Source of the DNA: a virus
Direction: 5' to 3' (one strand)
IMG/VR virus record: IMGVR_UViG_3300042876_000344
DNA length: 64,000 bases
Part shown: in pieces, positions 1-64,000 of the stretch
Numbering within the stretch: the stretch's first letter is position 1
How the letters are laid out: every line of letters starts with the position of its first letter
Translations under genes and position numbers: made by a program
Notes under the pieces: generated by a model
Database searches by the model: none
Told to the model about the DNA's origin: nothing
The model's input: the letters and a program-made list of their open reading frames with translations, nothing else

Positions 1-240
1 GCAGTGAACGCCGACACGGTGGTGGAAATCAAAACCGGAGTGCCTCAGTCGTGGGTGAAGTACCAGCTTGCAGCCCAAGCCATGCTTTGCAACGTGCGGC
101 GGCGGGTGTGTGTCGAGTTGCCAGGGAACGGGAGGTACCGCGCGTACGATTTCAAGGCCGCTGATTTACGTCGAGACTTTGACGTTTTTCTGTCGGCACT
201 GACAGTGTATCGAGTGAGGAGAGAGGACAAGAATCTATGA
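1..240 (+). CDS. C-terminal part of a PD-(D/E)XK (Cas4/RecB-like) recombination exonuclease, truncated by the window edge
   Basis: Frame open from nt 1 to TGA 238-240. Peptide VVEIKTG...YQLAAQAM fits the ExK and QxxxY-type motifs of PD-(D/E)XK nucleases. ATGA overlap with the next gene. Sits beside a RecT-like gene. Confidence 0.5.
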   Translation, partial: AVNADTVVEIKTGVPQSWVKYQLAAQAMLCNVRRRVCVELPGNGRYRAYDFKAADLRRDFDVFLSALTVYRVRREDKNL

Positions 241-1031
241 GTCAGGAACTTCAGATGAGGGCGCTTACCCTCGTCGAACAGGCGAAGGCCCTGGTGGTGA
301 ACGACCAACAGAGTTACGCCGCGGCTGTTGAGTTGGCCGAAGGGTGCGGCAAGCTGATCGACACTGCGGAGCAGGCCCTGCGCCCGTCGGTGAAGAAGGC
401 GTACGACGCGTACAAGTCGATGCTGGGCGTTCTCCAGGGGGTGATTGACCCCGCCGGCGAGGCGAAGAAGCTGGCCGGCGGGAAAGCCGCCACGTGGAAA
501 CGGGAGGAGGAGCGCAAGTCCGCAGAGGAACGCCTCCGCAGGGAGGAAGCAGCACGGCAGGAGCACCTGCTACGTCTGCGCGAAGCGGAGGAGGAGCGGC
601 GCCGGATGCAGGCCCTGGCCGACGCTGAGGCAGCCGAGGCGGCGAAAGCAGCCGCGGCGAAGCTGGCGGCTGAGATCTCCTACGCAACGCAGCAGGGCGC
701 CACGCAGGACGAACTGCTGGCCATCGTGGAGACCCCCCTGGATGTCCCGCCGCCGGTCCAGGTTTATGTCCCGCCGCCCCGGTTCGTTCCGCCCCCGCCG
801 CCGCCGAAGCCGGTCAGTGTCGGAGGCGAATCGGGCCGGGTCACCTGGAAGGCCGAAGTGGTGGACGAGTTCGCCCTCATCAAGGCCGTTGCCGCCGGGA
901 CGGTGGACCGGTCGGTATTGTCGGTGAACCTGTCGGCACTGAATAAATTGGTGTCGATCACCAAAGAGCGCACGAATATCCCCGGCGTGCGCGCGTTCGA
1001 AGACATTTCATTCGTGAGAGGAAGGAAGTAA
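237..1031 (+). CDS. coiled-coil phage protein, possibly Mu Gam-like DNA-end-binding protein
   Basis: 264-aa ORF, ATGA-coupled. Helical N-terminus, E/R/A-rich coil and poly-Pro linker. C-terminus VTWKAEV...GVRAFEDISFV resembles the Gam C-terminus as I recall it; unverified. Confidence 0.55.
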   Translation: MSQELQMRALTLVEQAKALVVNDQQSYAAAVELAEGCGKLIDTAEQALRPSVKKAYDAYKSMLGVLQGVIDPAGEAKKLAGGKAATWKREEERKSAEERLRREEAARQEHLLRLREAEEERRRMQALADAEAAEAAKAAAAKLAAEISYATQQGATQDELLAIVETPLDVPPPVQVYVPPPRFVPPPPPPKPVSVGGESGRVTWKAEVVDEFALIKAVAAGTVDRSVLSVNLSALNKLVSITKERTNIPGVRAFEDISFVRGRK

Positions 1032-1033
1032 AC

Positions 1034-1762
1034 ATGGCAGAACCGAAACCAGTCCCGCCACCGCCAGCGCCGGCGCACCCCCAGGTGAATGCCGCGCCGC
1101 CGCCGCCGTCCTTGGTCGACCAGATGCTGGCCGCTGGCGATAACGCGGAAATTAAGCAGTACGTCGCCGACGAGGACCTGAGCCGGAAAATCGCTGGCAG
1201 CGCGTACTACTCGGACCTCACCAACAGCGCGCAAGCGATGGTGAAAATCCAACTGGGCCGCGACCTAGACATCAAGCCGATGGTCGCGATCCAGAGCATC
1301 TCCGTAGCCAACAACAAGGTGTCTATCAGCGCCGAGCTTCAGGCCGCGATGCTGAAGCGCGCCGGCTACTCCTGGAGGTTCATCCAGAACGATCTGGATG
1401 GCACGGAGATTGCGGTGTATTTCCAGGGGAAGCCGATCATGGACCTGAACCCCGATGGCACCGATCGGCCCGCGACGGTGCGCTGGGACCGGACGGATAG
1501 CGAACGGGCGCGGTTGCTGGAGCCCCGCGGCGCGAGCAAGATGCCCAGCGTCCATGAGTTGTATCCGAAGGACATGTGCTACTGGCGCTGCATCACCAGG
1601 TTCATGCGGAAGTATGCGCCGGAAGTGAGCAAGGGCATGACGCTGCTTACGCCTGACGAGATGTACGAGATCTCGACCCAGGACGTCGGCATTGATTACG
1701 AAGCGCGGACAGCCGAACTGCTGGCGGCCGCCGCGGAAAAGGAGAAGGCGAATGCCGGTTGA
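1034..1762 (+). CDS. RecT-like single-strand annealing protein (tentative)
   Basis: 242-aa ORF with AGGAAGGAAG upstream. Core LGRDLDIKPMVAIQSISVANNKVSISAELQAAMLKRAGY resembles the RecT-family core. Lies between the exonuclease and the SSB-tailed protein. Confidence 0.5.
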   Translation: MAEPKPVPPPPAPAHPQVNAAPPPPSLVDQMLAAGDNAEIKQYVADEDLSRKIAGSAYYSDLTNSAQAMVKIQLGRDLDIKPMVAIQSISVANNKVSISAELQAAMLKRAGYSWRFIQNDLDGTEIAVYFQGKPIMDLNPDGTDRPATVRWDRTDSERARLLEPRGASKMPSVHELYPKDMCYWRCITRFMRKYAPEVSKGMTLLTPDEMYEISTQDVGIDYEARTAELLAAAAEKEKANAG

Positions 1763-2222
1763 GGCAGATCGGAAGTACAAGGGAAAAATCGTGGAGGCGT
1801 TCGTCCCCGATGTGGGCAACGGCAAGCCCTGCCTCCACGTCGAAATCGAGACAGCCGTCGGCAACATCACGCATCGCATGTACCTGTCCCCGGCGGCACG
1901 GCAGTACACCGAAAAGGTGCTGCTGGAACTGGGGCTGGAGAACGCCCACCTCTCCAGCGAGGAATTCTGGGAGGACCCGATCCGGTGGATGCGGGACCTG
2001 GAGTGCAATATCGAGACGGAGTTGCACTCATACCAGGACGATAACGGCAACGACAGAGACGTGGTTCGGGTGAAGTGGCTCAACGGCCCGCGGCGCGAGA
2101 TCCTGCGGGCCCCAGTCGCGAAAGCGCGCGGGCTGGCCGGCCTGTTCCAACGGCCGAATTACGAGACGTCGGCAGCGCCACCACCGCCGCCGACGGGAGG
2201 TGATGATGACTTGCCATTTTGA
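1752..2222 (+). CDS. ssDNA-binding-like protein ending in an SSB-type acidic tip (GGDDDLPF)
   Basis: ATG 1752 follows GGAGAAGG and overlaps the RecT-like stop. C-terminus PPPPPTGGDDDLPF mimics the bacterial SSB C-terminal tip (DDDIPF). The N-terminus does not look like a canonical SSB OB-fold sequence. Confidence 0.6.
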   Translation: MPVEADRKYKGKIVEAFVPDVGNGKPCLHVEIETAVGNITHRMYLSPAARQYTEKVLLELGLENAHLSSEEFWEDPIRWMRDLECNIETELHSYQDDNGNDRDVVRVKWLNGPRREILRAPVAKARGLAGLFQRPNYETSAAPPPPPTGGDDDLPF

Positions 2223-2973
2223 GCACCTTGAGGTGAAGTTTACCGACGCCGAGAAGTTGGAGATGGGGCGGGACGTTGCGCGCCTGAACCAGGAGAAACG
2301 GCGCCTGGACCAGAAGCTGACGGAGATCAAGAAACAGTTGACGGGCGAGATCTCCGGGAAAGAAACAGAGATCGACCGGCTGATGGACCTGTTATCGAAC
2401 GGGTACGAGTATCGGCAGGTAGAATGTCGGATCGAATTGGACGTGCCAAGCCAGGGGAAGGCAAGCATTATCCGGATGGACACCAATGAAGTGGTCCGCG
2501 TTCGCCGGATGACCGACGAGGAGATGCAGATCCCCTTGCCGCTGGCCGAAGCCGCGCCTGTCGAGGAGCCCACTGTCGAGGAGCCCGAGCCCGAGCCGGA
2601 ACCGGAGCCGGAGGCCCCGCCCGTGGAGGTCGTCGAGGCGGAAATCGTGTGCGAGGTAGCCGGGCCGCTCCGCGAGTACTCGCACTCGAAAAATGGCGGC
2701 TCATGCTCGCTGATCGTCCACCAGGTCGACGGCGAGATCCGGATGAACTGGGTGGCCGACGCCGAAGGCGAGCATGCCGAGCAGTCCGGAGCCGGGAAAG
2801 CCTATCCTTCTGTCGTCGCCGCGGCGAAAGACGGGATGATCGCGATCTGGAACTGGGCGTATGCCCTCATCAATGCGACGACGAACCCGACGAAGCGGGC
2901 GGCGCTGCTGTCCGTGGTTGGGTTTGCATCGGACGGGGTGACAGCCCTCCGAAAAGAGGAGCCCCCGGAGTGA
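2206..2973 (+). CDS. hypothetical early protein (coiled-coil N-terminus, PEPE acidic linker)
   Basis: ORF 2200-2973. GGGAGG at 2195-2200 favours ATG 2206. Protein-like composition. Confidence 0.6.
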   Translation: MTCHFEHLEVKFTDAEKLEMGRDVARLNQEKRRLDQKLTEIKKQLTGEISGKETEIDRLMDLLSNGYEYRQVECRIELDVPSQGKASIIRMDTNEVVRVRRMTDEEMQIPLPLAEAAPVEEPTVEEPEPEPEPEPEAPPVEVVEAEIVCEVAGPLREYSHSKNGGSCSLIVHQVDGEIRMNWVADAEGEHAEQSGAGKAYPSVVAAAKDGMIAIWNWAYALINATTNPTKRAALLSVVGFASDGVTALRKEEPPE

Positions 2974-3215
2974 CATCGGACCTCACTCGCGGGTTTGCCA
3001 GTGGCGTTCTCGTGGCGATGCTGGTGTTTTCCAGTATCTGGTATCTCGCAGACCGCGCGCGGGGAGGCCAACGCCTCCCCGCTGACTGGCTGATATCGGC
3101 GCTGCATGCCATCGCGATGATGGCGAAAGCCGTGGCTGATGGCTTCGAATCAGCAGTGAAGGATTACCGCTACATGCGGAAACACTTTGGGAAGGAGTCG
3201 GGCCATGCCATGTAA
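2970..3215 (+). CDS. small membrane protein (hypothetical)
   Basis: GTG 2970 overlaps the upstream stop (GTGA), with GAGGAG 8 nt upstream. Hydrophobic segment GVLVAMLVFSSIWYL. Only the 3' third of track ORF 2649-3215 looks coding. Confidence 0.45.
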   Translation: MTSDLTRGFASGVLVAMLVFSSIWYLADRARGGQRLPADWLISALHAIAMMAKAVADGFESAVKDYRYMRKHFGKESGHAM

Positions 3216-3450
3216 CCTAAAGCCGCTACCAGGCGGAGGCCATGCCATCGTTTGCACGCGCGGGCGACGGCCCATCGTGTGCGTTACGTGTCGCCGTCCT
3301 GGCAACATCTTGTGCGACTATCCGGTGACACGCGACGGGAAACCCGGCACGTGTGACCGGCCATGCTGCCGCCAGCATGCGGTATCAGTTGGGCCGAATC
3401 GCGATTACTGCTTGGCGCATGCGAATCTTTCGGAGGCTGCCAATGGCTGA
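3205..3450 (+). CDS. Cys-rich (zinc-finger-like) small protein
   Basis: ATG 3205 lies 7 nt after GAAGGAG. Contains CxxC and multiple Cys/His (CVTCRRPGNILC...CDRPCCRQH). Stop overlaps the next start (ATGGCTGA). Confidence 0.5.
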   Translation: MPCNLKPLPGGGHAIVCTRGRRPIVCVTCRRPGNILCDYPVTRDGKPGTCDRPCCRQHAVSVGPNRDYCLAHANLSEAANG

Positions 3451-4363
3451 CAAGTCCTCTATTGAGTGGACCGACGCGACATGGTCCCCCTTCCGCGGCT
3501 GCACCCGGATCTCCCCTGGCTGCCAGAACTGCTATGCCGAGCGCATGGCAGCGCGCAATTTGCTAGGGCACAGATCACCCACGACGGGCAATCCGTTCGC
3601 CAACATGACGCAGGGTGGGCCGCGCTGGACGGGCAAGGTGGAGTTGATCGAGAGCCAGATGAATGCGCCCCTTCGCTGGCGCAGGCCGCGCCGGATATTT
3701 GTCAATTCGATGAGCGATACGTTCCACGAGCGCGTGTCCGTTGAGTGGATTGAACGCGTTTTCGCGGTGGCGTCAGTGTGCCAGCAGCACACGTTCATTA
3801 TGCTCACGAAAAGGTCAAAGCGCCTGCGCGAGTATCACGCCGAAGATCTCATGGGGCGCGGGGCAAGGCATCGCGTCTATAACCGCGCGTACGCCCTCGG
3901 GGCAATCTGGCAGCGGAGTCCCTCCGTAGGCTGGCCGCTCCGCAATATCCACATGGGCATCTCCGCTGAGGATCAACCGCGCTTCGATGAGCGAGTTGAA
4001 GATCTGCGCGCAACGCCCGCCGCCGTCCGCTGGCTCTCAATGGAGCCGCTACTTGGCCCCATTGATCTGGCTGGCCGGCTGGACGGCATCCACTGGGTTG
4101 TCGTCGGCGGCGAGTCTGGACCGGGCGCGCGGCCAGTCCAAAAGGATTGGGTGCGATCCATCCGGAACGCGTGCGTTGAGGCTGGCGTGCCGTTTTTCTT
4201 CAAGCAGTGGGGAGAATATCTCCCTCCAATGACGGATGGCGCGATCACAGATAACGGGCAGGTCCTGAACTGCTCCGATGTGCCAGTGCGTATCGGAAAG
4301 TCTCGCGCTGGGGCATCGCTTGATGGGCGCGAGTGGCGCGAACTGCCGGAGGCTGCGCGATGA
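3443..4363 (+). CDS. phage Gp37/Gp68 family protein (DUF5131-like)
   Basis: N-terminus MADKSSIEWTDATWSPFRGCTRISPGCQNCYAERMA is the hallmark start of the Gp37/Gp68 family. About 306 aa. Confidence 0.8.
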   Translation: MADKSSIEWTDATWSPFRGCTRISPGCQNCYAERMAARNLLGHRSPTTGNPFANMTQGGPRWTGKVELIESQMNAPLRWRRPRRIFVNSMSDTFHERVSVEWIERVFAVASVCQQHTFIMLTKRSKRLREYHAEDLMGRGARHRVYNRAYALGAIWQRSPSVGWPLRNIHMGISAEDQPRFDERVEDLRATPAAVRWLSMEPLLGPIDLAGRLDGIHWVVVGGESGPGARPVQKDWVRSIRNACVEAGVPFFFKQWGEYLPPMTDGAITDNGQVLNCSDVPVRIGKSRAGASLDGREWRELPEAAR

Positions 4364-5106
4364 GCCCCCGCCAACGTGCCGAGGCCATCATGGCCATCTC
4401 GCCCCGGCCCGCCTGCTTCAATGAGGCGTGGTGGGTGGAGCAGATCACCAGCGCCATCCAGGCGGCCATCAAGGATCTACTCGCCTCCGTAGTCGTGGGG
4501 GCCACCATGGACGGCAATGTGCGCGTGCGGGTGGGCGACTATGAGCAGGTAGTTGAGATCCGAACTGCGCAGCAACAGGCCCTCGCCGCCGCGCTGGAAG
4601 ACCTCGCCGCCGTGACTGCCGAGCGGGACGGGTTAGCCGACGAACTACGCAAGACGCACAAACTCCTGGGCGAGACGCAGGAGCGGTACGAAGCCGCGCT
4701 GGAGGAGAAGCGGGCGGAACTGGCGAAGGTAACCAAAGAGCGCGACGAACTGCGCGCGGAACTCGACACTTGCCCCGACTGCGAGGGCGAGGGGTACATC
4801 GAGAGCATCGGGTCCGACAATTACCCGGAGTCGGTTAGATGCGAGCATAAGGGGCTCAAGGCGGCGGAACTGGCGGCGGTCGCGCGGGAGCGGGACGGGC
4901 TTGCGGCGGCGCTGGCAACAGCTCTCCATCGCATGTCGTGTACCGTAAATCACTGCAAAGAGTGCTATGCCTACAGATTGTACAGCAGGCCGTCTGATGT
5001 CCTCGCCGCCCACGACCGCGCAGTCGCGGCGCGGGTGCTGCGGAGAGAAGCCGAGGGGCATTTTAAGGATGAGGGCTATTCGGATCTGAGTGTAGGTGTT
5101 CGCTAG
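4360..5106 (+). CDS. coiled-coil protein with CPDCEGEG zinc-knuckle-like motif (hypothetical)
   Basis: ATGA overlap with the upstream stop. Long heptad-like E/L/A/R region. Confidence 0.6.
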   Translation: MSPRQRAEAIMAISPRPACFNEAWWVEQITSAIQAAIKDLLASVVVGATMDGNVRVRVGDYEQVVEIRTAQQQALAAALEDLAAVTAERDGLADELRKTHKLLGETQERYEAALEEKRAELAKVTKERDELRAELDTCPDCEGEGYIESIGSDNYPESVRCEHKGLKAAELAAVARERDGLAAALATALHRMSCTVNHCKECYAYRLYSRPSDVLAAHDRAVAARVLRREAEGHFKDEGYSDLSVGVR

Positions 5107-5174
5107 GTGTTCGCTAATGATGCAACAGCGTCAAACTTCGGATTTGAGTGTTGACAACCACACTGGAATCCGAT
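5079..5174. repeat. three copies of a 15-bp motif (ACACNNNAATCCGAA and its reverse complement), two of them forming an imperfect palindrome around a -35 box
   Basis: TTCGGATCTGAGTGT at 5079-5093. TTCGGATTTGAGTGT at 5137-5151. ACACTGGAATCCGA at 5160-5173. Confidence 0.7.
5094..5115. repeat. exact 11-bp tandem duplication AGGTGTTCGCT x2 spanning the stop codon of gene 4360-5106
   Basis: Units at 5094-5104 and 5105-5115, read directly. Confidence 0.8.
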
Positions 5175-5179
5175 ATTGT
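5151..5179 (+). promoter_or_regulatory. sigma70-like promoter TTGACA-17 nt-TATTGT, with ATG 6 nt after the -10 (leaderless candidate)
   Basis: -35 at 5151-5156 and -10 at 5174-5179. ATG 5186 has no room for an SD. Flanked by the palindromic motif copies. Confidence 0.4.
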
Positions 5180-5185
5180 AAAAGC

Positions 5186-5464
5186 ATGACAAGTACAAGG
5201 ATCGACGCCAAAACGATGAAAGGTGAGATCCGAGTTCGCCGTGGCTACGACATTCGGGTTGACTCGAAGACTGGACAGAAGACGGAGGTTTCCCCCGTCG
5301 TTTGTATGTGCTGCCAGAAGGACATCTTTCACGTCTCTGAACTTATCAATGGCGACATCGTTGGACCGGGATGCGACGGACTCATTGCCTGTCCGGTGTA
5401 TCGGATTGGCCGCACGCTCAACAGGAAGCAAGCCGCATACGCTTCATCAAGGGGGTTGCTATGA
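5186..5464 (+). CDS. hypothetical small protein (CxxC-containing), first gene of the lower-GC island
   Basis: In-frame ATG 5186 inside track ORF 5096-5464, directly downstream of the predicted promoter. Stop overlaps the next start. Confidence 0.45.
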   Translation: MTSTRIDAKTMKGEIRVRRGYDIRVDSKTGQKTEVSPVVCMCCQKDIFHVSELINGDIVGPGCDGLIACPVYRIGRTLNRKQAAYASSRGLL

Positions 5465-5628
5465 CCGAGCAGGAAGTCGAGCTGATTATAGACAAATTGC
5501 GGGAAGCCGAGAGCATGGTGATCTCGGCCCTCTTGGACGACAGGAAGCGGGATAGCTGGGGGGCGTTGGACGAGTGTAAAGTTCTGATTTGGAAGGCAAT
5601 GGACCAAGCGGGAGACGCAGCACGATGA
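5461..5628 (+). CDS. hypothetical small protein
   Basis: ATG 5461 overlaps the upstream stop. Peptide MTEQEVELIIDKLREAESMV... is helical and protein-like. Confidence 0.5.
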   Translation: MTEQEVELIIDKLREAESMVISALLDDRKRDSWGALDECKVLIWKAMDQAGDAAR

Positions 5629-5804
5629 GTTGGGAAGCGTGGGGCAGCGGCCCGGAACCATTCGACGTTGACAAACTGTATCGGGAAGGGTGGGATTGCG
5701 ATGAGAGTTGTGTGGTGTGGTTCAAGGAGGAGGAGCCGGAGAAAGTCTACACACTGGATGAGGCAATCCAAATCTATGAGGATTGGCTATCAAATGAGGA
5801 GTAA
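5625..5804 (+). CDS. hypothetical small acidic protein
   Basis: ATGA coupling at 5625. MSWEAWGSGPEPFDVDKLYREGWDCDES... Confidence 0.5.
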   Translation: MSWEAWGSGPEPFDVDKLYREGWDCDESCVVWFKEEEPEKVYTLDEAIQIYEDWLSNEE

Positions 5805-5808
5805 CTCT

Positions 5809-6147
5809 ATGACGAGAGTCGTCGAGGTAAAGCCGGGTATTGAGATGCGGATTCGTGGCCTCCGATGGGATGACGGCTGGAGGTACGGCTCCCCGGTGGC
5901 ACTCATAGACCCCGTTCTGAAAGTGTACGAGGACGGACGGAGCCTAGAAAGGGCAATCGAAGACCTGTGTATTGATGCGTGTGTTTGCGGCGTACTGAAA
6001 GATGAGGAAGCATGGCGATGGGAAGCGGCTCCGGGTGGGTCCTTGGCCTACCTCAGACGCAAGTTTTACCGCACGCATGTCCAGCGAGTTGATTGTAAGG
6101 TGCGGTTCATTGTTGACGACGACGGAGAGTTGTGGTGGGAGGCGTAA
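5809..6147 (+). CDS. hypothetical protein
   Basis: GAGGAG lies 8 nt upstream of ATG 5809. MTRVVEVKPGIEMRIRGLRWDDGW... Confidence 0.55.
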   Translation: MTRVVEVKPGIEMRIRGLRWDDGWRYGSPVALIDPVLKVYEDGRSLERAIEDLCIDACVCGVLKDEEAWRWEAAPGGSLAYLRRKFYRTHVQRVDCKVRFIVDDDGELWWEA

Positions 6148-6551
6148 TGGGTATGTTTGCGCCGGGTAGAAGCGAGACGGTGAACTACCACTATTGGCCG
6201 ATCCGATTCGGCTGGTCTAGTGGGCCATACCAGCAAACACTTTGGCGGTGGGTTAGAAGGGCTATCGACAGCAGGCGGTGGACCCTCGATTACCCACACC
6301 GATACACTTGCCTGTCGTCGCTGGAAATTCACAGGGCTGCTGCCCGTCGAATGTGGCACGGTTGGCCCATCGGGGGCAGTTCAAGGGAGTATGGCTGGAC
6401 GCTTCACCTTGGACGGTTTAAGGTGTACTTCGGAGATCCGGACACCACACGGCAATCCGAAATCAGTACTAATGGTCCATCCACACCGCAATCCGAAGTT
6501 GGTAAACTGGCTTCATGCCAAACAGACTCGGACTCAAGGACTGGAAAGTGA
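6147..6551 (+). CDS. hypothetical protein; its 3' end runs through motif copies and overlaps the transposase start
   Basis: ATG 6147 shares a base with the upstream TAA. Trp-rich. The last ~35 codons are encoded by the repeat-containing segment and may not be native. Confidence 0.4.
   Translation: MGMFAPGRSETVNYHYWPIRFGWSSGPYQQTLWRWVRRAIDSRRWTLDYPHRYTCLSSLEIHRAAARRMWHGWPIGGSSREYGWTLHLGRFKVYFGDPDTTRQSEISTNGPSTPQSEVGKLASCQTDSDSRTGK
6447..6497. repeat. two direct copies of the 15-bp motif upstream of the transposase ATG
   Basis: ACACGGCAATCCGAA at 6447-6461. ACACCGCAATCCGAA at 6483-6497. Confidence 0.7.
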
Positions 6552-7837
6552 CGAACGTCGAAGAAAGCACAACAGACATGAGGGTGACGGCAGAGTACAC
6601 GCCGCCACCCACGGCCTGCCCTCGCTGTGGGTTGGCCGACCAGCCGCTCTACAAGCACGATGTCCGCACTCAGGAGTTCATGGATACCCCGCTCCACGGA
6701 AAGCGGGTCCATTTGATCGTGAGACGCCAGCGGTACGTCTGCCAAGGGTGCGAGAAAACCTTCCAGCAGATCCTTCCTGATATGGAGGAAGACCGCACGA
6801 TGACGAAGCGACTGGTGTCGTACATCAAGCGTCTATCGCTGGAAAAGAAGTTCACTGAGATTGCTGATGAGGTTGGAGTCAACGAGAAGACCGTCCGCAA
6901 CCTATTCAAAGAGCACGTCGAAAGGCTCGATTCCGAGCGGGTCATCACGGCCCCGGAGTGGCTTGGCGTGGATGAGCTTCACATATTGGGTGACTTTCGG
7001 GCGATGCTCACAGCCCCCGGCGAGAAGAAGATTCTTGACCTTCTGGAGAAACGAGACAAGGCTACCGTTCTCAAGTGGATGCTGGCCCTGCCCAACCGGA
7101 AGAACGTCAAGGTGGTGACGATGGACATGCACCGCCCGTACCGGGAAGCTGCGTTGGCAGCGTTTCCGAATGCCGCCTGTGTGGTGGATGTATTCCACGT
7201 CGTCAGGATGGCAAACAAAGCGGCGGATTCGCTCCGCATCGCACTCAAGGATGAACTGGACCCGAAGGTACGCCGGAAGATCAAGCGTGATCGGTGGATC
7301 ATTCAGGCACGTCGCAGGAACCTGAAGGCTGGCGACGTAATCATGCTGCATTCGTGGGATCGGGTAGTTCCGATGCTCTCGGCAGCATACCGGGCAAAGG
7401 AAGACTTCTACGACATCTACGAAAAGGCCAAGGACCGGGCGGAAGCTCTTGAACTGTGGGACTTGTGGCTGGAGATGTTGGAGCCGGAACTGAAGAAGCC
7501 CTTCAGTGAACTGATCCGGGCTGTGACGAACTGGAAGCCCGAAATCTTCAACTTCTTCGACTACCGGGGCAAGACCAACGCCTACACGGAAGCGATCAAT
7601 AGCGTCATTCGAGCCATCAACCGTGCTGGTCGTGGCTATAGCCTCGACGCCATCAGAGCCAAGGTGTTGTACGGCGGCAAGAAGCGGCAGACGGACACCG
7701 AGTACCAGAAGGTCGCCTTGTCGATGAAGATCAAGCGGCCCAAGGTGGACACAACTTATCGGGTGGACCCGGAGACAGTGCTCCATGTGGACAAACCACC
7801 CAAACCAAAGAAGAAGACAAGAAAGTATGAGAAATGA
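6515..7837 (+). CDS. ISL3-family DDE transposase (apparently intact)
   Basis: 440 aa. N-terminal zinc finger CPRCG...CQGCEK. HTH region. DDE-type core blocks VTMDMHRPY, VVDVFH and TNAYTEAINSVIRAINR, typical of ISL3 transposases. Confidence 0.9.
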   Translation: MPNRLGLKDWKVTNVEESTTDMRVTAEYTPPPTACPRCGLADQPLYKHDVRTQEFMDTPLHGKRVHLIVRRQRYVCQGCEKTFQQILPDMEEDRTMTKRLVSYIKRLSLEKKFTEIADEVGVNEKTVRNLFKEHVERLDSERVITAPEWLGVDELHILGDFRAMLTAPGEKKILDLLEKRDKATVLKWMLALPNRKNVKVVTMDMHRPYREAALAAFPNAACVVDVFHVVRMANKAADSLRIALKDELDPKVRRKIKRDRWIIQARRRNLKAGDVIMLHSWDRVVPMLSAAYRAKEDFYDIYEKAKDRAEALELWDLWLEMLEPELKKPFSELIRAVTNWKPEIFNFFDYRGKTNAYTEAINSVIRAINRAGRGYSLDAIRAKVLYGGKKRQTDTEYQKVALSMKIKRPKVDTTYRVDPETVLHVDKPPKPKKKTRKYEK

Positions 7838-7970
7838 ATGTCAACACTACAATCCGAATACCCAGGATGAGGTCTTTGGCTGGCATATCTCATCCGCCAC
7901 AGTTGGAAAAGAGTTGAGACGTCTTGCCGCCCAGTACGAGGCCGGCGAGCGGGAGGTGCCGGGTGAGTAG
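7827..7970 (+). CDS. small hypothetical protein ending in GEREVPGE
   Basis: ATG 7827 overlaps the transposase 3' end. The C-terminus and stop lie in the duplicated 28-bp junction. Confidence 0.35.
   Translation: MRNECQHYNPNTQDEVFGWHISSATVGKELRRLAAQYEAGEREVPGE
7839..7858. repeat. right-hand copy of the 15-bp motif and inverted-repeat partner of 5137-5156
   Basis: ACACTACAATCCGAA at 7844-7858, just after the transposase stop. Confidence 0.65.
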
Positions 7971-7971
7971 T
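7944..7971. repeat. 28-bp gene-junction repeat, copy 1 (GGCGAGCGGGAGGTGCCGGGTGAGTAGT)
   Basis: 27/28 identical to 8158-8185. Contains an RBS (GGGAGG), the GTG start of the next gene and the TAG stop of the previous one. Confidence 0.85.
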
Positions 7972-8184
7972 CCGAATTTCAGGCGGCTACTGGCCGCACA
8001 AATCGAGCCACATCTGATCAGAATCCACGGTTTGCTGGGGAGTGACTACAAGCTGACGCTCATCGCCAGGAACGCAACGATGGAGACCGCCGACGTGATT
8101 CTGACGGCTGACAACCTCGACCTCGCGATTGCGGCGGCGAAGAGGACACGCCAGAACGGCGAGCGGGAGGTACCGGGTGAGTAG
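7963..8184 (+). CDS. hypothetical small protein (GTG start, ends in GEREVPGE)
   Basis: GTG 7963 lies 6 nt after GGGAGG. VSSPNFRRLLAAQIEPHLIRIHG... Confidence 0.5.
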   Translation: MSSPNFRRLLAAQIEPHLIRIHGLLGSDYKLTLIARNATMETADVILTADNLDLAIAAAKRTRQNGEREVPGE

Positions 8185-8185
8185 T
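8158..8185. repeat. 28-bp gene-junction repeat, copy 2
   Basis: GGCGAGCGGGAGGTACCGGGTGAGTAGT. Confidence 0.85.
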
Positions 8186-8947
8186 TTCGAGTCCGAGTTT
8201 TATAGACTACGCGCTACCCTTGTCGACGTGCGGAATGCGGCGATGAGTCAGATTTCGCCGCCAGCGCCGCAGGAGATGGACCGAGAGGCCCTCGTCAATA
8301 TCGCGGAGACGGCCGAGGCAGGCCTCGCTGTGGACGTCCAGGCGCTGCATAAGCATACCGCGATGAGCAAGGCGGCGCAGGAAGATCGACCCTTGGTGCC
8401 AAGCCGAGTGCGCATCTACAGTTATCAGCACGAAGCGTACTGGCGCCCGAATGCGGGTGGCTACACGAGAGAGAAAGAAGAGGCGTGGGTCCTATCGCGA
8501 GCTGAAGCCGAGCGCATAACCAAGCACTGTGGTCCGGAAAAGAGGATCGAGTTAGAACTCGTGCCGAGCAGGTGGAAATCGCGAGCAGAGTTGGAAACTG
8601 AGAATGAGCGGCGCGCGAATGAGGCCCGCAACTGGCAGAGCACCGCAGAGCAGCATTGTCGCAATGAGCAGTATTACCGAGGGATGCTGGCCCAAATTGG
8701 AGAGACCCTCGGGCAGGCGGTCAAAACCTGTGACGACGGAACCACCGTGCCAGATGTTTTGGTGGCCAAGGTGGTGGAGGTCACACTGGCGCGCATCTCG
8801 GGGCTGGAGGCGGAGAACGCCCGGCTGCGGGCGGCGATCTTGGCGGCCCCACACGGGATGCTTTGCCAAGAGTATGCGCACTGGGAGAACGAAAAGTGTG
8901 ACTGCTGGAAGCAGGCCGCGCTGGCCGGGGAGGATTCCAATGGCTGA
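8177..8947 (+). CDS. hypothetical protein (GTG start VSSFESEF...)
   Basis: GTG 8177 sits in the same junction context as 7963. 256 aa with a coiled-coil C-terminal half. Confidence 0.6.
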   Translation: MSSFESEFYRLRATLVDVRNAAMSQISPPAPQEMDREALVNIAETAEAGLAVDVQALHKHTAMSKAAQEDRPLVPSRVRIYSYQHEAYWRPNAGGYTREKEEAWVLSRAEAERITKHCGPEKRIELELVPSRWKSRAELETENERRANEARNWQSTAEQHCRNEQYYRGMLAQIGETLGQAVKTCDDGTTVPDVLVAKVVEVTLARISGLEAENARLRAAILAAPHGMLCQEYAHWENEKCDCWKQAALAGEDSNG

Positions 8948-9284
8948 ATTCTTTACCTCGACCACGGCACTCAAACTCTACGAGGAGCAGATCGCTGTCC
9001 GCGACCGCCACATTGCGGAGTTGGAGGTGGCACTTCTGGGCTTCTACGCCGGCCACCAGGGCGGCAGTGACCCGAAACAGGATGACTGCCAATGCCTGAA
9101 TTGCCGCTCATACCGCGCGTACCGGGCGGGGAATACAATCTTGCTCAACGACATGCTCGCCGGGGCGAAACGGATGGCGCTAGAGGAGGCGGCAAGGCAC
9201 TTCGGCGTTGAGCCAACAGCCTCCTATCAGGGATCGACTGTCGAGGGGTTTCTGCTGAGCAAGGCGCGGGAGCCCCGTCCATGA
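8940..9284 (+). CDS. hypothetical protein
   Basis: ATGGCTGA overlap. MAEFFTSTTALKLYEEQIAVRDRHIAELE... Confidence 0.6.
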   Translation: MAEFFTSTTALKLYEEQIAVRDRHIAELEVALLGFYAGHQGGSDPKQDDCQCLNCRSYRAYRAGNTILLNDMLAGAKRMALEEAARHFGVEPTASYQGSTVEGFLLSKAREPRP

Positions 9285-9649
9285 GCATCCGAGTCGCCTG
9301 CCGCCGCGACCTCCACTACGACTACACCTATCAATGGCGGCCTGGCCTCCACGTGACCGACAGCGGCCCCGCCACCTGCGCCTGGTGCGGCGGCCAGTGG
9401 GCATCCACTCACCGCCTCCAGTACTCGCCCTGCTGCGGCTCTTCGCGCGTGCAGCCGGGCGCCGTGAGCCTGATGCGCCTCTCGCGGCATCCGAAGCTGC
9501 GGCCGATCTTCGGGGATGTCTTCCGGTGGCGGGGGCTGCGCTGTTGTGCGGCCATCGAGGGCGACAGCGTCCTGGTGGACGGCTTCTGGCGCGTTCCGGT
9601 GAAGCTGTGGCTGCGTGAGGCGCGGATAGCACGGAGGGGCGACGTATGA
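9281..9649 (+). CDS. hypothetical Cys-containing protein
   Basis: ATGA coupling at both ends. Confidence 0.55.
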   Translation: MSIRVACRRDLHYDYTYQWRPGLHVTDSGPATCAWCGGQWASTHRLQYSPCCGSSRVQPGAVSLMRLSRHPKLRPIFGDVFRWRGLRCCAAIEGDSVLVDGFWRVPVKLWLREARIARRGDV

Positions 9650-9816
9650 TTGCCATCCGCGCGTTCATGTTGATCGCCGACGATGAGCCGAGCCTGCAGG
9701 ATATTCGGTTCACGCGGGAGGAGATCGAGAACCTCGCTGATGTCGATTGGTGGCTGGCGCACGGTGGCCGGATCGTTGAAGTAGAGATTCGGGAGGTCCG
9801 CGATGGAACCACCTAA
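9646..9816 (+). CDS. small hypothetical protein (56 aa, below the track cutoff)
   Basis: ATG 9646 overlaps the upstream TGA. Hand translation MIAIRAFMLIADDEPSLQDIRFTREEIENLADVDWWLAHGGRIVEVEIREVRDGTT has no internal stops. Confidence 0.45.
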   Translation: MIAIRAFMLIADDEPSLQDIRFTREEIENLADVDWWLAHGGRIVEVEIREVRDGTT

Positions 9817-10072
9817 AGCCGGCGACCAAGTGAGGGTTCGCCGGCGCGTGTTCACTGTCATCTGGGCCGCGGCGAATCACGTGATTTATGTTGTCGACGG
9901 CGGCTACATGGGGCACGTGGTCAGCATGTCAGACTGGCGGAGACTCACTGCTTCGCCCGCATCGGCACCCGGCGACCGTCAGAAAACACCATCCAGTCCC
10001 GGGTCCAAATCCGGCCGTCGTGGTAGACGCCCCGCTCCACCTCAATCCACCAGTCCTGATCGTCCAGCCTAA
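9803..10072 (+). CDS. last small gene of the plus-strand block; only the first ~48 codons look coding
   Basis: MEPPKAGDQVRVRRRVFTVIWAAANHVIYVVDGGYMGHVVSMSDWRRL is protein-like. The tail is S/P/R-rich with low third-position GC and overlaps a better minus-strand ORF. Confidence 0.4.
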   Translation: MEPPKAGDQVRVRRRVFTVIWAAANHVIYVVDGGYMGHVVSMSDWRRLTASPASAPGDRQKTPSSPGSKSGRRGRRPAPPQSTSPDRPA

Positions 10073-10112
10073 CGAACACCTCATCGGCCGTCTCAGTGAT
10101 CGTCCCGTTCAC
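9945..10112 (-). CDS. small hypothetical protein (55 aa, GTG start), last gene of the late operon; absent from the track
   Basis: Hand translation VNGTITETADEVFVRLDDQDWWIEVERGVYHDGRIWTRDWMVFSDGRRVPMRAKQ*. High third-position GC. Starts 10 nt after the upstream stop. Confidence 0.45.
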   Translation of the reverse strand: MNGTITETADEVFVRLDDQDWWIEVERGVYHDGRIWTRDWMVFSDGRRVPMRAKQ

Positions 10113-10121
10113 GACGCGCCC

Positions 10122-10457
10122 CTACCTGACCACGATACTTAGGCCGCTTGGGGCGTCGGTAGGGACCGGTGCGCCGGCCTGATTACTGGGACCTGACTCC
10201 ACGCCGCCGAAGATCGCAGTCACCTGATAACAGTAGGCGCCCGGCTGGACAGTGGTATCGACGTAGGTTTTCACTGCCACCGCGGAAGCAATTTTGGTGA
10301 ACGTCGGGGATGCGCTACAGAGCCCTGAAGCCCGGTAGACGCTGTAAGTGGTGCCGGCGGGGTTGGAGGTATCCGTCCAGGCCAGTGTCGCGCTGTGGGT
10401 GGATGTCTGCGCCAGGGCGGCGACAGCCAAAAACAAAAGGATGATGATGTGTTTCAT
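10122..10457 (-). CDS. secreted fibronectin-type-III-like protein
   Basis: MKHIIILLFLAVAALAQT signal-like N-terminus. ATLAWTD...YSVYRA...YCYQVTA is an FN3-like pattern. Confidence 0.7.
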   Translation of the reverse strand: MKHIIILLFLAVAALAQTSTHSATLAWTDTSNPAGTTYSVYRASGLCSASPTFTKIASAVAVKTYVDTTVQPGAYCYQVTAIFGGVESGPSNQAGAPVPTDAPSGLSIVVR

Positions 10458-10459
10458 GG

Positions 10460-10756
10460 TTATTCCCAATCAGGCAAGTCCACCGTTTGCCCTGCTAATT
10501 CGTGGTGGCAGTCCGACAGGAACTGGATTCGCCCATCAGTGACAAATGAGTGGCAAACGAAATCCGTCCCCTGGTTGCACAGAAGAGACGGGGTGAACGT
10601 CGGACGATCCATTGAGCCATTCCAGGCCCAGCCGCGCTCTTGGCATTCAATCTCAAAAGGGTGCGCATGCCCGCACCCAGGGCAATGGAAGAGATACATC
10701 TTCCCACCGCGCGATCCTCGGTTCGAATCACCTAAATAGTGGAGTTTGTTTGCCAT
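10460..10756 (-). CDS. Zn-binding phage protein, DUF6527-like (from memory)
   Basis: FHCPGCGHAH...WNGSMDRPTFTPSL...CHSFVTDGRIQFLSDCHHELAGQTVDL. Confidence 0.6.
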   Translation of the reverse strand: MANKLHYLGDSNRGSRGGKMYLFHCPGCGHAHPFEIECQERGWAWNGSMDRPTFTPSLLCNQGTDFVCHSFVTDGRIQFLSDCHHELAGQTVDLPDWE

Positions 10757-13700
10757 CTAGTTCACCGTCGCTGTCCCGGACACGCGTGCCGTGCCACACG
10801 TGACTCGGTAGTACACAGTGCCGGCGCTGAGGCCGCTGGCTGAGTAGCTGTGTGCTCGCCCCGCGGCCGAGGAGTTGGGATCCGAAGCATCGTCAGAGGA
10901 TGCCGGCGCGCCGCTGCCAACCAGGACTTTGCAGGCCGCCGGGCTCGGCCCGATCCAACTCAACACTAGAGTTCCCGTTCCAGGGATAGCTCGGAGGTCG
11001 GTGATGCGATCCCGCGGCACGAGGGCATACTCAGGCGCCGTCATGCGCAGATTCAGCCCGCTCAAACTGCCCATTACTCGCTCCCAGGCCCTGCGCCCTG
11101 TCCCGGTACTGGTCGAGTATTCCTCCGCCAGCGCGACCGATGACGCGTAGAGATTCGGGTACGAGTGGCCGTAGCCGACGCCGTTCCACTGGACCCGATC
11201 CCACGTCCATGTTGCGCCCGCCGAATGGCTCGCCGCGGTTGTCCCGTACATTCCGCGCCCGCCAGTGCAGACCGTGAGCGTGGACTGCCCGGCGATGGGT
11301 GAGTCAACGGCGGATGAGCAGATATTGATCCACTCGCTTTCTATCCGCACAATGGTCGGCTCAAACCAGTCAATGCCGATATTGGCGTTGGAGGTACGCT
11401 TGTCAATCACGATGGACGTGGCGCTGTTCGTGATGGTATTCACCAGCGCCGCCGTCCGCGGGAACGTAGAGGCCTGCTCTGCCCACGTCTGCGGAATGAC
11501 ATTGGTTGCCCCAACAACAAACGGAGCGACGTACCAGTCATAGAAATGTGCGTTTGAGTCGGGGTGAATCGCGGAATTGATGAGGTATTTCGAGTATTCC
11601 TCGTGCGTGTAGCGGAACAACGGTTGCCCAGTGGTGGCGTGCAGCCATGCACCGGTCTGCGCCGCCCATCCGATTATGTGGGCGATGTAGTTCAGCATGA
11701 AACTCTGTGTGTAGTTGCCCTCGCTCCAGACCGGCAAGCGCAATGGATTGGACATTCCCTTCATTTGCAGGTGCCTTCCGGAGCACCAGGGCGATACGAC
11801 GGACGTGTAGTGGTAGGAGATGACTACCGTGCTGCCGGCGCCCACTGCCGCCGCTCCGTCGTCCTGGAATACGGTGAATCCACCAGGGTAGTAATACCAG
11901 TCCCTGCCGGTATCCACGCCGCGCACGCCAATCGTCTTTGCCGCTCCGTCAACCGTGATGCCCGTCACCGAATAAAGCGGATGGGCGACACCCAGCACTT
12001 TGGTCGTGCCATTCAGTTTGTAGACAGACCAGCCATTCCAATCATTGGTGCTGCTGGAGGTGTGCGTGACACTATTGCTTCCAAGATCACTCCCACGGCA
12101 GAAATTGGTGGCGGTGGTCACCCCGGCATTCCCGCCGCTGATGCCATACGCGCCCTCCCACATTTCATCGTTTTTCTCTAAAATCCGCCTGAAGTACTCG
12201 CGTTCCGGCCACGCGGAAGGAGCGAGCAGCGCACCGTAGGCGATCTCCCGTAGACTCCATGCCGAACTGCGCCAGTTCCCCCAATCCTGCTTCAATCCCC
12301 AGTCGCCGCATCGCGTGTGGTAGTAGTAGCAGGCGTAATTTGTGCCGCTGGCCATCCACCCAGACAGTGCCATCTGCCCTCGCAAATAGGCGTAGCGCCC
12401 GGTCAGGATGTACGGCATCGCGAATGCGGCGGGCATGTGACTGGTATCGAACACCCAGCCCTTCGTGTAGGCAGCGTCAGCGCCTCTGGCCCCGTCACAA
12501 GGGGTAGCCGTGCAGACCGGGACGACGGCGTCTGCTCCGTCGCTACCCTCGCCGCTCTGCGCCGCCTTCCAGTCAGGCCGCGCCGAAATACTGGCGATGC
12601 GCCCGAATGCGGGCGTCGTCTGCGCGGTGTCGAAGTAATACTTCTGGCCGTCAGCGGGAGAATCGCGCACCGTCGAATTGTCGCTCTCCCATTCCCAGAC
12701 GGGCAGCGTCATCGCGGCGTCTGCGTTGCCCACTAGGAGCTTATCGAAGATCTCTTTTCGCTGCGCGACGGTGAATTGCGAAGTGTCGCCCATGGCAAAA
12801 ATCTGTGTCACATACCAGCGTGGGTGAACACCGATGTCCCCCCTTCCGCCCGTGCCGGGAATGTACTGCTGCCAATTCCCGCAGCGCCCCGCGCCTGGAT
12901 CGCAATCCTGGATGTCGGCCGCCCCTTTGTTTGCGTCGAATTGCGCAACGTCTGTAGCGCCACTCCACTGCTGTGAGTAGCTATAGGGCGGCAGAATGCG
13001 AGAATGCACCATGTAGCGGAGGTTCCAGTCCGTCTGGATTGCAGCGGGCGCGCTGCCATCCCAGAAGTAGCGCGAGAAAGCAGACCGCGCAGGCAGGTCA
13101 AACGCGGTCTTGCTGTACACAGATGCCCCGCTGGTTTTCGTCACCGACAAATCGAACACCTGCCGCTGAAGCCGCGTCGTGGCGCCGTTGATGGCAAGGA
13201 CCTCCACCTCCACGCCAGCCCAGCCCGCGTAGAACGAGGCAACGAAAACAGGATGGACGCTCTTGTAGGTGTCGCTCGACGGCGCCTGCCAACTCCCGCC
13301 GCTGTACTGCCAACCGAAATCATAGAGCGGGTTCGGGCGGGTAACGTCCTCGAACACCGCCTGCGTCACGAAAGGCCCGCGCAGCCTATACGTCCACGCA
13401 CCCGCCGCCAGCATTGTGCGCGCATTTGCAGAATAGGTTATGAAATCAGCCGTGCCCGATAGCACCGCGCCCCAGGCCGCTCCGTTAAAATTGAGCATCT
13501 GCTGCTGAGTCAGTGCGGCGGCCGCGCATGTCGCCAGATTCCCAAGATGACAGGGGTTGCTATCGGGAACGAAATCCACCACTGCTGAACCGTTGGCCGT
13601 GATCGACACGGGGAGGCTGACGAACGCAGCCATCACCGACAGGTCTGGCCAAACGCTCTCAACGTCCACCTGCCAATTGGCGGGGACGCTACCACCCACG

Positions 13701-13864
13701 CGCGGCTTGGGGTAGTAGCCTGATGGGAACTCCCCTTGCGCGAAGTATCTATGGATCGTGCGCGGTTGGCTCGTCTGGGTGCTACCAGAGGCGTCGTAGA
13801 GACGGACGCCATTGTTGAACTGCGCAATCAATGGAAATGCCAGCAAAATCAACAGATATTTCAT
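10757..13864 (-). CDS. large secreted-looking glycan-active or receptor-binding protein with C-terminal FN3 domain
   Basis: ATG 13864 (ATGA coupling) gives MKYLLILLAFPLIAQF. About 1035 aa. C-terminus ITDLRAIPGTGTLVLSW...YYRVTCG is FN3-like. Confidence 0.75.
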   Translation of the reverse strand: MKYLLILLAFPLIAQFNNGVRLYDASGSTQTSQPRTIHRYFAQGEFPSGYYPKPRVGGSVPANWQVDVESVWPDLSVMAAFVSLPVSITANGSAVVDFVPDSNPCHLGNLATCAAAALTQQQMLNFNGAAWGAVLSGTADFITYSANARTMLAAGAWTYRLRGPFVTQAVFEDVTRPNPLYDFGWQYSGGSWQAPSSDTYKSVHPVFVASFYAGWAGVEVEVLAINGATTRLQRQVFDLSVTKTSGASVYSKTAFDLPARSAFSRYFWDGSAPAAIQTDWNLRYMVHSRILPPYSYSQQWSGATDVAQFDANKGAADIQDCDPGAGRCGNWQQYIPGTGGRGDIGVHPRWYVTQIFAMGDTSQFTVAQRKEIFDKLLVGNADAAMTLPVWEWESDNSTVRDSPADGQKYYFDTAQTTPAFGRIASISARPDWKAAQSGEGSDGADAVVPVCTATPCDGARGADAAYTKGWVFDTSHMPAAFAMPYILTGRYAYLRGQMALSGWMASGTNYACYYYHTRCGDWGLKQDWGNWRSSAWSLREIAYGALLAPSAWPEREYFRRILEKNDEMWEGAYGISGGNAGVTTATNFCRGSDLGSNSVTHTSSSTNDWNGWSVYKLNGTTKVLGVAHPLYSVTGITVDGAAKTIGVRGVDTGRDWYYYPGGFTVFQDDGAAAVGAGSTVVISYHYTSVVSPWCSGRHLQMKGMSNPLRLPVWSEGNYTQSFMLNYIAHIIGWAAQTGAWLHATTGQPLFRYTHEEYSKYLINSAIHPDSNAHFYDWYVAPFVVGATNVIPQTWAEQASTFPRTAALVNTITNSATSIVIDKRTSNANIGIDWFEPTIVRIESEWINICSSAVDSPIAGQSTLTVCTGGRGMYGTTAASHSAGATWTWDRVQWNGVGYGHSYPNLYASSVALAEEYSTSTGTGRRAWERVMGSLSGLNLRMTAPEYALVPRDRITDLRAIPGTGTLVLSWIGPSPAACKVLVGSGAPASSDDASDPNSSAAGRAHSYSASGLSAGTVYYRVTCGTARVSGTATVN

Positions 13865-14823
13865 CGGTTCAGCCCCGTCATTTTGAATTTCGCCCAATCT
13901 ACATACAAATTCTTATCCGTTGTGTTGCTAGTGCCGATGATGGCGGCTGGCCCGACCGCGTTGCCCGCTGTAGCAACCAACTGCGTGTTGCTGTCGCAAC
14001 CGCTGGCGCAGATGGTTTTGCTGGTGCCGTCAATCGTGAAGGTGAGTTTGTTGCCGGTGGCTTCGTGCTTGATTGTGAACCGATGCCACGAGAGATCCTG
14101 CCCGACGTTCATCGTCACCGTCGCGCCTCCGGTGTCGCCGCAGTTGTTTTGAGAACCACACCACTGCGCAACCCATGAGCCGGTGGTGTTTTTTGTGTTG
14201 TCTGCGTATGCCGCGTCCTCGTCGTATCGGAGCCAGATGTGAGCCTCTGTGCCATCTCCAGCCACTGTATTTGCACCAGACATACCCAACCGCGCCCGTG
14301 CTCCACTGGTACTCAGTGCGAGCCGCGCGATGTAGGATACGGTCCAATCTTTACCGGTCAAATCCGCGTTGGGGATTTGGTTTCCTGAGTAATTGTTCTT
14401 CAGCGACAGCACCGCTGCGCCGCCAATTGTGGTGTTTGGATAAAGCAACAAAACGCCTGAATGGTTGGAGGGTGGTGACCCGAGCCAGATGAATCCACCA
14501 GAGCCAGCAGTCTCGATCCTCCATCCATGTGTGCCGATGATTCCGCTGTTGTTGTAGCCGGCGATGAAATCCTCAACGATGCAGATCTGCGTAGGGTCGG
14601 ACTGATCGCAGTCCACAGAGGACCCGCCACCCGCCCCAATCTCCGTCTCCGTGCCTGCGGAGGTGAGCGAGTAGAGTTTGTTGTCCGATTTGAAATACAG
14701 TTTGTTCGAGCCGCTGGCCGGGTTTGTAGGCGTAGCGATCTGCAGCATCACCAGGCCGCCGGAGATGATACCAGCCAGCGCCAGAGTGGCAATGCAAAAC
14801 AAAATTGCGAGTGTTCGTTTCAT
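13861..14823 (-). CDS. secreted-looking fibre or lectin-like protein (ConA-like beta-sandwich suspected)
   Basis: AGGAG 5 nt upstream. MKRTLAILFCIATLALAG. Fibre-like N-terminal motif NKLYFKSDNKLYSLTSAGTETEIG. Confidence 0.75.
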   Translation of the reverse strand: MKRTLAILFCIATLALAGIISGGLVMLQIATPTNPASGSNKLYFKSDNKLYSLTSAGTETEIGAGGGSSVDCDQSDPTQICIVEDFIAGYNNSGIIGTHGWRIETAGSGGFIWLGSPPSNHSGVLLLYPNTTIGGAAVLSLKNNYSGNQIPNADLTGKDWTVSYIARLALSTSGARARLGMSGANTVAGDGTEAHIWLRYDEDAAYADNTKNTTGSWVAQWCGSQNNCGDTGGATVTMNVGQDLSWHRFTIKHEATGNKLTFTIDGTSKTICASGCDSNTQLVATAGNAVGPAAIIGTSNTTDKNLYVDWAKFKMTGLNR

Positions 14824-14830
14824 AATTCTC

Positions 14831-16246
14831 CTATCGAACTGTTGCGTTTCCGCTGACGCGGCCAGCGCCGCTGAATGTGGCGGGGGTGGTGTACTGGTAG
14901 GCCCCGATGTCCCAGGGGCCGATGGGCCGAATTACCCCGGATATATCAGTGGTAAACGCGGAGGATAAATCTACGCCTTGGCCACGGGCATATCCGTTAG
15001 ACTTAAGCCTGAAATCGTAGGACGCCGGATCAACGAAAGCGGTTGCCGACCCGTTGACTTGCCCGGTTTCAGCCGAAGGGACGATGCCCGTATTGCCGAA
15101 ATACCCGTTATTTGAAAGCGTAGTACCCACCCCGCCGTTGACCGCCGTAAAATGGCCACTCTCGAAGAGGTTATTTTCCACAATAACGTTGGTAGACCCT
15201 GGGGCATCCATACGTATTTGAGCCAGCACGCCAGGAACAGCGATGCTCCCATAGCCATAAATGGTATTGTTCGCTATTAAAGCATTGGTCATCACCCCAC
15301 TTAACCCACCGCCCGAGCCATCCCGGCTCCAGATGACTCCTGGGCTAATGACGTCGTAGGTTGCAAGGTCCGTGATGTAGAAGATATTGTTGTAAATCAA
15401 AGTATTGGACCACGCACCAGTAGCGCCCAAAAATGAAATGGCTCCGGAGCCTTTGTTGTTTCTGAAGATGCTGTTGCGAATGATCGTATAATTGGACCCG
15501 GTTCCATAGTACATAATGCCTTGTCCGTGCGCCCCGCTTGTGGTCCCGCCAGTTTCGGAGATAACGGAGTTTTCGATCAATGCTCCGTAGTCTGAATAAC
15601 TTGATCCGTTGGCGTCGTCCACCGATAGACCATTTTCACTGGTATCATGTATCCAGCAGTTTGCCAAACGCCATCTGGATGTTCCTGAGAGATGAACGCC
15701 TCGCGAATAACATGCGTAGTTCCCTGAGTCGTTGCAGGTGTCCATGTATCCAGGCCCCTGAATTTCTAGGTGGGATATATCCAGCGAAGCATTTCCCAAA
15801 AAACTCGCATCTATGACGATGACTCTGGCGGATACCGTGGGCTGGTCTGATCGGTAAATCTTGATTCCGTGTCCGCTCATACCCGAACCCGTCACCCCGT
15901 CAATGACAAGATAGGACGTGCTGAGATTTAGAGTCCCATCGATGATCGCCTGCCCTGTCGCATAGGCATCATTCCATCCGGTCTCTGCGCCATGCGCGCC
16001 CGCCGTCGCCTTTTTGATAGTTATCGGCGTCGCCCCACTTGGAGACGTGGATATAGTGACCGTGCCCGCGTATGTCCCGCTGGCGATGTAATAGGTGTCG
16101 CCGCGTACCCATGTCCTGCCAGCAATCGCGGTCCATGCGTTTGTCCAGTCCGATCCGTTGTTTGCGCCCGTCGCTCCCGCGCGGATGTAATGGTCTGCCC
16201 CAAGCGCAAACGAGGATAGGTAGATCAACGCAAGTGCAGGTCTCAT
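14831..16246 (-). CDS. right-handed parallel beta-helix (pectate-lyase-fold) protein, depolymerase or tailspike-like
   Basis: ATG 16246 (ATGA coupling) gives MRPALALIYLSSFALGA. Repeated N/G/I-rich beta-helix coils (NSVISETGG..., IRNSIFRNNKG..., LIYNNIFY..., ANNTIYG..., VENNLF...). Confidence 0.8.
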   Translation of the reverse strand: MRPALALIYLSSFALGADHYIRAGATGANNGSDWTNAWTAIAGRTWVRGDTYYIASGTYAGTVTISTSPSGATPITIKKATAGAHGAETGWNDAYATGQAIIDGTLNLSTSYLVIDGVTGSGMSGHGIKIYRSDQPTVSARVIVIDASFLGNASLDISHLEIQGPGYMDTCNDSGNYACYSRGVHLSGTSRWRLANCWIHDTSENGLSVDDANGSSYSDYGALIENSVISETGGTTSGAHGQGIMYYGTGSNYTIIRNSIFRNNKGSGAISFLGATGAWSNTLIYNNIFYITDLATYDVISPGVIWSRDGSGGGLSGVMTNALIANNTIYGYGSIAVPGVLAQIRMDAPGSTNVIVENNLFESGHFTAVNGGVGTTLSNNGYFGNTGIVPSAETGQVNGSATAFVDPASYDFRLKSNGYARGQGVDLSSAFTTDISGVIRPIGPWDIGAYQYTTPATFSGAGRVSGNATVR

Positions 16247-16920
16247 TTGATCCCCGCGAGCACCGCCGACCAAGGCGATGGCACCGTTGCCGTTTTGTCT
16301 CCGCTAGCGCCGCTGGACACGGGCGCGGTGTACCCGCAGGCAATCCCCTCGTTGGCCCCGCCGTTGATTGTTCCACAGGATGTCCATCCAGCAGGAATAC
16401 CAACGGCCCCGCTTCCATCGGTACTGCCAAAATAGAGCAATATATCTGCTGTTCCGGTGGTTGTGATCGACGTAGCGGTTGCCGTTGTTCCGGTCCCCTT
16501 GTTTACAGTCCCGCAGACATCGGGGGTGGAGGCCGCGCCACTCATCTGCACGATCACGCCAGAGGAGTACTGTGCCCCACCGAACGTAAACGTGTAATTC
16601 CCGCCTTCCGATGAAGCGATCTTGTAGTATGTTGCTACAGATTGCTGGCTGGCTGCTTTCGCGGAACAAACCGACCAGCCAGCGGGGGGCGTCACCGATG
16701 TCGCACTTGAGTTCATCGCTATCCCAGCAAAAAGCATATTCCCGTCTACAATGGAACCCGGTGGGGTTAGAACCAAGGTTGTCGAATTGGCGGAACCAAC
16801 CGGGCTGGAGCTGTTGACGAATGCGGGGCCGCCCGCAGCCGCCCGCCGCCCCACCCGCCGCACCGTCATATCCTGCCCTAGTAGGGTGGGGATAATCGCC
16901 AGAAAAATCAGGAACCTCAC
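16243..16920 (-). CDS. secreted-looking hypothetical protein (GTG start)
   Basis: GTGA coupling. MRFLIFLAIIPTLLGQ. S/T/G-rich beta-type composition. Confidence 0.65.
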   Translation of the reverse strand: MRFLIFLAIIPTLLGQDMTVRRVGRRAAAGGPAFVNSSSPVGSANSTTLVLTPPGSIVDGNMLFAGIAMNSSATSVTPPAGWSVCSAKAASQQSVATYYKIASSEGGNYTFTFGGAQYSSGVIVQMSGAASTPDVCGTVNKGTGTTATATSITTTGTADILLYFGSTDGSGAVGIPAGWTSCGTINGGANEGIACGYTAPVSSGASGDKTATVPSPWSAVLAGIK

Positions 16921-18278
16921 ATTGCCCTCCTCGTTGTAACCTCGACGCCGACCAACGAAACAACGCCAGTGATCGTGTCCGAGGCATGGCCCCTATCTCT
17001 CATGACCTTGAGGTGCATCAGTTCGCCTGCCGCGCATCCGGTCATTGTGATTCCCGTGATGCTGGCCGTGTTGAGTTGCAACGTCGTGCCCTTGGCTGCG
17101 TCGGTAACTGTATTCGCCGTGTTGTACGCTGCGTCGTTGACCTCGGCGTCGGCGCGGCAAGATGTTGCAACCTGCCAAACTACGTCTCCAGTGGTGGCCG
17201 CCGCTTGCCACAGGAATTTCACGTCAACGTTGCCGGCCCAGTCGTCGGGCAGCATGATGATCTGCTGGAGCGAGTAGGTATTGTCGCTGTCCGGGAAATC
17301 AGCAGTCCCCCTCATCATGGTCGTTTCAGTGGACCCCGCCGCGCACGTTGCTGTAGGGGCGTTGGATGCCAGCGTATCCCACATCAGCGTGCCCGTCGTG
17401 CCAGCGCAGCCAGCGGCGGGTAGCCAGATCTTGGAACTGAGCGTGATGACGTTCCCAGTGCCCTCGGCGTCGATGGTCTTGTTGGTGAACGTATCGCTGG
17501 TTGAGGTTGTCACGGCAGCCGTGCAGGACTCAGCCGCGCCGCTCGCATCCACGCCCAACGGGAACGAGCCAGCCGAGCAGTTGGAGCCGTTGGCAGCGAG
17601 CGCCGTGGCTGTCGCCGCGTTGCCCGTCGTGCTCTGATTCAGCGTCGGCACATCCGCAGCCTGAATTGCCGCCGTGGCGGGAATGCCGGTGCTCGGGATG
17701 TGGGTGACAAACTGATTCGCCGTGCGAGTGGCACTCGGAACGACGGTGGTGGATTTCACGCCATTTTCGTTGATCGCATAGAGCGTGAGGCTCGTACTGT
17801 CGAACCACATGCCCATCGTGCTCGCGGCAGGCGTACTCAGCGCCGCGCCCGTCGTGCCCGTGGCGGCAAACTGGCCAGTGCCGGAGGTGGAGAGGACTTT
17901 CTGCCAGCCGGAAGCCGAATCGCAGAACCAGAGGACTTTTGGCGTGGTATCGGTGCGCAACTGCCACTGCTGGCCAGCGGTGCAGGCGCCGGAGGGGTCT
18001 GCGGTCACAGAGGTGACGGCCATGTTGCCGCTACCTGCCGAAGCCTCATCCGCCCAGGTGTTCGTGCCGGTACACAACCGCCCCTTGTGAGTCGTGGTGT
18101 TGTAGTAGCGCATCCCTTCCGTGCAGGTCCCAGGATCGGAGGACTTCTCCGGAACAGGCCGAGAACTGAGAGCCGCGCTCATGTCGATCTTCGTGGCCGC
18201 ATTCGCGGTGTGGCCGTAGGTTTCAGTCTGCGCCCATGCCGCGGACGCCAGAACCAGGAGAGAAATCAGGTATCTCAT
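16917..18278 (-). CDS. secreted-looking fibre-like protein
   Basis: MRYLISLLVLASAAWAQT. Contains a CTEGMRYYNTTTHKGRLCTGTNTW motif like the collagen-like neighbour. T/A/S-rich. Confidence 0.7.
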   Translation of the reverse strand: MRYLISLLVLASAAWAQTETYGHTANAATKIDMSAALSSRPVPEKSSDPGTCTEGMRYYNTTTHKGRLCTGTNTWADEASAGSGNMAVTSVTADPSGACTAGQQWQLRTDTTPKVLWFCDSASGWQKVLSTSGTGQFAATGTTGAALSTPAASTMGMWFDSTSLTLYAINENGVKSTTVVPSATRTANQFVTHIPSTGIPATAAIQAADVPTLNQSTTGNAATATALAANGSNCSAGSFPLGVDASGAAESCTAAVTTSTSDTFTNKTIDAEGTGNVITLSSKIWLPAAGCAGTTGTLMWDTLASNAPTATCAAGSTETTMMRGTADFPDSDNTYSLQQIIMLPDDWAGNVDVKFLWQAAATTGDVVWQVATSCRADAEVNDAAYNTANTVTDAAKGTTLQLNTASITGITMTGCAAGELMHLKVMRDRGHASDTITGVVSLVGVEVTTRRAM

Positions 18279-19516
18279 TAGAATGACCTCACAATCGTGG
18301 CTCGGAACGTTTGGGCGGAAATCGTAGCCGTTCCCGCGATGCGGCAGACCCGCAACGTGACGGTGTTCGCACTGCTGACGTAGGCAGACCAGAGCAGGCC
18401 AGCACCTAGCCCGGTGGGTGCGCCGATCATCACCTCATCGCCGGTTGCCGCGCCGGTGACGGTGATGCTGCCTTCCTCGCAGGAGTTGGTGAATGTGGAC
18501 ATGCTGAGGGAGGCTGTTCCAGTGATCCGCGTTGGCACGATGGCCGGGTCCATCAGGATCAGCGAGCCACTCGGAGGCCCGCCGACGTAGCAGGAGCCCG
18601 TGTACGCGCTGCCCGCCGCCGGGTTGATCGTCACATCGCCGCTGCTGTTCGTGGTGTAGGCCACGCCGCTCGCCCAGACGCCATCTGACGTTCGGCGGCA
18701 GCCTAGGAATACCGGAGTCGTCCCTAGTCCGTGCGTGGCCGCTGTGACCGTCCTGGACGTCTCGCCCGCAAATGCGATCAGGTAGGGCGAGGCGGAGCCC
18801 GTGCCCTCACCCGCAGGTCCAGTCGCTCCGGTAGCACCCGTGGCACCGGTCGCCCCGGCAACTCCCTGGATGCCCTGAGAGCCTGTCGCGCCAGTGGCGC
18901 CGGTTGCGCCTGTCGGGCCAGTCGGCCCCGTGGGCCCAGCCGTTCCAGAGCCGCCGCTGCCGCCGCCGCCCGTGGTGGTCCAGCAGGTGCCCGTCTCGGC
19001 AGGCGAGAATCCCACCGTAACCGAGTTCAGACCGAACACGGGAGCAATCGGCGTGATCTCCGTGTCGTCGCTGGCCCTTCGGCATGTGATCGTGACGGCC
19101 TTGGTATTCCAGTTGTGGGTGACGGTCGCACTGGTAGCGGAGGAGAATGACTGTTCAGCCACTGAGCCAACCGGTCCAGTTGGTCCTGTCGGCCCCGATG
19201 GCCCCGTGCTCCCGGTCGCTCCACTGGGCCCCGTCGGGCCCGTTGGCCCTGCCGGTCCAGTTGCACCCGCGGCTCCGGCTGTTCCTGTTGGTCCTGTCGG
19301 ACCCGTTGGACCGATGCTGCCGGCGCCGGCGGCGACCCAGGTGTCGGGCGGGACGGCGCAGTTATAGAGGCCGGCGCTGGCTCCGGTTTTCTGGAAGAGG
19401 TCGCCAAGGTTGCACTTCGCCGGGAGCGTTCCCCCTTGGGGGGTCACCCGGCGCGCGCCGCCAAATTGGGCCATCAGCGGCAAGGATAAAACCAAAACCG
19501 CCAGAACGTGTTTCAT
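18278..19516 (-). CDS. collagen-like triple-helix-repeat fibre protein with signal-like N-terminus
   Basis: MKHVLAVLVLSLPLMAQ. Two G-x-y tracts (GPTGPTGPTGTAGAAGATGPAGPTGPTGPSG... and GPTGPTGPTGATGATGATGSQGIQG...). Confidence 0.85.
   Translation of the reverse strand: MKHVLAVLVLSLPLMAQFGGARRVTPQGGTLPAKCNLGDLFQKTGASAGLYNCAVPPDTWVAAGAGSIGPTGPTGPTGTAGAAGATGPAGPTGPTGPSGATGSTGPSGPTGPTGPVGSVAEQSFSSATSATVTHNWNTKAVTITCRRASDDTEITPIAPVFGLNSVTVGFSPAETGTCWTTTGGGGSGGSGTAGPTGPTGPTGATGATGATGSQGIQGVAGATGATGATGATGPAGEGTGSASPYLIAFAGETSRTVTAATHGLGTTPVFLGCRRTSDGVWASGVAYTTNSSGDVTINPAAGSAYTGSCYVGGPPSGSLILMDPAIVPTRITGTASLSMSTFTNSCEEGSITVTGAATGDEVMIGAPTGLGAGLLWSAYVSSANTVTLRVCRIAGTATISAQTFRATIVRSF
18803..18946 (-). 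repeat. collagen G-x-y repeat tract 2 (coding)
   Basis: About aa 191-238 of the same protein. Confidence 0.8.
19166..19321 (-). repeat. collagen G-x-y repeat tract 1 (coding)
   Basis: About aa 66-117 of the 18278-19516 protein. Confidence 0.8.
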
Positions 19517-19821
19517 GATGTTCTCCTCGCTGCCGTCTGCTGAACGTGGCCGTCCAGCTTCTTCTCAATTTCGTCGACTCTCTCTGCGATGTTCTCGATC
19601 TTGTCGCCCTGGGCGTCCAACTGGGCGCCGACAGTGGCCGCTCTCATGAATGAGCCGTTTACCCATTCGCGCGTTTCCCTCTGCTGCAGGGCCATCGTGT
19701 CCTTGATTGCGAGTGAGAATTTGGCAAACTCGGCGCGGACTACATACATGACGATCCCTCCGAGAACGCCTGTCCCTGTCACGGTAGCGCCAATGGCTTC
19801 AGCAGTCATAGAAAAATCCAT
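19513..19821 (-). CDS. membrane-anchored coiled-coil protein (lysis-cassette associated; function unknown)
   Basis: TM-like GATVTGTGVLGGIVMYVV followed by a coiled coil. ATGA-coupled to the collagen-like gene. Confidence 0.55.
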   Translation of the reverse strand: MDFSMTAEAIGATVTGTGVLGGIVMYVVRAEFAKFSLAIKDTMALQQRETREWVNGSFMRAATVGAQLDAQGDKIENIAERVDEIEKKLDGHVQQTAARRTS

Positions 19822-19870
19822 TCGTGTGGCTCCAAGTTAATATTTGGGCGGATGACTGCCGCCCGTTATG

Positions 19871-20164
19871 TCACTGCCGCGGCTCAGTCGTAGTCGTCGT
19901 TGACGTTGGCGTGGTGACCGTCGTTGTGGTGACTGCGCCGTCGCCCCATTCGAGGCGGGGCAGTGGAGACTGCTTGACGTAGGTAGCGAAGTGGTAGAGG
20001 CTGGACAACGCCAGCATCTGCAGCATGTGCGGCAACCCCTTCGGGTCGAGGTTGAATTCGCCCGGGGCGATGAGCCATGCGGAGAGCGTGGTGGCGATAC
20101 CTCCGATAAGGGCGCCGACCAACCCATAAATCCAGCCAATCAGCTTTTTCTGGTTGTTTGTCAT
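19871..20164 (-). CDS. holin-like small membrane protein
   Basis: 97 aa. Hydrophobic segments LIGWIYGLVGALIGGIATTLSAWLI and MLQMLALSSLYHF. Thr-rich tail. Lies in the lysis region. Confidence 0.5.
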   Translation of the reverse strand: MTNNQKKLIGWIYGLVGALIGGIATTLSAWLIAPGEFNLDPKGLPHMLQMLALSSLYHFATYVKQSPLPRLEWGDGAVTTTTVTTPTSTTTTTEPRQ

Positions 20165-20173
20165 CGTGTCCTT

Positions 20174-20419
20174 TCAGGTGGGCGGCGCCGTTGCTCTCGC
20201 CGCATTGATCTCCGCGCGGATCTGCGCGCTGATTGCCAGGGCCTCGTCCGACGCCTTGATGGCGTTGTCGTCAATCTCCAGGATGGCAATCGGGAAATCC
20301 GGAGCTTGCTTCTTGATGAGGTTGTAGATCGTGCGCGCGGCCGTCGCTTCAATGGAAATCATCGGGATGCTCTGCCCGATCTGAAACGTCATCTGGAGGA
20401 TTTTGTCGATGGTGCTCAT
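20174..20419 (-). CDS. small hypothetical protein (81 aa)
   Basis: ATG 20419 overlaps the upstream TGA. Only this 3' part of track ORF 20174-20803 is protein-like (MSTIDKILQMTFQIGQSIPMISIE...). Confidence 0.5.
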   Translation of the reverse strand: MSTIDKILQMTFQIGQSIPMISIEATAARTIYNLIKKQAPDFPIAILEIDDNAIKASDEALAISAQIRAEINAARATAPPT

Positions 20420-20826
20420 CGTGCCTCCAGGATCATGGTCAGCGTTGAGGTCACGCCCGCGACCAGCCCCGCAACGGTGGGACTGCTGTACTCGGGGGGG
20501 AGACCCAACGATTTGATAAGCCCTTGGACCGCGGCGATTTTCGTAGTCGGGTCGCCGGAGCGTTGCAGGATGGCGATTGCGGCCTTCTGGGCGGCCGCCA
20601 CGCGGTCGGTCCAGTCCAGGATGCTCAGCACCATGGCATCGCTGATCTGCCCGTCCTTGCGGGCCTGGGCCACGCGCTTGACCGCCGCCAGGTTCACCTC
20701 GGCCAGAATCCCGATTCCCTGGTGGACTCGGAACTCGACGGATTGCGGCGGTGCAGGGGTGCCGGGCGCGGGCTTGTTCCCGCACCCGACAATGAAGAGG
20801 CACAGCGCGACGAGGAGGGTTCGCAT
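20416..20826 (-). CDS. lipoprotein (lipobox LFIVGC), possibly spanin-like
   Basis: MRTLLVALCLFIVGCGNK. Adjacent to the endolysin region. Confidence 0.65.
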   Translation of the reverse strand: MRTLLVALCLFIVGCGNKPAPGTPAPPQSVEFRVHQGIGILAEVNLAAVKRVAQARKDGQISDAMVLSILDWTDRVAAAQKAAIAILQRSGDPTTKIAAVQGLIKSLGLPPEYSSPTVAGLVAGVTSTLTMILEAR

Positions 20827-21506
20827 TACTTCACCACCCTCCAGCCCCAGGCTTCCTTCAGGTGCTTGACTCCCTTGGAGTCGGTGAAGATATCGCCCAC
20901 GGCATAGCCGTCGGGCTGGGTCCTCAGTTCATGCTGCGCGGCGCTGATCCCGGAAACGCGCCCCAAGGGGCCTTCGCCCTCGGGGGTGGGCGCCTGCGTC
21001 GACACGGGGGCGGGGGGTGTGGGCGGGATCTCTGCGGCCGGGACCGGACCGGGGGCGGGGCGGGGAACTTCCAGTTCGTCTATCAGGTCCAGGTCGGACT
21101 CTACCGATACGCCGGCGCCGGCGTGGTAGTAGCGGTCGACGATGCCGGCAGCGTTCAATCGGCGCCCGTTGGGCAGGACCACGGAATAGGTCAGCTTGTC
21201 GGCGTAGTAGATTCCACCTTCGATCCCACGGACAGCCTCAAGGGTGGCGCCGGGAACGAACAATTGGACCAAGCGGAGAGCTTCCTGCGCGCCGGAGGGG
21301 CTCGCGCTCTGTTTCGGGTTGACGTAATGGTTCACTTGCCCGTTCGTCGTGTTGTACACCGCGATGGCGTCAAACAACGCGTAATAGTCTGGGACGAAGG
21401 TGTAATCCGGCTCCGTTCCTTTCGGATGGAAATACGGGTTGTGTGCGGCTGGGCCAGCGTATCCCCAGTCATTGGGGAGGGGTGAGTTTCTGAGGGCGAT
21501 ATTCAT
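20826..21506 (-). CDS. hypothetical protein with Pro-rich linker
   Basis: 226-aa ORF, tightly coupled at both ends. Confidence 0.6.
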   Translation of the reverse strand: MNIALRNSPLPNDWGYAGPAAHNPYFHPKGTEPDYTFVPDYYALFDAIAVYNTTNGQVNHYVNPKQSASPSGAQEALRLVQLFVPGATLEAVRGIEGGIYYADKLTYSVVLPNGRRLNAAGIVDRYYHAGAGVSVESDLDLIDELEVPRPAPGPVPAAEIPPTPPAPVSTQAPTPEGEGPLGRVSGISAAQHELRTQPDGYAVGDIFTDSKGVKHLKEAWGWRVVK

Positions 21507-21985
21507 TCAGGCAATCCTTTCGACTGGGCCCATGCGCGATAATCCGCATCTCTGGGCCACACGAGAGACGGACATTCGGTTGCCCGCACCTGACGGTGCA
21601 GGAGGATTTTCGTAATCGGGTGCCGCGCCATGATCCAGCGGATGACGGCAATCAGGGTTTCATCCTGTTCTTGGGTGAGCCCTTCCTTCTCGCCCTGGGG
21701 CAATGGGCGATAGGCTTCAATTTCAATCCCGATGGAGGAGTGGTTGATGTCGCGGTTGCCAGCATGCCAGGCAGCATCCTTTTCGTCGACGCATTGGATA
21801 ACGGCGCCGCCCCTGGTGATAACGTAGTGCGCGCTGACCTGTGATTTCGCATCCTGGAACCACTTCACCGCGCCCGCTGCCTTGCCAGACGTGTTGTGCA
21901 GCACGATGGCAGAGATCTCTTTTTCGCGCGGCGACCGATTGGGCGACCGCGCGAATGAGATCGCAAAGTGCAGCGCATTATCCAA
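21503..21985 (-). CDS. N-acetylmuramoyl-L-alanine amidase (Amidase_2/PGRP-type endolysin)
   Basis: AIVLHNT...VSAHYVI...AAWHAG...HSSIGIEIE motifs. The start is uncertain: TTG 21985 (GAGG 7 nt upstream, 8-nt overlap) is preferred over ATG 22048 or 22096, which would overlap the upstream gene by 71 nt or more. Confidence 0.8.
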   Translation of the reverse strand: MDNALHFAISFARSPNRSPREKEISAIVLHNTSGKAAGAVKWFQDAKSQVSAHYVITRGGAVIQCVDEKDAAWHAGNRDINHSSIGIEIEAYRPLPQGEKEGLTQEQDETLIAVIRWIMARHPITKILLHRQVRATECPSLVWPRDADYRAWAQSKGLPE

Positions 21986-22382
21986 GGTACGGCCTCGAAA
22001 CGACGAAGAAACTCCGGTCGGCCGTCTGGACAACCGGCGACGTCCCATCGTGCGAGATGAGTTGGATGAACCGGCCGGCGGCGAAATCGCCTCCAACCAG
22101 CGTCATGAAGCTGCTCGCCGGGCCGGCAGTGTACTCGACAGGAGCCCCGCCGACATCGTAGACGGGCGCCCATCCAGCGTCGTTGTAGGCTGGCACGTCG
22201 TTGGGATAGGCGAGCCCGCGGCCGTGGTGGACGTTGAGCCTGATCTTGGTCGCTCCCGCATCCCAGGCGGCGGGCATGAAGATGCCGACCAGCGCCTGCC
22301 CGTGGAGGGGGATCGGCTGGCTCACAGACCGGCCAGAAACGAAGCTGGCCGGAATCTCCTGCTGTTGGTAAAACTCGCTCAT
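21978..22382 (-). CDS. hypothetical protein
   Basis: 134 aa, ATGA-coupled to the giant ORF. Confidence 0.6.
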   Translation of the reverse strand: MSEFYQQQEIPASFVSGRSVSQPIPLHGQALVGIFMPAAWDAGATKIRLNVHHGRGLAYPNDVPAYNDAGWAPVYDVGGAPVEYTAGPASSFMTLVGGDFAAGRFIQLISHDGTSPVVQTADRSFFVVSRPYLG

Positions 22383-25300
22383 TCAGGTAGTCTCCTTAGG
22401 AATTCTTTCATGATTTCGACCTTGCGTTCTGGGGTAGCCGTGCGGATTGACTTTCCGCCCTCAGCCTTGATGACAGATTGGCGTGCCTGGTTTGCCGCGG
22501 AGTTGATGGCCCTCTTCTTCTGCTGCTCATCGAACGCATCAAATGCCGGGTTCGCCCTGATTCGCTTGATAGCCGCCCGCGCTGCCTTTTCCTGCGCCTC
22601 GCGCCGGAGGGTGTAGTAGGAATTCTCCTGCGCACCGCCGGCGGCAGACGTGAATCTCTTCAGCACCGCGGTGGGCAGCGTCTCTCCGCCGATCTCTTCG
22701 GGCTTGATCGCGCCCGCCGCTGCCGCTGCTGTGTCGGCGAGGTTCAGCAGTTGCGGCGTCCAGCCCCCGAGCGTGGATTTCACGAACTGCTCCACCTTGA
22801 TGGGAGGAGCGTTCAGTGCGCCGGCCAGCTTCTTCATCGTCCCGCTGGTATTCGGCGCCACCTGCTCCTCCACCGGCAGGTCCTGCAGCCGCTGGTTCAC
22901 GATGGGCTTCTGGCGGAAGGTGTCGAAGTTCGTTGCGTACTCTGTCGACGGCTTCGCGGCCTGCGGCAGGAGCCCCGCCCACATCCCGCGCGGGCTTGGA
23001 TCGAACGGCAACACGGACCCGGCAATCGGCCGTGCCACGTCCTGCAGCGGGTTCACCTTCTCCCCGCCCATCTGCGCTTCAATGGCGCGCCGAACAGGAG
23101 TGGCGATGGCGCCGATATCCGGAGCCATTTTCATTTTGAACACGCCATCGTACCGGCCGGTCTTTTCGTTCTTCACCGCGCCCGGCGCGATGTAGATCAT
23201 GTACCCCTCTTTTTCGTATTCGGGGATATCCCTGTAGATGGCCCTGCGCTTTTCGTCGTACATATTGGCGACGGTGAGCATCGCCATGGGAGCATACACC
23301 CCCACCATGATCTTCGTTGCGGTCTGGACGGGCCGATCCTGGAATGCTGACACGAACGACCTGGCGCCCTGGACGCGGGCGTTCAGGTAGAGGATGGCAC
23401 CGCCTAGGCCGTTGGTGACATCGCCATGCCGCCGATAGTTTGGGAGCTCATTATTGGCCGCATGGACGCCGGCGGCCTCAGCTTCAGCCGGAGTTGCCCC
23501 CCGCCGGAGATTCGCCCGCTCTGTCCCGAGGAACAGACGCGCCCGGCCAAACTGCTCGCCCCGGTTGTTGAAGTCCTCAATCGCGCGGATCAGACCGGCG
23601 GCGCGCTTTACGGGGATGCCGACAGCCCACTTGACCTTGTTGCCCTTGAACCCTTCGGCGTCGACCAAGTGCTTGGCGTAGTCCTTGGCACTGCGAAACT
23701 TCCGCATGCCGCCGACAGTCTGCGGCATCGTCTCACGGAACAGGTCCAGCGAAGTGAACCCGGCCCCGGTTTTCTCGATTCGGCTCCAGGTCTGGTTATG
23801 GAAGTAGGCCGCGGCGAACGCCTGCCCAAACACCTTCGGGTTTAGGGACGTGTCCCGGTATTCCTTCGAATTCACCAGGGTGGTGAACCAGTCTCCCACC
23901 GGGTTAGCAAAACCGAATGCGATGTTCGCCCCCGTCGTGCCCATCCGCGCCAAGCGCGCCGGCCCGTTCATGATGAGAGCCAGGGTCTTGTTCATCTGCT
24001 GGGCGTTGAGACATTTCGCCGCCGCCGCGATCTCCGGCGTGGTCTGGATGACGACCTTCTTGCCGTCGCGCAGATAGGTGAACGACGTTTTCGAGTCTGC
24101 CTCGCTGACCTCCTGCAGGAGCCCCTGCATTCCCGGCTTGTTGGCGTAGCTGGCCAGGAGCGCCGCCGCCTTGTTTTTCTCGCCCTGCTCGAATGCCTTC
24201 CGGGTCCTATCAAGCATCGTCTCAAGCGGGTTTTCGATGGCGCGCTCACTGCCGACACGCTTCTGGTAGACGCTCTGGGCGGAGAGGGATGCCGTCGCCT
24301 TCGTGCCAGACATGTTGGCGGATGCGTCTTCAATGGCGCCCATAATGCGGCTGAGAGGAACATGCTCTGTGCCGTATTGCTGCCGCCAGACGCCGGCGAT
24401 CTGCTGGCTCACCAGCCCTGACTTGACGCTATAATCCAGGAGCCTGTCACCAGCCAGCCCCACCTCTTTGGCGAGTTGCCCGTAGGTGATGCCGGATTCA
24501 TTGGCCGGCATGTTCACATACTTGTTGTAAATTGCCTTCGCTCCGGCCAGGTCAACGCCGGTAGCCCGGTCTTTGCCCTGCGACTCGCGGATGGCTTCCT
24601 TGGCCACAAGGAAATCGTTGAGGGCCTGGTAGTCGTCCGCGGCCTGAATCGCGCGCATGAGCCCGCCGTCGCGGATCTCGCGCTCTGCAAGCTCACGGCT
24701 GCCGAGCGATCGGTCGGCAGCGTTGCTGAAGTCCCGGCGCGATGAATCGTTGTTCTTCGCGAGCACGTCGAGGATCGGGGAGAGGTTGTCGACGAACTCC
24801 GCCTTCCGCTTGGTGAGTTTCTCTAGGAGCGAGTACTCCTTGCCCTTGCGCGCCGCTTCCCGCTTGGCCGCGAGGGTTGCCCGCGCCTGCTCTGCCGCGT
24901 CCATCGGCGGTGCCGGCTGCTTGCCTGGGATCGTGAGGAAGCCGCCCTGGTCGGCTAGGCGGCGGGGGGAGACTCCAGAGGGGGCGTCGAAGAGTCCGGG
25001 ACCTTCTGACGGACCACTGGCCACTCCTCCGCCAGGCTCCGCAGGAACGCCGCCTTCTCCTCCGCGGACAGCCTTGGATACCTCGGCTCTGACGATTCCG
25101 TAGAGTTGATCTGCGACCTGTTTGCGGGGCTTTCCATCGGCAACCTCTCGGGCTGCCTGGGCGATGGCGTCGGCGATTGGACCGGATTTATCCTGGAGGG
25201 CATCGAATACTCCCAGCGCCTCGCCAGCTTCTCCAGCGATCTGCGCGTTTCGTTCCGCCTCTATTTTATTCCCAGCGCCGGCCAAACGCGAGGCCGCGTT

Positions 25301-28300
25301 TTCGTTGCCGACGACGGAGAACAACCGCTTCTCTTGACCGAGCCGCGCCTTGATGTCGGCGACAAGGTGCGCTTCTTCGTTGAAGAGGCTCTCCTCGTAG
25401 GCATTCGTCCCGAACAGGGATTCCTGCTCAACCTGCTTGGATCCAGCCTTGCCTGCCCGGCGAACGACCTCTTCCAGCGCACCCTCTCGCATATTGGGAT
25501 GGCCAGCCATGAACTTCGCGACAGCGATCTGCGCCGCCTCGCTGAGGTTGCCCTTGCCGATGATGGCGCCCTGTCGGTGGGTGAGCCCGCCTCGCACAAC
25601 GTCGTCGAACAGCACGCCGGTCAACTTCGAGAGAGCGAGGCCGTCTTCGGCCACCTTCCCCTTCATCGAAATTCCGTTCGCGGCGAGTTCTTCCGGGGTG
25701 AGTCCACTGTCCCTGAATACCTTGGCTGCGTCAACAGCCGTGCCCTTGCCATCACCGATGTTGATGAGCGCGCCCTTCAGCCGGGCCTGTGCTGCGTTGG
25801 GGGCATCGACATACCGGACAGACATACTGTCCTCGCCGAGGCGTGCGGCCATCTCGTAGCGGTGGTGACCGTTGACAACGTAGGTCTTGCCGTCGGCAGG
25901 GTCGCGCCAGACCGCGATGGTTCCGGCCTTGTCCCTGTCGAACTTCGTGACGCCTTTGTACTCGTCGGTCACACCACCTTTGAGGTAGGCGTCCATCTTG
26001 TACTGGAACCGCTGCGGGTCGACGTGGAGATCCTCGATCGGAACGCGTATCTCCTTCGGATCGGCAACGACGCGCTGCTGCGCAGGGGCGGCCTGCGCTC
26101 CGCCGAGAGGGATATCCACTTGGCTACCATCTCGCTTGCTAAACGAAATGTGATCCAGTGTAATCTCCTGCCCATCCAGCGCCTTGTTGCCAGCGAACTT
26201 CGTGCCCTCGCCGGGCTTCACGTAGGCCAGCGTTACATGCGGCCGGTATGTCGGATGAGTATCGGTGTGTGGCAGGGCATCCGCGATAGCCTTGTTGATC
26301 CGATGAAGATCAGGTGATTCAACGTCGACCTTCACGACGTCAGATCCGCTGGCGTTCTTGGCGGGGAAGATACTAGTTTCCCCGAGGCGAGCACGAACCG
26401 GATGCTCCCGCGACAACACTTCGCGTATTTTTTCAATTGCTGCCGGAGAGTCATCATGCAGCCCGTACTTCACGGTGACATGCGGCTGGCTCTCCCTGCC
26501 ATCTTCCGCCAGCACGAAATCTGGGATTCTCAGGGATTCCTGCTTTACCTTGTCTGCGACTGGACCAGATAGGTTGGCCTGCGTAGATGCAAATTCGTGC
26601 GCAGGGGCGGCCTGCTCCGCCCCTGCTGGTGCTGCCTTCGGTTGGATCACCTCCTCTCTCGGGGGTTCCGACTTGAGTGCAGGCATGAGATCGTCGACGT
26701 GAATTTGAGCGCTGCCCGGGACGCCTACTGGTTGTAGTCCCTCGCGTCCGGAGGGGGGAATTTCTTGCCGGGATGGTCCTTCTGGAACTGCTCCTTGTTT
26801 TTGAAAAACTGGACCTGCTTCTCCCGGTGCTGCGCTTGGCTCTGCGACTGGTACGTTCCCAGGTTCTTGCCCTTGCCTGATACCAGCCGGAACTTGTTGC
26901 CCACTTTCTCGATCATTGGGGACCTCCAGGTCGTCGACAGTGAATACTTTCGCGGACTTCAGCGGGGTAGCCGGCTCGAATAGTGGCTTCGCTGGGGCAG
27001 GGGGTGCAGGGGCCTCAACAGCAGGCGGCTGTCGGGTTTCGTTATCTATGAACGTCTGGGCCGCATCCTGCGCTGACCGGGGTGCTTCGAACACGGCAGC
27101 GGATTCTGCGGCCGACTTGAACGGTGTGGCCGGCAGCGCTGTGTCTGGCCGCGCCTGCCAGGAATATTCCCATGGCAGCCTGGTGGAATCTTCGGGGTGA
27201 ACGTCGGCATAGCCCTGCTGATACGCGGCATCTTGGGCGGCCTTGGTGCGGTCGCCGTACCGTTCGAGCAACTGCTCTTTCCTGGATTTAGTAGGCTGGG
27301 CTACGGGCTGTTCTGTTTTCGGAACAGACGGCGGCATAATCTCCACCGGCTGCTCATTCGGTGCCGTCTCGCGTGTTCCGAAGTAATCGCCAGGGCGTTT
27401 CGCCTGCGCCGCGTGCTCCCGCCGCAACTGCTCCAGTTCGATGTTCGCGCGCTGCTCGCCGAGCCGGGCACCCTTGAAGGACGTCCCATTCGCACCGGGT
27501 GCAGCCAGCCCAGCGCCTGTCAGGAAAGCGGCTGCGGTGTCTGTGGGAGATCCGCCACCGATGGCGGTCTCCGCGCCCATCGCTGTGCCCATGCCAGCCA
27601 TCCTGGTGGCGGTGCGCGCCGGAGCCATGACGTGCCCTAGGGAGCCGAGCGCGGCACCCTTCGCTCCAGCCAGAGCAGCATGCCCGAATCCCTTGTCGGC
27701 TTCAGATGCGGCGTCGACGGCCGCCATGCCGAGAGGACCACCCAGCACCGCCGTAGCCACGCCATACTTCGCCAGATCGACAGGAGCCTGTCCGATGGCC
27801 TCATACAGGGGCTTCGCCAGCCCCGTGGCCCCCTGCCCTTCGAGTTTGTTCGCCTCTCCCTGGTAGAACTCCTCCACTGGAGTATACGGGTTTGCGTTCT
27901 CCGTGCCGGCTACGTGGTAGGTAGTCGCCCCGCGAAGCCCAAGATTCGCCGCCCGTGATGCGTCGGCGGCGATCTCATCGCGCCACCCCTTGCCAGGCGA
28001 GGCAGGAACAGAGGAGGGGACAGGCAGATCTGGCGCGACGGCGGGCTTCGACATATAGGGGTTGCCCGCCATGTCGGCGCCCATCTGCGCCAAGTTCCCG
28101 CCGAGTTTTGCCGTCTTCGCGACAGCGCGATTGTAGCCCTGCTGAATCGACCGCGCCGGCCGGATGATGCTCTCGCTGATGAGGTTCATCCCGGTTGCGC
28201 CGGGCGTCTCCTCCATCTTCACCTTCGGAGCGGCGATGCCCTTGAGAGGGATACCGGCCGCTTGCGATGCCTGCTCGTTGAGATCTGGAGGGACCAGATC

Positions 28301-28342
28301 GTCGACCGAAACCACGAGATCATCTACAGAGTATTTGGGCAT
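22379..28342 (-). CDS. giant polyvalent virion or ejection-type protein with 2H-phosphoesterase-like and ParB/Srx-like domains
   Basis: 1987-codon open frame. Gly/Ala-rich membrane-like N-terminus. Two HxT motifs (PHVTVKYGL near nt 26482, PHVTLAYV near nt 26239). ParB-like VDPQRFQYK...VVNGHHRYEMA at about 25763-26050. Long alpha-helical C-terminal ~1000 aa. Confidence 0.8.
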   Translation of the reverse strand: MPKYSVDDLVVSVDDLVPPDLNEQASQAAGIPLKGIAAPKVKMEETPGATGMNLISESIIRPARSIQQGYNRAVAKTAKLGGNLAQMGADMAGNPYMSKPAVAPDLPVPSSVPASPGKGWRDEIAADASRAANLGLRGATTYHVAGTENANPYTPVEEFYQGEANKLEGQGATGLAKPLYEAIGQAPVDLAKYGVATAVLGGPLGMAAVDAASEADKGFGHAALAGAKGAALGSLGHVMAPARTATRMAGMGTAMGAETAIGGGSPTDTAAAFLTGAGLAAPGANGTSFKGARLGEQRANIELEQLRREHAAQAKRPGDYFGTRETAPNEQPVEIMPPSVPKTEQPVAQPTKSRKEQLLERYGDRTKAAQDAAYQQGYADVHPEDSTRLPWEYSWQARPDTALPATPFKSAAESAAVFEAPRSAQDAAQTFIDNETRQPPAVEAPAPPAPAKPLFEPATPLKSAKVFTVDDLEVPNDRESGQQVPAGIRQGQEPGNVPVAEPSAAPGEAGPVFQKQGAVPEGPSRQEIPPSGREGLQPVGVPGSAQIHVDDLMPALKSEPPREEVIQPKAAPAGAEQAAPAHEFASTQANLSGPVADKVKQESLRIPDFVLAEDGRESQPHVTVKYGLHDDSPAAIEKIREVLSREHPVRARLGETSIFPAKNASGSDVVKVDVESPDLHRINKAIADALPHTDTHPTYRPHVTLAYVKPGEGTKFAGNKALDGQEITLDHISFSKRDGSQVDIPLGGAQAAPAQQRVVADPKEIRVPIEDLHVDPQRFQYKMDAYLKGGVTDEYKGVTKFDRDKAGTIAVWRDPADGKTYVVNGHHRYEMAARLGEDSMSVRYVDAPNAAQARLKGALINIGDGKGTAVDAAKVFRDSGLTPEELAANGISMKGKVAEDGLALSKLTGVLFDDVVRGGLTHRQGAIIGKGNLSEAAQIAVAKFMAGHPNMREGALEEVVRRAGKAGSKQVEQESLFGTNAYEESLFNEEAHLVADIKARLGQEKRLFSVVGNENAASRLAGAGNKIEAERNAQIAGEAGEALGVFDALQDKSGPIADAIAQAAREVADGKPRKQVADQLYGIVRAEVSKAVRGGEGGVPAEPGGGVASGPSEGPGLFDAPSGVSPRRLADQGGFLTIPGKQPAPPMDAAEQARATLAAKREAARKGKEYSLLEKLTKRKAEFVDNLSPILDVLAKNNDSSRRDFSNAADRSLGSRELAEREIRDGGLMRAIQAADDYQALNDFLVAKEAIRESQGKDRATGVDLAGAKAIYNKYVNMPANESGITYGQLAKEVGLAGDRLLDYSVKSGLVSQQIAGVWRQQYGTEHVPLSRIMGAIEDASANMSGTKATASLSAQSVYQKRVGSERAIENPLETMLDRTRKAFEQGEKNKAAALLASYANKPGMQGLLQEVSEADSKTSFTYLRDGKKVVIQTTPEIAAAAKCLNAQQMNKTLALIMNGPARLARMGTTGANIAFGFANPVGDWFTTLVNSKEYRDTSLNPKVFGQAFAAAYFHNQTWSRIEKTGAGFTSLDLFRETMPQTVGGMRKFRSAKDYAKHLVDAEGFKGNKVKWAVGIPVKRAAGLIRAIEDFNNRGEQFGRARLFLGTERANLRRGATPAEAEAAGVHAANNELPNYRRHGDVTNGLGGAILYLNARVQGARSFVSAFQDRPVQTATKIMVGVYAPMAMLTVANMYDEKRRAIYRDIPEYEKEGYMIYIAPGAVKNEKTGRYDGVFKMKMAPDIGAIATPVRRAIEAQMGGEKVNPLQDVARPIAGSVLPFDPSPRGMWAGLLPQAAKPSTEYATNFDTFRQKPIVNQRLQDLPVEEQVAPNTSGTMKKLAGALNAPPIKVEQFVKSTLGGWTPQLLNLADTAAAAAGAIKPEEIGGETLPTAVLKRFTSAAGGAQENSYYTLRREAQEKAARAAIKRIRANPAFDAFDEQQKKRAINSAANQARQSVIKAEGGKSIRTATPERKVEIMKEFLRRLPE
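26725..26916 (-). CDS. 63-aa gene nested in the +1 frame inside the giant ORF
   Basis: GGAGG at 26923-26927 lies 6 nt before ATG 26916. MIEKVGNKFRLVSGKGKNLGTYQSQSQAQHREKQVQFFKNKEQFQKDHPGKKFPPPDARDYNQ. 53/63 codons end in G/C, versus about one third in the host frame over the same stretch. Confidence 0.6.
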   Translation of the reverse strand: MIEKVGNKFRLVSGKGKNLGTYQSQSQAQHREKQVQFFKNKEQFQKDHPGKKFPPPDARDYNQ

Positions 28343-28349
28343 TTATTGC

Positions 28350-29627
28350 CTACTCGAAAACCACTGAGCCGTCCGGATTGAATCCCTTGATAATCGCCTC
28401 TTTGCCGTCTTTTGTTTTTGCTCGCTGCCCAGCCCTGAACACATGCCCTGAAGAGCTCTTGAATTCAGGGAGCAGCTTCTGCCCGGCTGCTGGCTTCGGC
28501 GGCGCAGGCGGCTTAGGAGGCGCTTGGCCGACTCCCTGTAATACCGGGGCGCGCTCCTGCGTAATGCTCCCTCCCAGGTTCACGATCTCCTGGAGATAGG
28601 ACTCCTGGATCTGCTCCTTCTTTTTGTTGAGCCGGTCCTGGATTTCCTTCTTTGCCGGCTCCAGCAGGGTGTAGTCGATGGCAATTTTCCCGTCAGGGCC
28701 CTTTTTCTGGTAGGGGTTGGTAAGCCCTGCGGTCAACTCTGCTGTCTCCTTTGCGGCCTCTTCTTCTGCCGCCGCCAGTCGGCTCGCCTTGACCCGCTCC
28801 GCCATCTGGAATTGGCCGGGCTTCCCTCTCTCGTCGCCGCTTCCGGCTCCACCAACCTTCGGAGGCCGGATTACATTCTTGCCCGCGATGTAATTGATCC
28901 GGTCTGGCCCCTTCAGCCCCATCTGGTTAGCTTCTTTCATCCGGCGAGCCGTGGCGGCTTCGTCCATCTCTTCCCTCGTGGGAGCCATCGGCTTCATCGG
29001 CCCACCCTCGCCGATCACCCTCCCAGTCAGAGGGTCAATCGCCCGGGCGCCTGGTGACAGGACTGTCGGCGCGGGCTGTTTCGGGTGACGCATCTCATAG
29101 TCAATCTGCGCCTGCTTGCGGTCCTCCGTCTCTCCCTGCCTCGCCCACAATCCGCCCTGCGCCTCGGCCTGCGCCTGCCGCCGCTGCTGCTCTGCCTGGT
29201 TCGCGGCGATCTTCGCGCGGGCTTCCGCAGCACCGACGTCCTGCCCGTACTCATTCATTTGCCGGGTGTACTTCGGATGAATTACCGCCGGATTCAGGAA
29301 CATCTCCCCGACAGTCTGCAGTGCGCCCTTCCAGCCCTTCGCGGGTTGGAGTTGCGGGCGATTCGCGATGGTCTGCTTCAGTTCCTCGTCGGCATTCATG
29401 GCGGCGCGCGTACTCTCGCGAGCATCGTCTGCCGTGCGCCATGCCGGCATCTGCGGGCTGGCTGACTGCGCCGGCATCTGCGGGGGAGCCTCGACCGGCG
29501 GCGGCTCCTGGGCGAGACGCGGAGGCGGCGGAGGGATGTACTTCAGCTTCCGAGGGTCGAGCGGGTCGAGGGCCTCATCGTACTTCGGCTTGTTCGGGTC
29601 ATTGAGATATTCCAAGGGATCGTACAT
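28350..29627 (-). CDS. internal virion protein candidate (Pro/Gln-rich, hypothetical)
   Basis: 425 aa. Position between tail genes and the giant protein. Confidence 0.7.
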   Translation of the reverse strand: MYDPLEYLNDPNKPKYDEALDPLDPRKLKYIPPPPPRLAQEPPPVEAPPQMPAQSASPQMPAWRTADDARESTRAAMNADEELKQTIANRPQLQPAKGWKGALQTVGEMFLNPAVIHPKYTRQMNEYGQDVGAAEARAKIAANQAEQQRRQAQAEAQGGLWARQGETEDRKQAQIDYEMRHPKQPAPTVLSPGARAIDPLTGRVIGEGGPMKPMAPTREEMDEAATARRMKEANQMGLKGPDRINYIAGKNVIRPPKVGGAGSGDERGKPGQFQMAERVKASRLAAAEEEAAKETAELTAGLTNPYQKKGPDGKIAIDYTLLEPAKKEIQDRLNKKKEQIQESYLQEIVNLGGSITQERAPVLQGVGQAPPKPPAPPKPAAGQKLLPEFKSSSGHVFRAGQRAKTKDGKEAIIKGFNPDGSVVFE

Positions 29628-29629
29628 CG

Positions 29630-31384
29630 TTACCCCCCAAATGCTTTTTTCGTGGCGGCGCTGGCAACTCCGCCTACAACGCCCTTGAGGACGCTACCCC
29701 AGCCACTCGCATCCTTCGCCGTCTGGTAGTTCTGGTTGTTCCGGGTCGCGGTGTTCGCCGCCCCCGTCATCGTGCCGTAGTTCTCGATCCGCTGGGCGTT
29801 GGCGGTGTTCACGTTATTGCTGGCTTGGGACTGCTGGCCGGTGAGGAATCCGCGGCCCTCAGCCTCTTCCGCTTTCTTCTGGTTCGCTACCGTCGTCGCG
29901 TTCGCCGTCGACCGATCCGCAACGCCAAATCCCTGGTTGGCCTTCTGCTGCTGGGCGAACTGGGTCGCCCCCTGGCGGTTCGTGGCCACCGTGCCGGCGC
30001 GCTGCGTCCCGGCTGCGTCAATCTGCTGCTGCAGGGCGATGCCGGTATTCTGGTTCGCCTGGTTCGCCGCCTGCTTCCGCGCCGCCAGTTCCAGTTCGGT
30101 CGAAACCCCCACGTCCTGCTTGTTCTTCTCAGCCGCCAGCCGCTGCGCCGCGATGTTTTTCTCGGCATCCGAGAGATATCCCGTGAGGGATTGTTCCGCC
30201 CCGAGGCGGGTTTTCTCGGAACTCAGCGCAGAATTCACGCCGAGGTCGGCAAGCGAGAGTTCCGCGTTGCTGCGGAGGCCGGCGTAGTTGTTGGCGCCCT
30301 GCATCCGGAGCCCTTCGGCGTCCATTAGGGTTTTCCGCTGCGCGGCGTCGGCGCCCACTTCGGCATTCGCCCGGGCGTCGGCACTGTCCACCGCGGATTG
30401 CTGATCGAGGCGCGCGCGAGCTGCGGCAACGGCCAGGGGTGAGGCGTTCCCGGAGGCAGCCGCGCGCATCTGGAGGTCCTGTTGCGCCGCCCGGTACTGG
30501 TTTCCGACCTGGCGCTGGCTCTTGTTGATGATGGCCTCGCGCTGCGCGTCCGTCATCCGCATGCCCGTGGTGTCGGCATGCAGGTCGTTGTAGTTGATGG
30601 CGTCCCGAACGTTCGTGCCGGCCGTCCCCACGGTGCGATTCACACCAGCCGCAACGCCCCTGTCCATCTTCAGGGCTGTCGGGTCGATGGCCCCGCGCTG
30701 GGATGCGGCAACTTCGCCGGTCATGTTCTGGAGCGCATCATTGCCGGCGTCCCGCTCTGCGCGGACGTATCTGCCTGCGTCGTTCTCGATTTGGTCGGTG
30801 GTGGAGGGGTCGTAATAGGCACGGGCCTTCTCGGGGTCGCCGAGCATCGCCGCCTGTTCGTCGCCGGTCAGTTGCAGTTCTTGCGCCTGCTCCGGGGTAT
30901 ATTCCAGACCCTTCAGCCGCTCGTCATTGAGGATTCGCTTGGTGGTGTCGGCGTCGTATCCGCCCTGCCCGGAAAGGATCGGGTTGTACTGGTCGATGGC
31001 CTTCTTCTGGAAATACCCTTCGTCGAGCCCTGCCTGGTTCGCCCGGTTCTGCAAACTGCCGGCAATGGCGCCGCCCTCGGCATAGGCCATCTGCCGGTCC
31101 TGGAGCGCCATCCCGCCGGGGTCCTTGTCGCTCACCGCCGCCGGGTTGTAGGTGCTGGTTGCCGGCGCGCCGCTGCGCGAGTAGTCGCCGAGAACATTCG
31201 GGCCACCGTAGGATTCGTCTCCGCCCGTGCTGTAGATGACGCCGGGGGGAGGACCCCCAGGTGTAGTGGGGCGGTTGACATCGGCAGTTTCCCCCATGCC
31301 GCCATAGGCCGCCAGATCCTGGGGGCTCAGTAGTCTATCCGTAGCCGTCGACCCGAAGCGTTTTTTGGAGTCGGTGAATGTCAT
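29630..31384 (-). CDS. internal virion protein candidate (Q/A/N-rich helical, hypothetical)
   Basis: 584 aa. Low-complexity helical composition typical of ejection or core proteins. Assigned by position. Confidence 0.7.
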   Translation of the reverse strand: MTFTDSKKRFGSTATDRLLSPQDLAAYGGMGETADVNRPTTPGGPPPGVIYSTGGDESYGGPNVLGDYSRSGAPATSTYNPAAVSDKDPGGMALQDRQMAYAEGGAIAGSLQNRANQAGLDEGYFQKKAIDQYNPILSGQGGYDADTTKRILNDERLKGLEYTPEQAQELQLTGDEQAAMLGDPEKARAYYDPSTTDQIENDAGRYVRAERDAGNDALQNMTGEVAASQRGAIDPTALKMDRGVAAGVNRTVGTAGTNVRDAINYNDLHADTTGMRMTDAQREAIINKSQRQVGNQYRAAQQDLQMRAAASGNASPLAVAAARARLDQQSAVDSADARANAEVGADAAQRKTLMDAEGLRMQGANNYAGLRSNAELSLADLGVNSALSSEKTRLGAEQSLTGYLSDAEKNIAAQRLAAEKNKQDVGVSTELELAARKQAANQANQNTGIALQQQIDAAGTQRAGTVATNRQGATQFAQQQKANQGFGVADRSTANATTVANQKKAEEAEGRGFLTGQQSQASNNVNTANAQRIENYGTMTGAANTATRNNQNYQTAKDASGWGSVLKGVVGGVASAATKKAFGG

Positions 31385-31393
31385 GATGCCTCC

Positions 31394-32359
31394 TTAGACT
31401 GGCGGGCTGGTGATGCCCATCGGGATGGTGTGCGTGTGGTTGTCGGCGCCGCCGGGATCTGTCGTCGTGCTGGACCCTGCGTAATAGTGGGCGTGGTTCC
31501 CGGTGGAGAAATAGGCAGCCACCAGCGCGGCCAGCGAGGCGACAGACATGGAAGCGAGGGTGGAACCGTTCCAGTAGAGCACCAGCCCAGAAGTGAGGCC
31601 CGTTCCGGCCACATCCGCCGCCGCGCCCAGGTCGATTTTCGCGGTTTTGAGTTTCTTCGACGCGTCGAGTTTCAGGGGCATCGACGCGGACAAACCAGAC
31701 GCGGAGAACTGGGCGTTCCCGGACTCCAGGACAACCGCCTCGCCGGGGCCGCTGTAAACCTCCAGCCGCCCTGGCGTGGCGCGGGTGTATTTCCCCGTCG
31801 CCGGGTCGTAAACCGTGATGCGCCCGCTGCCTGAGCCGTTCGCCACTTCGGCGATGACGCTGGCCTCGGCATCGTTCCACACATACAGGCCGCTGTCACC
31901 CATCGCCGCCTTGAACCCGCTGACGTCGTTCTTGACCTGGATGCCCATTGTCCCATTGGGGTCGATGTAGTTCCCGAGGGTGGTGGTGGCGCCATCCTTC
32001 TGGACGATGATGATAGCGTTCCGGATGTTCAGCGTACCGGTATTGTCGACGAAGAGGTTCGCGGTGTCAGGGCCAGTACCGCCGATGTAGACCTGCGCGA
32101 AAAACGCGCCGATGTATTTGTCCTGCGCCCCGATCCAGGCGATGAGGTTACCGTCCTGGTCGGTGACGACAATCGGGTCCTGCGCCTCTGGCGTGGACTG
32201 CAGGGTTTTGTAGATGCGCTCGAAATGCTGCTGGACGAGAGAAAGAGCCTGCGCCGTCTCGGGGCTTACCCTTCTGAATGCGTCTGCGAGTTGTAGGAGC
32301 GATGGGGGTGTCTTCTCATCTTTTGAAAGAAGGGGCTTTATGATGCCCGACTGAATCAC
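31394..32359 (-). CDS. tail-associated structural protein (GTG start)
   Basis: GGAGG 6 nt before GTG 32359. 321 aa, beta-rich. Confidence 0.65.
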   Translation of the reverse strand: MIQSGIIKPLLSKDEKTPPSLLQLADAFRRVSPETAQALSLVQQHFERIYKTLQSTPEAQDPIVVTDQDGNLIAWIGAQDKYIGAFFAQVYIGGTGPDTANLFVDNTGTLNIRNAIIIVQKDGATTTLGNYIDPNGTMGIQVKNDVSGFKAAMGDSGLYVWNDAEASVIAEVANGSGSGRITVYDPATGKYTRATPGRLEVYSGPGEAVVLESGNAQFSASGLSASMPLKLDASKKLKTAKIDLGAAADVAGTGLTSGLVLYWNGSTLASMSVASLAALVAAYFSTGNHAHYYAGSSTTTDPGGADNHTHTIPMGITSPPV

Positions 32360-32362
32360 AAT

Positions 32363-34279
32363 CTACCTCCGGGTCAGATGTGCGCTGTAGTAAACGCGAA
32401 CTGCTGACAAGAGGAAATAGCCATTCAGCTCTTCCACTCTGATGCGGAGCGATTCCTGCTCCGAGCTCAAAAACCATTGTCGCAGAGGTTCCTTCCCAGG
32501 GGAAGACTCCAATGCGATTGGCAAAGCAGAAACTTGCTTTACCCGTCCCATCCCGTAGGCTGTCAAATACAGAGATCCCGCCCCCTTCACCCGGAAGTGG
32601 GCGCCGTGGAACTGTCTCACCTGCCCCGGCGTCGTCTTCGGCGGGAGGAGTGAGGTTTCAAACTGTGACCGGATAGCCAGGCCGTCGTCGTTGTACGGCT
32701 GCGCGTCTTGCGCGTTCTTCTGGCGGTAGATCTTCGTGCCGCTGGCCTCCCAGACCTCCTGCAGGCTGGTCGTCGGGTTCGTGCCGATGCAGCCGGCACC
32801 GATGGCCCGGCCGTCGTACCAGGAGTCAGGAGAGAACGCGATCTCTTCGGGGGAGGTGCCGTTCGTGTAGTCGAACGTGAACCGGTAGTTCGCCTGGGTC
32901 GCGCCGTCGAGCGGCACCCACACGCGGACTTTCTGGTTTTTCGCGTCGTCCACCACTACGATTTCAGCGGCCGCGTTCCAGTTGATGCGCGCCCACCAGT
33001 CTGCTACATAATAGCTGACCGGCTTGTCCGGATACGCTCCGCCCTGGAACAGGTAGAGCCCGCCCGTGTGCGCCACCCAGGCGTAACCCTGCGAGGGATT
33101 CGCGGACACGCACCGCGGCGCCAGAACGCCGATCCGGCCGTCTACCAGTTGCATCGTCGGCCACTGAACCGGAACCAGCCCGTTGTCGGAGGTGTAGTAG
33201 GTCCAGTTCGGGCCCAGGATATAGAGCCCGTTCGGCATCATGAACGCCGTGACCATCCGCCGGAATCCGGGCAGGGAAAGAACATGCTGATCGGCGGTGA
33301 TGTGCTGCGGCTTCTCCGGCTCGCTCACCCACATTTGGGAGAGGCCGTTGAGTTCCGCGATGTACCCGATCCGGTTACCGATTTCCACCACCACGCTGGG
33401 ATTGAAGGGGCCATTGCCCGTGATGTCCTGGCTGAACAGAGAGAGGTTCTCTGTGACATCCGTACCCGTGGCCTCCAGGTCTGCGTCGGAGATATCAGCC
33501 AACGCGCCCACCACAAACGAGGACCCGCCGGGGACGGCCGCGCCCAGGCTGGGGACCAAATACCATCGGTTCAGATTCTTGGTGGTGGTGATGACTGGGT
33601 AAACCTTCGTCACCTCAACCGGCCAGGTTGTCGTCGGCGCAATCGAGAACACGAGTTGCTTGTCGCCGGCGGCGGTAAAATCGACAATCCCTGAGATTGT
33701 GCCCTGATACCCGGTCCTGGTTTCGGCGATGAAGCCAAGCCGGTGGAGCCCCGCCGTGATGTTCCCCGTGGAGAGTTCGGACGGCGTGATTGTCGCCGCC
33801 ACACGCCCCAGGAATGCGCGGTCCACCTCCAGCGCCGAGCCGTTGACGTTCACGATGCGGCAGGGGCCAGCGCCGCGGCCGCTGGAATTCTGACAGGCGA
33901 TATAAACCCGGTTGCCGCCAGACACGATGCTGGCCGACACCATGGCCGCCTGAGTGAACAGCGTATACGGCTCAACCCCGCTGGGCGAGCCGATGCTGAA
34001 ATAGCATTTCGCCACTCCGGCAGCGTTCACGTAGAACAGGTAATTGCCCGCGAGGCTGACAGCATCGGGGGTTTTCACCCAATTGAAGAGGCTCCGTACG
34101 GCCTCGTTAGGGTTCAGCAGTTGACCGAATCCGAAACGAGTCCGTACGGCTCCCGGCTGGTATTCCACATTCTCGGCAAACCGGCTCCCCTCCATCGGCA
34201 CGTCGGACTCCTCCATGGCTGTCCAGGGCCCACGGAAAGTCGTGATGTCGACGTAAGGGTAGCCGGAGATCAGCGACAT
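32363..34279 (-). CDS. large tail protein (tail-tube or nozzle-like, by size and position)
   Basis: 638 aa. Located downstream of the capsid and adaptor-like genes, as in T7/P22-like podoviruses. Confidence 0.65.
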   Translation of the reverse strand: MSLISGYPYVDITTFRGPWTAMEESDVPMEGSRFAENVEYQPGAVRTRFGFGQLLNPNEAVRSLFNWVKTPDAVSLAGNYLFYVNAAGVAKCYFSIGSPSGVEPYTLFTQAAMVSASIVSGGNRVYIACQNSSGRGAGPCRIVNVNGSALEVDRAFLGRVAATITPSELSTGNITAGLHRLGFIAETRTGYQGTISGIVDFTAAGDKQLVFSIAPTTTWPVEVTKVYPVITTTKNLNRWYLVPSLGAAVPGGSSFVVGALADISDADLEATGTDVTENLSLFSQDITGNGPFNPSVVVEIGNRIGYIAELNGLSQMWVSEPEKPQHITADQHVLSLPGFRRMVTAFMMPNGLYILGPNWTYYTSDNGLVPVQWPTMQLVDGRIGVLAPRCVSANPSQGYAWVAHTGGLYLFQGGAYPDKPVSYYVADWWARINWNAAAEIVVVDDAKNQKVRVWVPLDGATQANYRFTFDYTNGTSPEEIAFSPDSWYDGRAIGAGCIGTNPTTSLQEVWEASGTKIYRQKNAQDAQPYNDDGLAIRSQFETSLLPPKTTPGQVRQFHGAHFRVKGAGSLYLTAYGMGRVKQVSALPIALESSPGKEPLRQWFLSSEQESLRIRVEELNGYFLLSAVRVYYSAHLTRR

Positions 34280-34284
34280 GACGC

Positions 34285-34809
34285 CTAGCTGACGACCTCA
34301 AACGGAATTTCGATAGTGCCGTTCAGGGCGGCGGAGGCGTGGATGTTCGTGATTTCGATATCCACAGTGCCGGCACCGGGGATCACCTTCGTGACGTAGG
34401 GGATGCCCGTCGTGGCCGCGCCAACGCCGGCCGCTCGCCGCGCGTTACAGACCACCACGGATGCCGCGGTGATTTTGGTATTGGTCAGGGTGACCGTGTG
34501 CGTTCCGGCCGCGGCCGTGGTCAGCGCGGCAGAGGTCAAGAGCCCCGTCTTCTTCGACAGGGTGGCCGTGCCGGTGGCGCCGGTCCCCGTGATGGCAGCC
34601 GTGCCGCTGTCACGCGGGCCGAGTTCGACCTGGTTGGATGCGTTGACAGTGATGCCGGCGATTGTTGCCGTGCCTGCCGCGTTGTCCCAGATGAGGGAGC
34701 GATTGTTCGGGAAAGCGTAGTCAATGCCATCGCCGGCCGTCGACGGAACCCCGCCCTTGCCAGCGAACAACGCCCTCCAAGCTGCTTCGAGATTGAAAAA
34801 ACCAGCCAT
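34285..34809 (-). CDS. structural protein (hypothetical; T/A/G-rich beta protein)
   Basis: 174-aa ORF inside the structural operon. Confidence 0.6.
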   Translation of the reverse strand: MAGFFNLEAAWRALFAGKGGVPSTAGDGIDYAFPNNRSLIWDNAAGTATIAGITVNASNQVELGPRDSGTAAITGTGATGTATLSKKTGLLTSAALTTAAAGTHTVTLTNTKITAASVVVCNARRAAGVGAATTGIPYVTKVIPGAGTVDIEITNIHASAALNGTIEIPFEVVS

Positions 34810-34810
34810 G

Positions 34811-35500
34811 TTAGTAGATCATCCTTTCCATCAGACGGCGCGACCGGAATCTGCCGGGTCGCTTCGGCCTTTTCTGTTTTTCCAGGAGCATGGGATGGAT
34901 TAGGCCACGAAGAAGCCCACCTGACCCATCTGCCTCCATATTCGGCCCCAACGCTTCGCGCTTCAGCCGATCAGCCTCACCCGGCCCCATGTTGCGGCCA
35001 GCCAGCCACGAGGCTGTCCGCGTTGCCAGAAAACTCAAACTGTTGTCGATGCCAACGGGTCCGGACGTAGGGCAGGACCCGCTGGCGATGTAATCGACCT
35101 TCAGGTAACGGATGCTGGTCGAGGGCACGAACAGGAGAGTGTCTCCCTCGTAAGCCCACAGGCCGAGGACGGAGCGCGGGGTCGGGTCGGGCAGGAAATC
35201 CACTGGGCGCATGTGCGCCCATGGTTCAGCCGAGGAGCCTCGCTCCCAGAGATTCTCGGGCTCTCCCCAGTCTGAAACTCCCATCGTTGCCGGGGTGAGC
35301 GATGACGTGTTCGCCGGCAGCGTGTAATACACCGTCCGGTTGACCTTCTGCAGGTCCCACTGCATCATGAGGTCCCAGAATTCCCGATACGCCAACCCGA
35401 TAAACGGTCGCTGGGTGGCCGCGTCGAATACCTCCAGCAGAGGGTCGCCGAGGAGTTGGCCCACCAGGTCGTTGATTTCGGCAATCGTCGTATCGGCCAT
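34811..35500 (-). CDS. head-tail adaptor or tail-tubular-A-like protein (by position)
   Basis: ATG 35500 lies 2 nt after the upstream stop. The upstream part of the track ORF is junk-like. MADTTIAEINDLVGQLLGDPLLEVF... Confidence 0.6.
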   Translation of the reverse strand: MADTTIAEINDLVGQLLGDPLLEVFDAATQRPFIGLAYREFWDLMMQWDLQKVNRTVYYTLPANTSSLTPATMGVSDWGEPENLWERGSSAEPWAHMRPVDFLPDPTPRSVLGLWAYEGDTLLFVPSTSIRYLKVDYIASGSCPTSGPVGIDNSLSFLATRTASWLAGRNMGPGEADRLKREALGPNMEADGSGGLLRGLIHPMLLEKQKRPKRPGRFRSRRLMERMIY

Positions 35501-35502
35501 GG

Positions 35503-36231
35503 TTAACCTTTCTTCGGGGGAGGCGGCGGGGGCGAAGAGAACAAGTCTCCGACCGGCAGGCCCTTCTCCCGCTTCGCCTTGTTCAGCATCTCCTGCAGTT
35601 CCGCCTTCTGGAGGTGGATCTGGACCCAACGGCTGTAGTCCATGACGTTCTCGCAGTAGGGGCAGGACAGCACGGAACTTTCGACCAGCCGACCGCACAT
35701 TGAGCAGGGAACCATTTTCAGGTCCTGCGGCGGCCGCATCCACTCGTAGTTGGTGTCACCCAGCCAAGTGGCGGCGCCGCGGTGCAGGTCGGACACGTCC
35801 AACTTCTGCCCGGCCGCCCAGAGGTCCTGAGCCTCCAGCACCAGCACCCGGGCCCAGCGCGCCTGCCGGGCCTCAGCCGCGGCCAGTTCGGCGCTGGTCG
35901 GTTCCGGTCCCTCGCAGATAAACACGCCAGGCGAGCCAACCTCAGAGTGCAGATGGTTCGTCGTGAACGACTCGACAATGGACTGCGCCCACTCCAACGA
36001 GGAGTACGGCACGTCCATGCTGTTGTCGGCGCTCATGTGCGTGTTCTGGAAGAACGGCGGGACGCGCACCACGCAGTATTCGCCGCGCTTCTGCGCCGGG
36101 AATCTGATCGTGGTACGCCAGCCCCCCTGCCCGATTTGGGGCTTGTAGGGCTGCGTGTTCTCCAGGTCCATGAAATGGATGGAGCACACCGTCGTGAACA
36201 TGGAAGAGATGTCGGGGATGGTAGATGTCAT
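35503..36231 (-). CDS. hypothetical structural-module protein with C-terminal zinc ribbon
   Basis: CSMCGRLVESSVLSCPYCENV. ATGA-coupled. Confidence 0.6.
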   Translation of the reverse strand: MTSTIPDISSMFTTVCSIHFMDLENTQPYKPQIGQGGWRTTIRFPAQKRGEYCVVRVPPFFQNTHMSADNSMDVPYSSLEWAQSIVESFTTNHLHSEVGSPGVFICEGPEPTSAELAAAEARQARWARVLVLEAQDLWAAGQKLDVSDLHRGAATWLGDTNYEWMRPPQDLKMVPCSMCGRLVESSVLSCPYCENVMDYSRWVQIHLQKAELQEMLNKAKREKGLPVGDLFSSPPPPPPKKG

Positions 36232-36761
36232 TGAGTCTTTCCGGGGTAACTGATGTGGCCCTTCGAGCCAGGTACAGTGTTAGTCCATCGGTCGTTCACC
36301 AAGTCCTCAGCCTTGGCGTCGAAATCTCGCTCTTTCTTGTCGCGCGCGACGGAGATTTTCTCCGTCAATTGGGCAAGTGTCTGGGCGTCCGTCTCCCGAA
36401 TCTGGTTAATCACCCAGTAGGTGAGCTCATCCGTGGGGAGTTTCCCCTCAAAAAGGAGGACGTCGGTTGCCCGGTATCGGCCATTTGCCGGGTACGGGAT
36501 CAGCTTCCCGATCTGCGCCTGCCACTCTGACAGCGGGGGTGGCTTGAGCCACTGGGCCAACGTCCAGACGTTCCCATCAACTTGGTTCGCCCTGATCGTG
36601 GGGCCCAGTGGATCCGGTTTCACGAACACGGACAGGTCAGGACCCCAGATCCATTTGAATCGCTGGTCGCCCGATGGGGACGTGCCCAGCGCGTCTCTGA
36701 GTCTTTGGTTGCAGCGGGCCACTACTGCCGCAACGATGGGGTCCTGCCGTGTCTCAATCAT
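36228..36761 (-). CDS. hypothetical head-associated protein
   Basis: 177 aa, immediately downstream of the capsid gene. Confidence 0.6.
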   Translation of the reverse strand: MIETRQDPIVAAVVARCNQRLRDALGTSPSGDQRFKWIWGPDLSVFVKPDPLGPTIRANQVDGNVWTLAQWLKPPPLSEWQAQIGKLIPYPANGRYRATDVLLFEGKLPTDELTYWVINQIRETDAQTLAQLTEKISVARDKKERDFDAKAEDLVNDRWTNTVPGSKGHISYPGKTQ

Positions 36762-36794
36762 GCAAGTCCTTTGTTTTCAGTCAAAAAATAACCG

Positions 36795-38114
36795 TTAGTA
36801 CCCAGCAGGAATGCTCAGCCCGGTGATGAAGCCTTCCCATCCCAGGTCGACGTTGTAGAAGTTCTCGACAACGTACAGGAACATGGACCAGGAAGCCGTC
36901 ACACCGCCGCTGGAGTTGCGACCTTCGAAGAAATACGTCCCGTTGCCGGGGTTCTTCCACCAGTCGAGCTCCTGCGCGTACACGCGGCCCCAATTCTTCA
37001 GAGCCAGCCAGTCGATTTTCGATTTCGACTGATGCACGTCGATCTTGTGTTTGATGCCCCACAGCGTCACTTCGTCCGCAGTGGAGGGCATCAGATCGAC
37101 GAGGCCCTGGGCAGCGCCGGGGGTCCGATCCTGCTTCATGATGGCCATGTTGAGCTTCTTCATCTGGCCGACCTGCGCATCATGCACGATGCCGGTCAGA
37201 TCCGTCGGCAGGGAACCGCGGCGCTGGCGGATGCGCGACTTCAGGATGTCGCCCATCTCCGGCACGAGGTAGCCGCTCTGCGCGTCGTACCAGTTCGGCC
37301 GGATCTCGGCGTAGTTGGCGAGCGACAGGCCCAGCAGGTTGCCAGAAACGGCGGTGGAGTGGAAATACCGCAGGGTATTCATCCAGGCCGGCGCGGTGAA
37401 CACGCTGGTGGAGCTGCCACTGGTCACGCCGGGGAAGGCGAGGTAGTCAGTGGCGGCGGGCGAAACCGAGCCCAGGTTGGTGATGTGGGCGGTGCCGGCC
37501 TGCTTGTTGATGTTGTCGATGTACGGCATCGTGTCACCAACCGCGAGGCCGTAGGTCTTCCAGGTAGCCAGCGTGGAGTCGAAGATCTCGACCGGCTGGC
37601 CGACCTGCAGGTGATTGGCGCCGAACTCCGTATCGAAGGTGAACGTGCCACCGGAGTAGCCCGTCGCCTTCGCTACCAAGCCCTGAGCGCCGCCCTGGTT
37701 CAGGAAGGACGTGTTGCAGTACCGGAGCATGTTCGGCATCGCCTTGGCCGTGTTGCGCTTCAGGACGTTCACCCGGCTCTGCTCGCTGGTCTGCGTGGCC
37801 AGGATGCTGTCCTGATCCATCGACACGGCGAGACGAACAGGGTAGTAGCCCTGGTACTGCTGCTTCATTTTGAAGCCCTGGCCCTGACCGAGAGCGCCGT
37901 TGGCCAGGTTGAAGCCGGCGAAGTTGCCCGTGGGCTGGATCTCCAGCGGGATGCGGAAGTCCTTGCCGTCTTCGGTTTTGGAGATCTTGGTGGCGTCGGT
38001 CTGCTTCTTCAGCAGATTGTAGGTGGTGCCGCCATTCTCGTAGAGTTCGCGCAGTTCCTTGCGCACGACCTGCAGATTTGCCTCGTAGACGTCTGCAATT
38101 GCTTGAACCGACAT
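36795..38114 (-). CDS. major capsid protein (by position, size and composition)
   Basis: 439 aa. Follows the scaffold-like gene. High third-position GC and a clean frame. Confidence 0.7.
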   Translation of the reverse strand: MSVQAIADVYEANLQVVRKELRELYENGGTTYNLLKKQTDATKISKTEDGKDFRIPLEIQPTGNFAGFNLANGALGQGQGFKMKQQYQGYYPVRLAVSMDQDSILATQTSEQSRVNVLKRNTAKAMPNMLRYCNTSFLNQGGAQGLVAKATGYSGGTFTFDTEFGANHLQVGQPVEIFDSTLATWKTYGLAVGDTMPYIDNINKQAGTAHITNLGSVSPAATDYLAFPGVTSGSSTSVFTAPAWMNTLRYFHSTAVSGNLLGLSLANYAEIRPNWYDAQSGYLVPEMGDILKSRIRQRRGSLPTDLTGIVHDAQVGQMKKLNMAIMKQDRTPGAAQGLVDLMPSTADEVTLWGIKHKIDVHQSKSKIDWLALKNWGRVYAQELDWWKNPGNGTYFFEGRNSSGGVTASWSMFLYVVENFYNVDLGWEGFITGLSIPAGY

Positions 38115-38117
38115 TTT

Positions 38118-39338
38118 TTATCCCTCGCTGAATCGCCGCAACTGCTCGTCGAAGGGAACCCCCTCCGCCTTCCATTGCGCGATTCGGTTACTGTTGGGCG
38201 AAGCCGTACCGGACAAGCCGGCTGGTTCGCGCCGTGCCTGCAATTTCGCCTGTGTCTGATGCACTTTGGCGTTGGCTGCAACGGCGGTTGCCGCGAATTT
38301 GTCGATGATGGGCTTCGCCCGTCTCGCTAGAACATCGGCGGCAAACCTGCGCACGGTCGCATCCACGATGCCCCGCGTCTGTTCCGACGGCGAGGTTTTC
38401 GCGTTGCGTAAATCTCTCATCAACTCAGCTCGGCGGATGGGGTTGTTATTCAACGCCCCATCAATCTCAGATTTCAGCAGGAGGTTCAACTGGTTCCATT
38501 CCGGCTTGCCTCGGTAGGCATCGGCGACTTCCTTCGGAATCATCTTCTCGATCTCCGCGGACTTCGCCTGCTCGACCTGCGTATCAATCTGCTGGGCGAG
38601 GGACTGGTAGTGCTGCTGCTGCTGCGCCTGCTCCCTCGCCCGGTAGGCGTTCAACTGTTCCTGTAGTGAATTGTATTGCTGGGCCTGCGGGTCCGGAGCC
38701 TGGAAATCAGTCTCCGTCCGGAACCGGCCGGTCAACGCCAGTTCCATGTTCTGACAAGCCTTGAACAGGTTCGCATCCCCGGTCTGGATGGAATGCTGGT
38801 ACACGCTGTCCAGCATCTGATTCTGGACCTGCCCCGTGATCTGTTGGTACGCTTCCGGCGCCACTTGCGGCAGCATCTCCAGCGCGCGCTCAGCCAAGTG
38901 CGAGATGGTCGCCGGCGGCGCCTTCAGCAGCATGAAGTCCGCGGCGCGCTTCACGCTGTCAGGTTCACCGCTGTTCCAGTCGTCGAGCAACGCCTGCGAG
39001 CCGAGGCTGCGCTTCCAGTGCTCCTGGATCACCTCAACTGACGGGTTCGGGCCCACCGCCTCTTCCAGCGACCGCTTGAACTTGTCGCTGCCCCACATCC
39101 TGTCCCACTTCGTCTTTGAACAGGAGTAGAGTTTCCCATTCTCGTCTACCTTGTCGGGGGTGACGTCTCCGAACGGGTCATCTTCGACAACCTCGGGGGT
39201 CTCCGGCGCGGCCGTCTCTACTGCATCGGGTGCCGGGGTGGCATCAACTGCGGGGGCCGTCTCAACGGCCGGCGTGTCTGCAACTGGAGCGACAGCTTCC
39301 GTCGTCGCGGGAGTGTCGAGAGTGGCGATATCGTCCAT
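38118..39338 (-). CDS. scaffolding protein candidate
   Basis: 406 aa. Acidic A/T/P/E-rich N-terminus then a Q/A/E-rich helical region. Lies between portal and capsid. Confidence 0.6.
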   Translation of the reverse strand: MDDIATLDTPATTEAVAPVADTPAVETAPAVDATPAPDAVETAAPETPEVVEDDPFGDVTPDKVDENGKLYSCSKTKWDRMWGSDKFKRSLEEAVGPNPSVEVIQEHWKRSLGSQALLDDWNSGEPDSVKRAADFMLLKAPPATISHLAERALEMLPQVAPEAYQQITGQVQNQMLDSVYQHSIQTGDANLFKACQNMELALTGRFRTETDFQAPDPQAQQYNSLQEQLNAYRAREQAQQQQHYQSLAQQIDTQVEQAKSAEIEKMIPKEVADAYRGKPEWNQLNLLLKSEIDGALNNNPIRRAELMRDLRNAKTSPSEQTRGIVDATVRRFAADVLARRAKPIIDKFAATAVAANAKVHQTQAKLQARREPAGLSGTASPNSNRIAQWKAEGVPFDEQLRRFSEG

Positions 39339-39345
39339 GGGGCTC

Positions 39346-41598
39346 CTACTGTACTGGAAGTTCCGGCCCTATCCCCTGTTCCGGGGGGTTGGGTGATTCC
39401 GGTTTCGGTTTCTCTGGCTGTCCTTCTTCTGGCGGTGGCATCGGGGGCGGCTGGCCTGCTGCCAATTGCGCCATTCCGTGCGCGACGACATTTGCGAACC
39501 CATTCGGGTTTTCATTTGCCGCCTTTAACCCGCTTTCGTCGTTGCACCATTGCTGAATCAATGAAGCAAAAACAAGATTATCATCAACGAACGGCTGCAC
39601 AGGAATAGTGGGGACCATCGAGCCATCAGGCCCCATCGTGGGCGAGCCCTTCAGCAGCTTCTGAATCCGCTCATTCACCGCGCGCTGATAATTCTCATTC
39701 GAGCTCTTGAAGTCAACCATGCCAGGCAGCAGGTAATCCTGCAGCGCCGCGGCATTGTAGGGCTTGTCCAGATCGAGTGCCGCCGCCACCTCCGGATTCT
39801 GCTTGATGATCGACGAGAGCATGTCCGTCTTTTCGGCCCAGGACATCGGCACGCCGACTTCAGCCTCAAACCGGAACCGGCCACCTTTCAGCTTCGCCAC
39901 ATCGAACATCGGGACCGGCCCATCGGGCGTTTCCTTCACCGGCAGGCCGTCGCCATGTTCGGCCACCAGCTTGACGCACTTGGTCACGATGACGACCCAG
40001 CCCTGCGCCGTCAGTTCACCGATAGGCGCGTTCTGCATGAGCGCCTGCTGGATGCGGAGGCGAGCGCCTTCGGCTGTGGGGTCTTTCTCATTGGCGCCGA
40101 ATACCGGCGGCGTCAGCCCCGTGTGCTGCTGAACCGTGCCGTCGATCTTGTCTATCAGGGGCAGGTATTCAGCCAGCGCGCCTTGCGGCGTCGAGACGGT
40201 ATGGAACCCGTCCTGGAGCCGCTGGCCGGCGGCGGCCTTCGCCTCAATGATCTCCGTCGGCAGCGTCCCGCGATTATTCAACTGCTCCAAATCGAGCCAG
40301 CCGGCCGACACAACCGTCATCGGGAGCTTCCGCTCAGACAACGCAAATAGCAGGTTGTAGAAATCGTTGATGAGGTCCTGTTGACCCAGGATGCCCCAGC
40401 AGAACGGGTCATTGTAGAGGTAGTCCGATGGCTCCACCTGTATGGCGGTCCACACGTCGGAGAGTTTCTCCTCGTCGATCCCGACCAGCCGGCCCGCCAC
40501 GCGGGAAATTCGGATGCCGTTCGGGAATTTCTCCTTCAGGTATTTCCGCTTCTCTTCGGACTGGAACATCTCGTACATCGGCGGCGTGAGCCACACGCGC
40601 GAGTGAATCCAGCGTTGCTTCTCGCCGATGCGCGTCATACCCGAGAGCGACTGTGCCTGCGCCCGGGTGATGGACCCCTGCTGCTGCGCTACCGTCTCGC
40701 CCTGCATGCCGCCCGTCGCCGGGTCCAGATGCTCGCGGAGTTTCTGCCCGTAGAGTTGCAGGAGAATTCCAGGATGCTCATCGTACTCATAGACGAGGAA
40801 GGGGCAATGGTCCAGCGTCTTCGCGTCGAACGGGACAGTGACCTCCATGCCGGTGCAGATCCGAAACATCGGCCCGCTATTGGCGTAGGTCTGCTCTCCC
40901 ACCTGCTGCGGGACAGATACCATCGTCGGCGGCTGCTCGATCATCGGGACGAGGCACTGCGGGCAGACGCCATCGGCGGATTCAGTCTGGCCGCACGTCG
41001 GGCAGACCGGGCCGCCGGTTCCCGGCTGCGGAACCTGCATGGGTTCCAGAATCGGTTCCGTGCGTGAGCCAAACAGATCTTCGTCTGGAGTGAACGGATG
41101 GTAGATGTAGCGGGTGCCGCTCTTGAACGCATGGTAAAACAACTCAACATTGCGGAGCCGTGCGTTCCAGGCCTTCAGGAGCCACTGGTAAACCTTGTCG
41201 GCCTCCTCGCGCGCCATGCGGTCGGCCTCAGAGGCATTGTCCTCAGCCAGACACTTCATGTTGTAATACGCGCGAGTGCCCATGCTGCCGACGAATTTCC
41301 GGCAGTAGCCCTTGATGATGTCGATGTTGTAGTCCAGCAGGCCGGAGGCTTCCACATTCGGATCACCGGACATCCCCGAGGTGTTCTGGCCGACGGCCAT
41401 GTAATCGAGAGAACCGCCCGGCCCCAGAACGGGGGCAAGGTATTGCAGTCCGCGGAGGTACAGGTCACACTTCCGCAGCCGCATGAACTGCCACGTCTTT
41501 TCCTGTTGGATCTCAGCATCGACGTGCCGGGACAGAACGCCGTTCAGTTCATCCTTGAGGAATTCAACCGGGTCAATCTCTGGGAGTTGCGGATTCAC
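39346..41598 (-). CDS. portal protein candidate
   Basis: 750 aa. Upstream of scaffold and capsid. Pro-rich C-terminal tail. Confidence 0.65.
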   Translation of the reverse strand: MNPQLPEIDPVEFLKDELNGVLSRHVDAEIQQEKTWQFMRLRKCDLYLRGLQYLAPVLGPGGSLDYMAVGQNTSGMSGDPNVEASGLLDYNIDIIKGYCRKFVGSMGTRAYYNMKCLAEDNASEADRMAREEADKVYQWLLKAWNARLRNVELFYHAFKSGTRYIYHPFTPDEDLFGSRTEPILEPMQVPQPGTGGPVCPTCGQTESADGVCPQCLVPMIEQPPTMVSVPQQVGEQTYANSGPMFRICTGMEVTVPFDAKTLDHCPFLVYEYDEHPGILLQLYGQKLREHLDPATGGMQGETVAQQQGSITRAQAQSLSGMTRIGEKQRWIHSRVWLTPPMYEMFQSEEKRKYLKEKFPNGIRISRVAGRLVGIDEEKLSDVWTAIQVEPSDYLYNDPFCWGILGQQDLINDFYNLLFALSERKLPMTVVSAGWLDLEQLNNRGTLPTEIIEAKAAAGQRLQDGFHTVSTPQGALAEYLPLIDKIDGTVQQHTGLTPPVFGANEKDPTAEGARLRIQQALMQNAPIGELTAQGWVVIVTKCVKLVAEHGDGLPVKETPDGPVPMFDVAKLKGGRFRFEAEVGVPMSWAEKTDMLSSIIKQNPEVAAALDLDKPYNAAALQDYLLPGMVDFKSSNENYQRAVNERIQKLLKGSPTMGPDGSMVPTIPVQPFVDDNLVFASLIQQWCNDESGLKAANENPNGFANVVAHGMAQLAAGQPPPMPPPEEGQPEKPKPESPNPPEQGIGPELPVQ

Positions 41599-41906
41599 GC
41601 CAAATTCCTCATCGCCTTATTGAACTCTTCGTGCTGCTTGCGGACCAGATCACGGGCGAATACCCGCGAGGGGATCATGGAGGATGGAGCCTCTGCTACC
41701 GGAACCTCTTCCTCGGGAGCGGCGCTGAAAATCCGGCGCCCCGTGGCTCTCATTGCCATGGCGTCTGCGACCCTCTGCAGGTCGTCGATCCGCGCATCCT
41801 TCGTGTCAACTTCCCGCTGTAGCGAATCGCACTCCAGACGCAGGGCTTCCACCCGTGCCTGGAGGACGGCGTACTGCGGGAACATCGACAGGAAAAACTC
41901 GATCAT
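41595..41906 (-). CDS. coiled-coil small protein (hypothetical)
   Basis: ATGA-coupled to the portal gene. Confidence 0.5.
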   Translation of the reverse strand: MIEFFLSMFPQYAVLQARVEALRLECDSLQREVDTKDARIDDLQRVADAMAMRATGRRIFSAAPEEEVPVAEAPSSMIPSRVFARDLVRKQHEEFNKAMRNLA

Positions 41907-42223
41907 TCAGATTCCTTCTCGCCAAATAGAGAGCAGTGGCCCTCGTCATCAACTTGGAATCCCAGCCAAGTACAGCCGTCTTCCGTGTTGTACTCGCAGA
42001 CGCCGCACTTCTCGCTGCCGTCGTGGTATCCAACGGATTCAGGCGGGACGTATTTGCCGTCCATGGAGTGCTCCGCAGCTTCCTGCTTGGGGGACTCCAT
42101 TTTCTCCTCGTCCTCTTCCTCTACTTCCTTCTCGCGCGGACCGCGCACGGCCGGGCCCTGGACAGGCGGGCCGGGCTTTTTCTTGCTGGCCGCGATCATG
42201 ATTGCGAACCCTGACTTCTTCAT
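41903..42223 (-). CDS. small acidic Cys-containing protein (hypothetical)
   Basis: ATG 42223 (MKKSGFAIM...) is preferred over the TTG at 42241. Confidence 0.45.
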   Translation of the reverse strand: MKKSGFAIMIAASKKKPGPPVQGPAVRGPREKEVEEEDEEKMESPKQEAAEHSMDGKYVPPESVGYHDGSEKCGVCEYNTEDGCTWLGFQVDDEGHCSLFGEKESE

Positions 42224-42261
42224 TAGTAGACCCCGTTCCAAGTGTATGCTATGGTTTTCTC

Positions 42262-43137
42262 ATGAGCCTTTGTGAATGCGGATGTGGTGGGCAAACCAAC
42301 AACGGTCGACGGTTTATCAAGCCGCACCAAGTCAAGCTGATGCAGGAAAGAAATACCGGAAGACAATACACGAGAGAGCATCTTGAGAAACTTTGGGCTG
42401 GTCGGCGCGCAAACCCGCCAACCAAAAAACAACGGACCACGGAGACTATAAGCTGCGCGTGTGGATGCGGCGGCAGTCTTACCACCCCCGATGACAGGGG
42501 AAGACAGAGAAAATTTATACAGAATCATCAGACAAAGACGCTTGTCAGCCTCAGAGAAAGGCCGTACCCGCCATCTCCAGTTAAAGGCAGAAAAGCCAGC
42601 GAAGAGACAAGACGCAAGCTGAGCGAATCGCACAAGGGGAAGCAGTCCCAGTCCAAAGGCATAAAGAGGGGCCCATCTCCACTCAAGGGGATTAGCCGCG
42701 GATTTCGCCACTCCCTCGAAACGAAGAAGAAGATATCCGAAGCCAACAAGGGAGACAAAAGCCACCTGTGGAGAGGCGGCTCTCTCCCAGCCAGAGATGA
42801 GAGGACAAAAACGGTGGAATGGAAGCATCTGCGCCGCATAGTATATGAGAGAGACAAGTGGTGTTGCGTAGTATGCAGAGTCCATTGCAGAAATAGCGGA
42901 GGCAAGAACAAGACAATACAATGCCATCATATAGTGCCAGTGAGGTACGGAGGTAGCGACGACATCAGCAACCTCGCCTCTGTTTGCGTTAGTTGCCACA
43001 AAAGGCAGGAGTCGCTTTACGGTAAACCGTCCTACTTTTGGGGCAGCTACCACAGGGTCCTCCAGGAAAAAGAATCCCCCGCGTCTTTCCCGCAGACCTG
43101 CACAGAATCCTTCACTCCGGCCCCGCCGGCCAAATAG
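42262..43137 (+). CDS. HNH homing endonuclease with NUMOD-like repeats
   Basis: Opposite strand and lower GC. Duplicated C(E/A)CGCGG...HQ(V/T)K modules. GRKASEETRRKLSESHKG and GFRHSLETKKKISEANKG are NUMOD3-like. HNH core QCHHIVPVRYGGSDDISNLASVCVSCH. Confidence 0.85.
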   Translation: MSLCECGCGGQTNNGRRFIKPHQVKLMQERNTGRQYTREHLEKLWAGRRANPPTKKQRTTETISCACGCGGSLTTPDDRGRQRKFIQNHQTKTLVSLRERPYPPSPVKGRKASEETRRKLSESHKGKQSQSKGIKRGPSPLKGISRGFRHSLETKKKISEANKGDKSHLWRGGSLPARDERTKTVEWKHLRRIVYERDKWCCVVCRVHCRNSGGKNKTIQCHHIVPVRYGGSDDISNLASVCVSCHKRQESLYGKPSYFWGSYHRVLQEKESPASFPQTCTESFTPAPPAK

Positions 43138-44825
43138 TTAAACGTTCCTCGTGTCGTCGCGTCACACGTCGGCGCCGTTGCAGAGGAAAGCTGGGGCTGG
43201 TTGGCAAAAACAACGCGTGTCCCCGCGGCATTGAACACCGACCCGAGAACAATCTGGTCTGAAGAACTCGCCCCGATAAGAATCATGTCTGAGGAGTTGG
43301 CGGCATTCCTCGTCCCAATGAACGTATTGTTATGAATCCTCAGCGGCATGTACCCAGCGGACACGGCCGCCGCATTGGAGAAATCAATACCTACGCCATA
43401 GTCGATGATAGGAGTCCCCACGAAGTTGATACCGTACTGCTGAGGCTTGGCGAAGCTGAACTTCATCGTGTTCTTCACCTTGTGGTTCCAGATCCCGCCG
43501 AACAGGTCAACGGCGTTGATAATCCCAGGGGTTGCGTATGTCTGATCTCCCCCTGTGGTTTCGATCCAGTTCCATTGAGTGATATGGTTCCACGATTCGG
43601 ACTGGAGATAATTCCTCCACTCGTATAGCCCGGTCGCCGTGAGCAAATACCCAAACCCGTTGTCCCATGCGCAGCCAAGCGCCGAAGCATAGCAGGCAGG
43701 AGTCCCCAACTCCAGCGACGTTGAGGCGACGGTATCGATCGCGTAGGACCCGTTTGCGATCGTGACTGGAATAGTGAACGTGTTCGAGCCGGTGGAGGTC
43801 GCCGGGAAATTCCCGCGCAGCGTGGTGTTCGCGCTGGTGATATAAACGCCTTGCTGCGAACGGAGATTGTGCGCCGTCGGCGTTGTTACCGTGCACACGT
43901 TCGAGGAGCAACTAGTGGACGACGTAGACAAGCTGTTGAGATCGCCGATTGTTGTGTCTGCAAAAGATGAGCTATCCAGGAATTGAGCGTATATGCCATG
44001 GTAGGGGGGCCTTGCATCAAACGAGATGAAGCCCTTGCCTGCCTTGATGGAACAGACGTCCTTGTTGCTGGTTCCCAGTATCATCCCGCCGCCGGCTGTG
44101 CCGCCCCAGATGACATAATTATCCAGCATGATCTGGCCGGAGCCGTCGCCGCACCTGGGCGTCGTGGTGATACCTGAACCTTCAACCACCAGGCCATAGC
44201 CATTGGTGTGGTTGGCGATGGTGAAATAGTTCGCGACGAAGTTGTACGTGTCATACAGCCAAAGCCCGGTAGCGGCCCGGTTGTTGGCGTCGAAGGTGAT
44301 TTTCTCCACGCTGGAGTTGAGTTGCGTGTACCCGCCGCTGCTGGAAAACTTAACGATAAATCCGCCGGCTGTTGCGCCAGAGGGATACTTCAACAGCGTC
44401 GAGCCCGTGTCGGAAGACCATGGAGTGCGGCTTCCCTGCCCGACCAAGTGAATATTGTTCTTCGTGATAACCAAGTTTGCAATCATGGCCGTGCCAGCGG
44501 GGAACATGATCGTTCCGCCTGTCGACGGCAGCGCGCTGATGCAGGAAGACAGGGCCGAAGTGTCATCGGTTGAGCCATTGACAGCAAGCCCGCAATCCGT
44601 AGTGGCCCGCAGGAAGGGAATCGAAAAGGACCCAGGCGCAGCATAGTCTGTGCCGGAAACGGCTGCAGCCAAATGCCCGCTCCCGTCGATCTTCGTGATC
44701 GAGCCAGACGATGGCAATGACCCTCCGTTGATCGTTGTCAGTGTGGGCTTGTTCTTGATCTGGGTGTTGTAGTCAACCTGCTGGGCAGGGAGCAAAAGCG
44801 GCAGGAGAATCAGTAGTTTCTTCAT
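43047..44825 (-). CDS. tailspike or depolymerase with pectate-lyase-type beta-helix and signal-like N-terminus
   Basis: MKKLLILLPLLLPAQQ. GSTDDTSALSSCISALPSTGGTIMFPAGT...NNIHLVGQG is typical of pectate_lyase_3-type tailspikes. Confidence 0.8.
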   Translation of the reverse strand: MKKLLILLPLLLPAQQVDYNTQIKNKPTLTTINGGSLPSSGSITKIDGSGHLAAAVSGTDYAAPGSFSIPFLRATTDCGLAVNGSTDDTSALSSCISALPSTGGTIMFPAGTAMIANLVITKNNIHLVGQGSRTPWSSDTGSTLLKYPSGATAGGFIVKFSSSGGYTQLNSSVEKITFDANNRAATGLWLYDTYNFVANYFTIANHTNGYGLVVEGSGITTTPRCGDGSGQIMLDNYVIWGGTAGGGMILGTSNKDVCSIKAGKGFISFDARPPYHGIYAQFLDSSSFADTTIGDLNSLSTSSTSCSSNVCTVTTPTAHNLRSQQGVYITSANTTLRGNFPATSTGSNTFTIPVTIANGSYAIDTVASTSLELGTPACYASALGCAWDNGFGYLLTATGLYEWRNYLQSESWNHITQWNWIETTGGDQTYATPGIINAVDLFGGIWNHKVKNTMKFSFAKPQQYGINFVGTPIIDYGVGIDFSNAAAVSAGYMPLRIHNNTFIGTRNAANSSDMILIGASSSDQIVLGSVFNAAGTRVVFANQPQLSSATAPTCDATTRGTFNYLAGGAGVKDSVQVCGKDAGDSFSWRTLW

Positions 44826-46759
44826 CAGTAAATCGCCCTCACGTCGGCCCCGCTCTCCGGCGCCGCGGTAAATGTCACATTGGTCCCTGACCGGGTGTAC
44901 CCCAGGCCTTCAAACATCATCACTCCATTCCAGAGGACAACCTTCGGTGTCTGGCTGAAGGCGAACGTGGTGGTGACTCCATTCGGCGACGTCGACGACG
45001 ACACCAGCCTCATGTTCGGCGCCGTGCCGCATGTGATCGAACCATCCGTGTTCACCGATGAAACGAAATCACCCGTGCTGCAGGTCTGCGACAGCACTCC
45101 GCCCTTCACTGTCGAACTGGGGGCCGGCAGCCGGGCGCCGTTCAGCGTGCCGCTGGTGATATTCGTAGCGTTTGTGGTGTCCGTAGTGGCGCTGGGGGCG
45201 AATGACGGCCACGTGGATGGCGCTCCGGTGATGATCGGCTGTTTCGTCGCGTCGACGACCGTGATGTTTGCCGATCCGTCGAACAGGACCCCGTTGATTG
45301 TGCGCGCTGTCTGCAGCACGGTTGCGGATCCAGAGTTCCCAGTGATGGTGACGGCCAGGGTGCCACTCAGCGCGTCGGAGCCCCCTTGAATATGCGTACT
45401 CGCGTGGGCGGTCGGAGCCATGGATGTGGGCGCACCGCTAAGTTGCGAGTACCCGACCTGCGTACAGGTAGGAGATCCGGTTGTCGTTGCGGTTGCGTAC
45501 TGGCCGGCGGTGCAGGCCCCGACTCCGGAGTAGGTTCCAGAGGCCTGTTTCGTAGCCAGTCCTGTATCGACATAGGTTTTGACGGCATTCTGTGTGGGGT
45601 ACAGGGCGTTGCTTGCGCCCAGGGCTGTGTTGGTGGACTTGTTCGCCACATTCTCAGCGGTGAACCCTAGCGTCGGCTCATATGGCAGGGCCGGGATATC
45701 GGCCGCGACCAGAGCCCGAAGGGTGGGGGCGCCAGAAACTCCATTCGGCGTGGCATACACGCGATTAGCCAGACCGGTTCCGATTGCCGCCTGGTAATCC
45801 GTGCCAGCAACTGCGGCCGAGAACCCGCCCGTGCCGTTTCCTTTCAGCAGATCCGCGCCAGATGTGGCTGGTGCATAGTCGGTGCCAGCGGCCGCCGAAG
45901 AAAAGCCTCCGGCTCCATTCCCTTTGAGAAGGGCGGAGCCGGAGGTTGCCGGTGCATAGTCAGTGCCGCTCGCTGCCGCCGAAAAGCCACCTGTACCGTT
46001 GCCTTTGAGAATCGCTGTACCCGAAGTCTGAGGCGCGTAGGAGAGCGCCGGGATGTCGCCTGCAACCAGAAGCCGCCACGCCGGAGCGCCGCCGCCGCTC
46101 GCCGGGCCGGCGAACACGTAGTTCTGAAGCGTCGAAGCCAGGCCAATGCCGCCCCGGGAGACAGCCAGCGTACCGGTCCAGCCGAGGGAGTGCGTTGTGC
46201 CCGTCGACGTCAGGGTCACGTTGGTGTCGTTCACGAACGTCTGGACCGGATCAGTCAAGCCGTTGAGGGAGGTAATGCCGGAACCGCCTGCCCCGGTCTG
46301 ATCGGACCCGCAACTGAAGACGTGAGTAGTTGAGTTGTAGAGGAGTTTATCCGTGGTGCCATTGCTGCAACTTGGGAGGACCGACAGGCTGAACGCGCTT
46401 CCGTCGGCGATGGGGACGCCATTCGCAGTGACGCCCCCAAGGGCCGAACGGGCGCGGGCATCGGTGAAGTAGAGGCGAGTGCCTTCAGCGATATCGGTAG
46501 TCGAAGAGGGGATGGTGGGGAATGTGGCGAGGGATAAGTCTCCACGGAGATACTGGCTGGTGGACCCGGTAACAATGGTGCCCTGTTTTCCAGACAAGGC
46601 GTTATTCAGGTCCGTCTGGGCGGAGAGTGTCCCGGTGATTCCACCCCATGTCGCAGATCCCCCCCCACCACCGCCGCCAGTGACACGGTTGGGACCGTCC
46701 ACCTTGGTTTGCGCGGCGAGACCAAAACAAAAAACTACGACGAGTAGCCACCTCACCAT
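44825..46759 (-). CDS. tail fibre protein with signal-like N-terminus and 28-aa tandem repeats
   Basis: MVRWLLVVVFCFGLAAQT. Poly-Gly, then TDLNNALSGKQ fibre motif. Three GTDYAPATSG..LLKGNG.GGFS repeats. Confidence 0.8.
   Translation of the reverse strand: MVRWLLVVVFCFGLAAQTKVDGPNRVTGGGGGGGSATWGGITGTLSAQTDLNNALSGKQGTIVTGSTSQYLRGDLSLATFPTIPSSTTDIAEGTRLYFTDARARSALGGVTANGVPIADGSAFSLSVLPSCSNGTTDKLLYNSTTHVFSCGSDQTGAGGSGITSLNGLTDPVQTFVNDTNVTLTSTGTTHSLGWTGTLAVSRGGIGLASTLQNYVFAGPASGGGAPAWRLLVAGDIPALSYAPQTSGTAILKGNGTGGFSAAASGTDYAPATSGSALLKGNGAGGFSSAAAGTDYAPATSGADLLKGNGTGGFSAAVAGTDYQAAIGTGLANRVYATPNGVSGAPTLRALVAADIPALPYEPTLGFTAENVANKSTNTALGASNALYPTQNAVKTYVDTGLATKQASGTYSGVGACTAGQYATATTTGSPTCTQVGYSQLSGAPTSMAPTAHASTHIQGGSDALSGTLAVTITGNSGSATVLQTARTINGVLFDGSANITVVDATKQPIITGAPSTWPSFAPSATTDTTNATNITSGTLNGARLPAPSSTVKGGVLSQTCSTGDFVSSVNTDGSITCGTAPNMRLVSSSTSPNGVTTTFAFSQTPKVVLWNGVMMFEGLGYTRSGTNVTFTAAPESGADVRAIY
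45794..46045 (-). repeat. three tandem 84-nt (28-aa) coding repeats in the fibre gene
   Basis: About aa 239-322. Visible at DNA level as recurring GGTGCATAGTC(G/A)GTGCC. Confidence 0.75.
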
Positions 46760-47316
46760 ATCTCAGCCTCCAGCGTATCCCCAATCTGCGGGATGTAGCC
46801 AGGCTGCATGGTGATGAGCCCGCCTGAAAACGTATAGCCCGTGCCCTCCCGGAGCTTCAGGCCGTTCAGGAACAAGGACAGATGAACCGTGGATGCCGTG
46901 ACGCCGAACAGGTTGTTCACGCCGTTGATCGTCCCGCTGGGGACCGTCGTCGTGGGCGTCGTGCGCGCCTCTCCCGTGCCGATGCTTTGGCTGCCCACCA
47001 CTGCGCGGATCACGGCGCCGGCCGGCGGAGCGATGCCGAATGTGATTGTGCCGGCCGTCGCGTCTCGGGTGTAGTCGATGACCTCAGTCATCAACAACCC
47101 GCCATTGAAGATCAGGCACTCAGGCAGGGGGGCGACGATGTAGAAGGTTTTGTTTACGCCGTCGATGGTGCCAGTGACGGAGAGGATCTCAGACGAACCG
47201 CTATTGTCGGCAATCCAGGAGAGGTCGGTGTTTCGCGCGAACATCCCGAATGGAATTAGGTTTCGCTTCCGGCAGGCCGCCATGAAGTTCGCAAACGCAA
47301 TCGGTCCATCAGGCAA
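46753..47316 (-). CDS. structural protein with two Ig-like repeats shared with the fibre C-terminus
   Basis: Two copies of the pattern G(T)I(D/N)GVN..F...(F)NG..L....YT....IT. The same pattern ends the 44825-46759 protein. Confidence 0.6.
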   Translation of the reverse strand: MPDGPIAFANFMAACRKRNLIPFGMFARNTDLSWIADNSGSSEILSVTGTIDGVNKTFYIVAPLPECLIFNGGLLMTEVIDYTRDATAGTITFGIAPPAGAVIRAVVGSQSIGTGEARTTPTTTVPSGTINGVNNLFGVTASTVHLSLFLNGLKLREGTGYTFSGGLITMQPGYIPQIGDTLEAEIW

Positions 47317-47319
47317 GTA

Positions 47320-49305
47320 TCAACTCCTCATCATCAGTAGCCGCTTTGCCTTTGATGCCAGCCTTGGGATATGCGTCACCCGACGGCCGACTTCCCGATC
47401 ACGCGCCGCAGCTTCCGCTGCGCGATTCACCTGCACCATCGTACTCGCATTCGCGCCAGGATGGCAAGCCCTATATGCCTCTACCTTGTTTTGAATGAAC
47501 ACGTCACGAGGGAGGGCCTCTTCCGCGAACGCGAAATTATGGACCAGATGAACTGCACTATCCAGTACGTCATCACCGTCCTGCTTCGCCGCCTCTTCCG
47601 TGTTTCCGTCCTTCTCTACCGCCGCCTGAATCCCCTGGATCAGGTTCACGCACTCAGAGAAAATCTGCAGTACCGGCAGTACTTCCTGTTTTATCTCCTC
47701 GATTGAGCGCTTGTACTCGGCGTAGGCTGTCACCCCTTGGGTGTCGATCAGGTATCGCGCCACATTCTCGTCGTAAACCGGGGCCCCAGTCAGAGGCTGC
47801 CAGCGCATGTACTCCCGCATCAGGGTGTAGCCGTGCTTCCGTTTCGCGCCACCGCCGGCCGGAATCAGCGCCAGGGCCACCCTTGCGGAAACTGCCGCAT
47901 ACCGCGCCTGCAGGCTCTCCCATGCTTCCTTCGGCGTCATCCCCTGTTCATCATCGTTCGGGGCGAACGCGAACACCGTGCCGGAGCCGAGCACCGCCTC
48001 CATCCCACGCTTGATCTGATCCGCCTCTGATTCTCTACCATCCCGATGGAAACAGTCGTGAGACAGGTAGACACTCATCGCATGTGATGGCAACGCCTGG
48101 AGATCCTTGTACGCCAACTCCGCAACGTGCGCGCCGGCCTCCATCGTCGATAGCCCGCGGAATTTAGATTCCTTATAGAACACGAGTTGCTTATTCGGTT
48201 TCCAACATGCCAGCGTTACGCCGGAGTCATGGCTGTAGCCCCAGTCGAACCCGATCGCCCGCGGCCACCACGGCGCCAGATAGCAGGGGTCGATGACGTG
48301 GACGGCGTTCTCCGGCTCGCTAGCGTGCCGTGTCTTCCGGAACGTCCTGAAGAATGAGCCAGCCACCACGTCGAAATCGCCCAAGCCCATGCGCTTGTAC
48401 TCGATCTCGTCGAACGTCTTCATCGACTCCAGGTTCTGGATGTACTGGCTGTTCTCTTCCAGGAAGTATGGATTGTCCCAAGCTGTCGAGTGGATGGCCA
48501 GCCGCTTCGTACCGGTGATTGGGCAAACGTAGGGCTTACCGTACGGCCATGGCTCAGCGCCACCGTGCGCGTAGCGGAACCGCTTGTTGATCCAGGGGAC
48601 GCCCGGGCCGTTCGGGTTCAGTGTCAGCATGACTTGGCAACGCATCTCCCGTCCGTACTTCGTGCGGTTGCGTTGCTTCAGTCGGACGTACAGCAGCTCC
48701 GTCTCGATGTGGCTGGCTTCCTCGATCACGATCCGAACGAACTGCTTGCCCATGTACTTCTGGTAGGAGTTCGGATCTGCCAGGTGGCCGAAGTACACAG
48801 CCGCCCCAGACGGGAACTCCACCATCATTGGGTTCTCTTTGCAGTCGGCGCCGAGCTTCTTCGCGATGTCGCTGAACCGGCGGTAGTAGTCGTCGAGGTC
48901 GGTGGCGTTCTTGCGGAGCACCAGCGCCTCGTACTTCGGATGGGCGCAGTACGACACGTCGGCCGGTGTGTCGCCGACTGGGCGGAGGTTCCCCCTCAAT
49001 AGAAAACCAAAGGTTGCTTCCGTCTTCGCCGACCCAGCTCCGCCGAACAGCGCGATCTCGTCGGCATCCGACGTCAACGCCTGCGCCTGCGGGCCAGGCT
49101 TGCAGCGGCAGGGGATTTTGTGCTGGTGGTGGAAGACCCGCTTGCCATCGGGCCCGATGTCGTATCCGGCGCACTTCACGTACCGCCAGGCGATCAGGTC
49201 CTCGTCCTGCGCGGCAACGTGCTGCGCGTACTCCTCGCCTTTGAGGTTGGCAAAGAGGACCTGCGGGGGCGGTGCCTTCTTGACCTTCGAGGAAATGCGG
49301 GCCAT
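47320..49305 (-). CDS. terL: terminase large subunit
   Basis: 661 aa. Walker A-like LFGGAGSAKTE. Walker B-like RIVIEEASH. RNaseH-fold nuclease-like IGFDWGYSHDSG. First gene of the late operon. Confidence 0.8.
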   Translation of the reverse strand: MARISSKVKKAPPPQVLFANLKGEEYAQHVAAQDEDLIAWRYVKCAGYDIGPDGKRVFHHQHKIPCRCKPGPQAQALTSDADEIALFGGAGSAKTEATFGFLLRGNLRPVGDTPADVSYCAHPKYEALVLRKNATDLDDYYRRFSDIAKKLGADCKENPMMVEFPSGAAVYFGHLADPNSYQKYMGKQFVRIVIEEASHIETELLYVRLKQRNRTKYGREMRCQVMLTLNPNGPGVPWINKRFRYAHGGAEPWPYGKPYVCPITGTKRLAIHSTAWDNPYFLEENSQYIQNLESMKTFDEIEYKRMGLGDFDVVAGSFFRTFRKTRHASEPENAVHVIDPCYLAPWWPRAIGFDWGYSHDSGVTLACWKPNKQLVFYKESKFRGLSTMEAGAHVAELAYKDLQALPSHAMSVYLSHDCFHRDGRESEADQIKRGMEAVLGSGTVFAFAPNDDEQGMTPKEAWESLQARYAAVSARVALALIPAGGGAKRKHGYTLMREYMRWQPLTGAPVYDENVARYLIDTQGVTAYAEYKRSIEEIKQEVLPVLQIFSECVNLIQGIQAAVEKDGNTEEAAKQDGDDVLDSAVHLVHNFAFAEEALPRDVFIQNKVEAYRACHPGANASTMVQVNRAAEAAARDREVGRRVTHIPRLASKAKRLLMMRS

Positions 49306-49338
49306 TGCCTACAGCATACACCCAGATCAAATACTCTC

Positions 49339-49368
49339 TTGACTGTGCATATCATATACGAGTATCAT
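49339..49368 (+). promoter_or_regulatory. sigma70-like promoter TTGACT-18 nt-TATCAT, with ATG 7 nt after the -10
   Basis: Lies in the divergent intergenic region between terL and the replication block. Confidence 0.45.
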
Positions 49369-49375
49369 AGTAGCC

Positions 49376-49525
49376 ATGAAATGCTTACGGTGCGGGCACC
49401 AGTGGGTCAAGCGGGTAAAGAACCCGGTGACCTGCCCGAAATGTCGAACTCCCTACTGGCAAAAGCCAAAAAAAGAGAGTACAGTGGGGACAGTTCTCTC
49501 CTCCTCCAGGGGAGGCGGTAAATGA
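49376..49525 (+). CDS. small zinc-ribbon protein (49 aa, not in the track)
   Basis: MKCLRCGHQWVKRVKNPVTCPKCRTPYWQKPKK... has CxxC...CxxC. Stop overlaps the next ATG (ATGA). Confidence 0.5.
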   Translation: MKCLRCGHQWVKRVKNPVTCPKCRTPYWQKPKKESTVGTVLSSSRGGGK

Positions 49526-49869
49526 GCAGACCGTCTCCCCCTTCCCTCCACACCAGCGAAAACAAAGTCGAACGCGACATCATCTGCTTCCTCCAGCAGC
49601 AGACTCCCAACTGGATCATCGACCGGAACCACGTCGGGCTGTTCTTCAACCGCATGGGTACGCCGGTCAAGATCGGTCGGAAAGGCCAGTGCGATTGGCG
49701 AGCGATGCGCGCTGGGCAGTACTTCGAGTTCGAGGTGAAGGCGCCGGGGGAGAAGCCGAAGCCGGCACAGTACGAGTACATGGCGCTGCGCACCCACCAG
49801 GGGATTTTGGTGACGTGGGCCGATTCGCTGGAGATGTTTGAACGGTGGTATAAGGCGGTGGCACTGTGA
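49522..49869 (+). CDS. VRR-NUC-type nuclease
   Basis: GQCDWRAMRAGQYFEFEVKAPGEKPKPAQYEYMALRTHQGILV fits the D...ExK...Q VRR-NUC pattern. Confidence 0.7.
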   Translation: MSRPSPPSLHTSENKVERDIICFLQQQTPNWIIDRNHVGLFFNRMGTPVKIGRKGQCDWRAMRAGQYFEFEVKAPGEKPKPAQYEYMALRTHQGILVTWADSLEMFERWYKAVAL

Positions 49870-50285
49870 CAAGAAAATGGTTCCTCGGCTTGATAGGCCT
49901 CGGGGCGGCAGGGCAGACGACAGTCACAATCTACGCGCCCAAGGATAGGCTCTCTACAGAAAAACCAGTGGACCTGCCCGGAGCCAGTTTGTTCGAGCGC
50001 AACAACGTGACCATCCCGTATCACACGGTCGAACATCAGCCGTACAAGCCCGCCAACGGCGAGTGCCCGGTCTGCGGGACGATGGCGCCGACGTACAGGC
50101 GGATGATGGTCAGTATGGGATTCATGGCCAAATGCAAGCCAACCCCGGGTTATCGCGCGGACGATGTAAGGACTTGGGTTGTGCAGTGCGAGGAGGTTAA
50201 GGATTGGGACGGGCCGCAGTCTCGCACTGTTCGCTGCGCCCACTGCTCGGCGGCGTTCTGGCAGGACGCGGAGGACGTGAAATGA
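49866..50285 (+). CDS. hypothetical Cys-rich protein (GTG start, hydrophobic N-terminus)
   Basis: GTGA coupling. CPVCG...CAHC. Confidence 0.5.
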   Translation: MTRKWFLGLIGLGAAGQTTVTIYAPKDRLSTEKPVDLPGASLFERNNVTIPYHTVEHQPYKPANGECPVCGTMAPTYRRMMVSMGFMAKCKPTPGYRADDVRTWVVQCEEVKDWDGPQSRTVRCAHCSAAFWQDAEDVK

Positions 50286-50542
50286 GTAATCAGAATGGAG
50301 TGTTCCAGTGGCACCCCGGCACAGAGGATGACGGCGGCCACATCGAATGCCGTTCGTCTAGCGGCACAGTGCTGGGGCGAGTCCGCAAGATCCCTAGCCT
50401 CTGCAAGTGGGAGGATATCCCGCACGTCGGCGAGGCGTGGGTGACGCTCCACAAGCTGCACTGGGCCGAGGAAGAGGCAGTGGAGGCAATGGAGCAGTTC
50501 TGGCGCGATGCCGTTGCGACAGTAAAGGAGATGGGCCTATGA
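50282..50542 (+). CDS. hypothetical small protein
   Basis: ATGA coupling. MSNQNGVFQWHPGTEDDGGHIECR... Confidence 0.5.
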   Translation: MSNQNGVFQWHPGTEDDGGHIECRSSSGTVLGRVRKIPSLCKWEDIPHVGEAWVTLHKLHWAEEEAVEAMEQFWRDAVATVKEMGL

Positions 50543-50748
50543 CGCACCATCTCACCTGCAACTGCGGGCGCGTGCTGCATGTGCGCACCTGCTGCGCTGC
50601 CTGCCCTACGTGCCAGATCGTCTACAGGATAACCATTATTTCCCGCCCAATGACGGCACCCGAGCGAGCCGTCGCCGCCGCACAGTTGCGAGGCGAGCGG
50701 CTGCCGGAGCCGGAGCCGACCGTCACGGCGATGGAGGGGCTGCGGTGA
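50539..50748 (+). CDS. hypothetical Cys-rich small protein
   Basis: ATGA coupling. MTHHLTCNCGRVLHVRTCCAACPTCQ... Confidence 0.5.
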   Translation: MTHHLTCNCGRVLHVRTCCAACPTCQIVYRITIISRPMTAPERAVAAAQLRGERLPEPEPTVTAMEGLR

Positions 50749-50897
50749 CCCGCACACCCCTAGCCCCACTCGATGAACGCCCGATCCGCGTCTGGGCGCT
50801 GGTGCAAGCGATGGTGGACCTGTGCCGGCGCCGGAAGCTGAAGCTGCCGGGGAGGCCGGCGGCGGTAAAGGAGCCATGGAGGGTAGCCAAATGGTAA
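50745..50897 (+). CDS. small hypothetical protein (GTG start, 50 aa)
   Basis: GTGA coupling. VTRTPLAPLDERPIRVWALVQAMVDLCRRRK... Confidence 0.35.
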   Translation: MTRTPLAPLDERPIRVWALVQAMVDLCRRRKLKLPGRPAAVKEPWRVAKW

Positions 50898-52273
50898 CCC
50901 TCCGCCCCTACCAGCAGCAGGCAATCGACGGACTCCGCGCCGCCGTGCGGATCGGGCAGCGCCGACCGATCCTGGTGGCTCCAACCGGCAGCGGCAAGAC
51001 TGTCATCGCTGCATCGCTCATCCAGGGCGCCCAGCAGCGCGGCTCGCAGATCCTGTTCATCGCCCATCGACGCGAACTCATCGCGCAGACGTCGCAGAAA
51101 CTCGACGACATCGGCGCCGATCACGGCATCATCCAGGCGGGGAATACAAGAACCAACACCCTCCCCATCCAGGTAGCATCCGTGCAGACCATGAACCGCC
51201 GGGCATCGTGGTTCACGCCGCAGATCATCATCATAGATGAAGCGCACAGAGCACCCTCGGATAGCTATCAAAAGATAGTCAACGAATTCCCCTCCGCCGT
51301 CGTCATCGGCCTGACCGCCACCCCCTGCCGTACTGACGGCCGCGGCCTGGGGACGTTCTTCAACGCGATCGTCGAGTGCCCCGGTGTCGGCGAGCTCACC
51401 CGTATGGGGTTCCTCGTGCCGGCCGTCACCTACAGCCAGGCGCCGCCGAATCTCAAGGGAGTACACAAGCTGGCCGGCGACTACAACAACGACGAACTCG
51501 CAGCCGTGATGAATGAGCGGAAGCTGGTCGGCAACGTCGTCGACCACTGGCGCAAGTATGCCTTCGGCCAGCCCACTATCGTCTTCGCGGTCAACATCGA
51601 ACACTCCCTCGCCATCACGAAGCAATTCCTAGCCGCCGGAATCTCCTGCGAGCACATCGACGGGGGGACACCGAACGAAATCCGCGACGGGGTATTCTCC
51701 CGCGCGCTGGTCGTCAGCAACGTCGGCGTCTACACAGAGGGCACCGACGTGCCCCGTGTCTCCTGCATCGTCATCGCCCGGCCCACCATGTCCGTCGGGC
51801 TCTACCTGCAGATGGCCGGCCGCGGGCTCCGCCCCTCGCCGGGAAAGACAAACTGCATCATCCTGGACCACGGCGGCTGCGCCCGGATGCACGGGCTGGT
51901 CGGCCAGGAGCGCATCTGGACCCTGACGAACTACGCCGGCATCCGCACTGCCAATGGCCCGGCCATCGACGTGCGCGACACCATCAAGGTCTGTCCGAAG
52001 TGTTTGCTGGTCACTGATCGCGAAGCGAAGAAGTGTGAGTGCGGCTACACGTTCTCCGCCGCATCGCTGAAGTCAGTCAGCGGGGAACTGACTGAAGCGA
52101 GGGCCGTTCACATCCCCACGGAAGATGAGAAGAGAAAGGCATACCAAAGAGCACTATGGATCCAACGAACGAAAACCAAGAAGGACGGGAGCCCATACAG
52201 CCCCCTGTTCGCGAAGATGCGGTTCAAGGCGATGTACGGGACGTGGCCGCCGAAGGAGTGGGACAGGATGTGA
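50891..52273 (+). CDS. SF2 DEAD/DEAH-box (ResIII-type) helicase
   Basis: GGAGGG 7 nt before ATG 50891. Motifs LRPYQQQAI, APTGSGKT, IIIDEAHRA, GLTATP and QMAGRGLR. Confidence 0.85.
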   Translation: MVTLRPYQQQAIDGLRAAVRIGQRRPILVAPTGSGKTVIAASLIQGAQQRGSQILFIAHRRELIAQTSQKLDDIGADHGIIQAGNTRTNTLPIQVASVQTMNRRASWFTPQIIIIDEAHRAPSDSYQKIVNEFPSAVVIGLTATPCRTDGRGLGTFFNAIVECPGVGELTRMGFLVPAVTYSQAPPNLKGVHKLAGDYNNDELAAVMNERKLVGNVVDHWRKYAFGQPTIVFAVNIEHSLAITKQFLAAGISCEHIDGGTPNEIRDGVFSRALVVSNVGVYTEGTDVPRVSCIVIARPTMSVGLYLQMAGRGLRPSPGKTNCIILDHGGCARMHGLVGQERIWTLTNYAGIRTANGPAIDVRDTIKVCPKCLLVTDREAKKCECGYTFSAASLKSVSGELTEARAVHIPTEDEKRKAYQRALWIQRTKTKKDGSPYSPLFAKMRFKAMYGTWPPKEWDRM

Positions 52274-52473
52274 GCCCGTTCTACTGGAGCGGGGACATGC
52301 TGATCCTGAAAGAGACTGAACAGATAGTGGGAGAAATCCTGGACCACAGAGGATTATATGCTGTGCGGGTATGGTCAGGATACGCCGGCAGGTGGACTGA
52401 GGTGACGTTCTGGGCGACCCGACAGGCCGCCATGGCTGCTACGGAGAAGCGGTTCATGGAGTGCAAACGATGA
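52270..52473 (+). CDS. small paralog family member P1 (GTG start)
   Basis: VSPFYWSGDMLILKETEQIVGEI...TFWATRQAAMAATEKRF. Clearly similar to the next gene. Confidence 0.5.
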   Translation: MSPFYWSGDMLILKETEQIVGEILDHRGLYAVRVWSGYAGRWTEVTFWATRQAAMAATEKRFMECKR

Positions 52474-52697
52474 GCGGTAACGAACCAAACAGCGAACCAA
52501 TCTTTTTTTGGAGTGGGGATAACCTCATCCTGAGAGAAACCGGCCAAGTGATTGGCGAAGTCGGAGAAGCCAAGATCTACGGCGCGCAAGCGTGGTCGCC
52601 CAAGACCCAGCGCTGGGATGGGAATCTGACGTTCTGGCCTACACGCGCCTTTGCCATGGCAGATGTAGAGAAGCGAGTTAAAGGAAGTCTACTATGA
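52470..52697 (+). CDS. small paralog family member P2
   Basis: ...FFWSGDNLILRETGQVIGEV...TFWPTRAFAMADVEKRV. ATGA coupling. Confidence 0.55.
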   Translation: MSGNEPNSEPIFFWSGDNLILRETGQVIGEVGEAKIYGAQAWSPKTQRWDGNLTFWPTRAFAMADVEKRVKGSLL

Positions 52698-52885
52698 CCT
52701 GGGACGGCCAATATCTCCTCGACGCCAACCTCAACCGCATCGGCATGGTCTGCATGGTGGGGTATTTCTACGATTCGATCGTCTTCTTCCGGGGGCAGTT
52801 CCACCTTGGGAAGACAGCGACCAACGTTCAGGCCAAGGAAGAGTTGGAGGCGTGGTGGCGGGACGTGCAGGCGGTGAGGCTATGA
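52694..52885 (+). CDS. small protein, short divergent member of the same array (P3)
   Basis: MTWDGQYLLDANLNRIGMV...GKTATNVQAKEELEAWW. ATGA coupling. Confidence 0.5.
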   Translation: MTWDGQYLLDANLNRIGMVCMVGYFYDSIVFFRGQFHLGKTATNVQAKEELEAWWRDVQAVRL

Positions 52886-53091
52886 ACCGCCTTTCATGGA
52901 ACGAAGAAAGCACGGGCAGCCACTTCGACGTCAGCTACGAAGCGCCTCTGCTATTTGCATGGGCGAATGGCATATATCTGGGCACCGCCACAATCGAAGA
53001 CGGGACTGTTGTGCCACCACCCGCACACCCATACGGCGACAACCCGGCTGAATGGGCAGCGGCGATCGCAAAGATGGAAGGGAGACTATGA
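52882..53091 (+). CDS. small hypothetical protein in the array (P4)
   Basis: ATGA coupling at both ends. Confidence 0.45.
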   Translation: MNRLSWNEESTGSHFDVSYEAPLLFAWANGIYLGTATIEDGTVVPPPAHPYGDNPAEWAAAIAKMEGRL

Positions 53092-53288
53092 AGCTCATAC
53101 GTTTCAAGTATCTGTATTTTGAAGATTACATTTTCGTCAACCCTAAGCATGTTCAAGCTGTATATAAATGCAGAAGAGAGGGGGCGGAGAAATTAGACGC
53201 AGCTGAAATGATGATCGGAGGGCAGCCTGTTCCAGTAGCAGAGTGTTTGGAGTCTGTGATTAACCTGCTACAGGAGGTGACACCGTGA
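53088..53288 (+). CDS. small hypothetical protein (AT-richer, unrelated sequence) in the array
   Basis: MKLIRFKYLYFEDYIFVNPKHVQAVYK... Confidence 0.45.
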   Translation: MKLIRFKYLYFEDYIFVNPKHVQAVYKCRREGAEKLDAAEMMIGGQPVPVAECLESVINLLQEVTP

Positions 53289-53494
53289 CCTGGTTCGACA
53301 CCGGCCCACGAATTTTCTCGCTCGACAACAACATGGGCGTAGTCTGGGAAACGCTCTACGACGGATGGCTAGGCTCTGTGACGATCAATGGCATTATTAC
53401 CCGGATGCCTTGCGCCCCCAACGCCGACTCCGCCAAGAAACTCGTCGAAGACTACTGGGAGGCAGCATGGGCACTCAAGCCTCAAAAACCATGA
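53285..53494 (+). CDS. small protein, array member (P6, GTG start)
   Basis: VTWFDTGPRIFSLDNNMGVVWE...NADSAKKLVEDYWEAAW. Confidence 0.5.
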   Translation: MTWFDTGPRIFSLDNNMGVVWETLYDGWLGSVTINGIITRMPCAPNADSAKKLVEDYWEAAWALKPQKP

Positions 53495-53742
53495 GCCCCT
53501 TCAAATGGACCAACGACCCCTGCAAGACCGGCCGCACCTGGCGACTCTCCCTCCGCGCCACCGGCCAGATCGTCGGCCGCGTTCTCACTGAGCCGCTCGA
53601 CGACGGCAGCATGGCGTTCACGGCGCTGATCTTCAAGCGTGGATGGGAATCACTTGGGAGTTATCTCACATGGCAGCAGGCAAAGAAAACAATTCAGAAC
53701 GAAATCTCTGGGCGCCTGGAATCCCCTACGACAAGTGGCTGA
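53491..53742 (+). CDS. small paralog family member (P7)
   Basis: MSPFKWTNDPCKTGRTWRLSLRATGQIVGRVL...LGSYLTWQQAKKTIQNEI. Confidence 0.55.
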   Translation: MSPFKWTNDPCKTGRTWRLSLRATGQIVGRVLTEPLDDGSMAFTALIFKRGWESLGSYLTWQQAKKTIQNEISGRLESPTTSG

Positions 53743-53915
53743 TGATGCAGAAGCATTGCACGCCGGCCGAACTTGAAGAGTATAGGAAGGAGCAAGAACG
53801 TGCCAGAATCACCGAATCTTCTAAACGCGATGTTCGGAAGAAATCAATGCGAGGACGACCAGTCGATCCCCAACTCCCAATACATGGGGCCGACCGCACG
53901 CTGGGTTCTGAATAA
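53742..53915 (+). CDS. small hypothetical protein (57 aa); its 3' half is probably overprinted by the next gene
   Basis: ATG shares a base with the upstream TGA. Third-position GC is high only in the first half. Confidence 0.3.
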   Translation: MMQKHCTPAELEEYRKEQERARITESSKRDVRKKSMRGRPVDPQLPIHGADRTLGSE

Positions 53916-54096
53916 AACACCAACGCCCCGCCGCTTCCCCGTCGCCATCCAGCCGCGGCGGATCATGCAGGTGCAAGCGCAGGTCAGACGGAAGAAGAAA
54001 ATAGAAGAAGACAGGAAAAAGCGCATCGCGGAGTGGTTAGCAATAGAGATGTTCGGAGAGCCCGGCCGGTGCCCCTGGTGGCGGAGGTGGCTATGA
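53830..54096 (+). CDS. small basic protein (hypothetical); start uncertain
   Basis: Frame of track ORF 53773-54096. Third-position GC becomes high after about 53840. Candidate starts are GTG 53800, ATG 53830 and ATG 53886. Confidence 0.4.
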   Translation: MFGRNQCEDDQSIPNSQYMGPTARWVLNKTPTPRRFPVAIQPRRIMQVQAQVRRKKKIEEDRKKRIAEWLAIEMFGEPGRCPWWRRWL

Positions 54097-54323
54097 ATAG
54101 CCCATCCGCACCTCGTTTTACCTGGAAGACGAAAAAAGACACGCGAGTTCTATACTCCACCAGCAAAAAACAGCTTGGTGCCGTATGCCACGATCGCGCC
54201 TCATTCTACTTGATTGCCTATGTCGGGAGGAGAGATCTCTACATCGGGAGTTATCCGACAGAAAATCGAGCCCGAGCCGCACTCATCCGGTGGTGGCTGA
54301 GGATCGTGAGGACTGAACTATGA
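54093..54323 (+). CDS. small paralog family member (P8)
   Basis: ...PRFTWKTKKDTRVLYSTSKKQLGAV...LYIGSYPTENRARAALIRWW. Confidence 0.55.
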   Translation: MNSPSAPRFTWKTKKDTRVLYSTSKKQLGAVCHDRASFYLIAYVGRRDLYIGSYPTENRARAALIRWWLRIVRTEL

Positions 54324-54586
54324 GCGAAAGCATCACCTTCACCATCATCTACGACAGCTTCACCTGCCCGTTCTGCATGGCCAGCGTCAAAACTCCGCAC
54401 AGCGGGAGGCTCCACACATGCTCGCGTTGCGGTGAGGCGTTCTGGCGCGGCGGCGTGCCTGACACCACTCAGCCCCCCGCCTGCGACAACTGCCTCTTCG
54501 CCCGCGGCTACTCCTGCTGCGCGCACCCCACCACCATCCCATTCTCGGAGCGTCGGTGGTGCGGAGAGTGGAGGGCAGCGCGATGA
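54320..54586 (+). CDS. Cys-rich zinc-finger-like protein
   Basis: CPFC...CSRCG...CDNC... Confidence 0.55.
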   Translation: MSESITFTIIYDSFTCPFCMASVKTPHSGRLHTCSRCGEAFWRGGVPDTTQPPACDNCLFARGYSCCAHPTTIPFSERRWCGEWRAAR

Positions 54587-54804
54587 CCCCCTCCTGCACC
54601 TGCGGCCACTGCCGCCGCTGCATCGCCCGCGAGTACCAGAAACGCCGCGGCCGTACCGTCCTGCCCACCACGTTCGAGCAGGCCGTCGAAGCACGCAAAC
54701 ACTCAGCCGGCCTGCTGATGTGGCCGCATATCAGCCAGTCCATCCGGACGCTGGAGGATTCCTTCCCGCATCTGCGCAATACTCAGATAGGGGACCCATG
54801 CTGA
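54583..54804 (+). CDS. small Cys-containing protein (hypothetical)
   Basis: ATGA coupling. MTPSCTCGHCRRCIAREYQKRRG... Confidence 0.5.
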   Translation: MTPSCTCGHCRRCIAREYQKRRGRTVLPTTFEQAVEARKHSAGLLMWPHISQSIRTLEDSFPHLRNTQIGDPC

Positions 54805-54962
54805 AACTCATCATCGAGATCCCAGCCCTCGACCGGCTCCTCGACTACCTCGAAGGCCGGGAAATTTCAACCCTCACTGCGGAGATCATCCGTCTCACCG
54901 CAAAACTCGCAACGTCCGAATCCACTCTCAAGGAGTCTATCTCAAATGGCCAACTTCGCTGA
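54798..54962 (+). CDS. small helical protein (54 aa)
   Basis: MLKLIIEIPALDRLLDYLEGREISTLTAEIIRLTAKL... Confidence 0.4.
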   Translation: MLKLIIEIPALDRLLDYLEGREISTLTAEIIRLTAKLATSESTLKESISNGQLR

Positions 54963-55209
54963 ACTCGCCGCGGCAGTCGCCGCCCTCTCTGAACAGGTCG
55001 CCGCCACCGAAGGCACTGAAGCCTCCGCCGTCGCCCTCATCAACGGCTTCGCAACCCAGGTCACCACCGCCGTCGAAGCCGCCCTCACCGCCGACAACGC
55101 CGCCGATGACGCCTCCATCGCCGCCGCCAAACAGGCCATCGTCGACGTTACCGCCCGCTTCAACGCCTCGGCCGCGGTGCTTGGCGCTGCCGTGGCGAGC
55201 AACCAGTAG
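54946..55209 (+). CDS. Ala-rich helical protein (hypothetical), last gene before the terminator
   Basis: 87-aa ORF followed by a hairpin and T-run. Confidence 0.5.
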   Translation: MANFAELAAAVAALSEQVAATEGTEASAVALINGFATQVTTAVEAALTADNAADDASIAAAKQAIVDVTARFNASAAVLGAAVASNQ

Positions 55210-55228
55210 ATTAAAACCGTATCATCTG

Positions 55229-55259
55229 AAACCGGGGGCTGAAAAGCTCCCGGTTTTTT
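55229..55259 (+). terminator. rho-independent terminator
   Basis: AAACCGGGGG / CTCCCGGTTT stem (9/10 paired), 8-nt loop, then a run of T residues. Confidence 0.7.
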
Positions 55260-55260
55260 G

Positions 55261-55290
55261 TTGACATTGAGTCCTCTATTCTAATAGAGT
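55261..55290 (+). promoter_or_regulatory. sigma70-like promoter TTGACA-18 nt-TAGAGT with an overlapping palindrome CTCTATTctAATAGAG (55274-55289)
   Basis: Immediately after the terminator. ATG 55297 lies 6 nt after the -10 with no SD. Confidence 0.45.
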
Positions 55291-55296
55291 ATCCTC

Positions 55297-55467
55297 ATGA
55301 CTACCAGCCTAGCCTCCCCTCGGCAAGCAGCAGAGCACCTCGCACTCAACAAAAACACTGTCTATAAAATGATCCGCGACAAGCGTATCCCCTCCGTCAA
55401 AATCGGCAAGGCCGTCCGCATTCCCTGGCGTTGGCTCCACGCACAGGCGGAGGCGGCCGGGAAATGA
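55297..55467 (+). CDS. excisionase/AlpA-type helix-turn-helix DNA-binding protein (56 aa, not in the track)
   Basis: MTTSLASPRQAAEHLALNKNTVYKMIRDKRIPSVKIGKAVRIPWRWL matches the excisionase-family HTH pattern. ATGA-coupled to the next gene. Confidence 0.65.
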   Translation: MTTSLASPRQAAEHLALNKNTVYKMIRDKRIPSVKIGKAVRIPWRWLHAQAEAAGK

Positions 55468-55856
55468 AAATCAAACGGCCCGCCTACTACGACCTCGACT
55501 TCGCCAGCGAACTCGAAGCTCGATGGTTCGTTCTCTTCGCGGAGCAGGGCACGAAGATCATCCTGCACCCAGACTCCCCTGAAGGATGGGAGAAATTCCC
55601 AACACAGCCTTCATTCTTGATCGACGACATATGGTGCTACGCTCTCGTCGTGCCGCAAGGCAAGTCTCCATCAAAGAAAGTCCTGGCCGATTTCAAGGAG
55701 TGGGACGGCGAAGGGGCATCGGGCCTCTGGGTCTTTGAGGGCCCTCCGGCCGACAAACTCTACGATGGCGTCCACCCTAGCCTCTACTGGAAGAATATTC
55801 CAACCCCGGAATTCGAACGCGCACTCAAGATCGCCCTTTCCATCCAGTTCGAGTAG
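55464..55856 (+). CDS. hypothetical protein upstream of the primase
   Basis: 130 aa. MKIKRPAYYDLDFASELEARWFVLF... Confidence 0.55.
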   Translation: MKIKRPAYYDLDFASELEARWFVLFAEQGTKIILHPDSPEGWEKFPTQPSFLIDDIWCYALVVPQGKSPSKKVLADFKEWDGEGASGLWVFEGPPADKLYDGVHPSLYWKNIPTPEFERALKIALSIQFE

Positions 55857-55864
55857 TCACCACC

Positions 55865-57856
55865 ATGACAGCCATGCCCTCCCACTCATCCTCCCCCATG
55901 CTCGAATGGGCCCTCCGCTACGCCGCCATGGGCTGGCCCGTCTTCCGGCTTCAGGGGAAAAAACCCGTCAAGGACACCCACGGATTCAAGGACGCCACGA
56001 CCGATCCCGACCAGATCCGCGACTGGTGGCGCGTCAACTACAACATCGGGATCCACTGCAGTCAGTTCTGGGTCCTCGACGTCGATCCCGCGAAGGGTGG
56101 CTTCACATCTCTCCAATCCTTCCCTGAAAAACTCGATACCCTCACCCAGATCACGGGCTCCGGCGGCCGGCACTACCTCTTCCAGAACCCCGGCTTCCAC
56201 GTCAGCAACTCATCCGAATCCATCGCCCCTGGCGTCGACGTTCGAGGATCGGACGGCTACATCGTCGCCTGCCCCTCCATCCACCCGGATACCCGCAAAC
56301 CCTACGAATGGTACGGGACCAAGGACCCCACTCCCCAGGACATCAAACCCGCCCCTCAGTGGCTCCTCGACAAACTGACGAAACCAGCCCCGCCGGCGCC
56401 CATCACCATTTCCGAGAAAATCTCCAAGGGCCAGCGCCACAAAACCCTCACCTCTCTCGCCGGCACCATGCGACGCCGCGGCTGCACTCCCGAGGAAATC
56501 CTCGCAGCTATCCGCGTCACCAACTCCACCCGCTGTGACCCGCCCTACAACGACAAACACCTCCAGCAGATCGCCAACAGCATGGAGAAATACGCACCGG
56601 CTTTATCCCCCGCGGAAACGCCGGTCGAGGTCTCAACCCTCCCCGACTGGACCAAAATGCTCCAGCGCAATGACAAGGGCAAACCCATCCCCAACGTCGT
56701 CAACGCCTCTCTCCCCCTCAACTTCGACCCCGCCTTCGCCGACGCCATCCGCTTCAACCTCCTCCGATCCTCCATCGAAATCTCCCGCAACATCCCCGAG
56801 ATGCTCGTCTACAACGCCCCCTGCGAATGGGCCGACAAACACGACATCGCCTACGCCGCATGGTGCCAAACCAAGGGAATCCAGATCGCCCCCACCACCG
56901 CAGCCCACGCCGCCATCCTTATCTCCAACCTCAGATCCTTTCACCCCGTCCAGGAATACCTGAACTCTCTCGTCTGGGACGGCGTTCCGCGGATCACCAC
57001 CTGGCTCAACGCCTACTGCGGCGTCGAGGACAACCTCTATACCCAGACCGTCGGCCGCAAATGGCTTATCTCCGCCGTCAACCGCGCCCTCCACCCCGGA
57101 TGCAAGGTCGACTCCTGCCTCATCCTCGAAGGCAAACAGAACATCGGCAAATCCCGGGCCCTCAACATCCTCGGCGGAGACTGGTACACCGACCAGATCA
57201 AGGATCTCGACTCCAACGACGCCGCCCTCCAGGCTTCCCGCGTCTGGATCGTCGAAATCGGCGAGCTCGACGCCTTCCGCAAATCCGAAACTACCGCCTT
57301 CAAGGCCTTCCTCTCACGCCAAATCGACCAGTTCCGACCCGCCTACGGCCGCCACGTCCAAACATTCCCCCGCCAGTGCGTCTTCGCCGGCACCACCAAC
57401 CAGGATCAGTACCTCCACGACGAAACAGGGAATAGGCGTTTCTGGCCCGTACGCTGCCACCAGATCCTCCAGGACGCCCTCGCCACCGATAGGGACCAAC
57501 TCTGGGCCGAGGCCGTCGTAGCGGCCAATTCCGGCGAACCCTGCTGGATCGAGGACGCCGACGTCATCACCGCCGCCACCGGCGAAGCCAATATCCGCTT
57601 CATCGACGACGCCTGGGCCGAAAAACTTATCCCTTGGATGGTCGACCGCTTCGCCATGGGCGACAGATTCGTCACCACCTCTCAACTCCTCGAATCCTGC
57701 CTCGACATGCGCACCAAGGACTGGACCCAGCGCGATCAGGACCGCGTGGCTAAAATCCTACGCCAACTCCACTTCGCGCGCCGCAAATTCCGCTCCGGTC
57801 AATCAGTCGTCTGGGGATGGCATCCAACCTCAGACTCCACCTCCCCATTCGACTAG
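55865..57856 (+). CDS. bifunctional Prim-Pol primase fused to a VirE/D5-like P-loop helicase domain
   Basis: Prim-Pol blocks GWPVFRL..GKKP..KDAT, VLDVD and GGRHYLF. PriCT-like GQRHKTLTSLAGTMRRRG. P-loop LEGKQNIGKS. Confidence 0.9.
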   Translation: MTAMPSHSSSPMLEWALRYAAMGWPVFRLQGKKPVKDTHGFKDATTDPDQIRDWWRVNYNIGIHCSQFWVLDVDPAKGGFTSLQSFPEKLDTLTQITGSGGRHYLFQNPGFHVSNSSESIAPGVDVRGSDGYIVACPSIHPDTRKPYEWYGTKDPTPQDIKPAPQWLLDKLTKPAPPAPITISEKISKGQRHKTLTSLAGTMRRRGCTPEEILAAIRVTNSTRCDPPYNDKHLQQIANSMEKYAPALSPAETPVEVSTLPDWTKMLQRNDKGKPIPNVVNASLPLNFDPAFADAIRFNLLRSSIEISRNIPEMLVYNAPCEWADKHDIAYAAWCQTKGIQIAPTTAAHAAILISNLRSFHPVQEYLNSLVWDGVPRITTWLNAYCGVEDNLYTQTVGRKWLISAVNRALHPGCKVDSCLILEGKQNIGKSRALNILGGDWYTDQIKDLDSNDAALQASRVWIVEIGELDAFRKSETTAFKAFLSRQIDQFRPAYGRHVQTFPRQCVFAGTTNQDQYLHDETGNRRFWPVRCHQILQDALATDRDQLWAEAVVAANSGEPCWIEDADVITAATGEANIRFIDDAWAEKLIPWMVDRFAMGDRFVTTSQLLESCLDMRTKDWTQRDQDRVAKILRQLHFARRKFRSGQSVVWGWHPTSDSTSPFD

Positions 57857-57897
57857 AGGCCAAGAGGCCAAGAGGCCAAGAGGAACATGAGGAACAT
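57856..57897. repeat. tandem repeats GAGGCCAA x3 followed by GAGGAACAT x2, starting at the primase stop codon
   Basis: Read directly. Confidence 0.85.
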
Positions 57898-58143
57898 TTG
57901 TTACCCTCCGCAAGTCATTGATTCATTACCTATGTACCCTATGTTCCTCTTGTTCCCCCTATATACTGATACATTATACATATCGTATACCGCCTACGGT
58001 ACACCACCACCCCCCCCCCTGTTCCCCACGCCTCTAGGGAAATGGGTGCAACATAGAGGAACGGAGGAACAAATCTCGCAACCTCCAAAGAATCAATTAG
58101 ATACAGACTGCAGGCAAAGAGGAACATCTGTTCCCCGTTCCTC
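57880..58143. repeat. iteron-like cluster: 10 copies of G(A/G)GGAAC in both orientations, flanking an AT-rich stretch (57961-57990) and a C9 run
   Basis: GAGGAAC on the plus strand at 57880, 57889, 58056, 58064 and 58119. GAGGAAC on the minus strand at 57943-57949 and 58137-58143. GGGGAAC on the minus strand at 57952-57958, 58021-58027 and 58130-58136. Confidence 0.75.
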
Positions 58144-58385
58144 TCAAATAGGGGACCCATCGCCAAAATGGACCAGGCAGTACCCAGTCCGTCGTACCTC
58201 CGCCCAGGCAGGCCTAGCTAAAACGCGCGCAAGGGGACCCGTGCACGCGCGGGGGTAGGGGGAGGGGGTGGTCTCGCGCGCAGGACATTGCCCTAGTCTT
58301 GGACATGTCCTGGACTACAGACAGAGCAGGACTACAGTCAAGACACGAGACAAGACACGAGACCAGTCGGTTCCGATAATGGTGA

Positions 58386-59099
58386 TTATCGGGCAGGTGG
58401 AGGCGGTGGCGGCGGGGCGAAGGGGTCGATGCCCTGGCCGATGAGCCTGATGGCCTGCTTGCGTTCGGCGGCACTCAACTTTTGAAGGAGCTGCATTCGG
58501 CTCGGCGGCTTTGGCGGCTTCGGTTGCCGCTTGACGGGCGGTGGCAGCTCGGCAACCGGTTCAGGGTCAGGCTCAGGTGCCGGCAACGCCTCAACCTCAA
58601 CCACCTGGCCCTGGTCCTGCTCCTGGCCCTCATCCAGGACCTGCGGAGTGTAGACCAGCATCTGAACGGTGGTCTGCGAGTGAACCTGGTTCACCTCGCC
58701 TCGAAGCTGGGCCTGGAGCTGAAGTGCTGCCGTTTCAGCACGATCCACGGACGCCCACCCGGAAACGTCCTTGTCCTTCTCCGCGAGATCCAGTATCCGG
58801 TCATAGCGGGCGAGCTTCTTCGCCACGAGGTCGGCGGTACTGGTTTGAGCGATCAGCGCCGGTAGCACGTTTTTAGTCATTCGTGCTACGCCGGCAGCGT
58901 CCTTGTTAACTTGAGACCGGGTATTGGGATAGTTTCCGAGGGCGGCTGGTCTAACGATACGTTGCTTAAAACGGCTGAGGGTTTGGCAGGTGAGGCCAAA
59001 ATCGGATGCTATCGACCTGAGCGTATCTCCCGCTAAGATTCTGGAAATAATAGCCTTAGACTCCGGGTGCGATGCGATCTTGGAGGAAAAGTTGCTCAC
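58386..59099 (-). CDS. HTH DNA-binding protein; possible small terminase subunit or regulator
   Basis: N-terminal HTH SRILAGDTLRSIASDFGLTCQTLSRF, central coiled coil, acidic and Pro-rich C-terminus. Confidence 0.6.
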   Translation of the reverse strand: MSNFSSKIASHPESKAIISRILAGDTLRSIASDFGLTCQTLSRFKQRIVRPAALGNYPNTRSQVNKDAAGVARMTKNVLPALIAQTSTADLVAKKLARYDRILDLAEKDKDVSGWASVDRAETAALQLQAQLRGEVNQVHSQTTVQMLVYTPQVLDEGQEQDQGQVVEVEALPAPEPDPEPVAELPPPVKRQPKPPKPPSRMQLLQKLSAAERKQAIRLIGQGIDPFAPPPPPPPAR

Positions 59100-59250
59100 A
59101 ATCCGATTTTGGGCGGGTGAAAGTGCGTTTTCGCTCGGCTTGGAGTCGGTTTGAGTCGGTTTTTGGGGGCCGAACGGCGGTAAAGCTGCCCGCTAAAAAG
59201 AATATTTCGTTTATTTTCAGTAGTTTAAGGCGCCATAGGATTCATCCTAG

Positions 59251-59279
59251 TTGTTTCGTACAGAGTTCCGATATCAAAT
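59251..59279 (+). promoter_or_regulatory. weak promoter-like element TTGTTT-17 nt-TCAAAT, with ATG 6 nt after the -10
   Basis: Same geometry as the three stronger promoter and ATG pairs. AT-rich intergenic region. Confidence 0.25.
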
Positions 59280-59285
59280 GAACAC

Positions 59286-59435
59286 ATGACGCCGACACAA
59301 GGAATTTGGAGAGCGAAAACGGCGGCGATAGGTGCGGCGAGCCCGTACCGGGCGGCGTTGCGGTCGTTGTTGGCTGATGGATGCCCGCGCCGGTTGGCGG
59401 GGCAGATAGCGAGGAAAATATGCGCGGGCAGTTAG
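59286..59435 (+). CDS. possible small protein (49 aa)
   Basis: Hand translation MTPTQGIWRAKTAAIGAASPYRAALRSLLADGCPRRLAGQIARKICAGS. High third-position GC. 16-nt overlap with the next gene. Confidence 0.3.
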   Translation: MTPTQGIWRAKTAAIGAASPYRAALRSLLADGCPRRLAGQIARKICAGS

Positions 59436-59641
59436 ATGTTCTGCGGGAAATAGCGCACGCGGCGGGGTTCGTGGCGTATACGGTGGAACTGGACGCGGGC
59501 GAAGTGCTGGAAGTCAGCATGGAACGCGATAACGGCGACCACCTGAAGATTATAGGCCGGTGGTGGTATTACACGCCATGGGGCGCGACACTACCGACGA
59601 TTGGGATGGACCAGGCGACGTTGAAGGCGGTGACGAAATGA
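59420..59641 (+). CDS. small hypothetical protein
   Basis: GAGG 6 nt upstream. MRGQLDVLREIAHAAGF... Confidence 0.5.
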   Translation: MRGQLDVLREIAHAAGFVAYTVELDAGEVLEVSMERDNGDHLKIIGRWWYYTPWGATLPTIGMDQATLKAVTK

Positions 59642-59862
59642 AGGGGCAACTAGAGATTCTTCACGGCCTCTGGGCGATCCGCTGGGAAGGGGGCCGGGTG
59701 GATTTCACCCGGTTCCCGCCGACAGTGAAAGCAGAGCGTGTGCTGCGGGCGGTTCAAGCGGAGTTTAAGGGATTTGAAATAACCGGTCCGGCAGAGCCGG
59801 GCTGGTTATTTGATGAGATGTGGGAAGTAACGCCGTTGTTTGCGGCGGAAGGAGAGAAATGA
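59638..59862 (+). CDS. small hypothetical protein (N-terminus similar to the previous gene)
   Basis: ATGA coupling. MKGQLEILHGLWAIRW... Confidence 0.5.
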   Translation: MKGQLEILHGLWAIRWEGGRVDFTRFPPTVKAERVLRAVQAEFKGFEITGPAEPGWLFDEMWEVTPLFAAEGEK

Positions 59863-60023
59863 GAAACGTAACGTTGTACCGGAGCGCGGGCGGTGTGCTG
59901 GTCACCCGCCGACGCGTGAGAGATGCTCGGGCGGATCTGAGGATTCACCCGGAGCTGTGGATGCCGGTTTATGACCCGACGCCGTTACTGGCAGTGGGGG
60001 AATCACTGGAGGTGCGGCGCTGA
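59859..60023 (+). CDS. small hypothetical protein (54 aa)
   Basis: ATGA coupling. MRNVTLYRSAGGVLVTRRRV... Confidence 0.4.
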   Translation: MRNVTLYRSAGGVLVTRRRVRDARADLRIHPELWMPVYDPTPLLAVGESLEVRR

Positions 60024-60093
60024 GCAACCGATCGTGCCGCCGGTTTGGATCGGCGGCAGTGTCGGGGGTTCAGCCCCGGGAAGGAATGAGGAA

Positions 60094-60282
60094 ATGAGAA
60101 TCAGACCATGGCCGAACGGGCGCGGGTGCGATGTGGGCCTGACAGAGGTCCACTACGGCGAGCACCTGAGCGTATGGCATCACACGGAAGGCGGGCGCGT
60201 GAAACATCTGACGGCGCCGGCGAGTATGGGAGTTTTGGAAGCCGTCCGGCTGTGCCGGGCGAGAGGGGAGAGGGTGAGATGA
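60094..60282 (+). CDS. small hypothetical protein
   Basis: GGAAGGAATGAGGAA lies upstream of ATG 60094. Confidence 0.45.
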   Translation: MRIRPWPNGRGCDVGLTEVHYGEHLSVWHHTEGGRVKHLTAPASMGVLEAVRLCRARGERVR

Positions 60283-60692
60283 CGAAGAAGATGAAAGAAC
60301 GCATGATCGCCATCGGCGAATTGAAAGCACTGCTGAAGCCGGGCGATACCGTGTACACGATTCTGAGGCATTGCAGCCGATCAGGGATGAGCCGGGTTAT
60401 TGATCTCCAGGTGATGGTGAACAATGAGCCGCGATTCATCGGCTGGACTGCGGCGGTTGCCATGGGCGACCGCTACGACGACAAGCGGGGAGGGATCGTC
60501 ATCGGCGGCTGCGGGATGGATATGGGGTTTGCTCTGGTTTATAACCTCGCCTCCGTGGTGTTCGCTGACGGATTCACCTGCCCGGGGCCTGGCTGCCCGT
60601 CTGCCGATCACTCGAACGGCGACCGGAATTATGAACCGCACGAGCACGCGGGCGTTGCTGGCGGGTACGCGCTGCGGCAGAGGTGGCTGTAA
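60279..60692 (+). CDS. hypothetical protein
   Basis: ATGA coupling. MTKKMKERMIAIGELKALLKPGDTVYTILRHCSRSGMSRVIDLQV... Confidence 0.6.
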   Translation: MTKKMKERMIAIGELKALLKPGDTVYTILRHCSRSGMSRVIDLQVMVNNEPRFIGWTAAVAMGDRYDDKRGGIVIGGCGMDMGFALVYNLASVVFADGFTCPGPGCPSADHSNGDRNYEPHEHAGVAGGYALRQRWL

Positions 60693-60817
60693 TGGAACTC
60701 ACCCTATCTCAGTTGGTTTTGATCGCGGGATGCGGGCTCATCCTGCTGGTCTGCGGGATTGTGGACGCGCGGGATTATGCGCGGCGGAAGCGGATTATCC
60801 GGAGGTGCATGGAATGA
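60692..60817 (+). CDS. possible 41-aa single-pass membrane peptide
   Basis: MELTLSQLVLIAGCGLILLVCGIVDARDYARRKRIIRRCME. Start shares a base with the upstream TAA and the stop overlaps the next ATG. Confidence 0.35.
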   Translation: MELTLSQLVLIAGCGLILLVCGIVDARDYARRKRIIRRCME

Positions 60818-61023
60818 AACCCTGCGAGTGCGGCAGTGTTGAGTTTGAAATTGAGGCGGTATATGCGGCGAAGGACCGCATCCGTCTGGATCGGGGAAGC
60901 AATGATTTCGATATCACCGACACCCACTACGGCGATGGCGAGTGGGAAGACTGGGAAGCGGTCACGTGCTGCGAGTGCGGGAAAACGATGACGTATTCGG
61001 AATGGAGCAATCAGGATGAGTAA
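60814..61023 (+). CDS. small zinc-ribbon-like protein
   Basis: MKPCECGS...CCECGKTM. Confidence 0.5.
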   Translation: MKPCECGSVEFEIEAVYAAKDRIRLDRGSNDFDITDTHYGDGEWEDWEAVTCCECGKTMTYSEWSNQDE

Positions 61024-61195
61024 TCACTACGTTGTCACCTGGGAGATGGATATCGACGCGGGCACGCCTGAAGAGGCGGCCCGCCAGGCGTGGGAGGCGA
61101 TGCGACGGCCTGAGAGCACTGCCAACGTGTTCGATGTGCTGGACACTGAGGGCGGGTGTACGAGGGTGGACCTGATGGAGGGGGGAGATAACTAA
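61016..61195 (+). CDS. small acidic protein (59 aa, below the track cutoff)
   Basis: MSNHYVVTWEMDIDAGTPEEAARQAWEAMRRPESTANVFDVLDTEGG... Confidence 0.45.
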   Translation: MSNHYVVTWEMDIDAGTPEEAARQAWEAMRRPESTANVFDVLDTEGGCTRVDLMEGGDN

Positions 61196-61196
61196 A

Positions 61197-61670
61197 ATGT
61201 GTTGCTGCGAGAAACCAAATATCAACGGAGAGATGGGCTACTCATGGGACGGGGAAAGCATAGGCGTGCGTCCAGCTTCCGCCCCGGAGGTAGCCGAACG
61301 GGATGTGATTTTGTTTGATGAGCCCGGCAGATGTGGGGGGATGGATAGCCACTGCCACCACTACAGGCTAGTGAAGAACGTGGGCACTTACCTACTGGTT
61401 CGGAACGGTGGGGGAGACCAGCGCTTGCGCGTTTCTCTTCCTCGCGGATTCTCCCTCGAATTTATGGATTCCAATACTCGGTATTGGATACTGAACGCGA
61501 TCTACCACGCCCATTCAGACGGGATTAGCGAGGCGCGCACTAATACCGCTGCCGAGTTCCGGAAGGCGTTTGCGGAGGGCAGGCTCAAGAAGCGCAAGCT
61601 ACGGGGGAGCAACTCCGTAAAGGTTTGGATTGAGGATCGGCTGAGAACACCAGAGCAACCGGGGGAGTAA
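61197..61670 (+). CDS. hypothetical protein
   Basis: 157-aa ORF. Confidence 0.55.
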   Translation: MCCCEKPNINGEMGYSWDGESIGVRPASAPEVAERDVILFDEPGRCGGMDSHCHHYRLVKNVGTYLLVRNGGGDQRLRVSLPRGFSLEFMDSNTRYWILNAIYHAHSDGISEARTNTAAEFRKAFAEGRLKKRKLRGSNSVKVWIEDRLRTPEQPGE

Positions 61671-61753
61671 TCCCCCATGGCCCGCAGGGTTGACGCCTCC
61701 ACGTGGCGCGGGCTGGATTCGACAGAGAGCAACCGGGAAGGAACAAGGAGAAC

Positions 61754-61987
61754 ATGACACCACTGGAAGCATTGATTCACCGCTACGGAGCGGACCGGTC
61801 AATGGAATACACCGGCGACATCTGGGGGAATCTGGATATCACATTGACGCCTGCCGAAGTGCTGGCACTGCACCAGGCGCAGGGGTGGGATGAGGACGGC
61901 TACGCTGTTCGCAACGGAGACCGGCGCGGGGACGCCACGCTGGTGCACGAGCCGAGCGGAATCACGATTCTGAGGCTCGCGCAATGA
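61754..61987 (+). CDS. small hypothetical protein
   Basis: AAGGAG lies 3 nt before ATG 61754. Confidence 0.5.
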   Translation: MTPLEALIHRYGADRSMEYTGDIWGNLDITLTPAEVLALHQAQGWDEDGYAVRNGDRRGDATLVHEPSGITILRLAQ

Positions 61988-62442
61988 CCCAATCCGCCCT
62001 ATTCGAAATCCCAGTAGCCACTGAGCGGAACTTCTACCGCTGCGGGGACTGCCTGTCGGTAGTGGCCGTCGACGGTCGCCGGCAACGGCTGAGTTGCCAG
62101 TGCGGCGGCACGCTGGAGCACATGGGCCGGGTCGAGGGTGACCGGCTGACGAAAACGCAGTACCTCTGCCCGTGCGACGGCCGGTGCACGGGCGCCCTAG
62201 GGCCGAACTGCGACTGCCAGTGCGGCGGGGCGAACCACGGGAGCGGGCGGGTGGTGGAGGTCCAGGTGGACGCCGGGCGGGCCGTGGTGAAGCCGCAGAA
62301 CTGGGGGCAGGCTCAGCGAATAGCCGAGGAGTACCGACGAGCCGTGAACACTGCCAGGGCGCGGGGCGTGTCGCTGTGGCGACTGAACGCGGCGGCGGCG
62401 CTGAAGACACACGGGAAACGGATGGAGATGCTGACGAAGTAG
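61984..62442 (+). CDS. Cys-rich (multi-CxC) protein
   Basis: ATGA coupling. CGDC...CQCGG...CPCDGRC...CDCQCGG. Confidence 0.55.
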   Translation: MTQSALFEIPVATERNFYRCGDCLSVVAVDGRRQRLSCQCGGTLEHMGRVEGDRLTKTQYLCPCDGRCTGALGPNCDCQCGGANHGSGRVVEVQVDAGRAVVKPQNWGQAQRIAEEYRRAVNTARARGVSLWRLNAAAALKTHGKRMEMLTK

Positions 62443-62508
62443 GGCGCGTCCTGCGCCCCTGCCCTCGCGAGTCGGGGGCAGGGAGGGAGGACGAACCAAA
62501 AGAGAACC

Positions 62509-62742
62509 ATGAACAGAATGAGCGTGAGGGGAATACACACAGGGCGCGTTGTCCTGTCGTGGGACGATCGACAGGTGGCAACCCTGGTCAAAGGGATTGA
62601 CGCCAGTTCAAGGAGGCACCACTGGCACGTTATCTTGCGAAGCGGCCAGTACCCCGTGGGGCCGACTAGCCCATGCCTTCTCATTGCCTGCCGACAGGTG
62701 ATCCGGCACTACTGGACGACATTCCAGGGCGGGGGGATTTAG
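62509..62742 (+). CDS. hypothetical small protein
   Basis: 77-aa ORF after a GC-rich hairpin. Weak RBS. Confidence 0.35.
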   Translation: MNRMSVRGIHTGRVVLSWDDRQVATLVKGIDASSRRHHWHVILRSGQYPVGPTSPCLLIACRQVIRHYWTTFQGGGI

Positions 62743-62750
62743 GAGAGACG

Positions 62751-63062
62751 ATGAAGACACCACCAGCGCCTGCCTGTAAAGGCTCCCTGCGTGATCTGTG
62801 CAACGCGGGGCTTGATGGTTTCGCCATATCAGAACTAGCTGCATCTGAAGAGTTTTTTGTAATTAGGGGGAGTCGGCTGCCGATATTCATCGCCTCGGCT
62901 GACGGTGTGTTTATGGGTGATGACGTAGCCCCCGCCAATGCGTGGGAGCGGGTGTGGTGCCATGTGTGCTGGCAACTCAGCTATACGGATGCCGAAGTTG
63001 AGGAGTACAGGGGTTACTTCGAGTTGATTGAAGCGTGGATTGAGGGAGAAACCAGTGAATGA
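62751..63062 (+). CDS. hypothetical protein upstream of the integrase
   Basis: GGAGAG upstream of ATG 62751. Confidence 0.5.
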   Translation: MKTPPAPACKGSLRDLCNAGLDGFAISELAASEEFFVIRGSRLPIFIASADGVFMGDDVAPANAWERVWCHVCWQLSYTDAEVEEYRGYFELIEAWIEGETSE

Positions 63063-63888
63063 TCTTGCTCTCCATCGCCCTGATTTGGGCGCTATTGCGC
63101 GTCTGGCAGTCGACGCGCAACGAAACGAGAACACTGCACGGGCGTATGCCAGAGCCATCAACCGATACGTCGAGTGGCACGTCCAGCAGCCGGAGCCGTT
63201 CAGCCGGCGAACTGTGATGGCGTGGATGAAAGAGACGGGCGCCGGCAACCAGGAGTTGTCGGCGCTTCGCACGTTGGCGCGGGAAGCCTACCAGAACGGG
63301 CTGATCGACGACGCCACCACGTACGGCATCACGATGATTCCGGGGGTGCGGCACGAGGGCCGGCGGTCGGGGAACTGGCTGGACCGCGCCAACCTGGCGA
63401 AACTGCTGGAGGTCGCCGCGGATCGGCCGCGGGATCTCGCAATGATTCACCTGCTGACGTACGGGGCGTTGAGGAGAGAAGAGGTGGTGGGCTTGGACTG
63501 TGAGCAGCTGGTCCAGCGGTCGGGCCGGTGGGTGCTGCTGGACGTCAAGCGGAAACGGAATCGAATCCAGACGATCCCACTACTGGAGAGCACTGCCTGG
63601 GTGGTGGGGTCCTGGATCAAAGGAAAGACCGGGAAGATGTTCCCAATCACCAGCCGAAGACTGTACGACATCGTGCGGGAACTGGCCGGACTGGCAGGGA
63701 TTGAGGATTTGGGATGCCATGATCTGAGACGGACGGGTGCAGCGCTGATGCGATCTGCGGGCGCGCCGCTGGAGAAGATCCAGAAACACCTGGGACACGC
63801 CAGCATCATGACGACCACGATTTATTTGCAGGATGTGGACGACCTCAGCGATTCCGCTATTGACTATTTACCAAAAAATAGTGGATAA
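63055..63888 (+). CDS. int: tyrosine recombinase (phage integrase)
   Basis: GTG 63055 lies 6 nt after GGGAG. C-terminal HDLRRTGAALM...LGHASIMTTTIYL carries HxxR and the catalytic Tyr. Confidence 0.9.
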   Translation: MNDLALHRPDLGAIARLAVDAQRNENTARAYARAINRYVEWHVQQPEPFSRRTVMAWMKETGAGNQELSALRTLAREAYQNGLIDDATTYGITMIPGVRHEGRRSGNWLDRANLAKLLEVAADRPRDLAMIHLLTYGALRREEVVGLDCEQLVQRSGRWVLLDVKRKRNRIQTIPLLESTAWVVGSWIKGKTGKMFPITSRRLYDIVRELAGLAGIEDLGCHDLRRTGAALMRSAGAPLEKIQKHLGHASIMTTTIYLQDVDDLSDSAIDYLPKNSG

Positions 63889-63895
63889 TACACCA

Positions 63896-64000
63896 GTGAA
63901 GAAGATTCAGACGTTCGTGACCGATAAAGGGTTCGCCAAGCTGAAGGCGCTGGCGAAGCGGCATGGGGTTTCCATGGGGCGGATTATCGACAGGTTGCTG
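63896..64000 (+). CDS. ribbon-helix-helix (CopG/Arc-like) protein, 5' part, truncated by the window end
   Basis: GTG 63896. VKKIQTFVTDKGFAKLKALAKRHGVSMGRIIDRLL is a typical RHH beta-strand plus helix pattern. Confidence 0.45.
   Translation, partial: MKKIQTFVTDKGFAKLKALAKRHGVSMGRIIDRLL

What the first reader, a model, noticed from the sequence alone, without database searches (positions are those of the whole stretch)
26686..26944. Shine-Dalgarno-led 63-codon gene nested out of frame inside the 1987-codon virion polyvalent-protein ORF
On the minus strand, GGAGG (26923-26927) sits 6 nt before ATG 26916 of a clean 63-codon ORF (MIEKVGNKFRLVSGKGKNLGTYQSQSQAQHREKQVQFFKNKEQFQKDHPGKKFPPPDARDYNQ). 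This ORF lies in the +1 frame entirely inside the giant ORF.

By hand count, 53/63 nested codons end in G/C, like neighbouring genes. Only about one third of host-frame codons over the same stretch do. The host-frame peptide there is a G/P/Q/E-rich linker (PNDRESGQQVPAGIRQGQEPGNVP...). So this DNA seems to evolve under the nested frame, yet the host frame stays open.

The ~240-bp segment is bracketed by direct repeats TCGTCGAC(A)GTGAA (26691-26703 and 26931-26944). An in-frame host ATG follows at 26686. Possible explanations are an overprinted gene, a mini-cassette inserted into a disordered linker, or fusion of formerly separate genes.
Basis: seen in the sequence. Interest (0 to 1): 0.85.

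Follow-up and report, generated by a model that had tools for sequence, protein, structure and literature searches.

The report
Small gene inserted inside giant gene
A 63-codon phage gene with relatives in thousands of other phage proteins has been inserted, with its own ribosome-binding site, start and stop codons, into the flexible linker of a 1,987-codon multi-enzyme phage gene; the giant gene reads straight through it in another frame, so one stretch of DNA probably encodes two proteins.

Summary
ORF 26725-26916 (-) lies in the +1 frame of the 1,987-codon ORF 22379-28342 (-). It is the only stretch of that ORF where codon statistics favour another frame: GC3 is 0.84 nested against 0.28 host, and the codon-usage score is +0.83 against -0.59.

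The nested frame is the older one. The peptide belongs to an uncurated family of about 42 aa (three strands plus a helix). The family has 2,943 cluster representatives. Members occur as free-standing 44-51-aa genes and as in-frame modules of phage polyvalent proteins.

A relative (L072) has the same giant ORF uninterrupted at this site. Eleven more distant relatives also lack the module. In the window the 240-nt insert is bracketed by a duplicated 14-15-nt host sequence. A second lineage carries the same gene with different junctions. All indels are multiples of three.

pN/pS is 0-0.56 in the nested frame and 0.75-0.89 in the host frame.

Best reading: a gene cassette was inserted into a disordered linker. 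The small protein is made by internal initiation (inferred). The giant protein reads through and gains a G/P/Q/E-rich spacer. This is a new variant of phage nested genes, created by insertion rather than de novo overprinting. Expression is untested.

The parts
22379..28342 (-). Host gene: 1,987-codon phage-type polyvalent protein ORF, continuous from ATG 28342 to the stop at 22379
   Evidence: Pfam 2_5_RNA_ligase2 (aa 617-740, E 7e-15) and LPD38 (aa 1703-1877, E 5.5e-17). PHROG ParB-like (aa 761-888) and phrog_21 (aa 748-1075).
26927..28342 (-). N-terminal module of the host protein (aa 1-472), coding in the host frame. Homologous to the N-terminal part of the giant ORFs in L072 and L001.
   Evidence: pN/pS 0.15-0.17 in the host frame.
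26687..26926 (-). 240-nt (80 host codons, aa 473-552) segment absent from the related giant ORF of L072. It is the inserted cassette plus one copy of the duplicated target. The boundaries can be slid within the repeat.
26725..26916 (-). Nested small gene, 63 codons plus TAG, frame +1 relative to the host. Basic protein (7.4 kDa, pI 10.0). The module core is aa 1-40; a lineage-specific tail is aa 41-63.
26923..26927 (-). Shine-Dalgarno GGAGG, 6 nt before ATG 26916. GGAGGT plus CAATG is conserved in the second nested lineage.
26931..26945 (-). Upstream copy of the duplicated host sequence ATTCACTGTCGACGA (host aa FTVDD, VDDL at aa 469)
26691..26704 (-). Downstream copy ATTCACGTCGACGA (host aa IHVDD, VDDL at aa 549). 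It continues into sequence that aligns with the L072 empty site (GATCTC-nnn-CCTGCAC).
26123..26494 (-). 2H/LigT phosphoesterase domain of the host protein (aa 617-740), the first folded domain after the insert
   Evidence: Present in L072, absent in the L001 type.
25679..26062 (-). ParB-like nuclease domain of the host protein (aa 761-888)
   Evidence: pN/pS 0.07-0.10.
22712..23236 (-). LPD38 domain of the host protein (aa 1703-1877)

Best explanation
A pre-existing, free-standing small phage gene was inserted into the disordered linker of a phage-type polyvalent protein gene. The linker lies between the N-terminal module and the 2H/ParB/LPD38 enzymatic modules.

The cassette kept its own Shine-Dalgarno sequence, ATG and TAG, and sits in the +1 frame of the host gene. 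The inserted length is a multiple of three. The -1 frame of the small gene happens to be free of stop codons: its GC-rich third positions become first positions, so T-initial stops are rare. The host ribosome therefore reads through and the giant protein gains a 64-80-residue G/P/Q/E/V-rich spacer.

The small basic protein (three strands plus a helix) is made separately, by internal initiation at its own ribosome-binding site on the same mRNA.

Shown:
- the nested frame is the ancestral, selected coding frame;
- the insert is absent from relatives;
- the host frame and phase are preserved.

Inferred:
- both proteins are actually produced;
- the host-frame stretch acts only as a spacer;
- the insertion arose by illegitimate or microhomology-mediated recombination, and the cassette has since been exchanged by recombination;
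- the module's biochemical role (guess: a basic adaptor or nucleic-acid-binding module of virion-delivered proteins).
For: 1. Frame statistics. Nested GC3 is 0.84 and codon score +0.83. The host frame has GC3 0.28 and score -0.59, the same as an off-frame reading. This is the only such island in 34 ORFs.

2. Homology.
- Nested-type relatives are 97% and 83% identical. Free-standing genes of 45-49 aa sit in tight operons of other phage contigs.
- 59 viral-contig loci carry the module, either as 44-51-aa genes or in frame inside proteins of 200-1,551 aa.
- A profile search finds 2,943 cluster representatives at E<=1e-3, and 361 at <=1e-10.
- The window protein keeps all 14 invariant or >=90%-conserved positions of a 36-sequence family alignment.
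- Its ATG aligns with the start of the free-standing genes.

3. Empty site.
- L072 is 89% identical in the N-terminal module. Its giant ORF is uninterrupted: ...KVFTVEDLVPAP...KEVIQ...LigT...
- The window has 80 extra codons there, bracketed by a duplicated ATTCAC(T)GTCGACGA.
- 11 more distant ParB relatives are giant ORFs of 1,357-2,686 codons with no module in any frame.

4. Selection.
- Nested-frame pN/pS is 0.14 (WIN-L012), 0.38-0.56 (WIN vs L001 type) and 0/3 (L001-L004).
- Host-frame pN/pS is 0.75-0.89, and 3/0 for L001-L004.
- The flanking host domains have pN/pS 0.07-0.17.

5. Host frame kept open.
- There is no stop in either nested lineage.
- Every junction difference between lineages is a multiple of 3: +240 nt, net +141 nt, and 66-nt and 9-nt indels.
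- Free-standing homologues have 1-3 stops in that frame. The simulated chance of an open frame is 0.09.

6. No promoter-like or terminator-like site on the coding strand around the gene, so both ORFs share one mRNA.

7. Decoupled history of the cassette.
- It is more diverged than its flanks against L012: 7/192 versus 2/882, p=1.4e-4.
- It is less diverged than its flanks against the L001 type: pS 0.25 versus 0.60-0.65, p=2.6e-5.
Against: - No expression data of any kind. Internal initiation inside a translated ORF is assumed, not shown.
- Only two or three nested lineages exist, so the pN/pS values rest on 3-24 substitutions.
- Between the two main lineages, differences are spread evenly over codon positions (9/7/8). 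The normally conserved PTKAG stretch reads QSQSQ in the window. Nested pN/pS reaches 0.56. Some relaxation of the small gene is therefore possible.
- An open host frame across 64 codons is not very improbable by itself (0.09-0.27).
- RNA folding around the start gives no consistent picture: unstructured in the window (z +1.5), structured in L001 (z -1.7).
- The phylogeny is mosaic. Single insertion with later in-frame deletions, two independent insertions, and precise loss in L072 cannot be told apart.
Confidence: 0.7

Rival explanations
1. Dead cargo. The small gene was inserted as described but is no longer expressed or needed. The segment now serves only as a spacer in the giant protein, and its gene-like statistics are inherited from a recent past.
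For: - Nested pN/pS reaches 0.38-0.56 between the two main lineages, and differences are spread evenly over codon positions.
- The window has QSQSQ where the family has P/S-T-K/R-A-G.
- A ribosome-binding site inside a translated ORF may work poorly.
- L001's start region is structured.
Against: - SD, ATG and TAG are intact and identical in position in both lineages despite 12.5% nucleotide divergence.
- All 14 highly conserved family positions are retained.
- Recent changes are mostly silent in the nested frame and mostly replacements in the host frame: WIN-L012 pN/pS 0.14 against 0.88; L001-L004 0 of 3 against 3 of 3 non-synonymous.
- The 20-aa C-terminal tail is also conserved between lineages.
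Confidence: 0.14
2. Functionally split host gene. The giant ORF is a formal artefact. The upstream part, the small gene and the downstream part act as three genes, and the downstream part starts on its own near the conserved AGGAGGTGATCC.
For: - Automatic gene calls on related short contigs chose 'small gene plus downstream gene'.
- A 12-nt perfect anti-SD complement lies just downstream and is conserved in three lineages.
- The host-frame segment scores as non-coding.
- No protein in the 5.8-billion-sequence database matched the host-frame junction query.
Against: - There is no stop codon for the upstream part in any lineage.
- L072 and 11 distant relatives have one continuous giant ORF.
- All lineage differences around the insert keep the phase.
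- No start codon lies 5-10 nt after the SD-like element in the window or L072.
- ATG 26686 has no SD and is GTA in L072.
Confidence: 0.08
3. Programmed +1 frameshift. Some ribosomes translating the N-terminal module slip into the nested frame near the SD-like GGAGG and the CCC-C run. They produce an 'N-module plus small module' fusion that ends at TAG 26725.
For: - The module is an in-frame domain of many polyvalent proteins.
- The window has GGAGG-TC-CCC-A just before the ATG. From general knowledge of prfB and of tRNA-Pro slippage, this resembles SD-stimulated +1 shift sites.
- The nested frame is open for 14 (window) to 32 (L001) codons upstream of the ATG.
Against: - The CCCC run is not conserved: the L001 type has GTGTTCAATG.
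- An SD at 6 nt plus an ATG aligned with the start of the free-standing homologues explains the signals more simply.
- The length of the upstream open stretch is not conserved.
Confidence: 0.05
4. Chance ORF or assembly artefact in a GC-rich genome.
For: GC-rich genomes are full of long spurious ORFs (50 ORFs of >=50 aa in 7 kb). GGAGG-N4-9-ATG occurs 28 times in the window.
Against: - The same arrangement occurs in at least 9 independent contigs from different samples.
- The peptide family has thousands of members.
- Codon statistics and pN/pS favour the nested frame.
Confidence: 0.01

Closest known systems
Embedded out-of-frame phage genes: lambda Rz1 inside Rz; phiX174 E inside D and B inside A (own knowledge; reviewed in PMC8227390)
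   Same: A small gene with its own ribosome-binding site lies wholly inside a larger same-strand gene, in the +1 frame. Both are read from one mRNA.
   Different: - In those cases the embedded frame is the young, taxonomically restricted one, created de novo by overprinting. Here the embedded gene is the old one (2,943 homologous clusters) and arrived by insertion.
- The de novo sequence here is the host-frame spacer.
- No functional link between the two products is known.
Out-of-frame remodelled genes ('ORgenes'; Watson, Lopez & Bapteste 2021, PMC8788219)
   Same: Part of a gene's coding sequence derives from another gene family read in an alternative frame. According to that paper's section heading, such alternative-frame regions are short and disordered. 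That matches the 64-80-aa G/P/Q/E-rich spacer.
   Different: Here the donor gene is still intact in situ, with its signals and under purifying selection. The locus is therefore both a remodelled gene and a true overlapping gene pair. It is also in a phage polyvalent gene, not the E. coli pangenome.
Phage-type polyvalent proteins (Iyer et al. 2017, PMC5512222), e.g. P1 DdrB
   Same: The host ORF combines 2H, ParB and LPD38 domains. [quoted passage not shown] The small module is itself a frequent in-frame component of such proteins.
   Different: In this locus the module is not fused in frame. It is a separate out-of-frame cistron inside the polyvalent gene. No Pfam LPD model matched the module; the paper's domain list was not checked for it.
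Morons (autonomous small-gene insertions in lambdoid phages; own knowledge)
   Same: A small extra gene is present in some relatives and absent at the same site in others. It was apparently acquired by illegitimate recombination.
   Different: Morons sit between genes and carry their own promoter and terminator. This cassette sits inside an ORF and has neither.
YegP / UPF0339 (DUF1508) small-protein fold (PDB 3bid, 6q2z, 2k7i)
   Same: The best PDB fold matches of the AlphaFold model (three strands plus a helix) are all of this family.
   Different: The matches are not significant (E 0.7-4, TM 0.32-0.39). There is no sequence or profile match. This is a lead only.

Membership tests
Phage-type polyvalent protein (Iyer et al. 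2017) | Several unrelated enzymatic or effector domains in one polypeptide | tested here: met
   2_5_RNA_ligase2 E 7e-15; LPD38 E 5.5e-17; ParB-like phrog_1033 E 1.6e-6. All lie in one 1,987-codon ORF.
Phage-type polyvalent protein (Iyer et al. 2017) | Domain set typical of the phage type (2H, DdrB-ParB, LPD38) | tested here: met
   [quoted passage not shown] All three kinds were found here.
Phage-type polyvalent protein (Iyer et al. 2017) | Packaged in the virion and delivered with the DNA | not testable with these tools
   Neighbours are mostly unknown. An amidase/endolysin lies at 21503-22096. There are no proteomic data.
Overlapping gene pair created by overprinting (Rz/Rz1, phiX174 D/E type) | Two same-strand ORFs share nucleotides in different frames | tested here: met
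Overlapping gene pair created by overprinting (Rz/Rz1, phiX174 D/E type) | The embedded frame is the younger, taxonomically restricted, de novo one | tested here: not met
   The embedded frame has 2,943 homologous clusters. The host-frame segment has none and has off-frame codon statistics.
Overlapping gene pair created by overprinting (Rz/Rz1, phiX174 D/E type) | Both frames are translated | not testable with these tools
   Needs Ribo-seq or proteomics.
Out-of-frame remodelled gene (ORgene, PMC8788219) | A segment of the gene is homologous to another gene family in an alternative frame | tested here: met
   Host aa 476-539 are the -1 reading of a member of the module family.
Moron | Presence/absence polymorphism at one site among relatives | tested here: met
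   L072 empty site
Moron | Own promoter and terminator; located between genes | tested here: not met
   No promoter-like site, and no terminator-like site on the coding strand. The cassette lies inside an ORF.
Uncurated ~42-aa module family (I-x-K...RLVS..GKNLG...A..REKQV..FK) | Conserved positions of the family alignment and the strand-strand-strand-helix architecture | tested here: met
   14/14 invariant or >=90% conserved positions. AF2 pLDDT 83.5 with E2-5, E8-12, E18-22, H25-47. BFVD matches at rmsd 0.5-0.9 over 40-42 residues.
YegP / UPF0339 (DUF1508) | Match to the Pfam model or significant fold similarity | tested here: inconclusive
   No Pfam hit at E<=1. Foldseek top hits 3bid/6q2z/2k7i have only E 0.7-4 and TM 0.32-0.39.
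Self-splicing insertion (group I/II intron, intein) | Intron RNA structure, or an in-frame intein with splicing motifs | tested here: not met
   No Rfam match at E<=1 in 26300-27300. The insert's gene is out of frame and only 63 codons long.
Transposon/MITE-like element | Terminal inverted repeats plus a target-site duplication | tested here: not met
   A direct duplication is present in the window lineage only. There are no terminal inverted repeats. The junctions differ in the second lineage.
Programmed ribosomal frameshift site | Conserved slippery sequence with a stimulator | tested here: not met
   The CCCC run of the window is replaced by GTGTTC in the L001 type.

The most novel reading that the evidence does not exclude
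The locus may be a snapshot of how phage polyvalent proteins acquire modules. A mobile, recombinationally exchanged mini-cassette encodes a very widespread but undescribed 42-aa adaptor module. It lands in inter-domain linkers as an out-of-frame cistron. It is tolerated there because its alternative frame is stop-free and disorder-prone, and it can later be fused in frame. This would explain why the same module is found free-standing and at every position of hundreds of polyvalent proteins.

Supporting hints:
- The cassette's divergence is decoupled from its flanks in both directions.
- Two lineages have different junctions in the same ~50-nt linker.
Probability: 0.3. Interest if true: 0.75.

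Novelty: new variant of a known kind. Interest (0 to 1): 0.62.

Why it matters
- Origin of the overlap. Nested genes in phages are textbook cases of de novo overprinting. This locus shows another route to the same architecture, with a comparative trail: empty site, duplicated target, frame-specific selection. A complete old gene is inserted into a large ORF, and the large ORF survives by reading the insert in a stop-free alternative frame as a disordered spacer.
- Annotation. Gene callers cannot report both genes. In public data either the small gene or the giant gene was dropped. Such arrangements are therefore systematically missed.
- A new domain family. The locus exposes a very common, uncurated small phage domain with 2,943 cluster representatives. 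No Pfam model, no solved structure and only an unnamed PHROG match it. It is tied to virion-delivered multi-enzyme proteins, so its function is worth finding.
- Testability. Two single-base changes, each silent in one frame, make the dual-coding hypothesis directly testable.

Tried and rejected
**Searches that found nothing**
- blastn of 26000-27600 against 50,697 phage records: no match.
- tblastn of the peptide against the same records: only E~1 hits.
- Protein search with the N-terminal module: swamped by 8,000 low-complexity candidates, nothing scored.
- Protein search with the host-frame junction peptide: nothing. No further host-frame readings could be collected.
- Metagenome scan for more nested-type relatives: only distant module copies.
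- Two genome-contig scans: nothing, so no host or prophage clue.
- Pfam on the peptide, on free-standing homologues and on nine large module-bearing proteins: no model covers the module.
- PHROGs: only phrog_3684, of unknown function.
- PDB by sequence profile: nothing.
- Cluster names: uninformative.
- Rfam on the region: nothing, so an intron was rejected.
- Promoter/terminator scan: nothing on the coding strand.

**Ideas rejected**
- Terminal inverted repeats: none, so a MITE-like element was rejected.
- Frameshift site: not conserved between lineages.
- TAG recoding: rejected, because TAG ends 9 of 34 gene-like ORFs.
- ATG 26686 as a downstream start: rejected, because it has no SD and is GTA in L072.
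- RNA folding of the start region: contradictory between lineages, so not used.
Full report
**Observation**

- It occupies 26725..26916 on the minus strand and has 63 codons.
- It is in frame +1 of the 1,987-codon ORF 22379..28342.
- GGAGG (26923-26927) lies 6 nt before its ATG.

Codon statistics favour the nested frame.
- Over the segment, GC by codon position is 0.55/0.28/0.84 in the nested frame and 0.83/0.55/0.28 in the host frame. The giant ORF as a whole is 0.67/0.48/0.73.
- A sliding profile shows this is the only place in the giant ORF where host-frame GC3 falls to 0.32-0.37. The minimum elsewhere is 0.50.
- A codon-usage log-odds score trained on 23 other ORFs of the window gives +0.83 for the nested frame. 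True in-frame windows score 0.51 +/- 0.21.
- The host frame scores -0.59, exactly the mean of off-frame windows.
- Among 34 gene-like ORFs of the window, no other convincing off-frame island exists.

The direct repeats (26931-26945 and 26691-26704) are each unique in the window and 240 nt apart.

**The host gene**

- Pfam finds a 2H/LigT phosphoesterase (aa 617-740) and LPD38 (aa 1703-1877).
- PHROGs add a ParB-like nuclease (aa 761-888).
- Iyer et al. [quoted passage not shown] The host gene is a member of that class.
- Neighbouring genes are mostly unknown. An amidase/endolysin lies just downstream.
- No cultured phage in the collection resembles this region.

**The nested gene belongs to an old and very large family**

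- A search of 5.8 billion proteins found two nested-type relatives (97% and 83% identical, 63 aa). It also found three free-standing proteins of 45-49 aa, encoded in tight operons of unrelated phage contigs.
- A scan of viral contigs found 59 loci. In some the ~42-aa module I-x-K-x-G-x-K-Y-R-L-V-S-K-x-G-K-N-L-G-T-Y-x-T-x-A-G-A-E-K-R-E-K-Q-V-x-Y-F-K is a free-standing gene of 44-51 codons. In others it lies in frame in open reading frames of 200-1,551 codons, at the N-terminus, the middle or the C-terminus.
- The large proteins scanned with Pfam carry kinase or Zeta-toxin-like, nucleotidyltransferase, cytidylyltransferase, ParB, chitinase-like and other domains. This fits polyvalent proteins.
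- A profile search of 1.84 billion cluster representatives gave 2,943 hits at E<=1e-3 and 361 at <=1e-10. The 150 best are 52-1,473 aa long.

The family is uncurated.
- No Pfam model covers it.
- Only one PHROG matches it, and that one has no known function.
- No solved structure is related by sequence.
- The only cultured-phage copy found, in Aeromonas phage 1233, is unannotated.

Structure.
- AlphaFold (pLDDT 83.5) predicts three strands followed by a long helix.
- BFVD fold matches confirm the same unit in small proteins of T4-like Vibrio and Yersinia phages. They also find it in cytidyltransferase-like, XkdF-, ART-PolyVal- and LPD-bearing proteins.
- The best PDB matches are YegP/UPF0339 proteins, but they are not significant.

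The window protein keeps all 14 invariant or nearly invariant positions of a 36-member alignment. Its ATG aligns with the start of the free-standing genes. The window has no second copy of the module.

**Comparative anatomy of the site**

L072 is an IMG/VR contig 89% identical in the N-terminal module. It has a continuous giant ORF (at least 1,606 codons) with no trace of the small gene.
- At the site it reads ...KSAAESAKVFTVEDLVPAPRPSSPELPRKEVIQSAPVAGAVQAAPAHEFAST..., continuing into the LigT and ParB domains.
- The window reads ...KSAKVFTVDDL-[80 codons]-MPALKSEPPREEVIQ...AHEFAST....
- The 80 extra codons (26687-26926) hold the SD, the small gene, 23 nt of 3' flank and a second copy of ATTCAC-GTCGACGA-TCTC. 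The window lineage therefore looks like an insertion with a 14-19-nt target duplication.

A second lineage (L001-L008, from several independent samples) carries the same gene.
- The gene is 87.5% identical in DNA, but the junctions differ. It replaces 51 nt of the L072-like linker, a net gain of 141 nt.
- It lacks both VDDL repeats.
- Its SD overlaps host sequence (GCGAAGGTGTT in L072, GCGGAGGTGTT in L001).
- It also lacks the LigT domain.

Every one of these differences is a multiple of three, and the host frame is open and in phase in all contigs. Eleven more distant relatives of the ParB module are giant ORFs of 1,357-2,686 codons without the module in any frame. The continuous giant ORF is therefore the ancestral state and the small gene is a secondary insertion.

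**Selection**

| Comparison | Nested-frame pN/pS | Host-frame pN/pS |
|---|---|---|
| Window vs L012 | 0.14 | 0.88 |
| Window vs L001 type | 0.38-0.56 | 0.75-0.89 |
| L001 vs L004 | 0 of 3 changes non-synonymous | 3 of 3 changes non-synonymous |

The flanking host domains have pN/pS 0.07-0.17. The nested protein is thus under purifying selection, while the host-frame peptide drifts almost freely apart from staying open.

How likely is an open host frame by chance?
- Given the nested amino-acid sequence and the genome's codon usage, the probability is about 0.09.
- For generic -1 frames of this genome it is about 0.27.
- The free-standing homologues carry 1-3 stops in that frame.

Openness is therefore a modest coincidence or a filter at insertion. 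The strictly in-phase indels argue that it has since been maintained.

**A decoupled history**

- Against L012, the flanks are 99.8% identical (2/882) but the small gene differs at 7/192 positions (p=1.4e-4).
- Against the L001 type, the flanks have pS 0.60-0.65 but the small gene only 0.25 (p=2.6e-5).

The cassette has therefore been exchanged independently of its surroundings, or inserted more than once.

**Mechanism proposed**

Shown:
- an old small gene sits inside the linker of a polyvalent gene;
- it is selected in its own frame;
- the host frame is kept open and in phase.

Inferred:
- Both genes are read from one mRNA, since no promoter or terminator lies nearby on the coding strand.
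- The small protein (7.4 kDa, pI 10.0) starts at its own SD and ATG.
- The giant protein reads through and gains an acidic spacer rich in P, G, V, Q and E (pI 4.4). Such a composition is expected when GC-rich third positions become first positions.
- The role of the module is unknown. From its basic helix and its constant association with virion-delivered multi-enzyme proteins, I guess it is a nucleic-acid- or particle-binding adaptor. Confidence in this is low.

**Rivals**

- Silent relic of the small gene: possible (0.14).
- Host gene functionally split: unlikely. There is no stop, relatives are continuous and all indels are in phase.
- Programmed +1 frameshift: unlikely. The candidate slippery run is not conserved.
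- Chance or artefact: excluded.

**Comparison with known systems**

- The architecture is that of lambda Rz/Rz1 or phiX174 D/E, but the polarity of origin is reversed.
- The host-frame spacer fits the 'out-of-frame remodelled gene' concept of Watson et al. (PMC8788219). Here, though, the donor gene stays intact in place.
- It is like a moron in its presence/absence pattern, but it lies inside an ORF and lacks its own transcription signals.
- It is not an intron, intein or MITE.

I rate it a new variant of a known kind.

**Limits**

- There are no expression data.
- Only two or three nested lineages are known, and substitution counts are small.
- Two large protein searches returned nothing.
- The order of events cannot be resolved: one insertion followed by in-frame deletions of 24 and 66 nt, two insertions, or precise loss in L072.

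Noticed in passing
window 26644-26655 (-); L072 ~7003-7015; L001 ~3755-3767: AGGAGGTGATCC is a 12-nt perfect complement of the 16S rRNA 3' end. It lies inside the giant ORF (host aa EEVIQ), about 70 nt after the small gene's stop. The 13 nt AGGAGGTGATCCA are identical in three lineages whose surrounding linker is highly divergent. In the L001 type the element directly follows the TAG. No start codon lies 5-10 nt downstream in the window or L072. It could be a relic RBS, a pause site or a re-initiation aid.
   Followed up: partly
window giant protein aa 6, 13, 469, 549 (nt about 28327-28316, 28306-28295, 26938-26927, 26698-26687): The short motif VDDL occurs four times. Two copies are at the extreme N-terminus (window lineage only) and two flank the insert. 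L072 has VEDL at the empty site. It might be a processing or docking motif, in which case the spacer could be cut out.
   Followed up: partly
window 26123-26494 (-) versus L001/L002: The 2H/LigT domain is present in the window and in L072 but absent from the L001-L008 lineage, which runs from the small gene straight into the ParB domain. This is a second module presence/absence polymorphism in the same linker zone.
   Followed up: partly
L072 and L001, upstream of the insertion site: The N-terminal module carries an internal duplication of about 110 aa (QQGY.DVHP.D.TRLPWE.SWQARPDTA.PA.P.KSA). The window lacks it.
   Followed up: no
L001 2224-7569: In this 20-kb contig the giant gene is broken into three overlapping frames (2224-4902, 4376-6556, 6541-7569) and contains runs of N. 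The automatic gene calls there are mostly on the wrong strand. This could be assembly error or decay.
   Followed up: no
L087 (Aeromonas phage 1233, OR359403.1 54730-54855): This is the only cultured phage in the collection with the module. It carries it as an unannotated free-standing gene of about 43-50 codons, after an 812-aa protein and a small membrane protein.
   Followed up: partly
L012 1-27: The first ~27 nt of this short contig do not align with the window, although the remaining 1,113 nt are about 99% identical. This could be a contig-end artefact or a different upstream junction.
   Followed up: no
window 1265-2158 (-): This is the only other ORF flagged by the off-frame scan. It overlaps better-scoring plus-strand ORFs (1034-1762, 1692-2222), so it is probably a shadow ORF, not a second nested gene.
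   Followed up: no

Follow-up and report, generated by a model that had tools for sequence, protein, structure and literature searches.

A translationally coupled array of small paralogous phage genes encoding a domain tentatively related to AP2

Gene organization of the array

The window, a 64,000-nucleotide stretch of viral DNA, had no near match among GenBank phages, no close relative among 185,579 representative genomes, and contained no tRNA. The array of interest starts at the stop codon of a gene encoding an SF2 DNA helicase, whose orthologue in the related contig L002 has Pfam DEAD, ResIII and Helicase_C domains on record. The genes discussed here are the following:

50282–50542, plus strand: P0, 86 aa, probably a seventh member of the family, located upstream of the helicase gene
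50822–52273, plus strand: SF2 DNA helicase, providing the genomic context (35–39% identity to phage helicases by tblastn)
52270–52473, plus strand: P1, family member of 67 aa, with a GTG start that overlaps the stop codon of the helicase gene
52470–52697, plus strand: P2, 75 aa, family member and recent paralogue of P1
52694–52885, plus strand: P3, family member, 63 aa
52882–53091, plus strand: P4, interspersed acidic protein of 69 aa, resembling none of the subfamilies in hhalign or HMMER comparisons
53088–53288, plus strand: P5, interspersed non-member, 66 aa
53285–53494, plus strand: P6, family member of 69 aa with a GTG start; of all subfamilies, the nearest to AP2
53491–53742, plus strand: P7, family member, 83 aa, basic
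53670–53915, plus strand: P7b, small gene unrelated to the family, encoding 81 aa if the ATG at 53670 is the start
53884–54096, plus strand: P7c, unrelated small basic gene, start uncertain
54093–54323, plus strand: P8, family member, 76 aa, pI 10.5

Direct reading of the sequence showed P1, P2, P3, P6, P7 and P8 to be real genes on the plus strand, and the four-nucleotide ATGA or GTGA overlaps between start and stop codons were confirmed at every junction listed in the first-pass annotation (helicase/P1, P1/P2, P2/P3, P3/P4, P4/P5, P5/P6, P6/P7, P7c/P8 and P8/P9). Shine-Dalgarno-like GGAG or AGGAG sequences precede most of the starts, P7 being the exception. The description of the locus as a tandem array following the helicase thus held for the six coupled members, but not for their contiguity, as P4, P5, P7b and P7c, none of which resembles the family, intervene. 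The last ~24 codons of P7 are shared with P7b in a different frame, and P7b most likely starts at 53670, overlapping the 3' end of P7; its N-terminal motif NLW-x-PGIPY-x-KW is conserved in the related contigs L001, L010 and L015 and lies upstream of the start that had been implied earlier. For P7c, the ATG at 53884 agrees with the orthologue in L005 (2357–2551), which aligns from RRFPV onwards.

Six genes of the array form one family

P1 and P2 are clearly homologous, as had been noted from the sequence, sharing 49% identity over 59 aa. Iterative HMMER searches started from P1 recovered only P2 within the window, and inclusion of all loci added just P7 with marginal E-values. As HMMER alone was insufficient to establish a family, profile–profile comparison and structure prediction were needed. 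Subfamily profiles including orthologues from eight related contigs were compared using hhalign, which linked P1/P2 to P7 (93.6%, E 2e-7), P8 to P3 (74%, E 3e-5), P7 to P3 (65%, E 6e-5) and P3 to P6 (57%, E 1e-4), with scores of 26–40 for these family links versus a maximum of 15.2 in reversed-alignment controls (n=91). All ten pairings of the five subfamilies fell among the top 13 of 91 pairs, and the P6 family matched the pooled remaining subfamilies over 68 columns (63%, E 7e-5). The earlier proposal that relatives exist beyond P1 and P2, P3 and P6 among them, was thereby borne out. Trp6, Gly21 and Ala54 (P1 numbering) are invariant in an alignment of 30 sequences, and an N-terminal M-[ST]-P-F-x-W is common to P1, P7 and many P6 orthologues. 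Furthermore, the top non-self HMMER matches of the P1/P2 profile include all P7 orthologues, and the P8 orthologues in L002 and L005 carry the P1-like motif FTWKEQGTMLIL...TLGYV. P4 and P5 were likewise tested as members using hhalign and HMMER and were rejected, as no similarity was found.

A stricter view would hold that only P1, P2 and P7 are homologous, that P3, P6 and P8 merely resemble them in size, in a composition rich in strands and in an amphipathic helix at the C terminus, and that the likeness to AP2 described below is due to chance. This would fit the HMMER results, which on their own join P1/P2 to P7 only (E ~3e-3 among 3,398 ORFs), as well as the noise-level hhalign scores for the pairs P1–P8, P1–P3, P1–P6 and P7–P8 and the bridging probabilities of 57–74%, none of which exceeds 95%. 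However, all four bridging links lie above the reversed-sequence null, the alignments are full-length (57–68 columns), the three invariant residues and the N-terminal motif are shared, independent models predict the same topology, and a superfamily HMM searched against 1.84 billion proteins retrieves additional proteins mixing features of several subfamilies. We consider the stricter view improbable. The six array genes constitute one family of proteins of about 65–85 aa, the common ancestry of which is statistically supported.

The best match of the family HMM among all other ORFs in the window was P0 (E 0.035), which lies outside the region originally delimited. P0 aligned with the P8 subfamily over 68 columns (48%, E 1.8e-4) and with the pooled alignment excluding P6 over 66 columns (E 4e-4) in hhalign comparisons, whereas its reversed controls gave E-values of at least 0.07, mostly 0.1–0.9. 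The gene is coupled by an ATGA overlap to the preceding gene (49866–50285) and has an orthologue in L002. P0 is probably a seventh member of the family.

Predicted structure and charge

AlphaFold2 models were obtained with high confidence for P6 (pLDDT 90.5; strands 3–7, 10–13, 18–23, 27–34 and 37–40, helix 47–63) and P1 (pLDDT 90.8; strands 4–7, 11–14, 19–26, 29–36 and 46–48, helix 51–66). Despite being built from disjoint alignments, the two models present an identical order of five strands and one helix, and the domain is accordingly modelled as an N-terminal Trp-containing β-hairpin that leads into a sheet of three strands and a helix at the C terminus. The last four elements thus read strand-strand-strand-helix. 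Foldseek searches of the PDB with both models gave no solved structure below E 0.2; the AP2 structures 6sy0 and 7wq5 were matched with TM-scores of 0.42–0.51 at non-significant E-values (0.4–4.9), and PTB domains, dsRBDs, lipocalin fragments and Xp10 P7 were dismissed as matches at noise level only. In structure, the P6 model was matched best by small phage proteins in BFVD (e.g. A0A6J5TEQ4, A0A6J5SJE8 and A0A3G2KGZ5), with TM-scores of 0.73–0.78 and an rmsd of 1.7–2.6 Å over all 69 residues (Foldseek probability 0.99–1.00, E 0.02–0.2, identity 10–16%). As these proteins are uncharacterised, no annotation was gained from them.

The members are single-domain proteins of 63–83 aa with 0–2 Cys residues and no additional domain, and they differ widely in charge. 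P8 is strongly basic (pI 10.5, net charge of its subfamily mostly +9 to +11, +5 in L015) and P7 is basic (pI 9.7), P1 is neutral, and P6 (pI 4.7), P2 and P3 are acidic. The Trp residues of the sheet are conserved in P6, and no basic position is conserved across the family; the residues that are (Trp, Gly, Ala and hydrophobic positions) are non-basic and appear structural.

Relationship to the AP2 domain

The first-pass annotation stated that nothing identifies the activity of these proteins. This no longer applies, as the profile of the family shows a specific resemblance to DNA-binding domains of AP2 type, which provides a concrete and testable lead. In hhalign comparisons, P6 matched the AP2 units found among the HMMER matches with 96% probability (E 4e-9), and also an independently assembled set picked solely for AP2-likeness (87%, E 3.7e-6). 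The other subfamilies, when pooled, reached 41% with the independent set (E 2.8e-4; controls E ≥ 0.026), and 41–80% against AP2 over the comparisons made. In addition, AP2 was the top Pfam match of the distant two-domain protein P0041 (15 bits, E 0.03), and the BFVD structural matches include HNH/AP2 endonucleases. The Pfam AP2 model itself (PF00847, gathering threshold 33.3 bits) matched none of the 30 members and none of the seven subfamily consensus sequences even at E≤10, and similarity to plant-type AP2, assessed with one profile of five sequences and another of 63 database units, did not reach significance.

AP2 domains of phage, prokaryote and protist type, which occur in HNH homing endonucleases and AP2-repeat proteins, have an antiparallel sheet of three strands and, after it, an amphipathic helix, and the family is predicted to have the same. 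The family shares with them an in-register motif G-V-x-W ... W-x-A-x-V ... (L)G ... A-x-x-x-V/Y, and a tandem multi-copy arrangement, which is frequent in both. Unlike AP2 domains, the array proteins carry an additional N-terminal Trp hairpin, giving five strands in total, they lack the conserved basic residues of the sheet, with several members being acidic, and their repeats are mostly separate coupled genes rather than domains of a single protein. Based on profile similarity, the core of the domain may tentatively be regarded as distantly related to the phage/prokaryote-type AP2 domain, with an extension at the N terminus.

The arm-type domains of integrases, such as the N-termini of lambda Int and Tn916 Int, are also small DNA-binding folds of a sheet plus a helix, are common in phages, and belong to Pfam Arm-DNA-bind families in the same clan as AP2. 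Lambda Int (5j0n) appeared low in the Foldseek list, but the array differs from integrases in showing no significant sequence or structure match to the arm-type domains, no recombinase domain and no integrase context.

Rarity and domain formats

No matching family was found in Pfam, PHROGs or NCBIfam with single members, the 30 aligned members or the subfamily consensus sequences, and no PDB sequence was matched by the profile at E≤10. Searched exhaustively with HMMER, 1.84 billion representatives yielded 37 matches, consisting only of family members and AP2-repeat proteins. Fifteen of these were short and represent family members, one with two domains; among the 22 longer ones, P0049 comprises six copies of the family domain, eight of the others were scanned against Pfam, with seven being assigned to AP2 (PF00847), and the remainder contain the same AP2 repeat unit by inspection. 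In distant phages, the domain is also found as adjacent genes. The multi-domain proteins P0049 and P0041 mirror AP2 arrays, an observation we counted towards the combined reading given below. YegP/DUF1508 and WGR were considered from motif resemblance and rejected, as searches gave no support apart from DUF1508 on P0041 (E 0.13).

The multi-domain formats raise the question of whether the genes could be remnants or a domesticated derivative of a multi-AP2 homing endonuclease or repeat protein, perhaps partly decaying, with the DNA-binding repeats of a longer protein, such as P0049 or an HNH endonuclease with several AP2 repeats, having been split up into individual ORFs. Longer proteins do carry this domain, with six copies in one of 772 aa and two in one of 132 aa, the profile matches include HNH endonucleases with 3–4 AP2 repeats, and weak PHROG matches (E 0.09–0.2) are to HNH endonuclease families. 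However, each array gene has its own start codon and coupling overlap, usually together with a Shine-Dalgarno sequence, the separate genes are kept under purifying selection in at least eight relatives, members are separated by unrelated genes, and, in contrast to HNH-AP2 homing endonucleases, no HNH, NUMOD or other nuclease domain is found in the members or the adjacent genes. Such an origin is therefore improbable.

Copy number and selection

Related phages differ in the number of copies they carry: P2 is missing in L005, and in L009 one recombinant gene, with a crossover at TGGAGCGGGGA, replaces the separate P1 and P2. P4 and P5 are present only in the window and L005, being missing in L002, L008, L009 and L015, and some relatives have additional genes inserted at other places. 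Locally amplified, translationally coupled paralogues in an early/replication operon, as proposed from the sequence alone, are supported. The accompanying suggestion of fast divergence in an arms race fared less well. Orthologues of the family show dN/dS values of 0.16–0.59 (0.16–0.30 for P1), indicating purifying selection; the values are higher than those of the helicase (0.07–0.16), yet no different from those of unrelated small neighbour genes (0.08–0.73).

Alternatively, the paralogues may serve in host takeover or anti-defence, as suggested in the first-pass annotation, by binding proteins through a re-used AP2-like scaffold, each copy being directed at a different host protein or defence system. 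This would be consistent with the placement of the genes among other small ones in an early operon, with the differences in copy number and the mosaic content seen between close relatives, with P2, P3 and P6 being acidic or neutral, with the dN/dS of about 2–5 times the helicase value and with the repeated amplification of the domain in unrelated phages. On the other hand, dN/dS stays below 1 and does not exceed that of unrelated neighbouring genes, no described protein of this kind in Pfam, PHROGs or NCBIfam is similar, and the sole positive homology signal is to a DNA-binding domain. Taken together, we regard protein-binding factors of this type as rather unlikely, and an anti-defence role of the array is speculation.

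Proposed function

Nucleic-acid binding or regulation is the most likely function, albeit weakly supported because several members are acidic. The combined reading, in which a coupled family of AP2-related domains yields nucleic-acid-binding or regulatory products, we place slightly short of an even chance. The basic charge of P8 and P7, the changes in copy number and the purifying selection were counted in its favour. In this combined reading, the members are co-transcribed and translationally coupled within the early/replication operon, and the family grows and shrinks through recombination between paralogues and exchange of modules with related phages. The products would be small nucleic-acid-binding or regulatory proteins with a target of their own for each paralogue, the strongly basic P8 and P7 being the best candidates for direct binding of DNA or RNA. 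The neutral or acidic P1, P2, P3 and P6 may have moved to protein binding, or may alternatively partner the basic members. A search for repeated DNA motifs that could represent binding sites or iterons revealed only short repeats at chance level between 49 and 64 kb.

A precedent for phage AP2 proteins acting as sequence-specific repressors is found in the CasPRs, anti-CRISPR transcriptional silencers from Bacillota prophages that combine CapR and AP2, have diversified DNA targets, silence host immunity genes and depend both on an N-terminal CapR domain, zinc-finger-like and rich in Cys, and on conserved arginines of AP2 (bioRxiv 10.64898/2026.02.23.707548). The array proteins resemble these in having an AP2-type module, AP2-like by profile, in phage-encoded proteins, but are single-domain proteins lacking the CapR Cys cluster as described in the preprint, and they originate from a phage lineage of 60% GC. 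By analogy, the array might be a putative combinatorial DNA-recognition kit, with diversified AP2-like readers, each translated separately, silencing host genes in a CasPR-like manner without CapR. Single paralogues or basic/acidic hetero-oligomers would then bind distinct sites, e.g. at host defence loci, and duplication and recombination inside the array would generate new specificities. We consider this a long shot.

Significance of the family

The value of the finding is moderate overall rather than exceptional: the family is well supported, and its biochemical role is plausible but unproven. It is a newly defined small-protein domain family for which no Pfam, PHROG or NCBIfam model exists, and a very rare one, with a few dozen sequence clusters among billions of proteins. 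The same domain is used in two formats, as coupled single-domain genes and as 2–6 tandem domains per protein, and the array illustrates clearly how a family of phage minigenes changes in size through recombination between paralogues. Should the members turn out to bind specific sequences, or to inhibit host factors, the array would offer a natural system for studying the diversification of small phage regulators.

Organization of the early operon

The window represents a phage genome of ~60% GC, with the structural genes on the minus strand, the terminase large subunit at their head, and an early/replication operon that begins at about 49.4 kb on the plus strand. The SF2 helicase gene is followed by small genes in series, with starts that overlap the preceding stops:

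47320-49305, minus strand: terminase large subunit
50822-52273, plus strand: SF2 helicase, followed by the small-gene run
52270-52473, plus strand: P1 (GTG start)
52470-52697, plus strand: P2
52694-52885, plus strand: P3
52882-53091, plus strand: P4
53088-53288, plus strand: P5
53285-53494, plus strand: P6 (GTG start)
53491-53742, plus strand: P7
between P7 and P8, plus strand: P7b, then P7c
54093-54323, plus strand: P8
54320-54586, plus strand: P9 (Cys-rich), after P8
after P9, plus strand: P10 (Cys-rich)
downstream of P10: HTH protein
55865-57856: primase-polymerase, downstream of the small-gene run

Every junction that the first-pass annotation had named as translationally coupled reads as ATGA or GTGA in the sequence, and a Shine-Dalgarno-like sequence lies ahead of most starts in the run. 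Two repeats were observed in the region. An 18-nt direct repeat, CTCA(G/A)ATAGGGGACCCAT, occurs at 54782-54799 and 58143-58160 (94% identical). The first copy lies at the 3' end of the P10 gene, and its partner sits beyond the primase gene, 3.4 kb further on; the repeat may mark a duplicated gene end, or a site for regulation or recombination. Directly downstream of the primase-polymerase gene, an inverted repeat at 57877-57952 (21 nt, 86% complementary, 34-nt loop) could act as a terminator or form an origin-like hairpin.

The array genes as one protein family

P1, P2, P3, P6, P7 and P8 had been listed as diverged paralogues from the sequence alone. P1 and P2 share 49% identity, and the divergence of all other pairs was too great for pairwise BLAST or HMMER alone. 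Subfamily alignments were built from orthologues on related contigs (L001 from IMG/VR, L002-L005 from exact-protein look-up, and L008-L010 and L015 from metagenomes), enriched with database homologues and compared using hhalign. This linked P1/P2 to P7 (93.6%, E 2e-7), P8 to P3 (74%, E 3e-5), P7 to P3 (65%, E 6e-5) and P3 to P6 (57%, E 1e-4), with scores of 26-40 against a maximum of 15.2 for reversed alignments (n = 91 comparisons). Other subfamily pairs were at noise level one by one, though their alignments were full-length, and all 10 family pairs ranked inside the top 13 of 91. The pooled other subfamilies matched P6 at 63% (E 7e-5, 68 columns), and the controls, seven families of unrelated small genes in this operon, stayed at noise level except for one Cys-motif pair. 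A Cys motif is common to P9 and the upstream MTRKWFLG... protein (49866-50285; hhalign 76%, E 2e-5).

In a 30-sequence alignment W6, G21 and A54 (P1 numbering) are invariant, and an M-[ST]-P-F-x-W N-terminus is common to P1, P7 and many P6 orthologues. AlphaFold2 models of P6 (P6-only alignment; pLDDT 90.5; strands 3-7, 10-13, 18-23, 27-34 and 37-40, helix 47-63) and of P1 (alignment free of any P6 sequences; pLDDT 90.8; strands 4-7, 11-14, 19-26, 29-36 and 46-48, helix 51-66) have an identical order of strands and helix. We conclude that all six listed proteins very probably form one family. The superfamily HMM also found a gene ahead of the helicase (50282-50542), which is linked to the P8 subfamily (hhalign 48%, E 1.8e-4, 68 columns), making it a probable seventh member. 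The original observation is confirmed and extended by this gene, by the presence of non-member genes in between and by copy-number variation. P4 and P5 were also considered as members, and no similarity to the family was detectable.

Database relatives and the AP2-like core

The family is rare, with no match in Pfam, PHROGs or NCBIfam. Word-seeded searches of 5.8 billion proteins returned 5 with the P1/P2 profile and 23 with the superfamily profile, all on similar contigs, and HMMER, run exhaustively on 1.84 billion cluster representatives, gave 37 proteins at E<1e-3. Three kinds of protein are represented: small family members, some of them divergent and from other phage lineages; P0049 (772 aa, six tandem domain copies) and P0041 (132 aa, two copies); and 21 long proteins, several of them HNH homing endonucleases. 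Of the long proteins scanned against Pfam, 7/8 matched the DNA-binding domain AP2 (PF00847). As judged by eye, an AP2-type repeat unit is also present in P0034, the remaining one of the eight, and in the long proteins outside that scan; no other repeat family was found among the 37 matches. The metagenomic P0049 (L039 4019-6337) has its roughly six copies after a ~230-aa N-terminal region with weak TraP/IcmG-like matches (E 0.005-0.01), and its neighbours are small ORFs, all unannotated.

Single AP2 units scored only 9-18 bits each, so the significance of the long-protein matches is a sum over repeats. P6 matched units taken from these HMMER-matched proteins at 96% (hhalign, E 4e-9). To lessen selection bias, a second set of 120 units was picked by AP2 similarity only; its non-plant half matched P6 (87%, E 3.7e-6), the pooled non-P6 subfamilies (41%, E 2.8e-4) and P8 (E 3e-3), with controls at E >=0.026 and reversed P6 at E >=0.057. 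The plant-only half had no significant similarity to the family. Within the models, the match takes in strands 3-5 plus the helix, corresponding to the whole AP2 core, and the first two strands are therefore an N-terminal extension.

No family member passed the curated Pfam AP2 model, and a PDB sequence-profile search gave zero matches. Foldseek found nothing significant among solved structures, listing the AP2 structures 6sy0 and 7wq5 at TM 0.42-0.51, and the P6 model retrieved small uncharacterised phage proteins from BFVD (TM 0.73-0.78). We consider a true relationship to AP2 probable, and class the family as AP2-like, outside PF00847.

Copy-number variation and module exchange

Each relative has its own gene content between helicase and primase. 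P2 is missing from L005, and both P4 and P5 are missing from L002, L008, L009 and L015. In L002 a 119-aa insert follows P2; L010 and L001 contain other genes, along with a divergent P7-like member. In L015 (~470-675), a predicted single-pass transmembrane minigene (MTGDMTLIFLFGVLIGAAVFVVIMD...) follows P1 in place of P2. The single hybrid gene of L009 matches P1 exactly as far as TGGAGCGGGGA and P2 exactly from there on; it is the product of a crossover between the paralogues. The absence of P2 from L005 and the hybrid in L009 prove copy-number variation in related phages, and the local amplification and variability proposed for the array are upheld. A P7-like gene is coupled to a P3-like gene in the more distant element L040, and a 68-aa member adjoins the two-domain protein in L042, which comes from an AT-rich phage; with adjacent copies in such distant elements, tandem amplification recurs wherever the domain is found.

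Neighbouring genes vary as well. P7b apparently starts at ATG 53670, about 73 nt inside P7 (overlap 53670-53742), and shares the conserved N-terminal motif NLW-x-PGIPY-x-KWLMMQ with its counterparts in L001, L010 (1386-1670) and L015. The disordered P7 tail GRLESPTTSG is the other reading frame of this stretch, and some P6 orthologues (P0011, P0022, L010) end in this tail too (ESPTRSGS) where P6 precedes P7b, which suggests a mosaic junction within the overlap. L002 and L005 keep the P7-type tail and lack P7b. In the chimera encoded at L005 1867-2085 (ACDNCLFARGYSCCAHP...), the P8 orthologue contributes its N-terminal extension and P9 its C-terminal half; this is another case of operon module shuffling. 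Relatives also encode a 784-aa protein directly upstream of the helicase (L001 3694-6048), which its sequence motifs suggest to be a fusion of an SNF2-like helicase with a DNA methyltransferase, and, in the same early operon, a radical-SAM protein (L002 6592-7170; Pfam Radical_SAM/Fer4_12); both may have DNA-modification roles that differ between relatives.

Selection and predicted function

Compared with their orthologues, the array genes have dN/dS values of 0.16-0.59 (Nei-Gojobori; helicase 0.07-0.16), and are real genes under purifying selection. No gene-wide sign of the arms race suggested by the first-pass annotation was seen; unrelated small neighbours range from 0.08 to 0.73.

The AP2-like core is the sole positive functional lead. 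AP2-type cores are the DNA-binding modules of phage homing endonucleases and transcription factors. The phage CapR+AP2 proteins termed CasPRs bind within cas genes, silencing them (2026 preprint, bioRxiv 10.64898/2026.02.23.707548). P8 (pI 10.5, net charge +10; most of its subfamily +9 to +11) and P7 (pI 9.7) are basic, which fits nucleic-acid binding; P1 is neutral, and P2, P3 and P6 are acidic (pI 4.7-5.6). No basic position is conserved across the whole family, and no candidate binding-site repeats were found near the array. The main rival reading, that the AP2-like scaffold was re-used as a protein binder for host takeover or anti-defence, is considered less likely; the earlier interpretation is partly supported, its anti-defence role being unsupported. 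Tentatively, and at slightly less than an even chance, we predict that the array would encode small, diversified proteins with nucleic-acid-binding or regulatory roles.

Follow-up and report, generated by a model that had tools for sequence, protein, structure and literature searches.

Introduction

That a phage's primase-helicase binds short repeats lying just 3' of its own gene is a well-known design of replication origins. The closest described examples are the SaPI origins, which are found immediately after rep, extend over about 300 bp and carry 6-12 penta- or hexanucleotide iterons, at least two of them, in opposite orientation, on each side of an AT-rich centre; these iterons are read by a C-terminal winged helix (PMC9371898; bioRxiv 10.64898/2026.10.17.759575). 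More distant designs include P4, whose alpha protein has a Toprim (bacterial-type) primase, and pRN1 ORF904 and the replication proteins of Bordetella phage BPP-1/BIP-1, for which a stem-loop origin 3' of the gene has been described (PMC4234260).

Here, we analyse a 64,000-nucleotide stretch of DNA (the window) from an uncultured phage, in which a primase-helicase gene and a convergent HTH gene are separated by a gap of 529 bp following the primase-helicase stop codon (57856). A first-pass annotation, made from the sequence alone, had treated the gap as one candidate origin. The gap consists of two distinct elements: its left ~300 bases are very probably the replication origin of the phage, and its right part (58181-58385) appears, judging from the comparison of relatives, to be a separate, independently conserved non-coding module tied to the HTH gene. 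The left part is thus a likely replication start point for an uncultured, probably Acidobacterial, phage lineage, and it extends the SaPI Rep-ori design to this phage group.

Results and discussion

[quoted passage not shown] The protein is related to SaPI1 Rep1 (PDB 7PDS) both in sequence (phmmer, E=7e-48 over aa 261-531) and in fold: a Foldseek search with its AF2 model (pLDDT 90.9) returned 7PDS (E=7e-30, TM 0.73-0.74, ~450 of 451-457 residues, 25-26% identity), followed by the NrS-1, poxvirus D5/E5 and SaPI5 PriRep helicases. Judged from the near-full-chain coverage, the alignment with 7PDS is taken to include the C-terminal domain of Rep1. In the AF2 model, residues 583-655 (encoded by 57611..57829, plus strand) show the secondary structure H-H-H-E-E of a winged helix (helices 583-597, 605-612 and 622-634, beta hairpin 637-654), with helix 622-634 as the predicted recognition helix and the hairpin 637-654 as the predicted wing. 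The best genomic relatives of the initiator belong to Bryobacterales (37-44% identity), and the host is probably Acidobacterial; no close relative of the phage lineage was found in the phage, plasmid and IMG/VR collections searched. From its domains and predicted fold, the protein appears to be a self-loading primase-helicase-initiator.

Within 264 bp of the gap (57880-58143) lie 10 of the 25 matches to G(A/G)GGAAC in the whole window, where ~0.09 would be expected from the window-wide density, an enrichment of about 100-fold. The shorter GGAAC/GTTCC core reaches 10 copies in the best 300-bp stretch, and when fixed non-overlapping 300-bp bins are counted, the top bin holds 8 copies and the second-best 4. 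No second GRGGAAC cluster was found elsewhere in the window, which covers 64.0 of the 66.3 kb (the last 2.3 kb lie outside it). All ten copies listed by the first-pass annotation, in both orientations and with a head-to-head set at 58119-58143, are present in the sequence.

The first iteron begins 24 nt past the stop codon; an AT-rich core separates the first four from the other six, and their orientations read + + - - before the core and then - + + + - -. The left set (57880..57958) comprises GAGGAAC in forward orientation at 57880 and 57889, which are part of the tandem GAGGAACAT x2 noted before, and GAGGAAC/GGGGAAC in reverse orientation at 57943 and 57952, so arranged that the set is an inverted repeat able to form a stem-loop (ssDNA fold z=-3.5). 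The right set (58021..58143) has its members at 58021(-), 58056(+), 58064(+), 58119(+), 58130(-) and 58137(-), and the ssDNA fold of 58045-58150 gives z=-3.1. The core itself (57960-57989), which the first-pass annotation had also picked out, is 80% A+T against an average of 39%, a level that only one other 30-bp window in 64 kb reaches; it is kept at the same place across all relatives compared, and is the presumed DNA-unwinding element. It is flanked by a run of C (58010-58019, plus strand) of ten residues, not the nine annotated, that is 77% complementary over 26 nt to a G-tract 215 nt downstream. A conserved long-range helix between the two is unlikely because the position, C-rich in most relatives, is G-rich in one of them, L001.

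Ahead of the iterons, a degenerate 8-bp repeat, GAGGCCAA x3, listed by the first-pass annotation, occupies 57856..57879 (plus strand) with starts at 57856, 57864 and 57872; the G that opens the tract also closes the primase stop codon. This tract resembles simple slippage and is not found in the relatives, of which L007 and L016 have an intrinsic terminator hairpin in its place. It might be supposed from such a tract that all the repeats are products of chance or slippage in a functionless spacer; we give this idea virtually no credence, since the iterons exceed the window density about 100-fold, their positions and orientations are conserved among relatives, and in L001 every copy has changed in concert. 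The comparative data already contradict it.

The comparison of relatives bears directly on which protein reads the iterons. Each close relative (contigs covering the region; L003 and L004 are near-copies of L002) has 9-10 iterons and an AT-rich core in the same place. The iterons are of the AGGAAC type in the window and in L016, and two such copies are visible in L007; they are TGGAAC in L002, L005, L006 and L008; and in L001 all 9 have switched to TGGAAT, with no GGAAC remaining among them. The A/T change follows the sequence of the wing (FARRKFRSG vs FDTKKFKVN), and the C/T change is accompanied by four recognition-helix substitutions. Since the natural variants differ together, iteron specificity seems to be matched to the cognate winged helix. 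The close relatives thus form a small natural specificity series, in which the wing varies with the base on the 5' side of GGAA and the recognition helix with the base on its 3' side, and this opens the way to a direct and cheap binding experiment.

More distant relatives have arrays of their own directly past the stop codon (GGTAGGAAC x9, CTGACACAAC x~9, and TCCACAACT). Of 61 distant genomic homologues, 30 have the strongest 7-mer repeat of their ~13-kb locus within 350 bp after the stop; no repeat cluster was found directly after the stop in 28 of the 61, and the placement is therefore common, not universal. The Acidobacterial loci among these homologues use TGGGAAC or GTGGAAC.

What identifies the left part of the gap is thus the enrichment and layout of the repeats, the homology of the initiator, its predicted winged helix, and the concerted change of iterons and winged helix. 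On these grounds, we consider with good confidence that 57857-~58150 is a phage replication origin of the iteron type and of the SaPI Rep/PriRep kind. A mechanism may be proposed from the homologous systems: the initiator would attach through its C-terminal winged helix to the GRGGAAC iterons flanking the AT-rich core, whereupon hexamers assembled on either side would melt it and priming by the Prim-Pol domain would follow, leading presumably to bidirectional replication.

Comparison with known origins

The resemblance to the SaPI systems is extensive. SaPI1 Rep1 and SaPI5 PriRep5 likewise have an SF3 helicase and a C-terminal winged helix (predicted in our protein), and in PriRep5 the helicase is fused to a Prim-Pol primase, as in this phage. 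In both cases the origin lies right after the initiator gene, takes up ~300 bp and has an AT-rich centre flanked on either side by iterons of 5-7 nt, about ten in all and in both orientations, and the initiator matches Rep1 by sequence (E=7e-48) as well as by fold (TM 0.73-0.74). The differences are that the element described here belongs to an uncultured, probably Acidobacterial, 66-kb tailed phage and not to a staphylococcal satellite, that the iteron is GRGGAAC, that the initiator has a PriCT_1 linker domain, and that a second conserved block of 200 bp abuts the origin; moreover, binding and replication are predicted here from sequence and modelled structure.

The first-pass annotation had been reminded of the octamer iterons of P4 alpha. 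The P4 octamer is TGTTCACC, and besides ori P4 requires crr, a second cis site in which the ori repeats recur, whereas the 64 kb covered here contain no second GRGGAAC cluster. The likeness is one of function, in that a multifunctional primase-helicase with a C-terminal winged helix goes with short repeats: in P4 alpha, too, a single polypeptide unites a primase, an SF3 helicase and a C-terminal winged helix binding origin repeats (PMC4234260). It does not make P4 alpha the closest relative, because our initiator is a Prim-Pol/SF3 homologue of SaPI1 Rep1 and the primase of P4 alpha is of the Toprim type.

With pRN1 ORF904 and the BPP-1/BIP-1 proteins, our initiator shares the order of Prim-Pol, helical linker, SF3 helicase and winged helix, and the origin again follows the gene directly. 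The inverted iteron sets of the window could also form long stem-loops (ssDNA z=-3.5 and -3.1); however, the pRN1 and BPP-1/BIP-1 origins are described as a single stem-loop of ~100 nt with no iterons, in contrast to the iterons and AT-rich core found here.

The conserved block next to the origin

The right part of the gap (58181..58385) holds a G-tract, a palindrome, and 9-mer and 12-mer direct repeats. The first-pass annotation had pooled these with the iterons into one origin read by the upstream primase-helicase; this proposal is well supported for the left ~300 bp (iterons, AT-rich core and C run) and does not extend to the right elements, which form a separate module conserved independently of iteron type. 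The block is 94-95% identical to those of L001, L002 and L009, 85% to that of L016 and ~72% to that of L005, its flanks being mosaic in the relatives (35-98% identity). Its conservation exceeds that of the surrounding genes, and no copy of it was found apart from the neighbouring gene for a 237-aa HTH protein (58386..59099, minus strand), a gene convergent to the primase-helicase gene. The gap had been annotated as non-coding, and a comparison of gene calls supports this: no gene is called inside it in any relative, and no conserved reading frame runs through the right block in the relatives compared.

In the GC-rich core of the block (58224..58281), CGCGCGC at 58224 and CGCGCG at 58246 are followed by G5-TA-G5-A-G5-TGG (58251-58271) and GGTCTCGCGCGC (58270-58281). 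The stretch GGGGGAGGGG[G/A]TGGTCTCGCGC hardly varies among the window and five relatives (a single G/A difference, in L002), and L016 departs from this consensus more than those five. Read on the minus strand, the core consists of a C-rich, CCUCC-containing stretch, a GC hairpin and then UUUU (from 58220-58223). Next comes an imperfect 24-bp palindrome, TAGTCTTGG-ACATGT-CCTGGACTA (58294..58317), which contains GGACATGTCC (58301-58310) and is lost in L005 and L006. The direct repeats, all on the plus strand, are GGACTACAG x2 (58312 and 58329) and the tandem CAAGACACGAGA x2 (58339 and 58351, spanning 58339-58362); in L005 and L016, GGACTACAG is present in one copy and CAAGACACGAGA in three, and such swapping of copy number is typical for protein-binding arrays. 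The G5-TA-G5-A-G5 tract (58251-58268), GGACATGTCC and the CAAGACACGAGA pair are all as first annotated; of the AGGACTACAG pair reported there, only GGACTACAG is exactly repeated and the full AGGACTACAG is not.

The HTH protein has an N-terminal HTH, a helical centre, an acidic and Pro-rich linker and a conserved C-terminal helix. Its AF2 model (pLDDT 60) is confident for the HTH alone, and Foldseek returned nothing below E=0.1. In 16 of 22 homologues, there is a weak match to the small-terminase family phrog_18995 (best E=6e-4, over the 34-residue HTH only), and Pfam gives a generic HTH_28 or GerE fold; neither Pfam nor PDB nor BFVD supports assignment as a small terminase. The protein may be small-terminase-like or a regulator.

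The palindrome raises the question of whether the tyrosine recombinase encoded at 63028-63888 uses the block, as attP or for dimer resolution, with the 9-6-9 palindrome TAGTCTTGG-ACATGT-CCTGGACTA as the core and the flanking direct repeats as accessory sites. The geometry of the palindrome is indeed core-like, the block is located in a gap between convergent transcription units, and the integrase is encoded 4.6 kb away. We nevertheless regard this as very unlikely. The integrase gene does not adjoin the block, and the palindrome has been lost in L005 and L006, which keep the rest of the block. The integrase is a protein of 286 aa with SAM-like and catalytic domains only, and because its SAM-like domain begins at residue 26, it has no room for an arm-binding domain. 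Exact-pattern and BLAST searches for even a partial copy (attB) were negative: the genome contigs collection gave no exact match and 406 genomes (five MAGs with the best initiator homologues and 401 genomes from the class of the best-matching Acidobacterial MAG) no consistent one, and what did match the G-rich part was scattered and at chance level. The suggestion of the first-pass annotation that the repeats are integrase arm sites is unlikely in view of the integrase's size and of the negative attB searches.

The position of the block directly beside the iterons suggests a role as an accessory to the origin, either as a fixed site for priming or helicase loading, which would be read by the conserved Prim-Pol/PriCT part as ssiA/ssiB are for RSF1010 RepB', or as a G-quadruplex or GC clamp bounding the melted region. 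If conserved N-terminal domains read it, its conservation regardless of iteron type would be expected; the sister clade (L012 and L013) keeps one G-run/C-run island past the iterons in DNA that has otherwise diverged, and RSF1010 and pRN1 offer precedents (PMC4234260). The minimum of the window's cumulative GC skew, at 58205, also falls between the two parts of the gap; it agrees with an origin in the gap as well but is not diagnostic of one, since the skew is asymmetric around the circle and the skew of -0.3 is confined to the primase operon. An accessory role is unlikely in our view, as the block, folded as ssDNA, does not outdo shuffled sequences (z=+1.0, +0.3, -0.9 and -1.4), L010, whose initiator is 48% identical, lacks the block and has genes beginning 100 bp after the iterons, and the block strictly co-occurs with the HTH gene.

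As RNA, the minus strand of the block folds with z=-4.0 in the window, -4.2 in L016 and -2.8 in L002, against -1.9 for the plus strand. The 100-nt fold has a hairpin at its 5' end, an unpaired C-rich stretch and a hairpin resembling a terminator, and the hairpin loop varies (TGCA, CGGG, CGCA) with constant stems. The block might encode a structured minus-strand RNA of ~90-170 nt, being either the 3' UTR of the HTH gene or a transcript from its own promoter (TTGACT-16-TGTAGT at 58341-58314), in which the near-invariant C-rich stretch with its CCUCC would serve as the anti-Shine-Dalgarno seed and whose end would lie at the GC hairpin plus UUUU (58251-58220). The seeds of small RNAs are usually their most conserved part, and in the window and five relatives no part of the block is better conserved than the complement of the G-tract. 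However, no Rfam family matches: nothing in the window reaches the gathering threshold, and there are only chance-level miRNA-like matches to the inverted iterons (E>0.5). RNAalifold found compensatory change in 2 of 57 pairs, with a positive covariation term; the L005 fold is no better than shuffled (z=-1.1 and +0.9); the 5' hairpin is absent from L016 and L005; and the U-tract is degraded in L005, L006 and L016. We thus consider the RNA unlikely; if real, it would be a phage riboregulator placed directly against a replication origin.

No small-terminase gene adjoins terL (47320-49305), whose neighbouring ORFs have no hits and which in L001 is the first gene of its operon. The HTH protein may be an orphan small terminase, attaching to the palindrome and the direct repeats and bringing in TerL, which is encoded 9 kb away; the right block, and possibly the whole gap, would then be a pac site, as the first-pass annotation had offered for consideration, or a cos site. 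The right block resembles the pac and cosB sites of the SPP1/lambda type in that a palindrome and direct repeats adjoin the gene of an HTH protein, and that protein has the corresponding layout of N-terminal HTH, helical centre and flexible tail, its HTH weakly resembling a small-terminase PHROG (the match in 16 of 22 homologues). Block and gene always co-occur, and the copy number of the direct repeats varies as in protein-binding arrays. Furthermore, the independent contigs L006 and L015 end no more than 5 nt apart inside the 12-mer repeat, and the distant contig L012 ends within its own tandem repeats. These ends can be explained otherwise, as a segment common to co-occurring strains breaks assembly graphs: L002, L005 and L015 come from one sample, and seven other contigs read straight through. 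The PHROG match is confined to the 34-residue HTH, for which Pfam gives the generic HTH_28/GerE fold, and neither sequence nor fold of the protein matches any solved or predicted small terminase significantly (Foldseek included). Unlike in the SPP1/lambda arrangement, the HTH gene lies 9 kb away from terL and is oriented toward the site, and the iterons of the left half co-vary with the primase-helicase and not with the HTH protein. A packaging site, which would explain how DNA is packaged without a terS gene next to terL, is possible but doubtful.

Tentatively, we favour the interpretation of the block as the protein-binding and termination unit of the HTH gene, to which the packaging, small-RNA and origin-accessory proposals are near-equal alternatives. 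A palindromic operator would cover the stop codon of the HTH gene, with its half-site motif repeated at the promoter; the direct repeats would serve as protein-binding sites; and the minus-strand GC hairpin with its U-tract would terminate transcription. The palindrome in question, CCGATAAT-N4-ATTATCGG (58373..58392), overlaps the stop codon, and among relatives its arms are invariant and its spacer variable. Its left arm sits within the 9-mer GTTCCGATA (58370), of which a second copy (59265..59273, plus strand) lies within the divergent promoter region, ~165 nt before the HTH gene starts. These are the only two copies of GTTCCGATA in the window, and they bracket the HTH gene, an arrangement repeated in six relative loci (five distinct sequences).

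Genomic setting and host

The window comprises the first 64,000 nt of a 66,309-nt metagenomic contig and, by its gene content, reads as a tailed-phage genome. The structural module, with terL (47320-49305), occupies ~10.7-49.3 kb of the minus strand; the early module is on the plus strand and includes genes for an SF2 helicase (50822-52273) and a 663-aa primase-helicase (55865-57856). A gap of 529 bp separates the primase-helicase gene from a convergent gene for a 237-aa HTH protein (58386-59099, minus strand), and the last of the plus-strand genes following the HTH gene encodes a 286-aa tyrosine integrase (63028-63888). Among the plus-strand phage genes, 6515-7837 encodes a complete ISL3-family transposase made up of a zinc ribbon, an HTH and a DDE domain, suggesting that an IS has inserted into the phage genome.

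The search for close relatives gave only three ~200-bp matches in the 'phages' collection, all inside primase genes, and none in viral_contigs / IMG/VR by protein, profile or DNA-pattern searches. The best genomic homologues of the primase-helicase (37-44% identity) belong to MAGs of Bryobacterales and other Acidobacteriota; judging from these MAGs, the host of the phage is probably an Acidobacterium. Contigs of relatives (designated L001-L016) were retrieved via the primase and the HTH protein, ten of them coming from the close clade (L001-L009 and L016). In L002, a gene for a 678-aa N6/N4 DNA methyltransferase (1024-3060), interrupted by a weak intein-splicing match, lies directly before the primase-helicase gene; in the window its place is taken by a different ORF, of 176 aa. 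L015 carries Acb2/Tad1-hairpin and Tad2-like genes (247-663), members of anti-CBASS / anti-Thoeris sponge families, beyond the integrase; the counterpart of this region falls at or past the end of the window.

Repeats and layout of the gap

In every relative that spans the region, the same pair of convergent genes is separated by ~480-555 bp; L015 includes just the final 49 nt of the gap along with the HTH gene. Alignments and a sliding identity plot divide the gap into two parts. The left ~300 bp are only 30-60% identical among relatives, which share short cores at set positions and a stretch rich in AT; the right block, from 58181 to the HTH stop codon, shares 94-95% identity with L001, L002 and L009, 85% with L016 and ~72% with L005. 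The coding DNA beside the gap is a mosaic, with 50-98% identity among relatives.

In the window, these cores are short repeats (iterons) of the GRGGAAC type. Inside 57880-58143 lie 10 of the 25 such sites in the window, with ~0.09 expected there; as many as 10 GGAAC/GTTCC cores fall within a single 300-bp stretch, and a count in fixed 300-bp bins without overlap gives 8 for the richest bin and 4 for the runner-up. The first iteron is found 24 nt past the primase-helicase stop codon, and the array spans 264 bp. An AT-rich core at 57960-57989, one of just two 30-bp windows in the 64 kb whose A+T content is 80% or more, has four iterons (+ + - -) on its left side and six (- + + + - -) on its right. 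Each of the inverted iteron sets is able to form a long stem-loop as ssDNA (fold z = -3.5 and -3.1). The elements listed for the gap in the first-pass annotation were all found in the sequence, two small corrections aside: the C9 run is in fact C10 (58010-58019), and the exact unit of the repeat given as AGGACTACAG is GGACTACAG. A long-range helix between the C-run and the G-tract was considered and rejected, as L001 carries a G-rich run at the position of the C-run.

Three copies of GAGGCCAA lie between the primase stop codon and the first iteron of the window. At this place a canonical intrinsic terminator (GC hairpin, then T7-8) is found in two relatives with the window-type winged helix, L007 (2150-2216) and L016 (reverse); because the window has GAGGCCAA there instead, transcription of its primase operon may run into the putative origin.

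The probable initiator protein

The 663-aa protein consists of Prim-Pol, PriCT_1 and VapE-like SF3 helicase domains, and its residues 261-531 match SaPI1 Rep1 (PDB 7PDS) with E=7e-48. In the AlphaFold model (64 homologues, pLDDT 90.9), the C-terminus forms three helices and a beta hairpin, a predicted winged helix in which residues 622-634 would be the recognition helix and 637-654 the wing. A Foldseek search with this model returned 7PDS as the top match (E=7e-30, TM 0.73-0.74, ~450 of 451-457 residues), followed by NrS-1, poxvirus D5/E5 and SaPI5 PriRep helicases.

The iterons vary among relatives together with this predicted domain. AGGAAC-type iterons are present in the window and in L016, with two copies also in the 67 nt of the gap visible in L007; TGGAAC iterons are present in L002, L005, L006 and L008; and in L001 all nine aligned copies read TGGAAT, GGAAC being absent among them. 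The A/T difference coincides with a change of the wing (FARRKFRSG vs FDTKKFKVN); where C is replaced by T, the recognition helix carries four substitutions, TRDQDRVAKILR becoming SIDQRRVSRILR. Such a concerted change of all copies and of the putative reader domain is typical of a binding-site family and excludes chance. Relatives with 42-48% protein identity have repeat arrays of their own directly 3' of the stop codon, and every array is richer in AT at its centre: GGTAGGAAC/GTTCCTACC in nine copies in L010, CTGACACAAC in ~9 copies in L012, and TCCACAACT in L013. Among 61 bacterial-genome loci with a homologous helicase, the strongest 7-mer repeat of the ~13-kb locus was located within 350 bp past the stop codon in 30, in 5-12 copies; the repeats of Acidobacterial loci are TGGGAAC, GGGAACA or GTGGAAC.

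Putative replication origin

Known SaPI origins lie directly 3' of rep/prirep, extend over ~300 bp and contain 6-12 iterons, each five or six nucleotides long, that surround an AT-rich centre with at least two per side in opposite orientation and are read by the C-terminal winged helix of a self-loading helicase (PMC9371898; bioRxiv 10.64898/2026.10.17.759575). From the layout, the homology, the predicted winged helix and the co-variation observed here, the left part is very probably an iteron replication origin of this SaPI Rep type. The initiator would bind the iterons, melt 57960-57989, load as a double hexamer and start priming. The first-pass annotation had proposed the gap as a whole as a candidate origin, a reading well supported for the left part only; the right block is conserved separately. 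It also drew a parallel with phage P4, but the system is not of the P4 type: the primase of P4 is a Toprim, the one found here is a Prim-Pol, and the 64 kb covered of the 66,309-nt contig contain just this one iteron cluster. The putative origin belongs to the known SaPI/PICI Rep-ori design; what sets this locus apart is the tidy natural specificity series of close relatives, together with the conserved right block that accompanies an unclassified HTH gene. Stem-loop origins have been proposed for proteins of equal domain order from pRN1 and Bordetella phage BPP-1 (PMC4234260), and the inverted iteron sets resemble them in being stem-loop-capable as ssDNA.

Cumulative GC skew over the window reaches its global minimum inside the gap, at 58205. 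This is compatible with an origin but no more than that, since strongly negative skew is limited to the primase operon and the curve lacks symmetry around the circle. The coding-strand GC skew is -0.15 to -0.42 in the primase operon (54000-58200, plus strand) and +0.15 to +0.29 in the plus-strand genes past 59.2 kb, a contrast that may reflect a module of different origin.

The conserved right block

When the window is compared with five relatives, the right block is best conserved at G5-TA-G5-A-G5-TGG followed by GGTCTCGCGCGC, which has a single G/A difference in L002 and diverges more in L016. The block also contains three self-complementary GCGCGC elements and the second copy of AGGGGACCC, at 58232; the first copy, at 58150, is just outside the block on its upstream side. 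L005 and L006 no longer have the imperfect 24-bp palindrome that the window carries at 58294-58317. There are direct repeats, two copies each of GGACTACAG and CAAGACACGAGA; both L005 and L016 have one copy of the former and three of the latter at unchanged length, and a 20-bp palindrome, CCGATAAT-N4-ATTATCGG, with invariant arms and a variable spacer, is placed over the HTH stop codon. The block matched no Rfam family, and was present only where the 237-aa HTH gene is, being absent among the other loci of 112 fetched and from the genomes searched. Five of six relatives have an open minus-strand frame here; the block was rejected as coding sequence, the peptide being unconserved and the frame broken in L005.

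Several functions may be considered for the block. Tentatively, it could be the regulatory and termination unit of the HTH gene, with a candidate palindromic operator, half-sites at a promoter, direct-repeat sites, and a minus-strand GC hairpin followed by UUUU; a promoter-like AAGACA-17-GATAAT (58352-58380) overlaps the 12-mer repeats, one such match being the chance expectation. The exact 9-mer GTTCCGATA has just two copies in 64 kb, on the same strand at 58370-58378 and 59265-59273 (~165 nt upstream of the HTH start), which bracket the HTH gene and are kept in six relative loci (L001-L004, L009 and L016) representing five distinct sequences. Three of the four window copies of AGTCGGTT likewise flank this gene (58365, 59144 and 59154), and the bracketing suggests operators, or twin rightward promoters, on either side of it.

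Somewhat doubtful is a role in packaging, with an orphan small terminase acting on the block as its pac or cos site. The lack of a terS gene beside terL and the weak but consistent small-terminase PHROG matches of the HTH protein speak for it, as does the termination of the L006 and L015 contigs at most 5 nt apart inside the 12-mer repeat; however, these ends also fit assembly breaks at a segment common to co-occurring strains, which they probably are, and seven other contigs run through the end point. That the block specifies a C-rich minus-strand small RNA seems unlikely: fold z-scores of -4.0, -4.2 and -2.8 and a layout similar to hairpin, seed and terminator point in this direction, but covariation is nearly absent and too weak to call a structure, and L005 is without the structure signal.

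It is less likely still that the block serves as an accessory to the origin. The sister clade L012/L013 likewise retains one G-run/C-run island after the iterons, yet L010 has no such island and the ssDNA of the block folds no better than shuffled sequence, which also led us to reject ssi-type ssDNA hairpins. The island of the sister clade (L012 8606-8674, L013 8748-8816) is a single shared stretch of 69 nt in otherwise diverged non-coding DNA; it holds GGGGTACTAGCC and a C7-8/G7-10 hairpin, the two primases are 69% identical, and the L012 contig terminates in tandem TGCGGCCAGGY repeats just past it.

An attP site is very improbable. The palindrome has a core-like 9-6-9 geometry, but the integrase has no arm-binding domain and does not adjoin the block, and exact-pattern and BLAST searches of 406 genomes for attB gave nothing above chance; the integrase arm sites suggested for the gap in the first-pass annotation are unlikely on this evidence. 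An attP beside the integrase was rejected as well, because another gene begins at most 10 nt past the integrase stop codon and leaves no room directly 3' of it. The peptide of this gene (63890-64000), VKKIQTFVTDKGFAKLKALAKRHGVSMGRII..., resembles a ribbon-helix-helix (CopG/Arc-type) protein.

The HTH protein

The 237-aa HTH protein has just 29 homologues, all from this clade. Searches against Pfam, PHROGs and PDB profiles, AF2 modelling and Foldseek returned a generic HTH only: the Pfam match was to an unspecific HTH_28 or GerE fold, a small-terminase PHROG was matched weakly by 16 of 22 homologues through the HTH part alone, the AF2 model was confident for the HTH alone, and nothing was found by Foldseek or PDB profile search. 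The call of the record itself for this gene is a 164-aa form from an internal Met (P0127). Since the homologues are 235-270 aa long and conserve the N-terminal HTH, the long form starting from GTG at 59099 is likely the real one.
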